Source: Marsupella aquatica (taxonomy: Eukaryota; Plantae; Marchantiophyta). From it: DNA of 64,000 nucleotides. Shown one piece after another: positions 1 to 64,000 of this stretch (the stretch's first letter is position 1; each line of letters opens with the position of its first letter). Where the stretch lies: positions 1 to 64,000 of the forward strand of contig OZ316897.1 of the NCBI GenBank assembly GCA_973895155.1. Direction: 5' to 3'. The notes beneath the pieces were generated by a model. The model had not been told where the DNA came from, made no database searches, and worked only from the letters and a program-made list of their open reading frames with translations. The position numbers were made by a program, and so were the translations under genes.

Positions 1-1983
1 CCCTAAACCCTAAACCCTAACATAACCAAACCCTAAACCCTAAACCCTAAACTAAACCCTAAACCCTAAACCCTAAACCCTAAACCCTAAACCCTAAACC
101 CTAAACCCTAAACCCTAAACCCTAAACCCTAAACCCTAAACCCTAAACCCTAAACCCTAAACCCTAAACCCTAAACCCTAAACCCTAAACCCTAAACCCT
201 AAACCCTAAACCCTAAACCCTAAACCCTAAACCCTAAACCCTAAACCCTAAACCCTAAACCCTAAACCCTAAACCCTAAACCCTAAACCCTAAACCCTAA
301 ACCCTAAACCCTAAACCCTAAACCCTAAACCCTAAACCCTAAACCCTAAACCCTAAACCCTAAACCCTAAACCCTAAACCCTAAACCCTAAACCCTAAAC
401 CCTAAACCCTAAACCCTAAACCCTAAACCCTAAACCCTAAACCCTAAACCCTAAACCCTAAACCCTAAACCCTAAACCCTAAACCCTAAACCCTAAACCC
501 TAAACCCTAAACCCTAAACCCTAAACCCTAAACCCTAAACCCTAAACCCTAAACCCTAAACCCTAAACCCTAAACCCTAAACCCTAAACCCTAAACCCTA
601 AACCCTAAACCCTAAACCCTAAACCCTAAACCCTAAACCCTAAACCCTAAACCCTAAACCCTAAACCCTAAACCCTAAACCCTAAACCCTAAACCCTAAA
701 CCCTAAACCCTAAACCCTAAACCCTAAACCCTAAACCCTAAACCCTAAACCCTAAACCCTAAACCCTAAACCCTAAACCCTAAACCCTAAACCCTAAACC
801 CTAAACCCTAAACCCTAAACCCTAAACCCTAAACCCTAAACCCTAAACCCTAAACCCTAAACCCTAAACCCTAAACCCTAAACCCTAAACCCTAAACCCT
901 AAACCCTAAACCCTAAACCCTAAACCCTAAACCCTAAACCCTAAACCCTAAACCCTAAACCCTAAACCCTAAACCCTAAACCCTAAACCCTAAACCCTAA
1001 ACCCTAAACCCTAAACCCTAAACCCTAAACCCTAAACCCTAAACCCTAAACCCTAAACCCTAAACCCTAAACCCTAAACCCTAAACCCTAAACCCTAAAC
1101 CCTAAACCCTAAACCCTAAACCCTAAACCCTAAACCCTAAACCCTAAACCCTAAACCCTAAACCCTAAACCCTAAACCCTAAACCCTAAACCCTAAACCC
1201 TAAACCCTAAACCCTAAACCCTAAACCCTAAACCCTAAACCCTAAACCCTAAACCCTAAACCCTAAACCCTAAACCCTAAACCCTAAACCCTAAACCCTA
1301 AACCCTAAACCCTAAACCCTAAACCCTAAACCCTAAACCCTAAACCCTAAACCCTAAACCCTAAACCCTAAACCCTAAACCCTAAACCCTAAACCCTAAA
1401 CCCTAAACCCTAAACCCTAAACCCTAAACCCTAAACCCTAAACCCTAAACCCTAAACCCTAAACCCTAAACCCTAAACCCTAAACCCTAAACCCTAAACC
1501 CTAAACCCTAAACCCTAAACCCTAAACCCTAAACCCTAAACCCTAAACCCTAAACCCTAAACCCTAAACCCTAAACCCTAAACCCTAAACCCTAAACCCT
1601 AAACCCTAAACCCTAAACCCTAAACCCTAAACCCTAAACCCTAAACCCTAAACCCTAAACCCTAAACCCTAAACCCTAAACCCTAAACCCTAAACCCTAA
1701 ACCCTAAACCCTAAACCCTAAACCCTAAACCCTAAACCCTAAACCCTAAACCCTAAACCCTAAACCCTAACCCTAAACCCTAAACCCTAAACCCTAAAAC
1801 CCTAAAACCCTAAAACCCTAAACCCTAAACCCTAAACCCTAAACCCTAAACCCTAAACCCTAAACCCTAAACCCTAAACCCTGAACCCTAAACCCTAAAC
1901 CCCTAACCCCTAAACCCTAAACCCTAAACCTAAACCCTAAACCCTAAACCCTAAACCCTAAACCCTAAACCCTAAACCCTAAA
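1..1983 (-). repeat. Plant-type telomeric array (TTTAGGG)n, about 283 units, read as CCCTAAA on the + strand
   Basis: Near-perfect CCCTAAA tandem from base 1. Variant units (CCCTAA, CCCTAAAA, CCCTGAA, CCCCTAA) cluster in the proximal part, about 1765-1930. Confidence 0.99.
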
Positions 1984-4900
1984 GGCCGTTTCAGCCAATT
2001 CTTTTGATGCTTCAATCAACCGAGTGGTTGTTGCACCTCACTGGTCACGTCAAGTGAACTACTGTACTAGCTACTGCGTTTATGTCCACTAAGGCCTCTG
2101 GTGGCTGGTCGAGTAGAACTCCCACACCAATAATGAACCTGTTAGCCGAAGCCCGCCACAAAGTTGTTAGGGGATCGGGACCAAAAGGCTGAGGGCAGCG
2201 CCCTATTCTACCCAAAACGCCACTTTTGGAACTTTTTTAAGTAGTACACATTGCGCCTGTTTTTTTCTCCACTTCCTGCTACAACTTTTTAGGTTTTGTG
2301 ATTAGACTGCCTCGCCGCCATCAAAGCTTAACATTGGGCCTTGTAGACTGTTCGAGACTGCCAGCTGATTTCTCCAAAGGGTCGCCGCTATAGCTTCTCC
2401 AAGAGAACGAATGCCACTGCAGCTTCCCCAGCAGAGGGTGGTCAAAAATCTGGATCACGTCCCATAGCCTGTCCACCTTGCTCCAAGCACTCATAGAGTC
2501 TTGAGTTTACGTTGTGTGCACATTGTGCTCCCCGTAAAATTTTGTCATTTCGCGCGCGCGGCAACTTGGACTTGGTTCCTCACAATCGCGCATGCGTGGA
2601 ACTTGTGATTGCTCTGTTATAAAGACTTTCAACAAAGTTTAACTACAAAATCAATTACGTGTCCAAGTTCGTCTGTAACTGCGGGGCTATTGCCTTTACT
2701 TCCCACAATACCGTGATCTCCTTGTTAATCTTAACAAGAGCATCTACACATCTCTTAGCATGTACCCAACTCTTAGCATCTACATAACTCTTAGCATCTA
2801 CGCAAGTCTTCGTTTCCATTGGCAACCATTTCCACTGTGCAACGACCTGCCGAGCAGTACCTCCAGGAATTTGGTATAACAATTGTAAGAGAAGGCCAGA
2901 CATCATAGCCCCTTGAGTGTGCACCTCGGGATCTCCTGGGGGGACATCCATAGAAGGAGATCCTTCTTTCAATTGGAGAAGAGGGCGTTGAGTGCGGTTC
3001 TCGTTGATCCCTTCCCTTCACTGGGGCGAACGGATGAGGGTCTCTACGACAACTCAATGCAGTTCTAAAGATTGTCGACAACCCAACAATTGAAAGAGGA
3101 ATAGAATCTTGATCTGTGGGAATGAGCCCGTCCTTCCAACTTCTTGACATGCCTGGCCAAAGAGCTTGATCGATTAACAGAGTCACTGGCCTGCTATATA
3201 TCAAAACCTTTCATGGTAGTGATTGTCATTCAATCCAGGCATTCATCCAGAGCTAGAGACCTTGCAGTGGGCACTACTAGTACATAGTTGGACAGCTACA
3301 AGATACGGATGTTACATGCTGTTGCTTGAGCATTTAGACAGTGTTTGGTCACTTTAGTCTCTAGAAGATATGAATGGTCTTGTTGCTCGCAGAAAATCTA
3401 GTCTCTACTTTAGATAGTGATAATACCTAGGTTAGCATGTTCTAAGTTCTTTGTAGTTATTGGCGGCTTGATCAGGAATTTTCGATAGTGATAATACCTA
3501 GGTTAGCATAATTTCTGAATCTTTGTAGTTATTCGGAACTCAGGAATGTTGGCTCAGTCTTTGGTCTTCAAATGGTATTTCTCTGGTTTTCTCCCCTTTT
3601 GTGTGTCTCATTTAGTTGAGATCCTCTGTCTCTTCTCCCCTCTTGTGTGTCTCATTTAGTTGAGATCCTGTATCAGCTTCTCCCCGTTTTGGGGGGTCAT
3701 GTAATTGGGATCCTGTCCCTTCTCCCCTTTATTGGGTCTCATCCACAGATTTGGCTCATTTTGTTCTTTGGTAGAGTGATTCATTTCCATTTGGACCCTC
3801 ATTAGATGTATGTAAGCTAACGGAACATATTAAACAAATGGGACCTGCCTGTGGGCAAAAACCTATTGGGACCACATGTGAACCTTGTCCTCTATCTAGT
3901 ACCCATTGTTGCTTCTTTCTTGCAGTTATTTTTCATCATTTTGTTACTGATAACAATTAATAAATTGAGCTCAAAATAATTGATTTAATTAACCTTTGCT
4001 GTGTTTGCATTTCCTTTCTAAATCACTTAAGCTGAGGGTAAAGTTTAGGGTTTAGGGTTTAGTTTATCTCTATAATTTGCTTTACTCCATTGTACTTTGT
4101 TTGGCCTTTTTCAGGAAATTGGTCCTTAGTTTTCTTAAATGTACTTCTTCCTCGTTTTCTATTTTAGTAAGGTCTCAATGTGGGGAGAGTTTTGTAGATC
4201 AATGAACTTAGAAAGTTTGTCTCTGCTTTGGAGCAATGTCGGCTTAATTTACAGCAGGGGAGTGTGAGTTCTTTGACAGTACTGGTCTAAGTATCCTAAA
4301 TGTTAGATTCCCCTCAACAGACCCTACATGTGATCACACATTGAGACTTCACCCCTGGCTGCCTCTCACCAATATGTGCAACGTGCACTATATATATAAA
4401 TTAACACACTTAGAATCAACTACTGTAGAAAGTTTAGGGTTTAGGGTTTACTAATGATTTCTTATTAATTTCTTCTAGTGATGCCCATCTTGCAGTCTTA
4501 TGTAAACTGTCAGTGAAATAAGTGTCACTCCCCCTATAAAAGAGGGGAGTAAGCCCATTCCCTTCAATTATCTGAGCTTTGCCTAAATACACACATTGCA
4601 CTCACCCATGGTGGAATGTAAGTTTATGGCATTCAAAGTCCAAACTCCAGTTTGACTGCAACCAGCTAAATTGTAGGGTGGACTCCCTTGCCAATTAACT
4701 GCTGAACTTATTGTTGTTAGTTTAGCAAATGAGTAGCTAAACTATTCACTTAGTTTTCTCACTTTGATATCTTTTCCTCACTTTTACTCTTTCTCTCTCC
4801 TTGGTATGTTTTCTCATGTCAACATCTTTTGTTCAACGCACGGGCATTGGTCTAGTTATAGATATGAATACTCCCTCAAATGCATAGCACAACAGAGTGC

Positions 4901-6800
4901 CCCAAAAGTGCAGAGATTTTGGTACTCTGGAGCTAGTCTGGATCTAGATATATCCTAATAACAAGGAACTGGCACTCCAGCTTGCTTTGATGAAAAAAGT
5001 CACAATGCCATTACCTTCTTATAAATTTACCCTTGTACATTTTATGGTTCAGATTGTTGAACGATTCAAAGTGTAAGCTCATATGGGATCCCATCCGGGT
5101 CCCATGCATCTAATCATTAAACTGTTAAACCCTTTCAAGGTATTATAAACACTTAATGAACACTCAACTATTATTTGATTCCTAACCATAACAATCTTTA
5201 TGGTGCAACCTCTCGCCAAGTAATGAGTATCCACTGATTCCACCAGGCTACAAGTAGTCAATTCAGATTGGCGGCAGAAGAATAATCATTTTGCCTTGAG
5301 TAACTCTGAAGTGTGATTCATTTATGCCTGGTTTGGCCTTGATTTGTCATCCGTCACACCTGGTCATCCCGCCCCTATCCTGACACCGTCCCAACCTCAT
5401 CCCAACCCTATCCCAACCCCACCCGGTCCCAACCACACCCCGTAGGGCAACACGTAAACTTGCCCGTTAACTCAAACCGGGCATTTATCCCACACAAAGA
5501 TCATCCAACCCCAGGGGCAGGTGAATAATCATTATGCATGGAGTAACTCTGGAATGTGACTCATTTCTGCCAAGGGAAGATCATCCAAACCCAAGGGAAT
5601 GCAGCACATTGAACATGGTCAGAACATTGAACTACACAAACAAGGAGGGAGCTCGACCTGTACTTGCTCTAGGTTGGTCTCCTAGTGGTGTTGGCTATGC
5701 TGATGAGGAAGAAGCCTGAAGCACTTGTTGCTGCAAGCTGCCTCTCTCCGGCCACAATTCCAGGATCCTGAAAATTAAGCTTCACACCCTGACTTGGGCG
5801 TATGCCCAGGTTGACATTTTCCCTCCCTATCATTCTTATTGTTCGGAGAACATGATTGACAGTGAGTTTTGAAGTAAATTCTGGTGTATTATCCTTTTCC
5901 TTTTAATTAGTAGATATTTAAAAAGCAGAAGGGTTTGCAGAATTTATCACAAAGGACATGGTTACATTTCATTATATTGAGTTTATGATGGTTTTATTAC
6001 ATTTTGCTTTGAACTTTTTATTGAATACTCCACGTTTCTCAGATTGCACAAGGGGATCTGGTTGTTGGGATGACTTTGTGAGTGCAAAATCTACTTCCTT
6101 TAGTAGTTGGGAAGCTATCGGCCCTCTTTCACAAGATATTGCCTTACACGTCATTCAAAAGTAAGTTGGCTTCAAGCACTATTGTTGCCAATGATATGAA
6201 GCTCTACATGCACTTGGACAAATGAGTTTCAGTTTCAGGTTTCTTGTCATTGTTTTTGGTCATCCTCAAGACACTAAATCCTTTTAGTGTTCTGTGCAGT
6301 GTCATTCATGCCAACATTGTACAAATATTGAGGCGAGACCAAGGAAAGAACTGTACACTCCTTGGGACAAATCAATAGTAGATTTATGAAGGTGAGTACC
6401 TCAACATCAAAATTCCCCCTTTCTCCCCACCTACATGTTGAATTATTCATAAATCTAATGATAAAAATTACAACTTACGGCATTTCGGTACTCAGATCTG
6501 AAATGGTTCGTGTACTATTTGACCGGAATTGTAATATTTACTGAATTGGAATTAGAATAAACAAATTCAGTGGATTTGTTTGCTATAGTGTGGGAAAATC
6601 TAAAAAAATTGAACACCATAAAATTAAAGTTTACACTTTATTGGATTCTTTGTTATAAAAACATTCTTGAACTGTTTGTTAGAAAAGTTCTTAAACTAAA
6701 GTCCTCAAGGTTTTGAAGGACAGTATTTTTGAATGGCTATGATCACAGATCTCACCTTTTGGACGTGGTTACAATTATCCCTATTTTCATTGCTCCCCAT

Positions 6801-7290
6801 GTGAATGAGGGTACTTTTATCTCCTGAGGGTACCCTTGTGCATGAGGGTACTCTTATCAGTGAGGGTACTCTTATCAATGTGGTACATTTATCAACGATG
6901 GTACTTAATTAGATCAATGAGGGTACCCTTATCAATGAGGGTACTCTTATCTCCTGAGGGTACCCTTGTGCTTGAGGGTACTCTTATCAACGAGGGTACT
7001 CTTATCAGCGAGGGACTCTTATCAGCGAGGGTACTCTTATCAATGGGTACGCTTATCAACAATGGTACTTTGATCAGTGAGGGTACCCTTATCAATGAGG
7101 GTACTCTTATCTCCTGAGGGTACCCTTGCGTATGAGGGTACTCTTAAGTATCAATGAGGGTACACTTATCAACAATGGTACTTTGATAATGAGGGTACCC
7201 TTATCAGTGAGGGTACTCTTATCTCCTAAGGGTATCCTTGTGTTGGGCCTTGTCCATGAGGGTACTCTTATTAATGAGGGTACTTTTATT
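6801..7290 (+). repeat. Minisatellite of about 15-17 bp units (GAGGGTACTCTTATCA-type)
   Basis: Many degenerate GAGGGTAC(T/C)CTTATC units. The repetitive EGTLI/RVLLS ORFs here are by-products. Confidence 0.9.
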
Positions 7291-8494
7291 AGTCATAGCA
7301 AGCAACAAAGCGGGCAGGGACCCCATGAAGGCGCCCTGCGCCGGTAGAAGGACTCCAAACGTACTGAAAAGACCCTAAACCTCACCGGACCAGCATTTTG
7401 GGTATTGCAGGGACAAATACCAGCCAAAGTACATGCCTGAATTTACCTGCTCTATATTGGTTCCCTAAACCAGAGGTGATTTTTTTCATCAAATCCATAC
7501 ATTGTATCCTAGTTTTTTTCGCACATGATGTACAAACCTACATAATGTGAAAGTGGGGGAGAAGAAAAACAGCAAAAACCAAAGCAAGCAAAAAAAAATT
7601 CAGCTTTTTCCAGGAAGAAAAAAAAACTTCACCGTCAGGGGGGAAGGAAAAAAAAACTCCAGCTTCAGGCGCTAGGGAAAAAAACTTGAGGAAGGGCAGG
7701 GAAGGAAAAACAATTTGAGCTTCAGGAAAGGGAAACTTTAAGATTTTAGACGATAGGAAAACTTCAGGTAAGAGTCAAATGTTTTTTTGTAGTATTTGTA
7801 AATTAGAGTCAGGAGTTTTGAACTATCTATTCTCTTCGGTGAATTTGTTTTGGCTACCTTGTTCTCTAGAAAGGCAAGCATTGTGCATCGGTTGAAGTGC
7901 AAAGAAGATAGGACGGTATTTTCTTTCCTGGGTATCGATCAATAGACACGTTATTTAAATATGGGGTACCATTTATTCTAGTAAACAATTCTCTCATTAC
8001 ATTCAATATAAATGGACCCTAAACTCCCCCTGCCCCATTCTGGTCTGGTCTAGTTTTACTCCTCGACACCTCCGTATCTATTTCATACTCAGATTATACA
8101 TTTTCATTTTTACCATCAACCCTAGATTTTCAGAACCTAGAAGCGACGTGTGAGCCGCACTTCACACAAATCAAAATTTATTTTCCCCAGTCCCACATGA
8201 CCTGCCAATTTTCCCTCACACTGGACACTTACATCTAGATAAAAAAACACTACTCAAATGGATGGCTGTATGACATAACAAATGTGTTGTACAACACCTC
8301 ATTTGTGGCCGAAAACTCATTTGTGGCCGAAGACTGTTGGTGTAACAAACAATCTTCCTACTTTACCTGACCTGCATGATTACATCATTTCGTCACGTTT
8401 ATAGTCTTGTGTCCATGTATGTAAAACCCCACATTTTTACAGCCCAGCTTAGTACATTCCTTAATACATTCATTTGTACTTTAATTATGATTAT

Positions 8495-8900
8495 TAGATT
8501 ACCCCGGCATTTGCTTCGTATCTATGTGTAGGATTACCCCAGCTTTGTATCCATGGGTGTGGCCAATTTCCAAACATTAACCTTACTAGTACTTTATTGA
8601 TTATAAGATTACCCCGGCTTTTGTATTCATGTGTATGGCACAAATCCTAAACATTAATTAATGTATATTTATTGATGGATAAGATTACCCCAACTTTCGT
8701 ATCCGTGTGTATGGCACAATATCCTAAGATTAACTTGTCTAGTACATTGCTTTGTGATTGGATTACCCCGAGGTTCGGATGTATTCCTAACATTAACCTT
8801 AGTTGTACATTACTCGATTATTAGATTACCCTAGCTTGTGCATGATATCCACGTATATGGCCCAATTTCCTAAATAATATGAACCATAATACCGCATTAC
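8495..8900 (+). repeat. Degenerate tandem repeat built on GATTACCCC...GTATC motifs
   Basis: GATTACCCC recurs every 35-80 bp. Copy 2 (about 31095-31540) has one extra unit. Confidence 0.75.
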
Positions 8901-9954
8901 ATGACCTCAACTTTTGTATCTCTTACTGACAATGGCCATTTATCATGTAAACAGTGTCAACAGTGTGTGGTTTTCTCAGAATACTCTAAACCCTAAACCT
9001 TGTTCCTTTTCTTTCAATAGTGTTGTGTGGGTTTATCAGAATACTTGGCCTTTACAGATGAACACCTTTTAAGATTAAGAGTGTACCAAGGGTTAGCGCG
9101 AGGTGCAATACAATGCCCACAACAAGATAGATTAGGCAATTCAACCATACTACCCTGCTGTGCCTGTTTGTTCCCCAAAAAACCTTCACCCATACTGGAA
9201 GGTTGCCCATTCAACCTCCTTATAGTAGCAGACTGAACAGAAATCATCACAACTAATCCAAAAACGCAGACTACTGGACAGTACAGTGAGTACTTCTGAT
9301 TATTATACAGTAAGAGTGTGTGTGGTCAGTGATGATGTGGTTTGTCAATAGCTTCTCATCCCACTTTATAAAAACAACAGTGAGGACAGTCTGACCAGCA
9401 CCGCATTTCTTCATTAATGAACATGTCTGTTTACGGTAGTCCACAAAACAAGACATTCCACTCGTAAACAAAATAAGACATTCCACTTAGAGCAGCATTG
9501 CTCTCCTATTGTTCAACTGAGTAATCACTTATCAAAGTGGCTTCAACTGTGGCTGTGCGTTATAGAATACCCCCATCCCACGTACCCCCCTTCACCTTCA
9601 ATACTGTAATTTTGATACGTAAAGACTTTCGTGGCTTTTCTCTTTGTATATTTGAGTGCATTAATTCTCCATAATGCACCCCTTTTTTTGAGGAGGGGAT
9701 TATACAAAACACCTACCTGATACTAACACAATATCTATGAATAGAATCTAATATAACTAAAGAAGGTATATTTTTGGCCAATTCCATAGCAACCACTTCT
9801 TGGATGACCCTTTAATTTGAATTTTCTATTTCAGGGATTCACTTTTTCTTGTTTGTTACCAAAAAGTCACTCAAGTTTTTACGTACATTAAATGTCCTAG
9901 TTACGGGCATTATATCCCACAATGCCCTCTAACCAGGACATTATCCTATTAATA

Positions 9955-10210
9955 CCCTTCAGAGCACATGGGCATTAATTTGCATTACCCCAGCCCATGG
10001 TGGCTGTGCATTTTAGAATACCCCATCCCTCATACCCCCAACCTTCAAAATACTGTAATTTGATACATACATACCCTTCGGAGCACATTGGCACTTGCAT
10101 TACCCCAACACATGGTGGCTGTGCGTTTTGGAATACCCCATCCCTCGTAACCCCCAACCTTCAAAATACTGTAATTTGAAACATACATACCCATCTGAGC
10201 ACATGGGCAT
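9955..10210 (+). repeat. Tandem repeat of about 117 bp (GTGGCTGTGC...GAATACCCCATCC...CCTTCAAAATACTGTAATTTGA)
   Basis: Two adjacent units plus a dispersed partial unit near 9549-9620. Confidence 0.8.
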
Positions 10211-10225
10211 TTCCCACGTCCAAAA

Positions 10226-11346
10226 TTTTGTATCTCATTTCCCACGTCCAAAATTGAATGGTGACACATTTGATGCTAACGGAGTTTAAAGGTTTCAACA
10301 TGAAAGCTATGGGAGTCTACGGTTTAACCGGAAATGTTATGGGAGCCTCCACTTTAACCGGAAATGTTGTGGGAGTCCATATGCTGAAACTTGGAGACAT
10401 ACCATGTATCGCATGTGAGACACAGCCTTTACATAAGAGTGTTGTATGGTGGGTTGGACAGTGAAGGCGATTTGGGTCCTAGGAGTGTCTGAATGGAGTT
10501 GCAACACAGATGGAGGTGAGTAGCAAGGCATGGATACCGCAACCATGGATGTTGTACAGAAGAGAAGCTCCATCACTGCACACTCAGCCTGAAACCATGC
10601 CACGCCACTGCCACCAGTAAGCATAAAAAATGCAACCATTCGGAAATGCCTTCGCTCGAAGACTGCATCCGACAGTGAATGACTCTAATCCATCACTTGC
10701 TGCAATTATTGACGATGTCAGTACGCCATCCAAGCGATGCAAGATTCAAGATGCAGATTGAAGGGAATTTGGAGGTGGCGAGCACAGTCAGGACCAGATT
10801 GAAGGCCAGCGACAGGAATTCTCGAAGGCCAATGCTTCCCGACCAAAATACCGACCCAACAATAATGCAGAAGGGAATTTGAAGGTGACGAGCACATTAA
10901 GGAACCAGATTGAAGGCTGGTACAAGAATTCTAGAAGCATTGACCAAGCTTTGTTTCCTTTGTATTTCTCACGAACCCAAATTGAATGGTGACACTTTTG
11001 ATGCTAACGGAGTCCAATGGTTTCAACATGAATGTTATAGCTGCAAAAGACATTTATTGGAAATGTTATGGGAGTGCGGGACTACAAGTGAGTCACAATG
11101 AATGCTAGTGGTGTATGAACACTTAAAAAATAATGTTATGGGAGCCTACGGCAACCACCCGTAAGTCACCCTAATCAATACTAGTGGAGTTTAAAGGTTT
11201 TGATAATAATGTTGTGGGAGTCCAAATAATGAAATGTTGAGACCGTGCACTGCATGTAGGAGACCATGCACCGCGGTCCCTAAATACCCTGAAATGGCCT
11301 GAAGACCGGCCTCATTGCACGCGCTGTGCAGAGAAGATATATACAG
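10226..11346 (+). repeat. About 1.1-kb repeat unit present three times in the window
   Basis: Matches about 32869-33984 and 38676-39250 + 43857-44373; the third copy is split by an insertion. Ends in the TGCACGCGCTGTGCAGAGAAGATAT motif. Confidence 0.9.
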
Positions 11347-12197
11347 GTTGAGAGATTTGTGTTGGGAGTTAACACAGTTTGGAGTTACAAAATTTGGTGT
11401 TGTGTTGGGGTGTGAGGGGGTTGGGAGTTGTGTGTTGGGGATTGAGGGGTGTTGGGGATTGTTGGGTGTTGGGGGTTGAGGGATTGGAAGTTGTGTCTTG
11501 GGTTGGGTAGATAGATAGTTGTATGTTGGGGGTTAAGGGAGTTGGGGAGTTATGTGTTTACCGGTTGAAGGAGTTTGGAGTTTGGTTGTGGGTGGGGGTT
11601 GACATTGTGGGTTGGGGGAGTCGTGGGTTGGGGATTGAGGGGTTGTGGGTTCAAGGGGAAGTTGTGTCTTGGGTTGGGTAGGTTGAGAGTTGTGTGTTGG
11701 GAGTTGAGTGAGTTGGGGAGTTTGGTTGTGGGTTGTGGCATGGGTTGGGGGAGATGTGTTGGGGGTTGAGAAAGTCTGGAGTTAGGGATTTAATTTGTTG
11801 TAGAGTTGGGTGTTGGGGGTTGAGGGATTCATTTGGGGAGTTGTGTCTTGGGTTGGGTAGGTTGAGAGATTTATGTTGGGAGTTGAGAAAGTTTGGAGTT
11901 ACAAAATTTGGTGTAGTGTTGGGGGGCTGAGGGGGTTGGGAGTTGTGTGTTGGGGATTAAGGGGTTGTGGGTTCAAGGGGAAGTTGTGTCTTGGGTTGGG
12001 TAGGTTGAGAGTTGTGTGTTGGGGGTTGAGTGAGTTGGGGATTTAATTTGTTGTAGAGTTGGGTAGGTAGACAGTTGTATGTTGGGGGTTGAGGGAGTTG
12101 GGGAGTTATGTGTTGGAGGTTGAAGGAGTTTGGAGTTTGGTTGTGGGTGGGGGTTGACATTGTGGGTTGGGAGTTGCCGGGGAAGTTGTTTGTTGGG
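11347..12197 (+). repeat. G/T-rich low-complexity degenerate repeat (TTGGGGG/GGGTTG/GGAGTT units), G-quadruplex-prone
   Basis: Dense G-runs and very few C on the + strand. Internal duplication, e.g. 11521-11620 vs 12077-12173. Confidence 0.88.
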
Positions 12198-12565
12198 ATA
12201 GAGACAACCATGTTGTAAAAGATGGACAAGAAAGATGATAAAGAAAATCCAACACAAAAGGGAAAATCAACACTAAACCTTTGAACCTTTGATCCCTGAG
12301 TATAGACAGCCACAACAAGGGCAGACTGACACATTGGGCAGTCAGTTGTAAAAGATGGACAAGGAAGATGATAAAGAAAAGCCAACACTTAGTCTAGAAA
12401 GAGGGGAAATTCAGAGAAAATCTGGACTGTCAATAAGAAGAGATAGATGGGCAAGATCATGTGCAAGGACTTCAATTCAATCCAATCTTCAATGGAAAAT
12501 CCCAGTTCTTACAATATACGGTTAACATAATTATGTATACAAATCATCATTCCTGCTTATATGTC

Positions 12566-12790
12566 ACAAGTATCTCCTCGACAAGACAAGTCAACAATAA
12601 ATATCAACCTGCTTATCCGCCACAAGTATCTCCTCGATAGGACAAGCCAACAATAAATATCAACCGTGAAAAGTCAAAAATAAATGTTAGCCGTGGAAAG
12701 TACCTCCTTGACACGACAAGTCAACAATAAATATCAGCCATCGTAACAATAAATATTAGCATGGAAAGTCAACAATGAATGTTGGCCGTG
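12566..12790 (+). repeat. Short tandem repeat CAAGTATCTCCTCGA...ACAAGTCAACAATAAATATCA
   Basis: CAACAATAAATAT-containing units repeated 5-6 times. Confidence 0.75.
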
Positions 12791-14621
12791 GATTTTAAAT
12801 GAACGGGCCAGATGCTTGTATACACACGACCACACCATCTTCTTCACGACCGCCACTACACTTGTTACAGGCCTCCAAAACAGCCACACAGCCGCTGCAC
12901 TACGGCCGTAATGCGCCGATAATATATATAGTTCAATTCCACCCGTGAGGGGTCTTTCACTTGCTTCATACAGCTTTCCCCATTAACTTTTTCAATGGGG
13001 TTGCCATGGGGATATCGCCCTCCTGCAATCAATCTGCTCCTCAAATAATCCAAGACTCGTCAACTGTGAATGTACATCAGGAAATTAGGGTTCCTATTAT
13101 TTTGCAATTAAACAATGATTTATAAACTCACGAAGGGTGCGATAAGAATACACTGTAAAATCATAAATGTTATCATGTTGACCTGGCATTACTAGATATT
13201 TGTGGGTGCCACAATGATTCATTGCTTTGTAATTTTCACAAAATATTACATTAACAAATCATTGGGCTCATCGTGATGATTCATTGTCAAGTTATTCCAC
13301 GTTTATTCTTGCATGATTCTACAATGAAATACATTGTTGGATCATTATATTTTCATTGTTAGATCAATGTTTGGTCAATATTGTATGGACAGTGTAACAA
13401 TGTATTTTCAATACATTTGGTAATAAAAACCATTCTTCAATTAATGGACTTTCATTGACAGATCAATATGTGGTCAATGTAGTATAACAATGTAGTTTCA
13501 ACCGTCCAAACATCAGGGATCAAATAGAATTTCATTGACAATACATCAATAAACCAGCATCTCTTCTTCATCAATATAATGATAGGTATCTAATGTTGAT
13601 AAGACAATGATAAATACCTTTATTTTCATTAACATGTCATGGGTCATTGGTACTTATTATCTGTACATTATATTTTGGACACTCATATATCACTGGTTTT
13701 CCTTATCTTCTTTGCATAATCTCTAAGGTTTATGGATAATTTATTTGAGGGTACGACTTGACATTTTATATCAATGTTTCAACATCTTTCATTTATCTTT
13801 ACACCAATACATAGTCCTATATTCCATATTGAACTGATCTAATGGAATTAGTTTGTCATTTCAATATAGTATACGATACTAAAATCCAACATTATTTCAA
13901 TGTTATTGAGTATACAATTCTACATCACATTTAGGTTAGGGGTAGTACTACAATTGACATATGAATCACTTTCGAAAGACCTTTACAAAGAGGAGGAATA
14001 TGTCATATATGTAACATTTCATTTTAAAGACAAAGACAATAAAGAGTACATGATGCAAGAGGGTCAACTCATCCCTCTAACTACATTGAGTCTCTTCATA
14101 TAGCCACTATAATAGTCTGCTATTACTCAATACTCACATTCAATTAGGACAAGACTCATTATCCTAAATCTCACCCTAAATCACAATCCCAATCCTATTG
14201 ATGTCCCTTCTCTATCCTTTTACTTTCTCCTCCATCTTACTCATGCACTTGTGATGGAGATGCATTTGTGATGCCTCCATCACTCTGCCCTCCATAGCCA
14301 ACTCAAGCTGCAATTACAAATGTTCAGAATGATTAGAATCCATTATATGTGCAAGAAAAACCTTATTTAGAGATGTACTAAACCTTAAATCTGTAAGAAA
14401 CAAACTAAACATCAAACTTGTGAAAAAATAAATTGTAAAATTACAATATATCAGCAGACTTGAGCCCGCCATAAAGTCTACGATAATGTATATTCACAAG
14501 CACCACAGAAAACCCTTGTTCCTGGTGCTATTTCAGGACTGCTATTACTAGCAAAATTGCTCACCACATCTTAACGCCAAGATTCAACGAACCTACAGCG
14601 AAAGCACTGAAACACCTAAGT

Positions 14622-17600
14622 TACCTCACTCTCTAGTTGACCAAGATATGCTTCCATATTCTTTAACTTTAACTGTGCAAGCGCTGTAACTACTTGCCCC
14701 TCGAGAACCATTTTCTCGTGCCCTGCAGCTTCCCTCTCCATGAGCAGCCTCTCTCTTGCTCCTTCTTGTTCCTGTGAAGAGAACCAGTTAACAGATTTGT
14801 TTAAGAGACATCCTAGCCAGCTGGAAACGAATCATTTCTCAATAATTTGATTAGCATGAACTCCGAACAGTCCGATATAAACTTAGCAAAGGGATAGAAG
14901 TGACTTGGAAGTACCTTAAGATCCTTCGATGCAGCTGTCATTTCCTTTTTGTTAATTGTGCAAAGTATCATGCGCTTCTAAGTGTTAATACATGATTGTA
15001 CCAGACATGTATCTGAGTCCACTCCCCGGATATCACACCTTATTATCCGGGTGTCTATTGTGATGATTCACTAGTTCGTAGTATGTACGCTATTAGCCTT
15101 TACCGTAGATCTTTAGGTCTTTGTCTTCTACCCTTTGATGTATCTTGACCGATTGTCACTCAGCGGGTATATATGTGGGACCCCCGTTTCCCTTAAGCAT
15201 TCATTCATAGAATCAAGATTCGAATTGTCTTTACAATTTCATGGATTTGATACTCTTCTCTACGTCTTTCAATCGAGTTTCTCGGTCCCGACCACGCTCG
15301 TTAATTGCTCGCTCCAGGTCGGAGGCTTTCTTTATGCATTCATTGTGATGGTTCTCCTTGTTGGCTAGGTCCTTCTTTTCTGCGTCCAGCTCGGCCTCCA
15401 TTGTTCAGATCGACTCACTTAGCTGACATCGCGCAGGTATTTGATGTCAAGCTAACAAGGACCCGACTAAACACTTTGCTACTCACGACGACTGCACTCT
15501 TCGAAAATCCCAAGAATCTTGACTGTAAACATGAGAAAGAGCGCTACTATTGAAACAACAATTTGCGCTCGTAAACTTAAGCCCAGCAGTATATCTAACT
15601 CGTACGGGTAGCCATACACGAGGGGCTGAAGTCGCTTATACTGTCAAAGCTCTGATGCCAAGACAGTAGACCGTAAAAACCTAAGAAGGACATCCTCCCT
15701 CATTTTCCTCACAACAAAGTGATTCTCAGACACGTTGAATTGTCACTGATGAAACATGTTTGGAACCGAGAAATTGCAACAAACCTTGTGATGTTCGCTC
15801 TACTCAGCCCTGGTTTCATACAGAGAGAGATCATATGACTTCAGTTCCAATTGTGACTTTAAGTGGGCATATTTCTTCTGCATGGGTGCCAACTTCTCAA
15901 TCTACAACATTCGCATGTACAAATTAAGGACAACTGGAGGTCGTCGTACATTGGATCAAAAATCTTCACGACCACCAGATGTAGCTATAAGAACCCAGTC
16001 TCAACGGGGATGGACCTGGTATAAACAGATCCTGTTGCACATAGTTCTACTGCGTCATGTATAAACTCGACGTCATGTCCAAATCAAACATAAAAGCCTT
16101 ACCTCTTTCTCGATCTTTGAAAGTGCCTGAACATGCTCTGCCAAGCTGCCCTCCGCCTCTGCTAGTGCATGAAGTTGCATCAGGAGTTCCCCACCATTCC
16201 TGGAAGGAAACATTAAATGAAATACTTGCACTGCGACTTCTGCAGGACATCTAAACTTACAGCGACACTATGCTTCTACGTTACTCTAAGCAGAGACGGT
16301 ACGCATGAGGAAAATCTGCCCAGCGTTTGAAACCTGTATAGCTCAATTTCTTTACTTCGGATGAGCTGATCGCAACAATAGCTCCATTCCACAACTCGGA
16401 CGTTCGTACAAAGTGAATTAGCTCAGAAACGGACCTGCGCGAACCACCGGTAAGAAGACCACGAGGTTCAAAAACATCCCCCTGTAGGGTCACCCACTTA
16501 GTATTGACGTCCTTGTGGGAAAGCCACCTACACCAGCCGATACTTGAGCGAAAATCTGCTGAGTTTACTTCGAATATAATCATTTTACTCCAAGGCTAGC
16601 ATGAATATAAAGTCAACTACTGGTAGGGGTTTTAGTATTCAAGAAGTCTGCACTAATGAAAAGGGTCAACTTTATCATAAGGATCTACAATTTCAAAATA
16701 ATATGCAATTGCTGAAATTCACCTGTTTGGCCGTTTCAGTATCATTACAGACAAACGCTCCACCAAAAACGAAAGCCATAGCCGCCTGCATTATGACATT
16801 ACTATATCAGAATGTTCTTTACTCCAAACGTTAGACAGACGTCAATAGAATTGTTAATACGTAGTACCTTTGAATCGTCTACTTGGAGACTAACTATATT
16901 TGCATACGCTAAAGCAGGAGAAGCTGATCTCTAAATACGACAGGAAGCTACATTTAACTTACTTGAAGCTCGTCAGGGTAGCCAACGAGGGACAGTGCTG
17001 GTTTTGCCCTGGCAGGACCCACCGTACCTGTACGAGACAAAAGCTGCTCAGACTGTACATCTTAAGGCCATCATAGCGAAATTTTGAGTTGGACTAAGCG
17101 AAGCACTGAGTCACACACACCAGATCTGATTGCTCAATATGTGAAAGATCCAGCGGCTAAATTTAAGGAACAAGACATTTGCAATGCAACATTGTCAGGG
17201 AACCATCTTCAAACGTAGCACCCCTTCGAAAGAATCAAACAAAAGAGTGAAGCATTCATTCTGAGGATACGAATAGTTTGCAGTTCCCACCTAAAGATCA
17301 TTTTCTCAACCCCTTTATATCTCACACAACCAACCATGAATTCCGGCATCTGCTGAAGATAAATAACTATTACGATTCGAATAAATCTTTCCAATCTAAG
17401 AAGAGAGCACTGAAAGCGATGCAAGATGGGAACCTTTCTTTAGCGAGAACATACGTCAGAAAATAAATCATACCAGCTTGGCCGCTGCCGCCTGAGTTCT
17501 CGAAGAGATGGGGTTGGCTTGAATCTTGTTGAGAGGAATGATGGTAATCCTTCAGCGCAGCCCACCTTTCTCTAGGAGCAGTTTAGCAGTTTGCTCAGTG

Positions 17601-20362
17601 TCCACTACAATATTATAAAATTTACTTCCTGTAATAACCTGTTCGCAAGATTTGTACTACCATTTCAGGCTCCTGATAGTGTCTCAAAGTTAAAATGTGA
17701 AGCCACACCATAGCAGTTTCATACAAAGAAATACAATATGAATTCAACAACAAACATGGGAGTTGGGGATCACACACCTCAAGGGCAGTCATAGTAGAGG
17801 CAACCTGCACAAGGCGTGGTACTGGTCCTTTAACCCGTGACTTCTCGAATCCCCTCTCAGGGTCATTGTATGAGAATTGAAGGCCCGAAAGTTCCCCCGT
17901 AAGATTGCTAACCTAAGTTGTCTTGAGTCCCTTTACCGTTTCAGCCTCGGTTCTCCGGCTCTGGAGTGCAATGTTCACGTCAATGTTTGTTAGGTTGTCG
18001 AGAATCGTCCAAGAGAACAGCAGCCTTCATTAAAGCTGAGAATGACTGCAATTCCAATTCGTGACTTGTTATTGCACCGTGTTCAGATAAGGGCAAAACA
18101 ACAGGTTGACGAAGGACATAGAATACAACATAATTAAGAGCAGATTTCCACGCCCAGCAGACGAGAACTGCACCTACACTTAACCCTTGTAGACATGCTA
18201 GAAGCCAGAAATTCACAGCAGAAACATGCGCAAGGTCATACAATTGGGCCACTACATTCCCCGCACACCTAAGAACAGGTCCTAATCAAAACAATGGGAG
18301 TTCACAACTGTGGGAGAACCTGTTCCAGGGAATTCATTCGGTCCTCTTCGAATCCTAGTTTATTTATGGCATCTTGCAGCTTCTCCAATTCCGCCTTACG
18401 TGAGCGCAGATCCTCCTGTGCAGCAGCTACTTCGTGTTGCTTGGAATTGAAATGCTGCTGTTTCGCTTTCAGCTCTTTGTCGAGATGTTTGATCTTTGTT
18501 TTGCTCTGCTGCACCTCAGTCGGAGCTTTCCCTACCGCAGCATTTGCATCATCTCGCTGGTCTGCCAGACTCTTTTGTTCAGCCCCACTAGCCTTCCCTG
18601 CTTGAATCCCCTGAACCAAACGAATTTCGACGAGCCACTGACTTTTCACCTGGACTCTGCTGAATGGACGAAATTTGAATCTTCAAAGTAAACCCTTCAG
18701 CTGGTGTACTGTTCTTAGACAAAAACATATTGCTATGAACATGCTAAAGTCAGCATCGATAGCAGATTATTACCAGTTTTATCAGTGTTGGCTCAATTCC
18801 TGTTTGCATCCTCAGAGTTCAAATAACTACCTGATAATCTCGTTCAAGGTCTTCCAATGTCTTTGCCTGCTGCTCCACTTTCTCTTTCAGACCTGAAAAT
18901 TCTTCCTCAGCTTGAAGTTCAGCAGCAGTTTTGGCGGCGATGACACCATCCAAATCCTTTACATTTCTTTGCAGCTGATAGATAACAGCCAGCAAATTGA
19001 GGTGAGTAAACAGGGGTACCTCCCATGATACGGCTCATGTACCAAAACCTGCCTGCTTTACAGTTTGGCGTCTGAGATTGGTTGCATACCTGCTCAGCGG
19101 TAGCTTTCTCGACGTCAAAAGACTCTTGTTTTGCATTGACAGCAGAGTCGACCTTCACAAGAGCTTATCCACCGCATCAGACAAACTTCTCATGTCACTA
19201 TTCATCTGCTTCTCTTTGGCCTCAGTCAATGCAGCAACAGAAGCCTCGTTCTGGGCTATTTCTTCCTCTAATCTTACCGACGGCAGATAATTTAATAGCC
19301 TCAACCTTGTCTTGCATTTTGGCCTCCTCACCCGAAGAAGCTTCCTTCAACCTCCAGCCTCCGAAAAATCGAAAGCAATGCAGAATCTGTCGAGACGATC
19401 CACCACTGCATTGCCGGAAGTCCACTACTGGTACTGCGCTCGTTCTTTCCATAGCTTCTCGAGAGCTGGAAGGATGTTTTGACTCAAAAGGTTGTCAATT
19501 TCATCCACTTAATTTCGCCTGCTTTTTTTCCAGAGTCTTGAGAGCGTTCTCTTTTTTCGACTCGTACGTCTTAGTTCCAGCTGCCTCTTCTAGCATTGAC
19601 AGAATCTCAGGCGGCTTCATGTTGAGTACTTTCGTGATACGACCTTGCATGATGAGAAAGTGAGGATTGTTGATATTCAGCTGTACGGAGTGGAAGAGAT
19701 TTTGGACCTGGGTGGGCTGCCTTACGTGGCCATTTATCCAGTACTTGTTCCGTCCACCAACGATAATCTACAGTATGACAAAAGACCATATAATCAGACA
19801 ATGCCTGACCATGGAATACTGTGCGAATCGAAATGTTCTCATGTTCTGTCTGCCACTCATTGGATCCGGTATCTCTCTTGGCTATTGATCATCAAAATAT
19901 TTATTCACGAGGTGTGGGGAGCATCGGAAGAAAAGACTGACTGTTTCCAGGCCAACAGAGACGGGTGTCTCGGCAAGAGGGCCAACTTAATATCGGAAAT
20001 TGAATGAAATGAAGTTCAGATAAATTCGTGAGGGGTAAACTTACCTGGCGAGTGACAGTAATCTCACTCGAGTCTTCATAGCCGATAGGACTTCGCTTAC
20101 GGTTCGAATTGTCAAACAGAATTGAAACTGTTGCTTTTGTAATTCCCGCCTGCCCTTGCTTGTAAACCAGCTCTTGCAAGTTGCTTGCCCTAACTTGCTG
20201 CAAATTCGTAATTCCCAGCACGAAGCAAATAGAGTCCAAGATGTTCGACTTCCCTGATCCATTCAGCCCTGTTATTGCGTTGAATTGCTGATCAAAGCCG
20301 GAAACCACAGTCCTTTGAGCGTACGACTTGAATCCGTCCAAGGTTATCTCCTTCACATACAT
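14622..20362 (-). pseudogene. SMC2: Condensin SMC2 (CAP-E) intron-containing pseudogene, 3'-truncated
   Basis: Exon 1 (20362-20045) reads [15 protein letters not shown]...[24 protein letters not shown]...EITVTRQ|GT. Exon 2 (19767-19090) has [32 protein letters not shown]. Hinge exons read GGLR*RITIIPLNKIQ, MAFVFGGAFVC and VTLQGDVFEPRGLLTGGS. Disabled by a 4-bp TTAA insertion (19509-19512), a TAG at 19425-19427 and further stops. No C-terminal LSGG/Walker B seen. Confidence 0.95.
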
Positions 20363-21212
20363 CGCGCCAGCGTCCCCTGGACGACGACAACCTCTGCGCC
20401 AGACACGGAGGTTTGATGGCCACCAACATCTCTACATGATCTAAGGACATCCCGGTGCCTATCCTCGCAAGCTCACAATCCTTGTAGAATTCACAATCTG
20501 CTAAGAATTACTTGTCGTACTGGCTTCGGATTGCTCAATTGCTATAGTTGCTTCTCGGGGACTTGGTATCGAGCTTTGCGTAGCTACATGCTCACGAATC
20601 CGGTCATCCCTGTTAGGTTCGCGTTACCACTTTTACACGGCCTCTCGTCAAGTCCTTTGGGCACACAATTCCTAGTAAGGGCCCTACCTATATACGTATA
20701 CTGGATGTTCTTCTGCGTTTCGACCTTACATTGCTGGGCAACTATACTTCTCACCTCTGAGCGCCCAAGGAAGCGGGACAAAATCTCTTTTTCAGCCCGG
20801 GATACTGTCCATCCTGGTTCAAGTCCTGCTCATTTCTTGCATGACGTCTCCTGCTGCCTGAGCTCCTTTTATTTCCCGTCACAATCTACATCAATTTTGT
20901 TGCCACTTGCTCGTTACTTGCTTGTTGCCACTTGTCGTCAATTCTTTGTTTTGTATGCACGACACTTCAGTTGCAAAGGGTTCTTTCTTGGAGGGCGATA
21001 AACAAGAGCACTCGCGCCATAGTTTTTCAGAGGGCAATGTGCGGGTATGACGGTGGGTTGCTTTGGGGTTTGGATGGAAGATCTTCTCATACTTTTTCTT
21101 CTCAGAACTTGTAGTTTTGATTCTCAAGTTTTGATGGCAAAGCTGGGATGATTCGTAAACGAGTCCAGCAGGAGGAATTTGATCCTGGAGAAGATACCGC
21201 TACTGCTATCAA

Positions 21213-21476
21213 ATTCAGAACAAGAGTGTTATTACTTGGACCAGCATGATTGCAGGATACGCTAGGAGTGATCATGTTCAATCTACACTCGACATTTTCA
21301 ATCTAATGCGCCAAGAAGGCGTGAAGCCAAATGAGATCACGTATCTGAGCATCCTGAATGCATGTGGCAGCCCATTAGCTCTAACATGCGGAAAATAAAT
21401 TCATGAGCATGTTCGACAGGTCGGCTTTGAATCATCCGTGCGTGTAGGGTCTGCTCTCGTACTGATGTACGCTAAA
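21213..21476 (+). pseudogene. PLS-class pentatricopeptide-repeat gene fragment
   Basis: Manual translation IQNKSVITWTSMIAGYARS...MRQEGVKPNEITYLSILNACGS...GK*IHEHV...VGSALVLMYAK. Contains an internal stop and ends abruptly at the block C junction. Confidence 0.9.
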
Positions 21477-21850
21477 TAGTTCGCATTTTGACCCGAAGCT
21501 GCCCTGACGAGATGTCAAGGTCTCTCTGGTTTGAGAGTCGAATGACGGATTGTGAATGAATGAGTTGACAAAGATCCACAAATGATTTTTGACCTGAAAT
21601 GACTTCACCATCATGTGAGCCTTCCGAATCATAATGAAGTCCTTCCAAAACATCAAACACATTAGTCTTCAGGATGTCAAAGTGTTCCCTGAAGAGCTTC
21701 TTGGCTTCCTCTTCAAATTTAGTTGCTGCAAACTTCCGAGCGAGTTTGAGCATCTGCCGTACATTATCTACTCCTAATCGTCGGCAAAACTCAGTGTCGA
21801 TGATTAATTATTTAGCATCTAGAACAAATTGGAAGGGATATCTAGTGAAG
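21477..21850 (-). pseudogene. Gene fragment resembling the helical region after a BTB/POZ domain
   Basis: RRLGVDNVRQMLKLARKFAATKFEEEAKKLFREHFDIL fits the BTB-BACK-like pattern. Second copy at about 57277-57680. Confidence 0.45.
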
Positions 21851-22789
21851 GCCGATCGCGATGTAGCAGTGATGACAAAACAACGTTGTAGGTCCTGTTT
21901 GGAGGCCAATTCAACGACGGTGGTTTGTATCAGCCCATCAAAAGTGGAATAATGATCAGCGGAGGTCAACTATTTTTGTAAATTTGTAGCGGGTCCTAGT
22001 ACAGAACCATAGTACTGAAAGTTGCCCTTTCTTTTCCCGAGGGGACATTTATGGCAGGACGTGATTGTTTCTCACCTAGAGATAGCCGATGGCATCACAA
22101 TCTCTCTGGTGCTCCAGCCAAGCACAGCTCCTTGTTCCCAGAGCTACTGTCCAGAGTGCTAACTTACGTAGTGGCAATCCTAGTGTGAATCAAGCTTTAT
22201 CAGGCCCCAATAAACCTGACAGAGCGGCTACATACTGAGGCTTGATTCCAATCTTATCTGAGCATGCTTTGTCCCAGAGCGGCTACATACTGAGGCTTGA
22301 TTCCAAGCTTATCTGAGCATGCTTTGTCCCAGATGGGAAGTCTGACCTCTGGGTCCCGCCCCGTAGCATCTGCTCGTCCCAGTTGTTTATCGAACTGTCC
22401 CCATCGCCCATTTGATCCCTAGGCTGTGTACAGCTGTAGCCCCTTTTCCTCCTTGCCCCCGCACTTCCGAATTGCAGCTTGAATGAATGTGCACTTTGTA
22501 GCCGACTGAGCAGCCAGGTGGATCAAATCAGCTTTAGTATTATGTCAGTCTTTTCCCTTTGGCCCAGTGTCCAAAGCTGCTGACATGGCTGTTCTAATCA
22601 CATTGGCTTGCTACAACATTACTCCGACAGCATCTACTCTCAGTGACCCAACAGCATCGCGATCCCTAACTACTCCGCCGAATTTTCCAAAGCTCAGCAC
22701 AGTATTGACTTTACACGTGACCTCTTAAGCAAACCATTCATTCCTGTAGACTCAAGCAAGCGATGCTCAGAGTCTCATCGCCTTTCGCA

Positions 22790-23353
22790 GATCATTGGGG
22801 GGCAACAGACCACCGGCAGCACTTGAGAGATAGAATGCATGTCTACGCGGGAGCTCAATCACCACTGAACAGCCCCGCCTGGCATAAGGTTTCTTTACTC
22901 TAAGTACACACCAAACGCTCGTCCGCCGCAATGACATGAAAATCCCCCTCAAAACAAAATACATTGACGACATCACTGTTTTGAGAATACAAGGATTACA
23001 GCAGTGCAAATATTTCGTCCACTAGGATCTCCACTTCTCCAGTCAATCAGTCCAAAGTAGGCGTTGAGATTCTCCGAATGATGAAACCTGTCCGGTAGAA
23101 GACTTTGGAACGCGCAACACTGCAACATGACCGAGTCACGTCAACGGTGCCCACATCTTGCGAACAACTCACTTTTGCATATTGTGTCGAGTTGCAAACG
23201 AACAAACCGGGATGCTGCTGTCATCTCTCGCTCTCTAGTCCCCACGGCCGATGTCGTCATTCTTTCTTGTGAGATGTTTGGTTTTTTCATTTTCAATACC
23301 TTTGCGGACCCACTTGTTAGTGAGCACATGGGTCCTATGTTTTGCAGGGCCAC
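22790..23353 (-). pseudogene. Possible F-box gene fragment
   Basis: RLQLDTICKSELFARCGH...CCSVARS resembles an F-box motif, and downstream FYLSSAAGGLL is typical of plant F-box proteins. Frameshifted. Confidence 0.35.
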
Positions 23354-24054
23354 AGGGATCCGTGTGTTTGAAGGTTGAGCGAATTAGTGAAGCGGCATTG
23401 CATTCTCTGGCTCGTGGGGTCCCGCCTTCATTTCTTCATCGTTTTGCTTCTCGTTGGACTATCGCAGCTTGAGTTTTTCAACTGGGCTTGTTACCAGTCT
23501 TGTCGTTTGAGCTTCATCGAGGAGTCTCTAACATGTGTACTTGTCACTCGTCTGGTTAGATCGACTTTGTATCGACTGCTGCTGCCAACAGATCCTTGTG
23601 GTGAGTTCTCCCTTCTCTATTTCGAATGTATCTTCTCTCCATATATAGTTAGATCTGACTGGTAATTAGCTATTGCATCTCTCAATTATTTTGCACTTTA
23701 TTAACTCAGGGTGCAAACATGGGATCATTAATTTGGCACTGCGAATGTGTTGGAATATATATATTGCGCGTTGTTTTATGGGAGAAAGGTGCGAAAATAG
23801 TCCCAGCTAGATAATACACTTGACCTCCCGTGCAAATCTGATATTCAGGCCTGTGTTAAGTGCATAATTTCTTTTCGCTTCTAAACACTATTTTCGGTGC
23901 TTCATTCGTGCAAAAGAGAAAAGTTTTTGCTGTGATTATGTTGTGCCTCCCCCTAGAGTCCTGTGGGCAGGATATATAGAGATGGATACTCCGAGCTTGT
24001 ATAGGAGGAGAGATTGATGGACAATGGTTTAATTACCAAAGAGGCGATTTGATC

Positions 24055-24279
24055 GCATGCGCAAGTATGCAGAGAATGATGTCATTGTCCCGGCAAAGTT
24101 TAAAGAGTTTCTGAACGCAAAGCAAGGTGAAACCGAGGTTGGGTGATGCCGAGAAGAGCATCAATGAGCAGATGGCTCACTAGAATACGATATTGATGAA
24201 AGCAAAGCACTCCTTCACATTGGATGCATTCCTCCAGTACCTTCTCGACCCGATTGTCAACATTGCTTACTTAAACAAG
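24055..24279 (+). pseudogene. Phosphoinositide phospholipase C N-terminal (EF-hand-like) exon fragment
   Basis: KYAENDVIVPAKFKEFLNAKQGETEV..DAEKSINEQMAH*...FTLDAFLQYLLDPIVN...K followed by a GTGAG donor. Frameshift and stop. Second copy at about 59205-59431. Confidence 0.65.
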
Positions 24280-24574
24280 GTGAGACAAAACTAGACGCGT
24301 CAATTTTTCCGTTTCTCATGTCTCGAGTAAGGCACGAATTAGAGTGGAGCCAATCCAGTACTTCACAGTGAATTCTAGCACACTATTGTGGCTGCGGTAG
24401 TCGGAAGATTGTATAAAGCTGTGAAGAGGGTCTATATATGGCGGATCTTTAGAGGTACGGATGGCTCATAGGCAGTTTTGTGACTTTCATGGTCGGAAGC
24501 TGCCTTCAATCTGTCCCTAGATAAGGCTGGGAAATTGGCATAGAGACCTTGCCGTGTATGTTGTATGAGATTGT

Positions 24575-27500
24575 GGCCGTTTCAGCCAATTCTTTTGATG
24601 CTTCAATCAACCGAGTGGTTGTTGCACCTCACTGGTCACGTCAAGTGAACTACTGTACTAGCTACTGCGTTTATGTCCACTAAGGCCTCTGGTGGCTGGT
24701 CGAGTAGAACTCCCACACCAATAATGAACCTGTTAGCCGAAGCCCGCCACGAAGTTGTTAGGGGATCGGGACCAAAAGGCTGAGGGCAGCGCCCTATTCT
24801 ACCCAAAACGCCACTTTTGGAACTTTTTTAAGTAGTACACATTGCGCCTGTTTTTTTCTCCACTTCCTGCTGCAACTTTTTAGGTTTTGTGATTAGACTG
24901 CCTCGCCGCCATCAAAGCTTAACATTGGGCCTTGTAGACTGTTCGAGACTGCCAGCTGATTTCTCCAAAGGGTCGCCGCTATAGCTTCTCCAAGAGAACG
25001 AATGCCACTGCAGCTTCCCCAGCAGAGGGTGGTCAAAAATCTGGATCACGTCCCATAGCCTGTCCACCTTGCTCCAAGCACTCATAGAGTCTTGAGTTTA
25101 CGCTGTGTGCACATTGTGCTCCCCGTAAAATTTTGTCATTTCGCGCGCGCGGCGACTTGGACTTGGTTCCTCACAATCGCGCATGCGTGGAACTTGTGAT
25201 TGCTCTGTTATAAAGACTTTCAACAAAGTTTAACTACAAAATCAATTACGTGTCCAAGTTCGTCTGTAACTGCGGGGCTATTGCCTTTGCTTCCCACAAT
25301 ACCGTGATCTCCTTGTTAATCTTAACAAGAGCATCTACACATCTCTTAGCATGTACCCAACTCTTAGCATCTACATAACTCTTAGCATCTACGCAAGTCT
25401 TCGTTTCCATTGGCAACCATTTCCACTGTGCAACGACCTGCCGAGCAGTACCTCCAGGAATTTGGTATAACAATTGTAAGAGAAGGCCAGACATCATAGC
25501 CCCTTGAGCGTGCACCTCGGGATCTCCTGGGGGGACATCCATAGAAGGAGATCCTTCTTTCAATTGGAGAAGAGGGCGTTGAGTGCGGTTCTCGTTGATC
25601 CCTTCCCTTCACTGGGGCGAACGGATGAGGGTCTCTACGACAACTCAATGCAGTTCTAAAGATTGTCGACAACCCAACAATTGAAAGAGGAATATAATCT
25701 CGATCTGTGGGAATGAGCCCGTCCTTCCAACTTCTTGACATGCCTGGCCAAAGAGCTTGATCGATTAACAGAGTCACTGGCCTGCTATATATCAAAACCT
25801 TTCATGGTAGTGATTGTCATTCAATCCAGCCATTCATCCAGAGCTAGAGACCTTGCAGTGGGCACTACTAGTACGTAGTTGGACAGCTACAAGATACGGA
25901 TGTTACATGCTGTTGCTTGAGCATTTAGACAGTGTTTGGTCACTTTAGTCTCTAGAAGATATGAATGGTCTTGTTGCTCGCAGAAAATCTAGTCTCTACT
26001 TTAGATAGTGATAATACCTAGGTTAGCATGTTCTAAGTTCTTTGTAGTTATTGGCGGCTTGATCAGGAATTTTCGATAGTGATAATACCTAGGTTAGCAT
26101 AATTTCTGAATCTTTGTAGTTATTCGGAACTCAGGAATGTTGGCTCAGTCTTTGGTCTTCAAATGGTATTTCTCTGGTTTTCTCCCCTTTTGTGTGTCTC
26201 ATTTAGTTGAGATCCTCTGTCTCTTCTCCCCTCTTGTGTGTCTCATTTAGTTGAGATCCTGTATCAGCTTCTCCCCGTTTTGGGGGGTCATGTAATTGGG
26301 ATCCTGTCCCTTCTCCCCTTTATTGGGTCTCATCCACAGATTTGGCTCATTTTGTTCTTTGGTAGAGTGATTCATTTCCATTTGGACCCTCATTAGATGT
26401 ATGTAAGCTAACGGAACATATTAAACAAATGGGACCTTCCTGTGGGCAAAAACCTATTGGGACCACATGTGAACCTTGTCCTCTATCTAGTACCCATTGT
26501 TGCTTCTTTCTTGCAGTTATTTTTCATCATTTTGTTACTGATAACAATTAATAAATTGAGCTCAAAATAATTGATTTAATTAACCTTTGCTGTGTTTGCA
26601 TTTCCTTTCTAAATCACTTAAGCTGAGGGTAAAGTTTAGGGTTTAGGGTTTAGTTTATCTCTATAATTTGCTTTACTCCATTGTACTTTGTTTGGCCTTT
26701 TTCAGGAAATTGGTCCTTAGTTTTCTTAAATGTACTTCTTCCTCGTTTTCTATTTTAGTAAGGTCTCAATGTGGGGAGAGTTTTGTAGATCAATGAACTT
26801 AGAAAGTTTGTCTCTGCTTTGGAGCAATGTCGGCTTAATTTACAGCAGGGGAGTGTGAGTTCTTTGACAGTACTGGTCTAAGTATCCAAAATGTTAGATT
26901 CCCCTCAACAGACCCTACATGTGATCACACATTGAGACTTCACCCCTGGCTGCCTCTCACCAATATGTGCAACGTGCACTATATATATAAATTAACACAC
27001 TTAGAATCAACTACTGTAGAAAGTTTAGGGTTTAGGGTTTACTAATGATTTCTTACTAATTTTCCATTTCTAGTGATGCCCATCTTGCAGTCTTATGTAA
27101 ACTGTCAGTGAAATAAGTGTCACTCCCCCTATAAAAGAGGGGAGTAAGCCCATTCCCTTCAATTATCTGAGCTTTGCCTAAATACACACATTGCACTCAC
27201 CCATGGTGGAATGTAAGTTTATGGCATTCAAAGTCCAAACTCCAGTTTGACTGCAACCAGCTAAATTGTAGGGTGGACTCCCTTGCCAATTAACTGCTGA
27301 ACTTATTGTTGTTAGTTTAGCAAATGAGTAGCTAAACTATTCACTTAGTTTTCTCACTTTGATATCTTTTCCTCACTTTTACTCTTTCTCTCTCCTTGGT
27401 ATGTTTTCTCATGTCAACATCTTTTGTTCAACGCACGGGCATTGGTCTAGTTATAGATATGAATACTCCCTCAAATGCATAGCACAACAGAGTGCCCCAA

Positions 27501-30500
27501 AAGTGCAGAGATTTTGGTACTCTGGAGCTAGTCTGGATCTAGATATATCCTAATAACAAGGAACTGGCACTCCAGCTTGCTTTGATGAAAAAAGTCACAA
27601 TGCCATTACCTTCTTATAAATTTACCCTTGTACATTTTATTGTTCAAATTGTTGAACGATTCAAAGTGTAAGCTCATATGGGATCCCATCCGGGTCCCAT
27701 GCATCTAATCATTAAACTGTTAAACCCTTTCAAGGTATTATAAACACTTAATGAACACTCAACTATTATTTGATTCCTAACCATAACAATCTTTATGGTG
27801 CAACCTCTCGCCAAGTAATGAGTATCCACTGATTCCACCAGGCTACAAGTAGTCAATTCAGATTGGCGGCAGAAGAATAATCATTTTGCCTTGAGTAACT
27901 CTGAAGTGTGATTCATTTATGCCTGGTTTGGCCTTGATTTGTCATCCGTCACACCTGGTCATCCCGCCCCTATCCTGACACCGTCCCAACCTCATCCCAA
28001 CCCTATCCCAACCCCACCCGGTCCCAACCACACCCCGTAGGGCAACACGTAAACTTGCCCGTTAACTCAAACCGGGCATTTATCCCACACAAAGATCATC
28101 CAACCCCAGGGGCAGGTGAATAATCATTATGCATGGAGTAACTCTGGAATGTGACTCATTTCTGCCAAGGGAAGATCATCCAAACCCAAGGGAATGCAGC
28201 ACATTGAACATGGTCAGAACATTGAACTACACAAACAAGGAGGGAGCTCGACCTGTACTTGCTCTAGGTTGGTCTCCTAGTGGTGTTGGCTATGCTGATG
28301 AGGAAGAAGCCTGAAGCACTTGTTGCTGCAAGCTGCCTCTCTCCGGCCACAATTCCAGGATCCTGAAAATTAAGCTTCACACCCTGACTTGGGCGTATGC
28401 CCAGGTTGACATTTTCCCTCCCTATCATTCTTATTGTTCGGAGAACATGATTGACAGTGAGTTTTGAAGTAAATTCTGGTGTATTATCCTTTTCCTTTTA
28501 ATTAGTAGATATTTAAAAAGCAGAAGGGTTTGCAGAATTTATCACAAAGGACATGGTTACATTTCATTATATTGAGTTTATGATGGTTTTATTACATTTT
28601 GCTTTGAACTTTTTATTGAATACTCCACGTTTCTCAGATTGCACAAGGGGATCTGGTTGTTGGGATGACTTTGTGAGTGCAAAATCTACTTCCTTTAGTA
28701 GTTGGGAAGCTATCGGCCCTCTTTCACAAGATATTGCCTTACACGTCATTCAAAAGTAAGTTGGCTTCAAGCACTATTGTTGCCAATGATATGAAGCTCT
28801 ACATGCACTTGGACAAATGAGTTTCAGTTTCAGGTTTCTTGTCATTGTTTTTGGTCATCCTCAAGACACTAAATCCTTTTAGTGTTCTGTGCAGTGTCAT
28901 TCATGCCAACATTGTACAAATATTGAGGCGAGACCAAGGAAAGAACTGTACACTCCTTGGGACAAATCAATAGTAGATTTATGAAGGTGAGTACCTCAAC
29001 ATCAAAATTCCCCCTTTCTCCCCACCTACATGTTGAATTATTCATAAATCTAATGATAAAAATTACAACTTACGGCATTTCGGTACTCAGATCTGAAATG
29101 GTTCGTGTACTATTTGACCGGAATTGTAATATTTACTGAATTGGAATTAGAATAAAAAAATTCAGTGGATTTGTTTGCTATAGTGTGGGAAAATCTAAAA
29201 AAATTGAACACCATAAAATTAAAGTTTACACTTTATTGGATTCTTTGTTATAAAAACATTCTTGAACTGTTTGTTAGAAAAGTTCTTAAACTAAAGTCCT
29301 CAAGGTTTTGAAGGACAGTATTTTTGAATGGCTATGATCACAGATCTCACCTTTTGGACGTGGTTACAATTATCCCTATTTTCATTGCTCCCCATGTGAA
29401 TGAGGGTACTTTTATCTCCTGAGGGTACCCTTGTGCATGAGGGTACTCTTATCAGTGAGGGTACTCTTATCAATGTGGTACATTTATCAACGATGGTACT
29501 TAATTAGATCAATGAGGGTACCCTTATCAATGAGGGTACTCTTATCTCCTGAGGGTACCCTTGTGCTTGAGGGTACTCTTATCAACGAGGGTACTCTTAT
29601 CAGCGAGGGACTCTTATCAGCGAGGGTACTCTTATCAATGGGTACGCTTATCAACAATGGTACTTTGATCAGTGAGGGTACCCTTATCAATGAGGGTACT
29701 CTTATCTCCTGAGGGTACCCTTGCGTATGAGGGTACTCTTAAGTATCAATGAGGGTACTCTTATCAATGGGTACACTTATCAACAATGGTACTTTGATAA
29801 TGAGGGTAGTTACCCTTATCAGTGAGGGTACTCTTATCTCCTAAGGGTATCCTTGTGTTGGGCCTTGTCCATGAGGGTACTTTTATTAGTCATAGCAAGC
29901 AACGAAGCGGGCAGGGACCCCATGAAGGCGCCCTGCGCCGGTAGAAGGACTCCAAACGTACTGAAAAGACCCTAAACCTCACCGGACCAGCATTTTGGGT
30001 ATTGCAGGGACAAATACTGGCCGAAGTACATGCCTGAATTTACCTGCTCTATATTGGTTCCCTAAACCAGGGGTGATTTTTTTCATCAAATCCATACATT
30101 GTATCCTAGTTTTTTTCGCACATGATGTACAAACCTACATAATGTGAAAGTGGGGGAGAAGAAAAACAGCAAAAACCAAAGCAAGCAAAAAAAAATTCAG
30201 CTTTTTCCAGGAAGAAAAAAAAACTTCACCGTCAAGGGGGAAGGAAAAAAAACTCCAGCTTCAGGCGCTAGGGAAAAAAACTTGAGGAAGGGCAGGGAAG
30301 GAAAAACAATTTGAGCTTCAGGAAAGGGAAACTTTAAGATTTTAGACGATAGGAAAACTTCAGGTAAGAGTCAAATGTTTTTTTGTAGTATTTGTAAATT
30401 AGAGTCAGGAGTTTTGAACGTATCTATTCTCTTCGGTGAATTTGTTTTGGCTACCTTGTTCCCTAGAAAGGCAAGCATTGTGCATCGGTTGAAGTGCAAA

Positions 30501-33500
30501 GAAGATAGGACGGTATTTTCTTTCCTGGGTATCGATCAATAGACACGTTATTTAAATATGGGGTACCATTTATTCTAGTAAACAATTCTCTCATTACATT
30601 CAATATAAATGGACCCTAAACTCCCCCTGCCCCATTCTGGTCTGGTCTAGTTTTACTCCTCGACACCTCCGTATCTATTTCATACTCAGATTATACATTT
30701 TCATTTTTACCATCAACCCTAGATTTTCAGAACCTAGAAGCGACGTGTGAGGCGCACTTCACACAAATCAAAATTTATTTTCCCCAGTCCCACATGACCT
30801 GCCAATTTTCCCTCACACTGGACACTTACATCTAGATAAAAAAACACTACTCAAATGGATGGCTGTATGACATAACAAATGTGTTGTACAACTCCTCATT
30901 TGTGGCCGAAAACTCATTTGTGGCCGAAGACTGTTGGTGTAACAAACAATCTTCCTACTTTACCTGACCTGCATGATTACATCATTTCGTCACGTTTATA
31001 GTCTTGTGTCCATGTATGTAAAACCCCACATTTTTACAGCCCAGCTTAGTACATTCCTTAATACATTCATTTGTACTTTAATTATGATTATTAGATTACC
31101 CCGGCATTTGCTTCGTATCTATGTGTAGGATTACCCCAGCTTTGTATCCATGGGTGTGGCCAATTTCCAAACATTAACCTTACTAGTACTTTATTGATTA
31201 TAAGATTACCCCGGCTTGCGTTTCGTATCCTTGTGTAGGATTACCCCGGCTTTTGTATTCATGTGTATGGCACAAATCCTAAACATTAATTAATGTATAT
31301 TTATTGATGGATAAGATTACCCCAACTTTCGTATCCGTGTGTATGGCACAATATCCTAAGATTAACTTGTCTAGTACATTGCTTTGTGATTGGATTACCC
31401 CGAGGTTCGGATGTATTCCTAACATTAACCTTAGTTGTACATTACTCGATTATTAGATTACCCTAGCTTGTGCATGATATCCACGTATATGGCCCAATTT
31501 CCTAAATAATATGAACCATAATACCACATTACATGACCTCAACTTTTGTATCTCTTACTGACAATGGCCATTTATCATGTAAACAGTGTCAACAGTGTGT
31601 GGTTTTCTCAGAATACTCTAAACCCTAAACCTTGTTCCTTTTCTTTCAATAGTGTTGTGTGGGTTTATCAGAATACTTGGCCTTTACAGATGAACACCTT
31701 TTAAGATTAAGAGTGTACCAAGGGTTAGCGCGAGGTGCAATACAATGCCCACAACAAGATAGATTAGGCAATTCAACCATACTACCCTGCTGTGCCTGTT
31801 TGTTCCCGAAAAAACCTTCACCCATACTGGAAGGTTGCCCATTCAACCTCCTTATAGTAGCAGACTGAACAGAAATCATCACAACTAATCCAAAAACGCA
31901 GACTACTAGACAGTACAGTGAGTACTTCTGATTATTATACAGTAAGAGTGTGTGTGGTCAGTGATGATGTGGTTTGTCAATAGCTTCTCATCCCACTTTA
32001 TAAAAACAACAGTGAGGACAGTCTGACCAGCACCGCATTTCTTCATTAATGAACATGTCTGTTTACGGTAGTCCACAAAACAAGACATTCCACTCGTAAA
32101 CAAAATAAGACATTCCACTTAGAGCAGCATTGCTCTCCTATTGTTCAACTAAAACCCTAAAACCCTAAACTTATCAAAGTGGCTTCAACTGTGGCTGTGC
32201 GTTATAGAATACCCCCATCCCATGTACCCCCCTTCACCTTCAATACTGTAATTTTGATACGTAAAGACTTTCGTGGCTTTTCTCTTTGTATATTTGAGTG
32301 CATTAATTCTCCATAATGCACCCCTTTTTTTGAGGAGGGGATTATACAAAACACCTACCTGATACTAACACAATATCTATGAATAGAATCTAATATAACT
32401 AAAGAAGGTATATTTTTGGCCAATTCCATAGCAACCACTTCTTGGATGACCCTTTAATTTGAATTTTCTATTTCAGGGATTCACTTTTTCTTGTTTGTTA
32501 CCAAAAAGTCACTCAAGTTTTTACGTACATTAAATGTCCTAGTTACGAGCATTATATCCCACAATGCCCTCTAACCAGGACATTATCCTATTAATACCCT
32601 TCAGAGCACATGGGCATTAATTTGCATTACCCCAGCCCATGGTGGCTGTGCATTTTAGAATACCCCATCCCTCATACCCCCCAACCTTCAAAATACTGTA
32701 ATTTGATACATACATACCCTTCGGAGCACATTGGCACTTGCATTACCCCAACACATGGTGGCTGTGCGTTTTGGAATACCCCATCCCTCGTAACCCCCAA
32801 CCTTCAAAATACTGTAATTTGAAACATACATACCCATCTGAGCACATGGGCATTTCCCACGTCCAAAATTTTGTATCTCATTTCCCACGTCCAAAATTGA
32901 ATGGTGACACATTTGATGCTAACGGAGTTTAAAGGTTTCAACATGAAAGCTATGGGAGTCTACGGTTTAACCGGAAATGTTATGGGAGCCTCCACTTTAA
33001 CCGGAAATGTTGTGGGAGTCCATATGCTGAAACTTGGAGACATACCATGTATCGCATGTGAGACACAGCCTTTACATAAGAGTGTTGTATGGTGGGTTGG
33101 ACAGTGAAGGCGATTTGGGTCCTAGGAGTGTCTGAATGGAGTTGCAACACAGATGGAGGTGAGTAGCAAGGCATGGATACCGCAACCATGGATGTTGTAC
33201 AGAAGAGAAGCTCCATCACTGCACACTCAGCCTGAAACCACGCCACGCCACTGCCACCAGTAAGCATAAAAAACGCAACCATTCGGAAATGCCTTCGCTC
33301 GAAGACTGCATCCGACAGTGAATGACTCTAATCCATCACTTGCTGCAATTATTGACGATGTCAGTACGCCATCCAAGCGATGCAAGATTCAAGATGCAGA
33401 TTGAAGGGAATTTGGAGGTGGCGAGCACAGTCAAGGACCAGATTGAAGGCCAGCGACAGGAATTCTCGAAGGCCAATGCTTCCCGACCAAAATACCGACC

Positions 33501-33984
33501 CAACAATAATGCAGAAGGGAATTTGAAGGTGACGAGCACATTAAGGAACCAGATTGAAGGCTGGTACAAGAATTCTAGAAGCATTGACCAAGCTTTGTTT
33601 CCTTTGTATTTCTCACGAACCCAAATTGAATGGTGACACTTTTGATGCTAACGGAGTCCAATGGTTTCAACATGAATGTTATAGCTGCAAAAGACTTTTA
33701 TTGGAAATGTTATGGGAGTGCGGGACTACAAGTGAGTCACAATGAATGCTGGTGGTGTATGAACACTTAAAAAATAATGTTATGGGAGCCTACGGCAACC
33801 ACCCGTAAGTCACCCTAATCAATACTAGTGGAGTTTAAAGGTTTTAATAATAATGTTGTGGGAGTCCAAATAATGAAACGTTGAGACCGTGCACTGCATG
33901 TAGGAGACCATGCACCGCGCTCCCTAAATACCCTGAAATGGCCTGAAGACCGGCCTCATTGCACGCGCTGTGCAGAGAAGATAT
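24575..33984 (+). repeat. Segmental duplication, block A copy 2
   Basis: Near-identical to 1984-11346. Preceded by non-telomeric ...GAGATTGT. Confidence 0.97.
29396..29890 (+). repeat. GAGGGTACTCTTATCA minisatellite, copy 2
   Basis: Same array as 6801-7290, with unit gain and loss near its 3' part. Confidence 0.9.
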
Positions 33985-34705
33985 TACAGGAACGTACCTT
34001 AGTCGATAGCAGGATCGACCCCGGCTTAAGGGCTTCTAAGCCTTCGTGCTGTCCGCCTTCGATCCGGATTCGATGATACAGGTCCTCAACCCGTGCTCGC
34101 AACCACTTACCCGCAGGCTGCACCCTGTGCACGTCTCGGGTAGTGCGTTCGGCCTGGCGCTGCCACCCATATACGGGAAACCCACACACATATGCGCACA
34201 CATGCATACAATCTCGATTTACACGAAGGAAAATGATGGGAAAGGATTTTACTACAAAGGGAACATATGCGTACACTTAGTTGACACGACAGCCCTGGAA
34301 TGCACAGGTTCAAGGCCGAGGGTGCACACTACAACGGAGCCCGGCTCCGCACTCGCCCGGCGAGCTTAGTCCTACCCCCTCCCCTTGGTACTCTGTCATT
34401 CCCAGAGGTCGGGACTCCCCGCATGTCCCACGGATGTCCGACTCTGAAACTAAAAACCCCCCCTGCCTCTACCGAGGGGTGCACTAAATACTAAGAGCTG
34501 AGGAACGGGGTGTCCTCTCGCCGAAGATTCGCTGACTAAGGTCCTAACTAAGCTGACAGTCAGGCCGGAAGACGGCTGTGTCTTATTAGAAGATCCTAAT
34601 CTACGCAGGCTGGACAGCAGGGCAGCGCTGCTGTACCTAAGGCAGGTGCCTGTCCCAAGAGCCTGACTAAGCCAATCCTAATCCTAATCTATTCCTACTC
34701 CGCCG

Positions 34706-37354
34706 CTAATGCCTGGCACGCTTGCCAGAGCCGCCCGAATGGGAACGGCCATCCCGCTGCCTTCGAAGCCTGTCATTGTCCGCTTTGAGGAGCTAGACCT
34801 GGTCCAGCAGAGATTCGTTCTCTCGCCTCGACGCGTCCGTCTCCTCTGCTGCCTCCTGACATGCCTCCTCCAGCTGCTGGGCGTCGCTCGTCAGTTTACT
34901 CGCCAGCTGGTCCTGCTTCTCGGCCTCGGTTTGGAGCCGCGCCATCTCGGCCTGCAGCGTGGCTATCTCCATCGCGTCCCGCTGGGCTCGCTCCTCGGCT
35001 TCCTCCAGGTCTTTCTGCCAGGTGACAGCTTGTTTCTTCAAACTGTCAATCTGGTTCCGGAGTCGTGTAATCTTGGCCTCGTTCCCAGCTTTGGCCTGTT
35101 CGGCTAGGGCGGTAAGAGCGTACGCCTTTGCTAACAACTCATCGGCGGCTGCAACCTTGGGTCATAGTTGCAGAAGCTCAGCCTCTTGAGCCGCCACTTC
35201 ATTCTTTAGGTACACGGACTCCACCCGGTACCGCTCTATCCTCTGAAGGGCCTCCGACTGGGCCCGACCTGCCTTTACGGCGGCAACCAACTCCTGATTG
35301 AAGAAACAGGCTACCTTCCGGGCCATGAACTCCCCGGTATCCCGGGCAATTTGATGAGAGAAATCTCCCAGAAGCCCGTTCAGAAACATACCCTGTACGA
35401 AGAGTTCCGGGTGGTCCAAGTTGTGCCTGTCCGGATTTGGGCACGGGCAGACATCAACACGCGCAGGGGCCGGGGCAGTGACGTCCAGCCCTGGGGACAT
35501 AACGTTGGAAGGGGCTAGAGTGTCCTCCTGCAGCGATGTCCGGTTCTCCGGAATTGCCACCGGCGGGTCCTTGGGAGACCCGGGTTCGGGTAAGACCTCT
35601 GCCGTACCAACTTCTGTACTTAGCCCGGCTAGTTGGGTCGCATCAACGGTTGCGACGACCGACCCCTCCGGCGCCTCCTCGGTTACGATTACAGCTATTT
35701 GTGGAGGTGGGGTGGGTGAAGCTGGCGTGTCCACTGGACTTCGGGCCTCAGGTTGGGGCCGTCTCTCCAATGCCGGAAAAACCCACCTAGCTGGGACCAG
35801 CTTTGTAACGTTGATGCGGGGAAGGGTTCGTCGATCAAACCGGGCGTACCACTCAAGAATGATTTCGATGTGGCTAGCGAAATACGCCTTCCCACCAATG
35901 TACAGCGTCTTCCTTCGCCGCTCCATCTCTTCATGGAATTTCTTAGCGAAGTACGACGTCCATTTCCTAGGTCGATAGTTCTCGACCTGGATAACCTGGG
36001 CGGCGGAGATCTCCCCCCGGGGTTCCATCATGTGGAGAGCGTACCTCTGGAACTCCAGCCGCTCAGCTATCTCGGGCATGAGGCAGGTCCTCATCACGAA
36101 CCCGTTGTCTACTGATCCCTCTGAGGGAAAACTTGAAGATTGGTACTTGGCCCCCTTGCCCCCGGGAGCCCGTGATTCGACTCGATGGTCACCTTCGGGT
36201 AACCCGAAGATCATCTTGAGCCGTTCTTCTGTGAGGGACATATTCCTTCCCCGCAGCCGAGTCTGTTGACGTACGTCGTCATAATTCTTGACGAATTCTG
36301 TCATGTCCTCCCCGTAGTACCTGCAAGTGTTCCAGGGGAGAGAGGCGAGGTGCTCAAATCCCTGAGTCTTCAGGTACACCGCATGCTTGGGATGGAGGAT
36401 GTTGCTGTGAACGTTTTCCCCCATGCGATGCATCGTCACCTTGGCTACGGCTACCGTGGCCAACGGTAACCCGGATGCAGTGGCGGATTCCTTCCTCTTC
36501 TTTCCCTGTGACTGACTCGGGGAAGGTGATACTTCCCCATCCTCCCGATCGGGCCTGGGGAGTGCCACTGCGGTTGGTAACGGGCCCGGGGCGGCCACGG
36601 TCACCATGTTGTCTGCTGGGGCCGCTCCTGGGGTCAGAGCAGGGGGTGGGGACGATATAGTGTCGGCCCCCCGAGCGCTTGTTCCTCTGGGCCGCCTGGT
36701 CAAGGGTGGGGTAGCCTCGTCGTCATCGCTAAGATCCACAGCGTTGATGACGGAGCGTACCTGTGCTGGCTGGGTGATAGGTGGTGGGGTTTGGCTAGGC
36801 TGCGGCTGAGGCCGAGGCTGAGGTTGCATGGGCACGGGTACGGGCACGGGTACGGGTACGGGTACGGGCCCGGCTGAGTTGGTCATGTTGGTTGATGGCC
36901 GAGTTCCCATGAAGCTCTGCAGGTGCTGGTAGAAGTTCTCCGAAGCGAGTGCGGGCGCCCTTGTTGAACGGTTGGTACTGGACTCGCCGTTAATGACAGC
37001 CCGAACCTGGGCAGGGATGTGGTCGAAGTGATGTCGCTGCAGGTCGATTGTACCCGGGATATTGAAGACCTCGTCCGGAAGCCGAAGCAATGCTTCCCAG
37101 AACCCGATATATTTGTCTCCGTTGAAGAAGTACCCAGATACCTCAGCTGGTCGGTAAAGCTCGCTCTGAGAGGGGTAGTCAAAGTTAAGGACGTAGTGGT
37201 GTCGTCCTGCTAGGCGGATGGCTCTCTCGTATTCGCGTTCGATCTCGTATCGGCGTGGGTTGGCGTGTTTCAATGAATCGGCCAAGTGCCTTCCGGTAGA
37301 TAGGAACTGCGTCCAGAATCGAATGGCCGAGCTGGAGAGGATCATGTGCGACAT
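34706..37354 (-). pseudogene. Element-encoded protein of about 880 aa (novel N-terminal domain, Pro-rich linker, transposon accessory-like domain, coiled coil) with two in-frame stops
   Basis: ORFs 35162-37354 and 34793-35137 share one frame that continues to 34706. Core GFEHLASLPW...EFVKNYD...LRGRNMSLTEERLKMIFGLP aligns by eye with element 1. Confidence 0.8.
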
Positions 37355-37451
37355 TCAGAGGAGATAGTAGTGGCGACCTAGAGAGAACGAGAGAGCTGGG
37401 GTCGAAGCTGGCGCGCGGACTGATGGACTGGTGCACTACAAAGGGTTGGCT

Positions 37452-37462
37452 CCCCTTTTATA
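37452..37462 (-). promoter_or_regulatory. TATA box (TATAAAAGGGG) about 100 nt upstream of the element-2 ORF
   Basis: LTR-promoter-like TATAAAAGGG about 360 nt from the TG terminus, followed by a CT-rich leader and the ATG at 37354. Confidence 0.55.
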
Positions 37463-37919
37463 CTTTGAGGGCTTGTCGATCCCCGACGTCTCCTCGACGC
37501 CCATAGGTTGAACCGCTCACGCTTGTGGTGTACCGGCCACTCCGCCGGTCTGAGTCAGCGTGCGTCAGTGGCCGCTTCCTTAAGTTCGTTATACGGACCC
37601 GAGGGAGGGGCCCCTCCACACTCGTAACCCGGGTGTGCGAATAGCGACCCGCCGCCAGCCCGAACCTGGAGTCCCCCTTATTGCCTAATGATGTCCTACC
37701 CCTAATGATTACCTAAATACTGTCGTTATGCTAATAATAGCGGCCTAAGACCCACCTAACGCGCGTGCCGAGCGCAGTTAGACTGAATCACTCATTAACC
37801 GCCGTACCGGCGGCGTCACAGACGGGTACAAAGGAAGATAGCAGGAGAGCTAGAACTATAATGCGACAGAAGTGGCAGTAAGTTAATTTGAAGGCTGCTT
37901 TCACGCTCTATCAAAAAAT

Positions 37920-38618
37920 ATGAAAAAGTTTTGTCTTGGTATGGACATCCAACGACAACTGCTCCAAAGATCTCCTCTCAAGGCACTTGACAAACATGCC
38001 GTAGTGAATGACTACAAAGCAAACTTTGACCCGTGTAACCAACCAGACTTCAAGCAGTTGGCATCTATCTACATCAAATGGGGCGACCCGGTGATCTATG
38101 AATTTATCAAGTTCATTGAGGCGTCGGTGGGTAAATTTACTCGGGCTAAGCTAGCCTCCAATATTGAGCATCATCACATTTCAGCTCTGGTGGAATCCAC
38201 ACTCAAGATTTTCCCAACGGCTTAGTGACTCCGAGGTGTCTACTATCCTCTTCGACTACGTGGGCAGGAATCTGCGGTCAGTGTTGTTTTTGCTTCTCCT
38301 ACAGGCACTTACCGGCCGCGTGTTCTACATCACGGCCCCATTATTTTGACAACCTGGTAACACAATTCAACATTCGTGAAGCAAGAACTCAACATCCCAC
38401 ACATCAAAAGGAACGGCCGGATCACGTGGTCCTACAAGTGTGCCAAGGGGTGGAGTATAAGGCAAGGCAGAAGGCAGCTTTTTGGCAGGCGTAGGCTGAG
38501 GAGCAGCAACAACGGGAGGAAGCTAAATTACAACACCTGGCATTACGGGCCCAAGAGTTTGAGGCGGATCGGGCATAGACCCAGGTGTGGATTAACATTG
38601 AGTCTAGAGAGTAAATAA
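37920..38618 (+). pseudogene. Degenerate coding remnant of unknown family
   Basis: Protein-like 101-aa ORF with overlapping frameshifted continuations, lying between element 2 and the third 1.1-kb unit. No motif recognised. Confidence 0.3.
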
Positions 38619-39250
38619 TATATCACAACTGTACAGAGTGAATTAGTTCTAATCAGGAAGCCTGGTCTTCTTTAATTTGTATCTCATTTCCCACGTCCAA
38701 AATTGAATGGTGACACATTTGATGCTAACGGAGTTTAAAGGTTTCAACATGAAAGCTATGGGAGTCTACAGTTTAACCAGAAATGTTGTGGGAGTCCATA
38801 TGCTGAAACTTGGAGACATACCATGCATCGCATGTGAGACACAGCCTTTACATAAGAGTCTTGTATGGTGGGTTGGACAGTGAAGGCAATTTGGGTCCTA
38901 GGAGTGTCTGAATGGAGTTGCGACACAGATGGAGGTGAGTAGCAAGGCATGAATACCGCGACCATGGATGTTGTACAGAAGAGAAGCTCCATCACTGCAC
39001 ACTTGGCCTGAAACCACGCCACGCCACTGCCACCAGTAAGCATAAAAAACGCAACCATTCGGAAACGCCTTCGCTCAAAGACTGCATCCGACAATGACTC
39101 TAATCCATCACTTGTTGCAATTATTGACGACGTCAGTACGCCATCCAAGCGACCCAAGATTCAAGATGCAGATTGAAGGGAATTTGGAGGTGGCGAGCAC
39201 AGTCAAGGACCAGATTGAAGGCCAGCAACAAGAATTCTCGAAGGCCAATG

Positions 39251-42200
39251 TGTGATGCCTAGACAGGAATCACTCGGCCGGTTAAGTGGGTAAAGCAGGA
39301 AGGCACCCTAGGAACACCTTAGTATAGGGACAAAACAAGGAAAATATAAACAATTAGGGGCAACCATGGAACCCGGGCAGAGGCCGGAGGTAAGGCTGAG
39401 GGTGAAAACCCGATTAGGGTTAGGGCGCGTTAAGCATCGGCGGCTAGGAAGGATCAACGGGAAGAAGGACCGGCAGAGGAGAGGGGTAAGGAGCGCTTGC
39501 AGGAGATGGTGGCTCATTTGCGAGCACGAACTAGGCAGACGACTACGGGAGGCCAACTACTGTCAGCTGCTTAGGCAAGCACTCGGGGAGAGAGTAGATA
39601 CCGACGATCGACCTAAGGAGGGTATGAGCAACGTCAATCAAGCGGCACATTTCTGGGGATGCCTGTTTGAACGGGCAACTGAGTACATCAAGACTTACGA
39701 GGACGAGGAGTCAGAAAGGGCAGCTCGAGAACGGCAGGAGCTCGCTCGATTGTGGGAGCTGCACAAGACGGCTTTCTTAGGAGGCGAACTCATCAAGGAC
39801 GAGTTCCTGTGGACGCCTACTTCCAATCAACTCGACAATCTTCTGTTTTGCAAAGACAGCGTCGTCGGCATCCGAGAGGCCATCAAGAACTGCAACGACA
39901 TACATTGGGAATTAAAGGGTAGCACGGAAAGGTGGACCCAGGCAACGGTGCTAGGAGAAACCTCCACGGCAGCAGAGATGAAGAGGAAGGGGGCCGTCAA
40001 CGATGAAGCCACCCCGGCAAAAAGAACGAGGTCGGCGGCACCAAAGAGGCCAGCCGAGCAGCAGAGCAGGAGGCAGGGAGAAGCCGAAGAGGAGGAGGTC
40101 GATCCCATCAAGGCCATTCCAACCAGGGATGACACCTGGAAGGGCTGGGCGGCAACCCTACCGGTGGAGGTGCAACTACATTTTGCACGGGAGGAGGATG
40201 CATGCTTTACGGCCATGCAGACCAAGAAGTACCAAGGCTTCATGGCCGGATCCGGCTTGGAGGCTTTTGTAAGATTACCATGGCTGAAGCCGGAGGTACC
40301 GGAGTCAGACCTATTAGAATTCGTGGGGTCATGGGAACCCGAGACCAATTGCACGAGGATATATGGGAAGGATTTCTATCTTACTCCCAAGGTAATTGCC
40401 GAAGTGTTTGGCTTGCCGATAGGCAATAAGACCAAAGTTGATACCAGGAAGACCCTGCCTGACAAGGAGTTCCGGTCGTTCCCCGGGCCATCAACGAAGA
40501 ATGGCTTCTTCCGGAACACCTGCACCAACCCGCACATAGGAGAGATGATCGACTTCTTGCGGGTGACCATGCATTGTAACTTGCCGAGGGCAGAGATCGG
40601 CAAGGCACAGGTCTATCTGGCAGAAAGGCCAGACCCAAGCCGGGACTACAACGGGTACCTCCTCAACCAATTGAAGAAGATCTTAAAGGAGGAGCAGCAG
40701 GTAATCGGCATGGGGAGCGTGTCGCGGCTTGGCTATCACATGCCGCTGTTGTGCCGGTATGCCAGAGGTCAGACTTTTGCCCCGGTACTTCCCCTGCAGG
40801 TAAGGGCAAACGAGGAAGCCTCAACCACCTGTTAGTCCTACGATCGAGCAGGTGTTTAGGCCAGGAAGGAAGACTTGCCGATGCAGCAACCAGGCATGCA
40901 GAGTCTGCTGAAACTACTGGAGAAAGAAAAGAAATTGGCATCGGCAACAACAACGGCAACGGCAACAATGCAGGACACTACTACAGAGGTAGGCCTACAC
41001 CGGCTCACAAGAGAAAACCCCTTTGCTGGAGACAAGGAGAGAATCAGGCCGGAATCCAAGCCAGGTGTTCGAATGTACGTGGGAACCTCAAGCTCCGAAT
41101 CTGAGGCAGAATTGCCTGAAGCTCCTACCGACGAAGAGGAGAGGGAGAAGCCGGACGTCCAAGAGGTAGAGGAGGCAGTGGAGGACTGCAGCCATGATCA
41201 TTCCGGCTATGGGTCGGACCATCACGTTCCAGGAGTAAGGACCTGTGGCCGGTTTGTCCCCACACTTCCAAGGGTAGTGCGAGGGGACCCCAACCAGCAG
41301 AGTAGCCCTGAGTCTCCCCCACCAGATGTTGCTCCCCCGAGCTTCGACGGCATAAAACAGACGGTGCAGGAATTTCAGGAGCGAATCAAGCAGGAGGAAG
41401 AGGCCGCCCTGGCTAAGGAAAAGGATTTACCAGGAGGAGATTGGCCGGAGGACATCAGGCGGCTAGCCGAAAAAGGAAGCAAACCTCTAGCCACGATTGA
41501 AGAGATCCGCAGGACGGCTTGGGAGTAGAGGCCACGATGGGCGATGCCGATCACTTCTACTTACTCCACCTATGCTAAGAATAGAGCCATGGAGTATGGT
41601 GAGATGTGTGGGGAACTTGCGCTCGGCATCTTTGGAGAGGAGTTGGAGGTAGGACCCTTTTTCCATAGGGAGCAGTTGGAGAAGCACCAATTAGAAGAAG
41701 CGGTGGCTTTAGAGAGAAGCAAGAAGGACGAGGTCATTCGGCGGCTTAGGAGGATGGAAGCCGAGATTGAAGATCTAAGGGCGGCCAAGAAAGCCCAAGA
41801 TGAACTGCGGATTAAACGACATGAGCTGAACATCATGCAGGGGCAGTTGGACACCGCGCAGGCTGATAATCAGAATATCAAGGATAAACTGACTCAGACG
41901 CAGGAAGAGTTGGCTGACACAATCAAAGAGAGGGAGAAGTGGAAGCAAGAGCTGAAGAATACAGAGGAGGCCCACATAACAGCCAACAGCCGGGCCATGG
42001 CGGAGACCCAAAGAAAGGAATGGGCGTTGAAAGGGGAGCTCGAGAAAATCCGCGGAGCCCTTGAGCAGAAGGAGGTCGAGTTAGGGAAATCCTATCAAGG
42101 GATTATGGCGCTGCAGCAGGAGCTTGCGTCCCTGACGGCCAGCTTCAAGACCGACCTAAGGGAGAAGGACGAGATGCTCGAACAGACTTACGCCAAGATG

Positions 42201-43856
42201 AACCAGATGGAGTCTGTCATCATTGCAGAGCTCGACAAGGAGCTAAGAGCAACCCAGGAGGAGAGGGCTACCTTGAAGAAGGAATTGGAGGAAGCCCATA
42301 GGGAGCAGGAGGAGGCCAAAAACGAGCTGGAGGGGGCACGTAAGGACCTGGATGAAACCCAAGAGGAGTTGGAGGAAATCACGAGGAAGATGGAGAACCT
42401 ACAGCGGCGGGCCGACAACCAAACAGAGCGGCTGAAGAAACAAGCCGCAGTATTTAAATGCTTAGCTGCAGCAGGTCCATCTCCCGTTGGGACAAACCAG
42501 TTACCAGGGGTGGTAATTGCCGAAGGACAAGCCGCGCCAACTGCACCAGTGCCGGAAGTAAGTGGGAAGGGGAAGGGACCAGCTGCCGAGCCACCAACGA
42601 AGAAGAAGCGGAGACCTTCAGGGTCAAGGAGTAATACGACTTCACAGGCCGTGGTGATCAAGGAGGTAGACCCAGCACCGACCCCAGACAGGGTCACGGC
42701 TAAGGATCCAACTACCCTAGGGGAAGGGGAGGCCGAAGCCGAGGGAGTGGCTGAAGCCGAAGCCGTGGGTATTGCCGAGGCCGGTGTCGAGGCTGAAGCC
42801 GAAGGTGGACCCAGTCAGGCCGATGGAGAGTTGACTCAGTCAAGGGCAGGTAATCTGTCAGAGAATGAACCTACGGCAGTGGCTGAGGAGGAAGCGTTGG
42901 GGGCGTCCATTAAGGATCCACCACCGGTGTCGTGACGGTGCAAGGGCGCCGTTCCTTTTAGGGAGGGCGGACGTGGAGGGAGGAGGCGTGAGTGGGCAGG
43001 GCGGGCGCGGATCTCCACGTTTAGGATTAGGATCAGAACCAGGAGCGGCCCTGACACTTAGCTTAGTGGGATTGCGGTCCCACTGGTAGGAGCAACACTT
43101 GTGCTCCTGCCTTGCTGTACATAGGTAGATTCGGGCAAGTAGATTACTGTTAAGTAGATTAGGCTTACGATGCAAAGAATGGCGGATCCACTACCAGGAT
43201 AAGTACCTGGGCAGCGGGGAGCTCAGGGCCTCTTCTTTAGCAAGTTTTTAGTTTGCACCAGCCGGGCTGGGATCAAGTAGTACGAGAAGCTCTCGGTTAG
43301 TCATACAGTGACCCTTGTGTATATTCATGTTTCCTCATGCCTAAGAGCTGAATAGAGTTGGCCTCACGGCTTAGTTCGCAGAACTTGTGTATGAGATGTA
43401 CTGTTTGTATGGCAAGTGCATGGTATGACTCAGTCAGAATGAGTCATTTTGCTATTTGTGTGTCGCATTAACTTGTGTGAAGAGTGCCCACATCAACAGA
43501 AGGAAGGAAAGTAAGCAGGGGAGTGAGAGTTGGATGTGTCGAGCTGAGAGAGGTCTTAGCGGCTTAACCAAGCCTATTGGGGATCATTCTGGCGGCGGAA
43601 TCCAAACATACCTAACAAGACGGAGGGGAAGATAGGGGAAGACAGGGGAAGGCCTATATTAGGCCGGCTACGTATCTCATGACCCGATGAAGGATCTGTC
43701 CAGTATATGTGTGTAAAATGTTAATAGTAGTAGTAGAAAGTTAGCAGCGTCCCATGCCGCTAAGCCGTGGAAACGGCCTCGCCAAGCACGAAACCTGCGG
43801 GAATCGGCTTGAGCTGGGGGGTTTCTTGGGTTTAGGGAGCCATGGGACGCACCACA
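39251..43856 (+). mobile_element. Protein-coding solo-LTR-like element, member 1 (4606 bp) with 5-bp TSD CAATG
   Basis: The empty site GAAGGCCAATGCTTCCCGACC is seen in the other two unit copies. Here it reads CAATG(39246-39250)-TGTGATGC...GCACCACA-CAATG(43857-43861), giving 7/8-bp inverted termini with TG...CA ends. No internal long direct repeats noticed. Confidence 0.92.
39366..42935 (+). pseudogene. Element-encoded protein of about 1100-1190 aa, one frame interrupted by three TAG stops
   Basis: ORFs 39366-40835, 40875-41528 and 41544-42935 are all in one frame, with TAGs at 40833, 40857 and 41526. The homologous start is probably the ATG at 39624 (MSNVNQAAHFW). Core GLEAFVRLPW...EFVGSWEP...IYGKDFYLTPKVIAEVFGLP, then a long coiled coil and an acidic tail. 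Confidence 0.85.
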
Positions 43857-44511
43857 CAATGCTTCCCGACCAAAATACCGACCCAACAATAATGCAGAAG
43901 GGAATTTGAAGGTGACGAGCACATTAAAGAACCAGATTGAAGGCTGGTACAAGAATTCTAGAAGCATTGACCAAGCTTTGTTTCCTTTGTATTTCTCACG
44001 AACCCAAATTGAATGGTGACACTTTTGATGCTAATGGAGTCCAATGGTTTCAACATGAATGTTATAGCTGCAAAAGACTTTTATTGGAAATGTTATGGGA
44101 GTGCGGGACTACAAGTGAGTCACAATGAATGCTAGTGGTGTATGAACACTTAAAAATTAATGTTATGGGAGCCTACGATAACCACCCGTAAGTCACCCTA
44201 ATCAATACTAGCGGAGTTTGAAGGTTTTGATAATAATGTTGTGAGAGTCCAAATGTTGAAACGTTGAGACCGTGCACTGCATGTAGGAGACCATGCACCG
44301 CGCTCCCTAAATACCCTGAAATGGCCTGAAGACCGGCCTCATTGCACGCGCTGTGCAGAGAAGATATATACAGGCTGCACGAAAATGTATATATATGTAC
44401 AGGCCTCATAGCACGCGCTGTGCAGAGAAGATATATACAGCTCCCTAAATACCCTGAAATGGCCTGAAGACCGGTCTCATTGCACGCGCTGTGCAAAGAA
44501 GATATGTACAG

Positions 44512-45897
44512 AACCGAACAATACCCCGACCCTAACCTGCCTGCCTGCCACAGTGCACTATCTTAACCTTACCTATTATAATGGTTCTACCCTGGATCTA
44601 AACACTCACCAAAGCCCGGCGTGCCAATGAAGCAAAAACTTCGCCGCTTGAAGTAACGAATTCAATCAATTACTGCAGGCGACCTTTAGGCTTACGCTTC
44701 TACCTACTGTATAGCTTGAATGGGTGGGGTTGGCACATCACCGTGTAGAAGTAGGGTAGTTAGTGCCAGTGCCAGTGCCGCTCAACGACAAACACTGAGC
44801 TTGAAGGGTGTGGTGGCCGCATCACCGTGTAGTACTAGGGTACTTAATTATTAGTACAAGCGTCACTCAACAAGAAACACTCAGTCGCATATTCTGCTTG
44901 CAGCATGTCTCTCATACTCAGCTAGTTCAATGCTTTCATCAGGCGACGGGTATGAAACACTGTTCATTCGCACATTTCACTTTTCGGGCTATCAGCCGGC
45001 GAGGCAAGGCGGAGCTCGAGAGACACAATCGCTCTTACCCAGGTTTAGGGTTCAACCATCCTTTGGTTTCATTCTTTATTCACGCTATAACGATGGTGAA
45101 TCAGGCAAGACATTATTGGGGCTGAGTTCTTGAGTACGGGGGTATACTCGTAGCAACATACAAAGAGCAATAGCCAGAGCGAGCGGATGAAGAGAGATCT
45201 CATACAAAAGTTGTGGGAGCTCCTTGAGGTTGCATTCGTCGGCGGGGAATGCATTTCTGTGGATCTTTTATGGTCACCATCGGTTGATGAACTCAACCGC
45301 ATTTGGTTCGAGGGTTTAGGGTTTAGGAGGATCAGTTGTTGTCGGTAAGGCAAGCGATTGATAGGTGTCCAGACAACAGGTGGGTACTACCAGGCTGGAC
45401 GTTGAAGTGGACGCCAAAGGCTATGCTAGGTGAAGGGTCACGGCGAGGAAGCAACTTGGGGAAACAAGCTCTACTGGCAGCAAATGCATGCGGGAAGAAA
45501 CATGGAGAGGCAATCGTTGTGCCACCGACAAAAATAAAGAGGAGTGGAGCAGGTCGGGAGTCAACACGACCGGGACAAAACAGGACACCGACAGTGCCAC
45601 CAATGAGTCTAGGTCAGAATAGTGAGACTGGGGAAGAACCGGGAGGATTTGATGTTGCGGTCACCACATCGACGTCGAAGGATTGGAATTGGAAGGGTTG
45701 GGTTGACACGGGAGCGGAGGAACTTTGACTCAAATTTATTCGGGATGACAACGATGTATTCTGAGTCATAGTTTTGGGCAGGTATCCCAAATTCCTACAC
45801 GGGTTGAGGCTGGAGAAATTTTTCAGGTTACCCTCGACTGCCCAAGATATAACCCACAAAGAGATGATGAAGTTTGTAGCTAATTGGGATCCTGAGC
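44512..45897 (+). mobile_element. Truncated, degenerate member 3 of the same element family
   Basis: From 45093: MVNQARHYWG*...LWELLEVAFVGGECISVDLLWSPS...VRQAIDRCPDNRWVLPG...WKGWVDT...RYPKFLHGLRLEKFFRLP...MKFVANWDPE, matching element 1 (NQAAHFWG, LWELHKTAFLGGE, WKGWAAT, KYQGFMAGSGLEAFVRLPW, LEFVGSWEPE). The left boundary is approximate. Confidence 0.75.
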
Positions 45898-45902
45898 CTC
45901 AA

Positions 45903-46565
45903 TGGATGGGAGGGGCGGGGGGCTCCAAGATTCCCCACTGCAGCCTCCCATGGGAGTCTGGGCTGTCTCTGCGGCGGATGTCGGAGGAAAGAACAAAAGA
46001 AGGCTCCAAGAGTGATGGTTTTCTAGAGTCAAAAAGTCCGTAATCCTCAATCATCCAGCATACTATCAGATTATCGTCAAATGATTCCTTTGGCCTATCT
46101 GCCTGTCCAATGCCGCAACTCAATCCCACTTCCGTTTCTCTCTCTCACCCTCTCTCTCTTCAAAATTTGACAAAAATCAACAACTTTACTAAAAAAGAAT
46201 GCAAAGCGTCCGAATACAAAAAGTAACAGTCCCACCAAATTGAAGGAAATCTATTTCTTTGGGCAGTGAGTCACGTTGCCCTTTGGGCAGCTTGAAACCT
46301 TGATTAGAAATTTTGTCTGTAGCTCAACTCCCAATGTGATCGAGCATTAAAATGAAGCATTATAATAACTAAAATGGCAACTGCCCCTACATCACCGATG
46401 CCTTGGAACTAGTGTAGAATGAGGCATTGGCAGCTAGCTCTGCGAGTTGCCCTTTCCCTCATACGATGGGCTGGATGTCACAACTCCAAGGTTTCAGTCA
46501 GAGGCACAGATGAGACCCGGTCATCGTCCGCAATTGGCAAAATATCTCATGCCACCAAGCCTTGC
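45903..46565 (+). repeat. Dispersed duplication of about 0.6 kb, copy 1
   Basis: Matches 49441-50016 (TGGATGGGAGGGGCGGGGGGCTCCAAG...GCCACCAAGCCTTGC) with indels. Confidence 0.9.
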
Positions 46566-49440
46566 ACGTGCAGTGAGGAGAAGATGTGTACAGACCGGTC
46601 TCATTGCACGCGCTGTGCAGAGAAGATATGTACAGAAAAAGGATATGGTCATTTTATTGGTTATAAGGGAAGACTTGAGAATTTTTGTAGAAGAACAATA
46701 GGGTCTTTTGAATCCAAATTTTGGAATATTCCATCTTTATAGGGGTTAATTTTTTTTAAAACTTTCATTTTAGGGGGTCCAAGGCCTAAAAATGTCGCAG
46801 GTGATGGGGAGGTCCGCATATAGTGAGACCCCCAAGGCTGTGCAGAGAAGATATGTACAAATTGCCTCAACAATTTAAATTAAGAGGACTTGTGATGTTA
46901 GACACGCCCATGGAGGAGTTGTGAAGTGAAGGTGGGCAAAAGGAGAGCAAAGGAGAGCAAAAGGGTGAAATAAGGGAAGAAGACACACAGGGTGGGGTAT
47001 GATGGCCATGGAGTCAGTCATGGGTGGAGGTGTGGGCAGTTCATGGGGCAGTTAGGCGCTGCCACGGTCTGGCCAATGTGGAGAGGGCTAGGAAAGGAAG
47101 GGGAGAGGGAGAAAGGGTAGGACAGGTATTTAAGAGGGATTGAAGTGAGTCAAGAGGGGCCAAGACTGATAAATAACCACCATTGGCCTCCATACATGCA
47201 ACAACCAACCAAGCTTCCTTCCCCAAAGGAAGAAAAGCCCCACCACACAATCACCAACCAAAAAACAAATATGACCTCTTAAAAAACACAAAATGGCAAC
47301 AAACGTTCCAAAAACTGTCTCCCCACCTCCTAAAAAACATTAATATGGAAAGAGGGAAAACCTTTCCAAAAATGAAAAAAATTACCTCACTTTGGTCATC
47401 CGCCTTTCTCCATCCCTAGCCATCATGCTATACCTATCTGATTAAGTGTAGGCTGTACCTATATAACTTGCACATCCTGTACCACTATCAAATGTACTAA
47501 CTGTCTACTCTTGAGACACGTACTCTTAATAAACATTTGCAAACCCTAAAATAGCTTGCCCCCATTTTCACATAATTCACTCTATCAAATGGACTCATAT
47601 GAAATCTACTAGCTACACTTGAGCCACATACTCTTATACATTTGCTTTAGTTTATAGCCTGCCCCATTTTCAGATAATTCACTCTATCAAATGGACTCAT
47701 ATGAATTGTACTCATTACACTTGAGAGGCCTCCGCATACTTAGAAATGGACTCATATGAATTGTAGAGAACAAATGAGAAGGATATCATGGATTCACTCC
47801 AAAAAGCTAGTTTGTATATGGACCACATAGTACTCTTTTTGGCTGGATTGAATATTATAGAGGTTAAGATAAGATTAAGAATCTGAGAGAATAAATTTGG
47901 AAACCTATGATGGATTCCCTCCAAAAGCTAGACTGTAAACAAAGGAGTAACTGTCTTTGTTTTGGCAGCATTGGAAATTATTGTGGTTGATCTATGTTTG
48001 GTTAGACTAAAGGCCCAAATAATTGTCCTACCAACTAAGCCTAGGAAAAGCATACACTGGGACAGCGTTATAAGACTTCTCCTCTCTAACTTATGAATTC
48101 CTGGTATTTGAGAAATAATTGGCCGTGGTAGGTGTGAACTTTGAGTCGCCACCCGAGTCGCCACCTTCCCCATCTAAGGAAAATACAACTCAAGTTGAAA
48201 AACATCAAGAAAATGATGGTCCACATTGATTTCTCTTTGTAAGTTTTCGCACCTGCAATTGATCTGAAGCCAATCAAGAATGCGTTCTTGACTTTTCGGC
48301 GATGGGAAGTCTTCCTAAAGAAGTTTGTACAGAAATATGTACCAATGAGAGAGAAGCGGAATTGATGCTCAGTCCAATAAATATAGTGAAAATAATCCCA
48401 CGAATGATTACGGGCTAGTATTCGCACTGCTCTTGCCATCAAACCTGTGGGATATATATCATTGCTTCTTGTTCGGTGCTCCGTGAGATATCATGTACAA
48501 CTCGACTCCCAATGTCGATGCTCTTTGAGAACCAATTTGGATTTCCATTAGACCTCCGCAGCTTCTTGCTGGCTAGTGAAGACCGCGAAGTTACAATGCA
48601 ATTATTGTACGTAGAGCCTTAAGATTGTCATGGCTGAAGTTTCCAGACTTTAAAACGGTATGTTCCACTCCCCAGATAAGCTTCTCTAGCTGCTTTACTT
48701 TGTTGGTTTGGTGACCATCGACAACAAGATGTGAGCAATCTGACGTTTTGCACCTCCATCATTAAGTTAGAAGACAATTGCTTGCGTTTCCTCTGATAGT
48801 CGTTCAATTTGTAAGTAGCTCCTCCCATGAGTAGCGAACTACCTACCCTCAAGGTATCCCAAAAATGTAACTCTGACTCTTAGGTAGTCCATCCAATCAT
48901 GTAAGGCTACCAGTAAACAAGACTTCAATTATTCTCTTGGGAGCGTTTAGGGTGCCATCCGATCCAGCCACCGACCTTGTTACCTCGCATGACGAAACCT
49001 ACAAGCTCGCAACCCCGATCCACATGGCTGCGGAGTCCGATTTCAGTTGAAGATTTCATTCCGATTTCATTCCGAGGTGATCTAAAGAAATCTGTGATAA
49101 TTGGCTTCACCGGCATAAAATAGTCATAGAGAGGCTAGATCGAACGTCCTTATGGCTAAGTTCAATGGCGCAGCGTAAGCAAGTCTGTCAAAAGTGTCCA
49201 CTGATTCATCCAGTACGTGTAGCTCGTCAATTAATGTCTGCGTAATTAAAATCTACAACTGAATTTTTTTTGAAAATGGTTGTTTTGAAGTACTTCCAAC
49301 TCTTTATGTATTATAATACAAGAAATGTATTATAAACTCATGCTCCCAAATCCGAGTCCCAAATCCCAAGGGTCTGGCCCAGGTCTCTCCTCCAACTCAA
49401 CCCCAAAAGTAGATTATCTGGGACACTGGGATCGCCTCGG

Positions 49441-50016
49441 TGGATGGGAGGGGCGGGGGGCTCCAAGATTCCCCACTACAGCCTCCCATGGGAGTCTGGG
49501 CTGTCTCTGGGGCGGATGTCGGAGGAAAGAACAAAAGAAGGCTCCAAGAGTGATGGTTTTCTAGAGTCAGAAAGTCCGTAGCCCTCCTCAATCAGCCAGC
49601 ATACTGTCAGATTATGCCTATCTGCCTGTCCAGTGCTGCAACTCAATCCCATGTCCATTTCTCTCTCTCACCCTCTCTCTCTTCAAAATTTGACAAAAAT
49701 CAACAACTTTACTAAAAAAAGGATGCAAAGCGTCCGAATACAAAAAGTAACAGTTCGACCAAATTGATCTGTAGCTCAACTCCCAATGTGATCGAGCATT
49801 ACAATTGAGCATTGCAATAACTAAAATGGCAACTCCCCCTGCATCACCGATGCCTTGGAACTAGTGCAGAATGAGGCATTGGCAGCTAGCTCTGCGAGTT
49901 GCCCTTTCCCTCATACGATGGGCTGGATGTCACGACTCCAAGGTTTCAGTCAGAGGCACAGATGAGACCCGGTCATCGTCCGCAATTGGCAAAATATCTC
50001 ATGCCACCAAGCCTTG
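49441..50016 (+). repeat. Dispersed duplication of about 0.6 kb, copy 2
   Basis: Matches 45903-46565. Confidence 0.9.
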
Positions 50017-50375
50017 CGCCACCCAGAGCTAGAACCAACCCGAAATAGAGACGGTACGTATATAGTGGGACTCAATAGAGCTCGATCTTACTTAGAATAT
50101 CCAGAATCATCTCCACCATTACCTCCCTCTACGTGGCATACCTTATTCAAGCTCCTCTAACCGATCCAGGACTATGACCTTCAAATTTGTCACTTTGAGA
50201 AAGCAGCAACTGGCAATATATAGGTGTTTGCAGCAACTTTGATATCTGTGGGGGCTGATCAGAGAGAAACCAAGTCGGAGCACATTTGTACAAGACCGCG
50301 CGAGGGGGGCGGAGTCTAGACTGGTCACAAGATCGACAACGAATTTCCAGGAGGTAAGTACACCATGTCGCAAAT

Positions 50376-50740
50376 TGTTCATCTTCAAATTCTTCATTGT
50401 TCCCTTCAGCTCTTTGTTGGCCGCTTTCATGGCAGACATAGTCTGCTGAGCATCCTTAATGCCTTCGGTGGCAAAGGAAAATTGCTCTAGACTGAATGTT
50501 TGATTATACATTTGATCCCGCTGCCCTTCAAACATCTTCTTCTGCTTCAGAATGAGCCTTGATGGCCTCTTGTGCGGGAACAGGACTTGTTCGCTTGATC
50601 TGCTCTCGGTATTTGACCAGTTCTACGTCTAATTTCTTGATCTTTTCATAGATATTATCACCCCTTTTATTGATACGCTCGGCCGCCTCCTCCACAGACA
50701 GAAGGAGCTGTTTCCTTCTTTACTCCAAAATGCGCCTCAT
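50376..50740 (-). pseudogene. VPS60: VPS60/CHMP5 (Snf7-family ESCRT-III) 5' fragment, intronless and frameshifted
   Basis: Reconstructed MRRIFGVKKE...SVEEAAERINKRGDNIYEKIKKLDVELVKYREQIKR...MFEGQRDQMYNQTFSLEQFSFATEGIKDAQQTMSAMKAANKELKGTMK. Confidence 0.88.
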
Positions 50741-53700
50741 TGCTAAATTTCCAAATCTACTTCCTCGGCGATGTATTAAGGTTACTGCTGAGTCTAGGAA
50801 CTCAAACAAAGTATGAGGAGAACCAAACTTTCCGCCCCTTGATAGCCTGATGTGCTAAGCTCCTGGAGAGCATCAACGCCAAAAAACTGCCATGAGAATT
50901 ACACACTCCGCTTGACCTGTCCTTTAAACTGCAGAAGAGATTCTTAGCAGATTCATATTTAAGGGCTTCACAGCGGAACGAGAATCCATATCCACAAAAT
51001 TTGGAGCTTGGAGTGTTTCAGAGAGAGTTCCTCAAGGTTACCACGATCACTACGAGGTGAGACTCATTTTTCACAGTCTCAGTTGACCGTAGCTTCAGTA
51101 AAAATTTTGGAAACTAGAACAGGTTTCCTGCATGGCAATTGTGGTGATCAGACTATCCACCCAGGCTTCGTTTACAAGCTTTGGAAGGGACAAAGATACG
51201 ATGAGAATGTTTGGAGTTCTCTCAGAGCAGTCGCGAATTGACTCAAAGTCAGGCACCTGTTTTAACTGACAGATATGGAGGCAACTCTGGGGACGGTGAC
51301 GGTTAAAGTGTAATGCATCAGACTTGCAAGTTCAGGCCTATGGGGATGGTCCTGTCGCTATAAGGCCTTTTGCACATCTTTGAGCCCGCAGCTCTTTATT
51401 AATTAACTTGGGATGGTGAGTTTATGGATCATCTCCCTTCCATTGAATTTCACCTTATTTTCTCCCCGCTACTCCCTTGCTTTCTCCCCATTATTGGGAC
51501 TCCTGCGAGCCTTTTCTTAGTGGCTAGATTCCACGTCTGTGACATGTCTTTACCACATTTGACAAAAATCGGCTAGCTGAAACCCTTTTCCTTAGTGGCG
51601 AAAATTCCCTAGATTCCACCTATGTGACAAGCCTTCACCACATTTGGCGAAAATTGGCTACATCTGAAATCTGAGGTCTCTTCACTCCTTCCCAACTGAA
51701 CCAAATTTTAAAGTCCAACCACACTTTATGACGTCATATCATGAAGCATGGGACTCACCAAAGACATTGTATCAGATACTGTACACCTAATCTGCGCCAC
51801 GCAAGTTTCCAAATGGGAAACTTCGATCACACAAACCAACCAGAAGCCCAAGATGCATACAGTATTTAGCTACAAAGTCTTGATTGAAACCGGCCTTCCT
51901 AGCCTTGATTCAAACCTAGTACACAGATCACCTACGGCAGGGATTTGCGTCATTTTGATGGAGCTCCATGAGCTTAGATCTCAATTCGTTGGCGTGCTCC
52001 ACGTATTGGTTAACAGCTGATTAGCCACTCTCCCCAGTGAATTGTTTTAGACTCTCTTTAGTACGTATGGTTGGGTATACTTGGTACTAATTAATTGTTC
52101 GTCCCAAGTTTGTCTAATTAAGTCAACCCAATCCCTTAGTTTTGCCCTGCAAATTTATAGTAACATGGGCAGGAAGCGCTTGCCGTATATCGGAGATTCA
52201 GTGGATGTTGAGCGCACTGTCTAACATAGGCACTAAAAGTAGTTCTCACATTGAACGGATTTTGGAAAGCTTGACACATGAAATCAAAGGGTCTAATACT
52301 AGGAATGCCGAGAGTGCATGGCTTAAATTACTAGTCTGGTGTTCCTTTCAAGTCCGGTCACTTCGGTTGTTGTGGACTATCAAGTTTGAAGTACAAATAC
52401 GTGGAATACTAGCTTTGCGGAATCAGGGGCCATGCGGTGTTGTGCTCAGACGAAGTCATGTCCCCAGGTGCATAGTATTTGAGCCCGATTTTAAAGTTGA
52501 TTGGTCTAGGTTGCCATGCGTTTGTCATGAAGTCAAGCATGAAGTCAAGCATTGGCCACGCGGAGATGGCTCCTTCCTTGGTGACTTCCAGCAATTCGTA
52601 CTGTTGTTTACTTTTTGTGTCTCGGTTGGTTGGTTCGTCACAACTTACAATGATACCAAGTTCGGACAATTGAATCAGATATTCATTCTGCGATTTGATT
52701 TTTCTTTTCGAACGGAAAAGTATACTCATGAAGGAAAAGTGAATCAACGCTACAGATCGTGTGGTTCATCTTCTCTCCAGTTGGTCTCTCAAAATTATAT
52801 CATGATTCCAGTTACTTTCCTGTACTTGCTACCCACCAATATGATCGTGTCTGATGTGTAATAGCTCGGCGGGTCCAGAGAAGTACTTGTGAATGTACTT
52901 CGTTTCTGGGTGCCAGCCTCCCGGGGCCGGATCAATCCGGTGCCATCGGTCATTCTGGTCCAAGCGGTGTACTTAGACCTGACTTCATCTTGTTAATTAT
53001 TGGTACGAGAGTGTATTGAACTCCATGGCTAAGGACATGCGCTTCATCTTTGAAAGCTGAAGCTTGCTGTATAAAAAGCCCCCTAGCTGAACCACAGAAC
53101 TTTTAGTGTGATATCACCATGATTTACTTCTGTTCTATATAAGACTACATTCAAAACCAAGACAATCTTTTGCCATCTTGAATACCGTCTTTCAATAATA
53201 TTATACACATCGGACTGGATTTGAAATGTGGGTCAATCAAGCATGAAACTGCCAATGGGATTATCTCAATGCTATCAAATACCCCCTCTGAGAGGAACTG
53301 GTGGAGAGATTAGAACAATCAAACGGAATTTGGATACTTAGGAAAGTAGCACTTTAGAAGAATGAAAGTTTATATAGGAAGAGATTTCATCAATCGCATG
53401 ACAGAGACCATAATAAAATCTAGCAGTGTGCTGGCTGAAGGAAGATCAAATCAGGAGTTGGATCCTCTGTTTTGTGGGCAACAGCTGGACCCTGACCTTG
53501 ACCCCGGCCCCATCTAGGAGAAGCAGTTGGAACAATTGGCGTTTTTGAGTGTACGATTAGTTGTTCTACCATAGCAGGATGGATGGGTTGATTCACTACG
53601 AATCCTGATTTGAAACAGGATGAACTTCATCAATAACCTTCAAAGTGCTCTCAGCTGATTGAATTGACAGTCCACGCATCAGTCTTTTGAGGTACACGAG

Positions 53701-53993
53701 AGATTCCGGAGGGGCATGGATTATTTGCAACCAGACACTCAATGCAAGAGCAGAACCTTCAGTAACCACAAGGTCCTCTGTCTCCCCTGTATGGGCTCCA
53801 GCTTGGGCGACGAAAAGTTCCACTCCTGCCCGTGGCCTGTAGATGAAGCCACAAGTTATATATTGAACACTCATTACAAGCACAGAAACACCTGAAACAC
53901 GAAAGTTTTTAAAACATTCATTTGCTTCAGTAATTGAGTCCCTTCCAACCTGCTTTGAAGGACTCCACTTTTTGGAAAATCACAATAATAGTA

Positions 53994-56137
53994 TTCCAAA
54001 ACCGCCCCTGCCAATCTCACAGTCTTTGTTGAATATTGCGTGTGTGCTTGTCATCCAGTCATCCGACTTGGGGTCACTTTTCCGAGTGAACATCACCAAT
54101 TTCCCCATTGCCATCTCAACGGTATTTGGAGATTGAGGATCGCTGTCGACGGTGCAGACATTCGACCTGCGCCTCGTCTGGGTGTACATGTTTAATAGAG
54201 TGACCATAATCACTCCCAAAGCAATAGCCGCTGCAGCCGAAATAGACGTAATAGCCGAGACGCTCAATATAGTCTGACTTCTCTTGCTCTTGAACAGGGG
54301 AGAGAGGCCTCATGGCTGTGCATTCGGGTCGTTTGGATTTATGATGAGTGGGTTGGGAAATGTTGAACACGAGAGGTTGATAGCTGATCCACAGAGCCCC
54401 GTATTCTGGTCAAACGCAGAGGTGTTCGTATGATTCAAGACACCACCAGTGGGTATAGGACCCTGCAATTGATTATGAGAGACGTTTATCGCCTGAAGAT
54501 TTTGCAGTTGGCCCAGATCGTTTGGTATCTCTCCCGTAAAGAAATTGATCGAGAGGTCCAGAAACTCCAGGTTTACGAGCCGGCCTAAATCGTTCGGAAT
54601 CGGTCCTGTCAAATTGTTTTGAGCAATATTCAAGTCTACAAGAGAAGTCGCATTGCCAAGCTCGCCTGGCAAGGAGCCATTGAGAAAATTGCCATTAAGC
54701 CGCAATATTCGAGTTGAAGGAGCGTTTCCTAAGCTGGCGGGAATGGTGCGGATCACATAGTTGTCGCTGAGGTCAAGGACAGCCAGAAAAGGCAGAGAAT
54801 CGAAGTCAATTGGAACATACGACGCTAGCATGTTTTTGGATAAGCTCAAATAGTGGAGGCTGGAGCAGGACGAAAGATTGGGGGGAACAGCACAGGAAAG
54901 GCCATTGTGAGATAGGTCCAGCCACCTGTAGATTTTGACAGCCGCAATTTGAAGAGTAATCGGGAACACCTCCAGTGAAGAAATTGTTGGACAGACGGAT
55001 CACCCGCGGAAGAGTAGTCAGCTTGAGGGGAATGTTCCCAGTGAGGTTATTCCAATTGAGGTCGATGGTCTCCAGCGTCTGCAGGGACCGGAAAGACGAA
55101 GGGATCTGGCCTCCAAATTGGTTCCCAGCCAAATTGAGCGATGTCAAACATATCATGTTGAAGAGCCAAGACGGGATGCTACCGGATAAATAGTTCCAAC
55201 CCAAGTCAAAGTACGGAGAGAAACCTCAAGTTGCCCAGCTGGAGTGGCAGCTCGCCAGAGAAGTGGTTCGAGTTTAGAACGAGTTCCTGCAGGAGCCCAC
55301 AGTTGCCAAGCTCTGAGGGGACTTGCCCTGAAAAGCCATTTCCCTGGAGACTCAGGGAAGTCAGATTGGTCAAGAAACCAACACCCACTGGAATTTGGCT
55401 TGAGAGAGAATTGTAGGAAAGGTCCATAGTTTGCAAACCTGCCAGAGAAAGAATTAGAAGAGAAGTTCAGTTCCTGCAGTTCCAAGCAAGAGCCAACGGA
55501 GAGAGGTATCCGGCCCTTAAGCCGGTTATTAGCCACAGAGATGTACCGCAAGCTCTGGCAATCATTTGAAAAGATCTGCGAAGGGAGTGGTCCCGAGAGA
55601 CCATTATTGGACAGATCAAGGGAGTAGAGGCTTCCAGCATTGCCAAATTCAGACGGTATGGTACCGCTGAGGGCGTTGTGACTAAAGTTCATCGATCCCA
55701 GCTTTGGAATCTGGGCAAGCTCTGGGTTGATGATGCCGGAGAAGTTGTTATAAGCCAAGTTGACACTCTCCAGTTGGTCTAGCTTCAGCAGAGCTCTCCC
55801 GATTGACCCCAATAGAGAGAGTCCTACCAGATTCAACTATGTGACTCTACCACTGCTCGGTCTGCAGAAAACTCCGTTCCACTTGCATGGGTTGGAGTCA
55901 TTGTCATTCAAAGAACTAAGCACCGAGTTGGGATCGCTTGAAAACAAGCAGAGCCATTACATCGTCGCTGATGAGCGGCACTGCCCCTGCGCTTGCCACT
56001 CCGCCAAGAAGTAAATGCACCAGACATGAAACCCATAGCTAGCCTCCAGTCGCTGCCCGGACGTTTTTACAATGCTGTGAAATAGGTGAATACGGAGACC
56101 TCCGAGCAATAGGACGTGATTTCCTCAAGAGCGCCAT
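53994..56137 (-). pseudogene. LRR receptor-like kinase (LRR-VII, IRK/PXC2-like) pseudogene truncated at kinase subdomain I
   Basis: Signal peptide and LRRNT (SDDVMALLVFK...PCKWNGVFC), many LxxLDLSxNxLSGxIP repeats over several frameshifted ORFs, TM segment (SAITSISAAAAIALGVIMVTLLN), then MGKLVMF...FNKDCEIGRGGFG where it stops. Start position approximate. Confidence 0.92.
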
Positions 56138-56375
56138 TTCTGCGTTTGTTGATGACTCTCTCATGATTGGATCAAATGATCCCTCATCAGCTGCAGAATT
56201 GGCAACAAGCTGTTGTGGCGCTGCTCTCCTTTGTACTGCGCGTGGGAAGACCGAAATCTAGCGACATTTTCAAACCATGTATTGTGCAGCCGTTATGAGC
56301 AACTCGCATCCTTTGCTCACAAATTAACTGTCTCCTGTCACGCCCACGGTTTTGCTGCTGAACTCTGCAGTTTCA

Positions 56376-56603
56376 AACATGGAGCTGGGTGAACTGGCTG
56401 CTAACAAGCTTTTCAAGTTGGAACCCGGTAAGGCCTATACATATGTGCTGCTCTCCAATATCTATGCTGCAGCTGGGAAGTGGAAGAAGGTGTCATCTGT
56501 GCGCACTATGATGCAACAGAGAGGTGTTCGGAAGGAGCCTGGACGTAGCTAGATCGAAGTTCATAACAAGATCCATGAATTTGTGGTGGGGGATACACAT
56601 CAA
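56376..56603 (+). pseudogene. PPR E/E+ domain fragment
   Basis: NMELGELAANKLFKLEP...YVLLSNIYAAAGKW...RGVRKEPGRS*IEVHNKIHEFVVGD, with a TAG at the conserved Trp. Confidence 0.9.
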
Positions 56604-57301
56604 ACATGGCAAACATTTAGTAAATCACCGATCTGAGTGGGTTAGGGTTATATAGTATAATAGCCTGAGAAATTGTATGTTTCTACTTAGACGGGCCCAC
56701 ATGACCACTGGACACGAGCTTCACAGAGCACACATGGAATCTGATGTCAGCAAGGCCCTTTTCTATTATAACTAACCTACCGCTAATTGGTCAAGTCCAA
56801 ATTGTGCTAGAATGGAAGAAGACTGATCATAACGCTTGTGCTTTTCAGTGAGTATCGACCCAATTAAACAAGCATCTTTCAAGGAATGAACGAAATCTCT
56901 CAAATGAATCACAACAATGAGTGAGTTGCTGCGATTCTTCTTCCTTCAAAGTCCCTACATATTGCTTTTTGATGTGAAGCTACCACTACCCGACATATGG
57001 ACAGGGGCCCTAAGGCACTTTCTGTCGGCCTCGTTTCCACCAGGCTGCTCCTACTTGGATGTCAATGTCTACCAAGGTGATTGCAGTGGTGATGCCATAG
57101 AACCTAATCTGTCACTCCGAATAATGCTGGCCCAACAAAGCTGAGCTTAGAATAAACAATTGGGCAGCAACAGGCGTTTGATACCCAACGACGATTGGAA
57201 TGGATTGAATGCCTCTCTCCTCTCCTCTCCTCTCCTTGTCTCTGCTGCTGCCTTTTGAGCTGCAATCGGAAGCGCTTCATCTTTCTTCGAGAACTCTGGC
57301 G

Positions 57302-59726
57302 ATAGTTCGCATTTTGACCCGAAGCTGCCCCGACGAGATGTCAAGATCTCTCTGGTTTGAGAGTCGAATGACGGATTGTGAATGAGTGAGTTGACAAAGA
57401 TCCACAAATGATTTTTGACCTGAAACGACTTCACCATCATGTGAGCCTTCCGAATCATAATGAAGTCCTTCCAAAACATCAAACACATTAGTCTTCAGGA
57501 TGTCAAAGTGTTCCCTGAAGAGCTTCTCGGTTTCCTCTTCAAATTTAGTTGCTGCAAACTTCCGAGCAAGTTTGAGCATCTGCCAAACATTATCTACTCC
57601 TAATCGTCGGCAAAGCTCAGCCTCGCAAAACTCAGCGTCGATGATTAATTATTTAGCATCTAGAACAAATTGGAAGGGATATCTAGTGAAGGCCGATCGC
57701 GATGTAGCAGTGATGACAAAACAACGTTGTAGGTCCTGTTTGGAGGCCAATTCAACGACAGTGGTTTGTATCAGCCCATCAAAAGCGGGATAATGATCAG
57801 CGGAGGTCAACTATTTTAGTAAATTTGTAGCAGGTCCTAGTACAGAACCATAGTGCTGAAAGTTGCCCTTTCTTTTCCCGGGGGGACATTTATGACAGGA
57901 CGTGATTGTTTCTCTCACCTAGAGATAGCCGATGGCATCACAATCGCTCTGGTGCTCCAGCCAAGCACAGCTCCTTGTTCCCAGAGCTACTGTCCAGAGT
58001 GCAAACTTACGTCGTGGCAGTCCTAGTGTGAACCAACCTTGATCAGGCCCCAAGAAAGCTGACAGAGCGGCTACATACTGAGGCTTGATTCCAAGCTGTG
58101 CAAATCTTGCACTTATCTGAGCATGCTTTGTCCCAGATGGGAACTCTGCCCTTTGGGTCCGGCCCCGTAGCATCAGCTCGTCCCAGCTGTTTATCGAACT
58201 GTCCCCATTGCCCATTTGATCCGGCACTGTACAGCTGTAGCCCCTTTTCCTCCTTGCCCCCACACTTCCGAATTGCAGCTCGAATGAATGTGCACCGACT
58301 GAGCAGCCAGGTGGATCAAATCAGCTTTAGTATTATGTCAGTCTTTGTCTGTTGTTGCTCCCTTTGGCTCAGCGTCCAAAGCTACTGACTACCTCGGGCT
58401 TGTTTGATAGTAGGTAAGCATGGGGTCGCTGCGAGTTGTTGTACTGTCCTGTATACTTTAGTGGCGCACCTCCTACCGAAGTATCATGTCTTTCCCCTGC
58501 TCAAATTGGCTCAGGTTCTGTACCATAGCATCCGTCTATCATCGGTATCAAGTTCTAATCACATTGGCTTGCTACAACATTACTCCGACAAGTCTCAGTG
58601 ACCCAACAGCATCGCGATCCCTAACTACTCCGCCAAATTTTCCAAAGCTCAGCACAGTATTGACTTTACACGTCACCTCTTAAGCAAACCATTCATTCCT
58701 GTAGACTCAAGCAACCGATGCTCAGAGTCTCATCGCCTTCGCAGATCATTGGGGGGCAACAGACCACCGACAGCACTTGAGAGATAGATAGGATGCATGC
58801 CGACGCTGGAGCCCAATCACCACTGAACAGCCCCGCCTGGCATCACCATTCTCTGGCTCGTGGGGTCCCGCCTTCATTTCTTCATCGTTTTGCTTCTCAT
58901 TGGACTATCGCAGCTTGAGTTTTTCAATTGGGCTTGTTACCAGTCTTGTCGTCTTGAGCTTCATCGAGGAGTCTCTAACACGTGTACAGTCGCTCGTCTG
59001 GTTAGATCGACTTTGTATCAACTGCTGCTGCCAACAGATCCTTGTGGTGAGTTCTCCCTTCTCTATTTCGAATGTATCTTCCCTCCATTCTGTTGTGCCT
59101 CCCCCTAGAGTCCCGTGGGCAGGATAGAGATGGATCCTCCGAGCTTGTATAGGAGCCAAGATTGATGGACAATGGTTTAATTAGCAAAGAGGCGATTTTA
59201 TCGCAGGCGCAAGTATGCAGAGAATGATGTCATTGTCCCGGCGAAGTAACAGAGTTTCTGAACGCAGAGCAAGGTGAAACCAAGGTTACATTGGGTGATG
59301 CCGAGAAGATCATCAATGAGCAGATGGCTCACGAGAATACGATATTGATGAAAGCGAAGCACTCCTTCACGTTGGATGCATTCCTCCAGTACCTTCTCGA
59401 CCCGGTTGTCAACATTGCTTACTTAAACAAGGTGAGACAAAACTAGACGCGTCAATTTTTCCGTTTCTCATGTCTCGAGTAAGGCACAAATTAGAGTGGA
59501 GCCAATCCAGTACTTCACGGTGAATTCTAGCACACTATTGTGGCTGCCGTAGTCGGCAGATCGGTGCAGATTGACTTGTGTGTTCAGACAATGCGTGATT
59601 CTATAAAGCTGTGAAGAGGGTCTATATATGGCGGATCTTTACAGGTACGGATGGCTCATAGGCAGTTTTGTGACTTTCGTGGTCGGAAGCTGCCTTCAAT
59701 CTGTCCCCGAGATAAGGCTGGGAAAT
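57302..59726 (+). repeat. Segmental duplication, block C copy 2
   Basis: Colinear with 21476-24535. Confidence 0.93.
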
Positions 59727-60261
59727 GCTTGCCATCAGGGGAAACTAGGTTCTCATTGTGTGTAAATTAAGGCTTCAAGAAAAAATGACTAGTGTCCAAT
59801 AGAACTATAAGCTTATTGTTTAATAGGCCCCAAGTCCGTCCTGAAAAAGAGACGCGAGATTCTCCAGAAACCGACAACACTCTTGAGGGCTATAGTTCAA
59901 TTTTTATTGATCATTGATCTGAGGTTTGGTCCTTCTTCTAGATTGCAGGATGTTGTGTATCTATAGTGAGAAATAACTATATCTCGTCATTGAGTTTGAT
60001 GACCTGGACTTCAAGAGGCATGGACTTCTCCCCACTTTTGAAATTAGATTCTGGTGGGTGCAATAGGTCCAATTTATATGTGTGGTGCAACGTTACATTG
60101 AAAAACCTCAATTGGTGCTTCTACTGCTAGAGCAAGGTTGAGGTGAGTCGGGGAGTTGGAGTTTGTATCTAATCTTTGCAATTCATATTTCAATGAGATC
60201 TGTGCAGACACATCCACCGTGTATTTTTTTCTAAAAGTTGTATTCTTCAAAAATCCAAAAA

Positions 60262-61900
60262 ATGACATTTCCACAACCCACTCAAGTAAGTAACATAATT
60301 TCTATTTTTTTCAATCATTTTTTTGAAAATTATTAATATAATAGACATTGTGGATTTAAGTGATTAAAAAATATTATATTATTACAATTTTATATTAATT
60401 TTTAATCAAAATTACTATTGGTAATAAATATTTACTATATTTAATAGTGTAACAGTTTTATTTAAAAAGTTTGGAAAAAAATTTGATTAGTACTGACACA
60501 AAATGAAATTGACAATTTTGCAGATGCTCCATAAACGAAGGGAGAGGAGAAAAAATCAAAATAAATTTCATGAATATGGAGCCGAATTTTCTATCATAAC
60601 ATTTTGTTCAATATGGGATTATCTAAGCAAATTATGTGAATCTAAACAACAATTTATTTTATATTGGATTTTAAAAAATGAAAATATTTTTGTATATTTT
60701 GTTACACACATTTTACAAATAAATGTGTCCAATTTTTCAAGAGCTAAATTTTTGAATGGGTATAACAACTGCAGAAGTGCAATTCCACCAATTCTCCCTC
60801 TTCAAACACTTCAACAAACCGAGAAAATCTTTCATCATCATCAACAGAGACAAAAATTGCCTCCACTATTGAAAAAATTCATGGGAAAATTTCACATCCT
60901 TAACCTATCCCAACTCCGTACCTTACAAGTAGAGAGGGTAGCTTCTTGTAAAGTTGACAATACATTCTCTTCAACACAAGTAGAAGTGCAACAAATATCA
61001 AAATCACAACTGAAAAAATTGACTGGAGTGATAATGGGAAATTGGAAGGAAGACATGACTAAAACCAATCATAGTAATCCTACATTCACATTTGAGCGTT
61101 ATCCATCAAATTTTCTAGTGATAGAGAAATCTGAAAATATTGTTTACTTTTACGACAAGTCAGGGAAAAAGCCTTGGCTTGTAGCAATGCTCATGCACCA
61201 ACAAATATTGGGAGTGACAACATTACAATTCATTCGAAAACTTTTGAGTGCATTGTTTGTTGCTCATTCTCCATTTCAAAGAGGCGAGGGGAAAAAAGCT
61301 TTTGACAGCTTCATGACAGGATATGGTCCTTGGAATAGCAGTTACATGGGTGGCCGTTTGACTTATTACACACACCAGAAGAAGATGAATACCATTTTCA
61401 ATGATTGCCTTGATGTCAAAGATTTTGAGAAGTGGATCGATAAATATTCACATATTGAACTTATGGATATTATATTGGGCCTTTATATGTGGTGGTGCCC
61501 AGAGATGATAGAGTGTTTTTTGGAATACTCTCATCCGTACTTACTATCATGTGATCGTGACAAACATCATGGAAGTGAAGAGCAAATAGGGGAGAATGTT
61601 AGACCTAGTACTTACCAATTATATATAAGTGAGGATTATTGTGTGCAAACACATGCTGATGATGATGCAACTGACTTCACCTTAGCGTATGCTAGTCATC
61701 CTGACCATTTCCTTTCAGCAATCGATTTTGTAATTCCAGAGTATGGAATTAGATTGCCAATTAGAGATGGAAATCTATTTGCATTTCGGAGCGATGTAGT
61801 TCATGGTACAGGCTTTAGGATGAAAACATCGAATCCTGCATATGTTGGAGCTATTACCGTAAATAAAAACCTCAGCAGACTGATGCAAAAATTACATTAA
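60262..61900 (+). CDS. TET/JBP-like (Tet-like) Fe(II) dioxygenase, about 466 aa; predicted exon 1 60262-60285, intron 60286-60523, exon 2 60524-61900
   Basis: Intact ORF 60503-61900. The C-terminal DSBH reads FMTGYG...GGRLTYY...YQLYISEDYCVQTHADDD (HxD at 61652-61660)...FVIPEYGIRLPIRDGNLFAFRSDVVHGT (distal His 61802-61804). Upstream ATG 60262, donor CAA|GTAAGT, branch-like TACTGAC (60491) and acceptor TTTTGCAG|ATG are in phase 0. Confidence 0.75.
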
Positions 61901-62811
61901 AATTATTGTGTAGATGTGCTCTCCCGGGGCAAGCTGAGAGCGCTTGGAGGGGCTACTCAAAGTGGTGAGTGCTCGTAGGGTGGAGATGACACCATGGTCA
62001 TTTTGGATTTAGCCTGGTCATCATTATATTTGGTATTGAAATTCAGATTCTGACGTCATTTTAGCGATTCTTTCAAGAAGAGTAAGGGTTGGCATAATCT
62101 CGTTGAAAAATGGAATGTTGTCATCATGACTTTGCAATATTGGGCAAGTTGAGGTGTGAAAGGTAAGGCATGTTACTTGTTATGGGGGTGATATATTGAA
62201 ATGGGGAGGTTTTGCAAGATAGAAGAACTCAAATAAATCAACTCAAAGGTGGAATTGATATGATCAGCACACGTACCCTTGAGAGTAACAAACACTTTGA
62301 TGATGAGGCACCAACCACAAGTTGAAAACCCCAAAGGACAAGGGTGGGTGTGGATGTCCGGAAAATGGTCTTATTCTTGTGGGGTTAGTGGTATGCATTT
62401 TATTGTATGACTTTGTAGAAGAAACATACAGGCAACTTCACCTTGTTTAGTAAATCACCCTTATACTCATTGGGCTCGTTACTTGCTTCCCATGGGCTGA
62501 AGATACAACTGTAGAGATTCTAGGTGGGCATCCAAACTCATCAAGGGCATAGTTACACTTGATTTGCGTGAACACCTCCAGTCATCAAATTATTGAATGT
62601 TGTCCAAACTAATCTTCTAAGCCATTTTGGTTTGCCATGACACAACCCATGCAGACCATTGAAATAAGCACATGTCAAACTGATTTTTTTGAATACCCTG
62701 TCTGATTCTTGTAGGCCCGCTTGTAGATCCATTACAAGGAGTCAGAGTGAATTGCAGAATTGGCCATTGTTTGTAACGGGTCTGGAAGGCTTGACAAGGT
62801 TAGTACATCTT

Positions 62812-63450
62812 AACACTTGCATTTTATGATTGACATGAGGGCATTCCAGCACTCATGTTGCAAGGCAGGGGGCTGTTTCACCTGGATTCAATTATGATAA
62901 GAATTACATATAAAAGTAGAAAGGAAGAATTAAATTCACATCCTTTATTGCCTCCTATTATTTTCACCTTCCCATGTACTTGTTTCGTCTATGGTATCAC
63001 ATTGTTTCTGGGGGCGGTGGTGGTTGGAAAAGGTTGGCACATTTTGACACTTGCATTTAACAATTGAGATAAGGGCATTCCGGCACTCATGTTGCAAGGC
63101 AGGGGGCTGTTTGACCCGGAGTCAATCATACAAAAATTATATATAAAAGTAGAAAAAAAAACCAAATTCACATCCTACATTTCCTCCTACTGTTTTCCCT
63201 CTCCTGCTTGTTTCTATTAAGGTATCATATTATTTCTAAAGAAGGAGGGGGGCAGCTCAAAAATGTTAATATATCTTGACACTTACATTTAATGATTGAG
63301 ATGAGGGCATTCCGGCACTCATGTTGCAAGGCAGGGGGCTGTTTGACCCGGACTCAATCATACAAGAATTACATATAAAAGTAGAAAAGAAAAACCAAAT
63401 TCACATTCTACATTTCCTCCTACTATTTTCGCTTTCTTACATATTTCTAT
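62812..63450 (+). repeat. Tandem repeat of about 233 bp, about 2.7 copies
   Basis: GGGCATTCC(A/G)GCACTCATGTTGCAAGGCAGGGGGCTGTTT at about 62839, 63073 and 63305. Confidence 0.9.
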
Positions 63451-64000
63451 TATAGTTGTAGTTTGCCAGAGAGAACCAAAAGCACACTTTTATGTCTCTA
63501 AACTTTTATGAACCCTAAAGTTCCACTGACCATTTGTCTTATGAATCTATACAACACAGCGGAGTTATATGAATTCACATGGTCCGAGAATTCCCAAGAT
63601 TACAGGGATTTATGAAAATATACATTTTGACTGGGATGACAAAGATTTAGAGTAAAGATCTCTTTATTTTCACACAAAGTGCATTTTGGAATGACATGGG
63701 AGTTTGAAAGTTTAGATGGATATCCTCTACGAATGCATGATTCTTTCAACATCCCATCCGAGCTTACGACTCTTTTTGGTCTTTCTCCGTGGTTTAAAAA
63801 GCAAAAGCCAACGCCCGCTGAATGGCTCCCTTTTTGCTAAAAGGCATTAAAACAGAAGCTCAATTTAGTCAATTGACACATTAGCTGTCCGCTATAAAGT
63901 TGGATTGCACGACATCACAAGTGACGTGTTTACCATGTTTTGGGAGCTACTCCTTCGCAGTAGCTGTCACCTTCTCCCAAGCCTGGTGGGTTGTGTTGTT

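Follow-up and report, generated by a model that had tools for sequence, protein, structure and literature searches.

A 4.6-kb TG...CA insertion in the liverwort Marsupella aquatica, likely a solo LTR, with a gene of predicted VANC/plant-mobile-domain fold

We analyzed a 64,000-nucleotide stretch of contig OZ316897.1 of the liverwort Marsupella aquatica (the window), in which a host repeat is interrupted by a 4.6-kb unit, element A, that carries one long gene. Two further members, element B and the decayed remnant C, also lie in the window, and the features are as follows.

39246..39250, plus strand: left TSD copy, CAATG, found as a single copy in two empty siblings
39251..43856, plus strand: element A, a 4,606-bp TG...CA unit, likely a solo LTR
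39251..39623, plus strand: non-coding 5' part of 373 bp and putative promoter; a TATA-like TATAAA lies at 39345, and TTAGG occurs several times
39624..42935, plus strand: single-frame gene of 1,103 codons, its probable start codon placed by alignment with relatives
39624..39953, plus strand: N-terminal region of ~110 aa, showing weak conservation with element B, P0016 and P0025
40122..40790, plus strand: central domain, its predicted fold that of VANC21/plant mobile domain and its language-model features Transposase_32/ATHILA-like
41664..42413, plus strand: charged, proline- and glycine-poor stretch, likely a coiled coil
42936..43856, plus strand: non-coding 3' part of 921 bp; contains TTAGG motifs and ends in GCACCACA
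43857..43861, plus strand: right TSD copy, CAATG
33991..37820, minus strand: element B, laid out like element A but of a second, distant family; begins TGTGACGCC
37462, minus strand: TATAAAA of element B
37354-34706, minus strand: element B gene, 882 codons with two stops
45087..45896, plus strand: remnant C, the third member, decayed; matches the element A protein over residues 1-240

Element A begins TGTGATGC and finishes GCACCACA, and its termini form an imperfect inverted repeat in which 8 of the first 10 letters match. Two siblings of the host repeat, at ~10830 and 33474, lack the insertion and carry CAATG once each. The left flank of element A is 96.7–97.0% identical to the two siblings and the right flank 97.5–97.7% (gaps excluded), and because both match empty siblings, the flanks look like a single interrupted copy of the host repeat. 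The empty-site junction is also present as a contig joint in three of four public sequencing runs. In a self-BLAST of element A (word size 7), no internal repeat reached significance, the best match being 18 bp long with an E of 0.06. An earlier sequence-only reading had described a perfect 5-bp TSD around TG...CA termini, an empty form of the site in two sibling repeats and the lack of an internal direct repeat, all of which our analysis bears out. A TSD within the 4–6-bp range directly encloses one unit with a known empty site, and an internal LTR pair and gag-pol motifs are absent inside it, both of which are characteristics of a solo LTR.

The gene frame occupies 72% of element A, and the other five frames of the same region contain 25–48 stops each. 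Three in-frame stops (40833, 40857 and 41526) interrupt it in this copy, so that the single frame over about three-quarters of the unit that had been proposed stands, while an intact gene does not. A net frameshift at the gap at 40835-40860 was ruled out, the region being a single frame with stops; a small indel near these positions differs in part of the other family copies in the public runs. The stop at 41526 is missing from 89–100% of the summed depth in all four public runs, and 13 of 24 coding differences (those listed of ~500 found) are synonymous, against 34% expected (P 0.03). Element A is a young copy, but a broken one. Its protein showed no YxDD, CCHC or protease motif, and the sole HHCC-like pattern in the element lies on the minus strand and is broken by stops, in agreement with the previously noted absence of YxDD, HHCC/DDE and CCHC. 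The element B protein is a paralogue (29% identity over 185 aa, E 9e-19), with no significant similarity between the two elements at the DNA level. NLS-like basic motifs occur, and a basic KKKRR follows the coiled-coil stretch of element A at ~42600; hydrophobic segments are absent, with hydropathy over 19 residues peaking at 0.8–1.1. Since the 3' end and TSD of element B are missing, it cannot confirm the layout of element A; the ends of remnant C were not found.

In the public runs, element A belongs to a multi-copy family that is colinear over the whole 4.6 kb and sits in many different flanks. Its 3' end is sharp, with 35 contigs leaving at 43856 in run X2 (agreement 0.38) and three each in X3 and X6, and so is its 5' end, where four contigs leave at 39251 in X3. 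Summed depth within the element was mostly 10- to 100-fold above that of the flanks in X1–X3, no depth step marking a shorter LTR was seen in these three runs, and no joint linked the 5' and 3' ends across the gene among the 15 listed of 115 joints. The whole 4.6-kb form is the common one in the family.

Only one contig crosses the 5' end in run X6, which is of low depth, and there AGCAAGGGGGAT adjoins the TG. By its sequence this resembles a polypurine tract (PPT), as a 3' LTR would show, and the contig is colinear with element A for at least 270 bp. The PPT-like tract was found in one contig of one run, whose depth is a mean from which a multi-copy junction is not demonstrable, and it represents one of three singly resolved 5' flanks, the other two not being PPT-like. 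The chance per site is 1.8% for at least 8 purines and 0.06% for the G5 pattern, a pattern written post hoc. In X3, the deepest contig (72.8 vs 15.2 and 8.9) extends 18 letters beyond the 5' end, and the consensus of the four 5' flanks agrees with the PPT-like tract in only 6 of the 18 last letters. After the 3' end, the mixed consensuses of 3, 3 and 35 contigs contained no TGG start of a primer site and no self-priming match within one mismatch. We regard a solo LTR of a large LTR retrotransposon as the likely identity of element A, and only likely because the public runs showed the family with neither a primer site nor gag-pol nor paired LTRs. The proposal of a gene-bearing solo LTR accordingly gains from the PPT-like tract in one contig and from colinearity over the whole 4.6 kb.

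The best structural evidence came from the central domain of element B, one of whose five models reached a pLDDT of 88.5 (pTM 0.86), the only one above 71. Its best match among 48,161 chains was VANC21 bound to DNA (Z 7.8, rmsd 4.3, 197 of 208 residues; next Z 2.5), a Z value in the range that the comparison tool grades as a possibly common arrangement. Foldseek gave VANC21 a probability of 0.92 (TM 0.56, E 0.082), with the next matches at 0.13–0.17. Sequence identity of the central domain to VANC21 is 9–12%. The model of the element A domain was poor (pLDDT 57.5) and had no Foldseek match in the viral or PDB libraries; the same VANC21 entry was nevertheless its sole whole-domain row in the structural comparison (Z 3.1, 181 of 223). 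A PDB sequence search with the profile returned nothing at E<=1 and, at E<=10, three weak rows that were unrelated; Pfam gave no PMD, DUF1985, Transposase_32 or ATHILA hit for element A, element B or 18 relatives, and PHROGs no match for the two proteins. Atlas features pointed to Transposase_32/ATHILA clusters (similarity 0.84–0.90). For gag or a DDE transposase there was no motif, Pfam hit or fold, the fold referring to the central domain only, and the folded domain is neither of these, either of which had been named as fatal to the proposal. These models predict that the central domain shares the fold of VANC21, which has been reported also for the plant mobile domain. The element A protein would then belong by fold with the VANC/plant-mobile-domain accessory proteins and be less mysterious than first implied.

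Comparison with known systems places element A close to several of them. Non-chromovirus elements have LTRs up to ~5 kb and 4–5-bp TSDs (PMC6317226), and the very long LTR with a 5-bp TSD seen here is a trait of Athila/Tat (OTA) elements, though not exclusive to them. The "PMD-CC" extra ORFs of Ogre/Tat and the Athila ORF (PF03078, PF20167) likewise have a domain of the PMD/Transposase_32 kind followed by a coiled coil, in host elements with LTRs up to ~5 kb (PMC4408406, PMC6317226, PMC11728184). Unlike the element A gene, which lies wholly within the TG...CA unit and whose protein has no Pfam hit, those ORFs are described as flanking gag-pol 5' or 3' in the internal region; in the Tat-like elements of mosses and early lineages, extra ORFs were reported to be absent. 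VANC21 of VANDAL21 (PDB 9lnk/9lnj), the match of the predicted fold, is also transposon-encoded, has a coiled coil and is associated with short same-strand motifs enriched in the non-coding parts of its element (PMC5735166, bioRxiv 2024.04.02.587720), but it belongs to an Arabidopsis MULE DNA transposon and is distant in sequence. By analogy with VANC21, DNA binding and anti-silencing are predicted for the element A protein. MAIN/MAIL, which in contrast are host genes, are reported to share the fold of the VANC DUF1985 and to counter Polycomb silencing at DNA motifs (bioRxiv 2024.09.27.615353, PMC8616336); the PMD likeness of the element A protein follows from this reported sharing of fold between VANC and PMD. 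The plant mobile domain is described as angiosperm-only in PMC8616336, while gymnosperm Tat copies are reported in PMC4408406.

Our literature search found no report of a gene of this size inside a plant LTR. The sag protein of MMTV is much smaller and the MMTV LTR much shorter. As in element A, sag is a complete accessory gene within an LTR, in U3, with its own LTR promoter, although MMTV is a vertebrate retrovirus and the protein is unrelated (PMC9412291). Among plants, the nearest precedent for an LTR-like unit that holds a gene is Revolver/LARD (PMC2851119): Revolver is a high-copy element of ~3 kb with one gene, both ends of which resemble the LTRs of the barley LARD (Sukkula-type), but these ~5-kb LARD LTRs are non-coding, whereas one coding frame fills most of element A.

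We consider it reasonably probable that element A is a solo LTR whose gene encodes a coiled-coil, DNA-binding protein of predicted VANC/plant-mobile-domain fold that would counter host silencing. Its ends and duplication show that the unit inserted whole, and it is present at many sites. The parent, a complete element that was probably a Ty3/gypsy retrotransposon of the Athila/Tat group, would have integrated here before its two LTRs recombined to leave one between the duplicated target, a step that we hold as likely as the solo LTR itself. The central domain, as modelled in the paralogue, would have the fold of DNA-bound VANC21. Given that fold, we lean slightly toward the joint proposal that a promoter close to the 5' end of the LTR drives expression of the protein, which dimerizes via its coiled coil and, by binding short motifs in the two non-coding parts of the LTR, maintains transcription of the element. 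Promoter, gene and target sites would all stay together in an intact solo LTR. Words containing TTAGG are candidate targets. In both elements this 5-mer ranks first in the non-coding ends, on the same strand, its count being reached by 168 of 500 shuffles in element A (not significant) and by 21 of 500 in element B. TTAGG is also the telobox core.

The same LTR evidence would serve a solo LTR whose protein does other work, such as packaging, RNA handling or integration targeting, an alternative that we consider unlikely. A common fold proves no function, and what the extra ORFs of Athila/Ogre do is described as unknown in PMC4408406 and PMC6317226. However, VANC and MAIN/MAIL, of reportedly the same fold, counter silencing at DNA motifs (PMC5735166, bioRxiv 2024.09.27.615353), and the NLS-like motifs and lack of a hydrophobic segment also speak against such roles. 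Somewhat less likely still is an LTR-less, non-autonomous 4.6-kb unit that borrows a retrotransposon integrase and has no full-length gag-pol parent. The many unrelated flanks at both ends, the failure to see a PBS or internal region at the 3' end and the two 5' flanks that are not PPT-like would agree with such a unit. Yet solo LTRs give equally scattered flanks and often outnumber full elements, as in Retrosat2, with 429 solo LTRs vs 162 full elements (PMC3485330), and the PPT-like tract adjoins the 5' end exactly; moreover, a linear cDNA with neither PBS nor PPT would have no evident route. A new class of integrase-mobilized element, the other option of the sequence-only reading, is less likely than a gene-bearing solo LTR.

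It is very improbable that element A represents a VANDAL/MULE-like or Ginger-like DNA transposon, non-autonomous and retaining only its VANC-like gene, even though the fold match is a DNA-transposon protein. MULEs have a TSD of ~9 bp and VANDAL/MULE elements a MuDR transposase gene, against the 5-bp TSD, single gene and absence of any transposase hit here, and a PPT-like flank has no place in such a model. Ginger elements likewise end TG...CA, but GingerRoot has 6-bp and Ginger1/2 4- or 6-bp TSDs, and the inverted ends of element A span only ~10 bp, not 100–150 bp as in GingerRoot TIRs (PMC6839031). Equally improbable, and already largely refuted, is an internally deleted ordinary element with ends from two short LTRs and a gene from the internal region, where such ORFs normally lie (PMC7264820, PMC4408406, PMC11963269): the short LTRs that the sequence-only reading had named as a refuting outcome are absent, as are an internal direct repeat, an LTR-sized depth step and, among the 15 listed of 115 joints, a 5'–3' joint, while the contig preceded by the PPT-like tract runs on colinearly and the whole form prevails.

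Recombination between LTRs is the host's normal way of deleting a retrotransposon. With a gene of 1,100 codons filling the LTR, formation of a solo LTR would preserve a trans-acting gene instead of neutralizing the element. The link to the VANC21 fold gives a testable function for the long-unexplained extra ORFs of plant-mobile-domain/Athila type in retrotransposons, and a unit of only 4.6 kb that unites promoter, gene and candidate target motifs would offer a simple test system. More tentatively, and here we lean somewhat toward doubt, liverworts may harbor several giant-LTR families, each with a complete VANC-fold anti-silencing gene, promoter and binding motifs. Recombination between LTRs would then leave a self-contained factory by which the other family members stay unsilenced, and the VANC/plant-mobile-domain fold would be present in retrotransposons of the land plants that branched off earliest.

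Beyond the window, word-index protein searches gave no matches (one covered only proteins of 1303–3720 aa), scans of viral contigs, metagenome contigs and prokaryotic genomes for related loci gave no locus, and the 22-base 3'-end pattern of element A was absent from the metagenome contigs searched. A protein search among 1.84 billion representatives returned 21 matches, and the named relatives, which include CAM6090539.1 and CAM6122807.1, come from the liverwort Calypogeia. One viral-contig scan counted a single relative.

Element A is a real, young, multi-copy insertion. Its likely identity is that of a giant solo LTR with a gene of predicted VANC/plant-mobile-domain fold inside it. It and its relatives in the window are as follows.

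39251-43856, plus strand: element A, 4,606 bp, starting TGTGATGC and ending GCACCACA, with CAATG on either side
37820-33991, minus strand: element B, a second, distant family member, starting TGTGACGCC, its 3' end lost
45087-45896, plus strand: remnant C, a decayed third member, matching element A residues 1-240

The TG...CA ends, CAATG duplication and empty site described in the sequence-only reading were borne out: the two uninterrupted siblings of the host repeat have a single CAATG without the insertion, and both flanks of element A are ~97% identical to them. The termini pair in 8 of 10 letters. As that reading also had it, the best internal match in a self-comparison of element A was not significant (E 0.06), and none of the retroviral motifs sought in it was intact. 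The single long frame stood (39624-42935, 1,103 codons; 25-48 stops in the other five frames), but its intactness did not, with three stops in the window copy.

Part of the window stretch is contained in 12 of the 14 public sequencing runs listed, none of which is recorded as RNA, and at least half of its words in six. Summed contig depth within element A was mostly 10- to 100-fold above the flanks in runs X1-X3, depth here being no copy number. A deletion form with ends from two short LTRs, named beforehand as one case against a solo LTR, found no support: no depth step marked a shorter LTR within element A in four runs, and no joint linked the element ends across the gene among the 15 listed of 115. 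The points at which contigs departed from the reference were exactly 43856 (35 contigs in X2, agreement 0.38; three in X3; three in run X6) and 39251 (four in X3). Given this depth profile, the joints and the sharp departures, 4.6 kb is the common form of the element, which has inserted as a whole at many sites. Joints in X1-X2 run from 43856 to 40747, 41284 and 43002, inside other element A copies, consistent with nested insertions.

In each of the four runs, 89-100% of depth lacked the stop at 41526, and most element A copies retain the gene without it. Given the rarity of this stop elsewhere and the ~1% difference between the window copy and the closest long contigs, the window copy is young and privately broken. 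Synonymous changes made up 13 of the 24 coding differences listed (24 of ~500 differences) versus 34% expected for transitions (P 0.03), a mild sign of selection on the gene.

Flanks of the 5' end were examined in four lower-depth runs. In X6, the single contig across this end has AGCAAGGGGGAT immediately before the TG, which we take to resemble plant polypurine tracts (PPTs), and the host flank is without cover there. The tract fits the definition of a PPT as a short purine run adjoining the 3' LTR (PMC7264820). It represents one of three singly resolved 5' flanks, the other two looking like host DNA; by chance, 1.8% of sites would have eight purines and 0.06% a G5 pattern, the latter defined post hoc. 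The deepest X3 contig extends 18 letters beyond the 5' end, and the four-contig X3 consensus agrees with the X6 tract at only 6 of 18 letters. On the 3' side, where only mixed consensuses were available, neither a TGG start nor a match to a self-primer was found. Given a PPT-like tract in one X6 contig only, and mixed 3' consensuses without a primer match, that element A is an LTR is likely but unproven. LTRs of up to ~5 kb and 4-5-bp target-site duplications (TSDs) are described for non-chromovirus Ty3/gypsy elements (PMC6317226). A GingerRoot identity was rejected, since the 6-bp TSDs and 100-150-bp terminal inverted repeats described for that element (PMC6839031) do not fit.

Elements A and B had no significant DNA-level similarity, while their central domains share 29% identity over 185 aa (E 9e-19). 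The element B frame has 882 codons and two stops, with TATAAAA 108 bp upstream of its ATG. A full HMMER scan of 1.84 billion representatives gave 21 matches at E up to 0.001, of which 18 were retrieved, leaving out three short-stretch matches (P0005, P0017, P0020). Two of the ten looked up had a species name, both Calypogeia fissa, which makes a liverwort host likely. Longer family members share a weakly conserved N-terminal region, a central domain, low-complexity linkers and a likely coiled coil. Pfam gave no relevant match for the element A and B proteins and relatives, and a language-model atlas pointed to Transposase_32 and ATHILA clusters (0.84-0.90), a kinship that is a lead only.

The central domain of the family protein has a VANC-like predicted fold. 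The structure search proposed in the sequence-only reading was run with Foldseek, and on the model of the element B paralogue the best match was VANC21 (probability 0.92, TM 0.56, E 0.082; other rows 0.10-0.17). This domain model had pLDDT 88.5 and pTM 0.86 (remaining four models 50-71), and it aligned with DNA-bound VANC21 at Z 7.8, where Z below 8 can reflect a common arrangement (rmsd 4.3, 197 of 208 residues aligned; second-ranked row Z 2.5). Its distance from the second-ranked row, together with alignment over the full domain, argues for a real match. The element A domain model was poor (pLDDT 57.5), and its only whole-domain match was DNA-bound VANC21 (Z 3.1). The VANC DUF1985 domain is described as structurally like the plant mobile domain of MAIN/MAIL1, and VANC21 dimerisation via a coiled coil is a prediction (10.1101/2024.09.27.615353; 10.1101/2024.04.02.587720). 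VANC21 is reported to remove methylation and to bind short motifs, all in one orientation, within the non-coding DNA of the transposon that encodes it (PMC5735166).

TTAGG ranked first among 5-mers in the non-coding ends of both A and B (10 each versus 2.8 and 2.0 expected; 7.7-8.5 per kb versus 0.56 in the window). An equal top 5-mer count was reached in 168 of 500 (A) and 21 of 500 (B) shuffles, and taken alone the enrichment is weak as a candidate binding motif. The motif coincides with the core of the telobox and may thus be bound by a host factor.

In the mechanism we propose, a full retrotransposon would have integrated and its LTRs then recombined; the gene would be transcribed from a promoter close to the LTR 5' end, and the protein may dimerise, bind LTR motifs and oppose silencing. 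Should the TATA upstream of the gene act as the promoter for genomic RNA, that RNA would have the gene as its first cistron, in the manner of the 5' plant-mobile-domain-coiled-coil ORF of Ogre (PMC4408406), but the element A gene lies inside the LTR. Retrosat2 offers a precedent for a short U3 within a long LTR (PMC3485330), and MMTV sag a parallel if the element A gene lies in U3 (PMC9412291). In plant LTR elements, published descriptions place extra ORFs in the internal region (PMC7264820, PMC11963269, PMC11728184, PMC6317226); Tat-like elements of mosses are reported without them (PMC4408406), Tat is present in Marchantia (PMC10508981) and Athila/Tat in Apopellia (PMC12885004). Narrow phrase searches of open-access full texts turned up no gene of this kind inside a plant LTR, the nearest plant case being Revolver, with a 139-aa gene and element ends resembling LARD LTRs (PMC2851119).

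The following host gene pieces lie in the window, which has 283 CCCTAAA repeats at its start.

19901-20431, minus strand: SMC N-terminal exon
54310-55836, minus strand: leucine-rich-repeat fragments
50143-50622, minus strand: frame that we take to resemble an ESCRT-III (Snf7-like) protein

The repeats, the SMC-family exon and the leucine-rich-repeat pieces thus identify the window, by sequence, as a land-plant chromosome end. Just inside the telomere lies a 9.2-kb segmental duplication (2201-11347 and 24792-33990, 98.6% identity), part of which occurs a third time around element A. A short unit with a hairpin-like TGCAC...GTGCA recurs at 33945-33990, 11300-11347, 44302-44511 and 46592-46638; all three host-repeat siblings diverge directly beyond it, and the truncated end of element B falls at exactly that point. 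A 112-codon frame (37887-38225, plus strand), with element B on one side and the host repeat on the other, had no convincing Pfam match and is possibly a fragment of another transposon. Remnant C is cut off by the first copy of a direct repeat pair (45885-46565 and 49427-50017, 88-96%, ~3.5 kb apart), and a dispersed pair with internal indels lies at 21476-24535 and 57302-59726 (88-96%). A 467-codon open frame (60497-61900, plus strand) in low-GC DNA (30% in 60001-61000) had no Pfam or PDB sequence match and one weak PHROG row; close to its end is an H-x-D...H pattern, presumably recalling 2-oxoglutarate/Fe dioxygenases of the TET/JBP kind.

Follow-up and report, generated by a model that had tools for sequence, protein, structure and literature searches.

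The window analyzed here, 64,000 nucleotides of a contig from Marsupella aquatica, contains near its downstream end an open reading frame on the forward strand (60503–61900) of 465 codons, counted from the first ATG at 60503. The residues of the encoded protein, referred to here as the TET-like protein, are numbered from this ATG, and the contiguous frame 60503–61897 was used for the protein searches. The longest stop-free run in 60000–62000 is 467 codons, compared to a mean of 82 and a maximum of 151 in 500 shuffles. A previous sequence-only reading of this DNA described the frame as the only long uninterrupted one with enzyme motifs among many broken genes. It is not the only long open frame, as three more are present in the window, at 35162–37354 (reverse strand, 730 codons), 39366–40835 (489 codons) and 41544–42935 (463 codons), none of which has a significant Pfam match. 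A scan of the whole window against Rfam gave no match.

The start of the gene is likely interrupted by a phase-0 intron of 238 nt (60286–60523, forward strand), with a GTAAGT donor at 60286 and an acceptor, TTTTGCAG, ending at 60523, just before the conserved start, in agreement with the clean intron noted in the sequence-only reading. The predicted intron has a G+C content of 16%, in contrast to 35% for exon 2. A CTGAC branch-like site is located approximately 27 nt upstream of the AG. The segment preceding the donor (60262–60285, forward strand) consists of an ATG-initiated stretch of eight codons (MTFPQPTQ) that ends directly at the perfect donor, and may be exon 1 or part of a 5' UTR. The main coding exon (60524–61900, forward strand) has 458 codons and a stop codon, and relatives start at the same methionine with a basic stretch. 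In the homologous frames P0001 and P0033 the conserved methionine is preceded by F-V-F-Q-M and F-V-Y-F-Q-M, respectively. Since these residues can be read as a pyrimidine tract and CAG|ATG that have been translated, the position of the intron seems to be conserved. The basic N-terminus of the TET-like protein, MLHKRRERRKNQNK (60524–60565, forward strand), resembles a nuclear localization signal. A similar KRKR start is found in P0012, P0029 and P0033, the first two of which begin MGKRKR, and relatives have a KRRERRK-type N-terminus in common with the TET-like protein. Judging from this motif, the basic stretch may serve as a nuclear localization signal, and the protein is probably nuclear.

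The TET-like protein is predicted to contain an all-helical N-terminal domain and a TET/JBP-type catalytic region. The helical domain (residues 27–152; 60581–60958, forward strand) is family-specific and was modelled alone with a pLDDT of 84.1. It has neither a Pfam match nor an ESM lead, and the best match in a fold search of 48,161 chains had a Z of 5.7, which is the noise level for helical proteins. The catalytic region (residues 144–465; 60932–61897, forward strand), delimited by structural alignment with TET2, CMD1, NgTET1 and CcTet (Z of 14.4–17.6 over 222–268 residues), comprises a double-stranded beta-helix core and an N-terminal extension. The motifs listed in the sequence-only reading are present: an upstream MxGY...GGxxxYY segment (M271-T-G-Y...G284-G-R-L-T-Y-Y290), THADDD (T383-H-A-D-D-D388, with the histidine codon at 61652–61654), FVIPEYG (F409-V-I-P-E-Y-G415) and HGT. 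H384-A-D386 (61652–61660, forward strand) aligns to H345 and D347 of CMD1 and contains the predicted proximal iron ligands. H434-G-T (61802–61810, forward strand) aligns to H397-G-T399 of CMD1 and contains the predicted distal ligand followed by a threonine. The four closest sequences all have H384 and D386, and H434 is likewise invariant among close relatives. H384 and H434 are retained in at least 90% of 16 clade members, and H384, D388 and H434 are common to the relatives identified by exhaustive HMM search. The predicted H384-x-D386...H434 iron triad is conserved, and the iron site is, as judged from sequence, intact.

The predicted fold places the protein with TET/JBP enzymes. The structure model (pLDDT 86.6, pTM 0.89) had CcTet (1e-8), CMD1 (4e-8) and TET2 (9e-8) as its top Foldseek matches. 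In a structural search of 48,161 chains, the four solved TET/JBP types occupied ranks 1–4. The model aligned to TET2 with a Z of 17.5–17.6 (rmsd of approximately 4.0 Å over 256–260 residues), to CMD1 with a Z of 16.5–17.1 (257–267 residues), to NgTET1 with a Z of 14.8 (223 residues) and to CcTet with a Z of 14.4–15.0 (252–268 residues, reaching back to residue 131). The next structure was ALKBH3, with a Z of 12.2 over 174 residues, and the best AlkB-type values (Z of 12.2–12.4 over 174–183 residues) were below those of every TET/JBP structure. The assignment to TET/JBP made from the sequence is thus upheld by fold, and the model supports a TET/JBP-type fold in the structural sense.

Membership in a Pfam family, defined by the curated gathering threshold of PF12851 (Tet_JBP) or PF20515 (2OG-FeII_Oxy_6), is a different matter. 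The HMM search against Tet_JBP that had been suggested as a check gave no match, and a scan of the TET-like protein at E≤10 detected no Pfam family, including PF12851 and PF20515. Distant relatives have sub-threshold similarity to these families: P0047 to PF20515 (E of 0.002, 18.6 bits versus a cut-off of 27 bits), and P0066 and P0025 to PF12851 (E of 0.011 and 0.13, respectively). ESM features lead to clusters that carry PF20515 and PF12851. A phmmer search of PDB sequences with the single TET-like sequence matched nothing. A profile of the C-terminal region had CMD1 as its sole match in the whole PDB, with a marginal E of 0.019 and both iron motifs aligned. The sole PDB match of the whole-family profile was USP16 (E of 1.7e-4), which corresponds to a helical stretch unrelated to the fold result and is regarded as spurious.

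The most distinctive feature of the predicted catalytic region is the last strand, A446-Y-V-G-A-I-T-V-N454 (61838–61864, forward strand). In canonical TETs this strand has the pattern R-x-S....[FY].[HR], and its arginine (TET2 R1896, NgTET1 R289, CcTet R385) binds the distal carboxylate of 2-oxoglutarate (PMC7854593, PMC11040006). The sequence-only reading stated that the segment AYVGAITVNK (A446–K455, starting at 61838) has no arginine, which is correct for the TET-like protein and, by alignment rather than by coordinates, for 20 of 20 clade relatives. The A446 column contains alanine, valine, threonine or serine in all 20 clade rows and an invariant arginine in a related clade from chytrid fungi. 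An hhalign comparison pairs A446 with the invariant chytrid arginine and V448 with a chytrid threonine, and the register was identical in three MAFFT alignments. By alignment, the conclusion stands that Ala446-Tyr-Val replaces the canonical Arg-x-Ser/Thr clamp, and the co-substrate site appears to be remodelled. In TET/JBP enzymes, a second arginine (TET2 R1261, NgTET1 R224, CMD1 R244, CcTet R205) is in contact with the co-substrate and stacked on the flipped base. A possible counterpart in the TET-like protein is R260, within Q-R-G, which does not vary among close relatives; most family members retain arginine or lysine there.

The residues expected to contact 5-methylcytosine are also different. 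The known set consists of an Asn or Asp five residues after the first iron-binding histidine, an aromatic residue six positions after the last-strand arginine, and a His or Arg eight positions after it (PMC7854593, PMC11040006). By register the set is not kept: the corresponding positions are A389, beside the invariant D388, T452 and the invariant N454, although a one-residue shift of the loop is possible. Because the base-contact and clamp residues are absent by register, the substrate may not be 5-methylcytosine, and the enzyme might not act on DNA.

Comparison with characterized enzymes places these substitutions in context. The catalytic domain of human TET2 (PDB 4NM6, 5D9Y, 9HXV) is the best structural match and has the same H-x-D...H iron triad, with an identity of 12–15%. 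Unlike TET2, the TET-like protein lacks the Cys-rich domain and the large insert, and carries its own N-terminal helical domain. In the aligned sequences, the counterparts of TET2 R1896-x-S1898, Y1902 and H1904 would be A446-Y-V, T452 and N454, respectively, and that of N1387 would be A389, which neighbours D388. The second-best structural match, CMD1 (PDB 7CY4–7CY8), is a vitamin-C-dependent 5-methylcytosine glyceryl-transferase from Chlamydomonas, and thus also belongs to the green lineage. The sequence-only reading was imprecise in stating that CMD1 lacks the 2-oxoglutarate-binding residues. CMD1 keeps both aligned arginines, but its canonical C5-carboxylate clamp is non-functional, since Arg410 faces away and the site is obstructed by Trp358 (PMC7854593). 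Vitamin C is contacted by R244, H249, T337, W358 and T399 (PMC7854593). In the marginal alignment with CMD1 (E of 0.019), T436 of the TET-like protein aligns to T399 and S376, on the first core strand, to T337, and the Trp358 column contains A397. CMD1 retains the stacking Phe416, Asp350 and the aligned Arg410, whereas the arginine is gone in the TET-like protein. CcTet (PDB 7VPN, 7W5P, 8JKK), a bifunctional 5mC/6mA dioxygenase from Coprinopsis and the top Foldseek match, has a small residue, Gly331, at the fifth position after the first histidine, as does the TET-like protein with Ala389. Gly331 allows CcTet to accept 6mA (PMC11040006). However, the last strand of CcTet keeps Arg385, Phe391 and Arg393 (PMC11040006), and the TET-like protein has no such arginine.

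When 1.84 billion representative proteins were searched exhaustively with an HMM, only 65 relatives were identified, of which 13 had E≤1e-30. A word-based homologue search found only three. A homologue search with a profile of the distant members added no new relatives, and a tblastn search of 50,697 phage records with the distant relative P0066 gave no match. The sole named relatives are the hypothetical proteins P0058 and P0068–P0070 from the chytrid fungi Geranomyces variabilis and Geranomyces michiganensis (HMM E of 9.6e-6). Homology to these proteins is secure, as hhalign matches the Arg-less clade to the chytrid clade with 99% probability (E of 3.8e-18, 215 columns), and the core motifs are the same. 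However, the Geranomyces proteins lack the N-terminal helical domain, so that the hhalign match spans residues 216 to 463 only, and Arg-x-Thr is retained without variation on their last strand. In the tree they form a separate, well-supported clade (98/95). A search with the chytrid protein returned only Geranomyces kin, none of which carries a Pfam domain, and the profile of the chytrid clade had no meaningful match in the PDB. These comparisons show that the TET-like family is small, very divergent and unannotated, and consists of an Arg-less clade and a sister-like chytrid clade with Arg-x-Thr. Horizontal acquisition, as suggested in the sequence-only reading, is possible, the nearest named kin being chytrid fungi, but the tree does not decide it.

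The TET-like gene lies approximately 58 kb from a plant-type telomere; the first 1,983 nt of the contig are CCCTAAA repeats, and fragments of plant-type LRR receptors also occur on it. By both features, the host looks like a plant. A repeat block directly upstream of the gene (57302–59561) is also present at 21476–24409 with 91–96% identity, as determined by self-comparison of the window. The flanking repeats, which recur elsewhere in the window, and the plant-type telomere and LRR fragments on the contig indicate that the gene is not a contaminant. A tblastn search revealed the decayed 5' remnant of a TET-like paralogue (6567–6776, forward strand), approximately 70 codons long with an internal stop, which has 39% identity to residues 30–100 of the TET-like protein and 66% identity to P0012. 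A second copy (29162–29371, forward strand; tblastn and self-comparison) is located inside a duplicated 9.4-kb block.

The sequence-only reading suggested that the gene may be mobile, noting that TET/JBP genes of fungi and algae often travel with DNA transposons such as KDZ and Plavaka. Fungal TET/JBP genes are often carried on DNA transposons (PMC12730594), many fungal PF20515 members among them, and the paralogue fragments in the window indicate that such pieces get moved. The TET-like gene could thus be cargo of a large mobile element, such as a fungal-type TET-carrying DNA transposon, and serve that element, for instance by counteracting its silencing. This is unlikely, as nothing of the kind is seen at the locus. 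There are no inverted repeats in 52000–64000, and no transposase-like frame, KDZ/Plavaka-like gene or Pfam match was found within approximately 4 kb on the upstream side or in the 2 kb that separate the gene from the end of the window. Moreover, the duplications in the window are large, near-identical subtelomeric blocks, and the chytrid relative P0058 is flanked by housekeeping genes. The visible spread is inferred to be subtelomeric segmental duplication and not an identifiable transposon. Many database relatives are fragments or look decayed; P0016 (in which HGT is changed to HCR and the last strand has an insertion) and P0010 (which has an unrelated tail) appear to be broken. Together with the two decayed 5' fragments, these sequences are what would be expected if the gene were an unexpressed member of a dying subtelomeric family, intact by chance or recently silenced and without present function. 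Against this speaks the frame of 465 codons without a stop in DNA of 34% G+C. Moreover, the catalytic residues and many structural ones have been retained in proteins with just 20–40% identity, a divergence at which synonymous sites are saturated. Conservation of this degree requires that at least some copies have been under purifying selection for a long time, and the reading as a decaying copy is unlikely.

Another explanation is that the protein is a different double-stranded beta-helix oxygenase, such as an AlkB/FTO-like repair enzyme or RNA demethylase, or a protein hydroxylase, and that its resemblance to TET reflects the general fold. AlkB-family and prolyl-hydroxylase structures do align to the model at a Z of 10–12, FTO is in the Foldseek list (2e-6), and by register the residues with which canonical TETs contact the base are missing. 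However, the four TET/JBP types lead by 2 to 5 Z units with 50–90 more aligned residues, and their alignments reach residue 131–150, into the TET-type extension. The only sequence match in the PDB that bears on the fold is to CMD1, and the sole Pfam and ESM hints are to Tet-type families. An enzyme from outside the TET/JBP group is therefore very unlikely.

The verdict is that the locus contains a real, very divergent gene of the TET/JBP fold with a remodelled co-substrate site. The gene is intact and, with good probability, encodes an Fe(II)-dependent dioxygenase of approximately 458–466 residues that is probably nuclear and belongs to the TET/JBP structural superfamily and to a small, divergent, unannotated family. 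By analogy to TET2, NgTET1, CcTet and CMD1, a base would be flipped from duplex DNA into the iron site. A methyl group would then be oxidized or otherwise modified there, and the likeliest target would be 5-methylcytosine in methylated subtelomeric chromatin. Given the replacement of the Arg-x-Ser/Thr clamp by Ala-Tyr-Val, the co-substrate is presumably held in a non-canonical manner; 2-oxoglutarate may be bound by other residues, for which the conserved R439, Y447 and R260 are candidates, or another co-substrate may be used. The gene itself would belong to a subtelomeric multigene family whose copies arise by segmental duplication. In its most far-reaching form, the proposal is that the liverwort keeps a subtelomeric TET-fold family that lacks the 2-oxoglutarate clamp, uses another co-substrate, as CMD1 uses vitamin C, and writes a DNA base modification new to land plants. 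This extended proposal is doubtful at present, and the anti-silencing role and unrecognised base modification suggested in the sequence-only reading are likewise speculative.

To our knowledge, TET/JBP-type enzymes have not been established in land plants, and the textbook view is that 5-methylcytosine is removed in plants by DME/ROS1 glycosylases. For a liverwort host, the contrast with flowering plants drawn in the earlier reading would not be relevant. Whether plants have an equivalent of TET has been stated to be an open and disputed question (PMC6949463), and a recent review asks whether more TET_JBP proteins use other cofactors and substrates (PMC11065753). The TET-like family provides a concrete, clonable candidate for both questions, found in a plant genome, with an intact predicted iron site and a pocket that appears to be rebuilt. 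The family is located at chromosome ends, which are methylated and rich in repeats. If inactive or unexpressed, it still clearly exemplifies a gene family wholly missed by curated protein databases. If active, the enzyme would extend the biology of DNA methylation in plants by an oxidative or adduct-forming branch, and may be a source of new chemistry for sequencing tools with base resolution.

The gene at 60503-61900 (+) is predicted to encode an enzyme of the TET/JBP fold. The AlphaFold2 model, built from a 36-sequence alignment, has a pLDDT of 86.6 and a pTM of 0.89, and its best Foldseek matches are CcTet (1e-8), CMD1 (4e-8) and TET2 (9e-8), followed by FTO (2e-6). A search independent of Foldseek, run against 48,161 representative chains, ranked the four solved TET/JBP types first to fourth: TET2 (Z 17.5, rmsd 3.9, 256 residues aligned), CMD1 (Z 16.5, 257 aligned), NgTET1 (Z 14.8, 223 aligned) and CcTet (Z 14.4, 252 aligned). 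AlkB-type enzymes score from Z 12.2 downward over approximately 174 aligned residues, and a second structural comparison gave the same picture, with TET/JBP above AlkB-type. The TET matches extend back to residue 131-150 of the protein (numbered from the ATG at 60503) and therefore cover the pre-core extension in front of the beta-helix, which is absent from AlkB enzymes. The TET/JBP placement proposed in the sequence-only reading is thus upheld by the model, and we conclude from the predicted structure that the protein is a TET/JBP-fold enzyme.

Structure carries the decisive weight in this assignment; sequence searches are almost silent. No Pfam family matches the protein, even at E<=10, and a single-sequence search of PDB sequences returned no match. 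Only three relatives were found among 5.8 billion clustered proteins, and exhaustive profile searching across 1.84 billion representatives recovered 65, mostly fragments. The family-profile search suggested earlier as a check gave only sub-threshold Pfam hints, all from some of the most distant relatives and all in agreement: P0047 with PF20515 'Tet-like 2OG-Fe(II) oxygenase' (E 0.002), and P0066 and P0025 with PF12851 Tet_JBP (E 0.011 and 0.13). A language-model search led to fungal clusters with PF20515 and one viral cluster with PF12851. When a profile built from the last 115 residues was compared with the PDB, a single sequence matched, that of CMD1 (E 0.019), with the H-x-D aligned to CMD1 H345/D347 and the H-G-T to CMD1 H397-G-T399.

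Among eukaryotic relatives, the most distant are hypothetical proteins from the chytrids Geranomyces variabilis and G. michiganensis, together with two unplaced sequences. The G. variabilis protein P0058 (L005, 10001-11038) is encoded between BolA and kinesin genes and not in a transposon. P0058 and a second chytrid protein, P0070, carry H-V-A-D where the other relatives show H-x-D, which may mean that their acidic iron ligand has moved by one position or that both copies are inactive.

In TET enzymes, the distal carboxylate of 2-oxoglutarate is bound by an Arg that opens the last core strand (TET2 R1896, NgTET1 R289, CcTet R385) (PMC7854593, PMC11040006). In CMD1 the aligned residue, R410, is kept but points away, and Trp358 occupies the site, which is the reason given for the inability of CMD1 to use 2-oxoglutarate (PMC7854593). 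The last strand of the liverwort protein reads A446-Y-V-G-A-I-T-V-N. The chytrid clade, including the two unplaced sequences, has an invariant R-[YIF]-T in the columns of A446-Y-V. Profile-profile comparison of this clade with that of the liverwort protein (probability 99%, E 3.8e-18) pairs A446 with Arg, Y447 with Tyr and V448 with Thr, and the register is identical in three independent MAFFT alignments. None of the 20 sequences of the liverwort protein's clade has Arg in the A446 column. Alignment, rather than coordinates, thus bears out the earlier observation that the last strand has no Arg, and confirms the absence of the canonical co-substrate Arg from the sequence. A core-region tree supports the Arg-keeping clade at 98/95, and the Arg-less sequences form a comb without resolved branching.

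Other contact positions also appear to differ from those of TETs. The base-stacking aromatic at Arg+6 (TET2 Y1902, NgTET1 F295, CMD1 F416, CcTet F391) aligns with T452, and the His/Arg at Arg+8 with N454, which is invariant. N4 of cytosine is read by an Asn/Asp at position +5 from the first His; this column holds A389, a variable small residue adjoining the invariant D388, and in CcTet, Gly at this position permits 6mA (PMC11040006). It might be speculated that the conserved R439, Y447 and R260 substitute as co-substrate binders; R439 lies at H434+5 and is found in most of the clade. A far metagenomic branch (P0063, P0064, P0066 and P0067) shares last-strand Ala-Tyr with the liverwort protein's clade and has a conserved Lys-Thr six residues later that may provide an alternative hold on the co-substrate.

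The reading frame has 465 open codons counted from the first ATG. The longest stop-free run within 60000-62000 is 467 codons, compared with a mean of 82 and a maximum of 151 in 500 shuffles of that 2 kb. Every motif listed in the sequence-only reading is present, and the intron it described is well formed, with a GTAAGT donor at 60286 (+), a branch-like CTGAC approximately 27 nt upstream of the acceptor, and the acceptor TTTTGCAG ending at 60523 (+), followed by a same-frame ATG at 60524. The 238-nt intron is 16% G+C and the exon 35%. The candidate first exon, eight codons starting with an ATG at 60262 (+), is compatible with either coding sequence or 5' UTR; the protein is intact in both cases, and the contiguous frame or exon 2 served as query in all searches. 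In two relatives with prokaryote-style ORF calls, F-V-F-Q-M and F-V-Y-F-Q-M directly precede the homologous Met. The intron position looks conserved across relatives, since a pyrimidine tract and CAG|ATG would translate to such residues. It is highly probable that this is a real, selected gene of TET/JBP fold.

The strongly basic N-terminus, MLHKRRERRKNQNK, resembles a nuclear localization signal in its motif; relatives start with MGKRKR. Residues 27-152 form a predicted seven-helix domain (pLDDT 84.1 when modelled separately) that is absent from the chytrid clade. It has no Pfam match and no ESM lead, and the best match in a fold search (Z 5.7) is below noise for helical proteins; targeting is one conceivable role.

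The window opens with a 1,983-nt array of CCCTAAA, a telomere unit of plant type, and the gene lies approximately 58 kb inward of this array. Mobility by a transposon, as suggested earlier, is not borne out: no inverted repeats were found in 52000-64000, and no transposase-like ORF or Pfam match around the gene. The spread visible in the window is subtelomeric block duplication. A 9.4-kb block at 1984-11347 recurs at 24575-33990 with 99% identity; the start of the first copy coincides exactly with the end of the terminal telomere array (1983), and telomere repeats are absent before the second. Each copy carries the remnant of a paralogous TET-like gene, 70 codons of decayed 5' sequence (6567-6776 and 29162-29371), with an internal stop and 66% identity to the relative P0012. 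Tandem arrays lie directly downstream of these fragments (6796-7283 and 29391-29802, approximately 167-bp spacing) and of the intact gene (62796-63452, 2.8 copies of a 232-bp unit), and the 2.3 kb immediately upstream of the intact gene (57302-59561) is repeated at 21476-24409. Contaminant DNA is unlikely, because the gene is embedded in repeats of the same genome. Interstitial (TTTAGGG)2 units occur at 4044-4057, 4433-4446, 26635-26648, 27024-27037 and 45315-45328; they run opposite to the terminal array, and four of the five are within the duplicated blocks.

The TET-like gene is not the sole long ORF in the window, since frames of 730, 489 and 463 codons are present at 35162-37354 (-), 39366-40835 (+) and 41544-42935 (+). 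These have a G+C of 53-58% and no significant Pfam match, only a weak coiled-coil-like match to ATG16. An exon-sized ORF at 19904-20362 (-) matches the SMC N-terminal ATPase (E 1e-30), and a fragment at 50146-50535 (-) matches Snf7/ESCRT-III (E 3e-10). Broken ORFs at 54313-55836 (-) encode an LRR receptor ectodomain over at least two frames and are probably a broken LRR-RLK/RLP gene; they show the plant-specific 24-residue LRR pattern and the '...GN..LCG' ending typical of such ectodomains. These ORFs and the telomere repeat both point to a plant host.

By analogy with all characterized members of the TET/JBP fold group, the most likely reading is that the protein would be an Fe(II) enzyme acting on a flipped-out DNA base. 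Action on nucleic-acid bases is, on balance, slightly favored. The favored substrate would be 5mC, given the chromatin context and the precedent of CMD1 in the green lineage; 6mA, T or RNA are also candidates because the contact residues are changed. Either substitute residues would hold 2-oxoglutarate or a different co-substrate would be used, the latter seeming rather improbable.

Whether plants have a TET equivalent is treated in the review literature as open and disputed (PMC6949463), and plant demethylation is described as glycosylase-based (PMC11065753). A literature search found no paper linking TET/JBP with Physcomitrella, Marchantia, bryophytes or liverworts; the surveys of Iyer et al. 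were outside its scope, and an earlier mention is possible. The predicted fold and metal site are of the TET/JBP kind and, as such, already known. What is new, as judged from sequence comparison, is a family that lies under every curated threshold, with its own N-terminal domain, a new host lineage and an absent co-substrate Arg.
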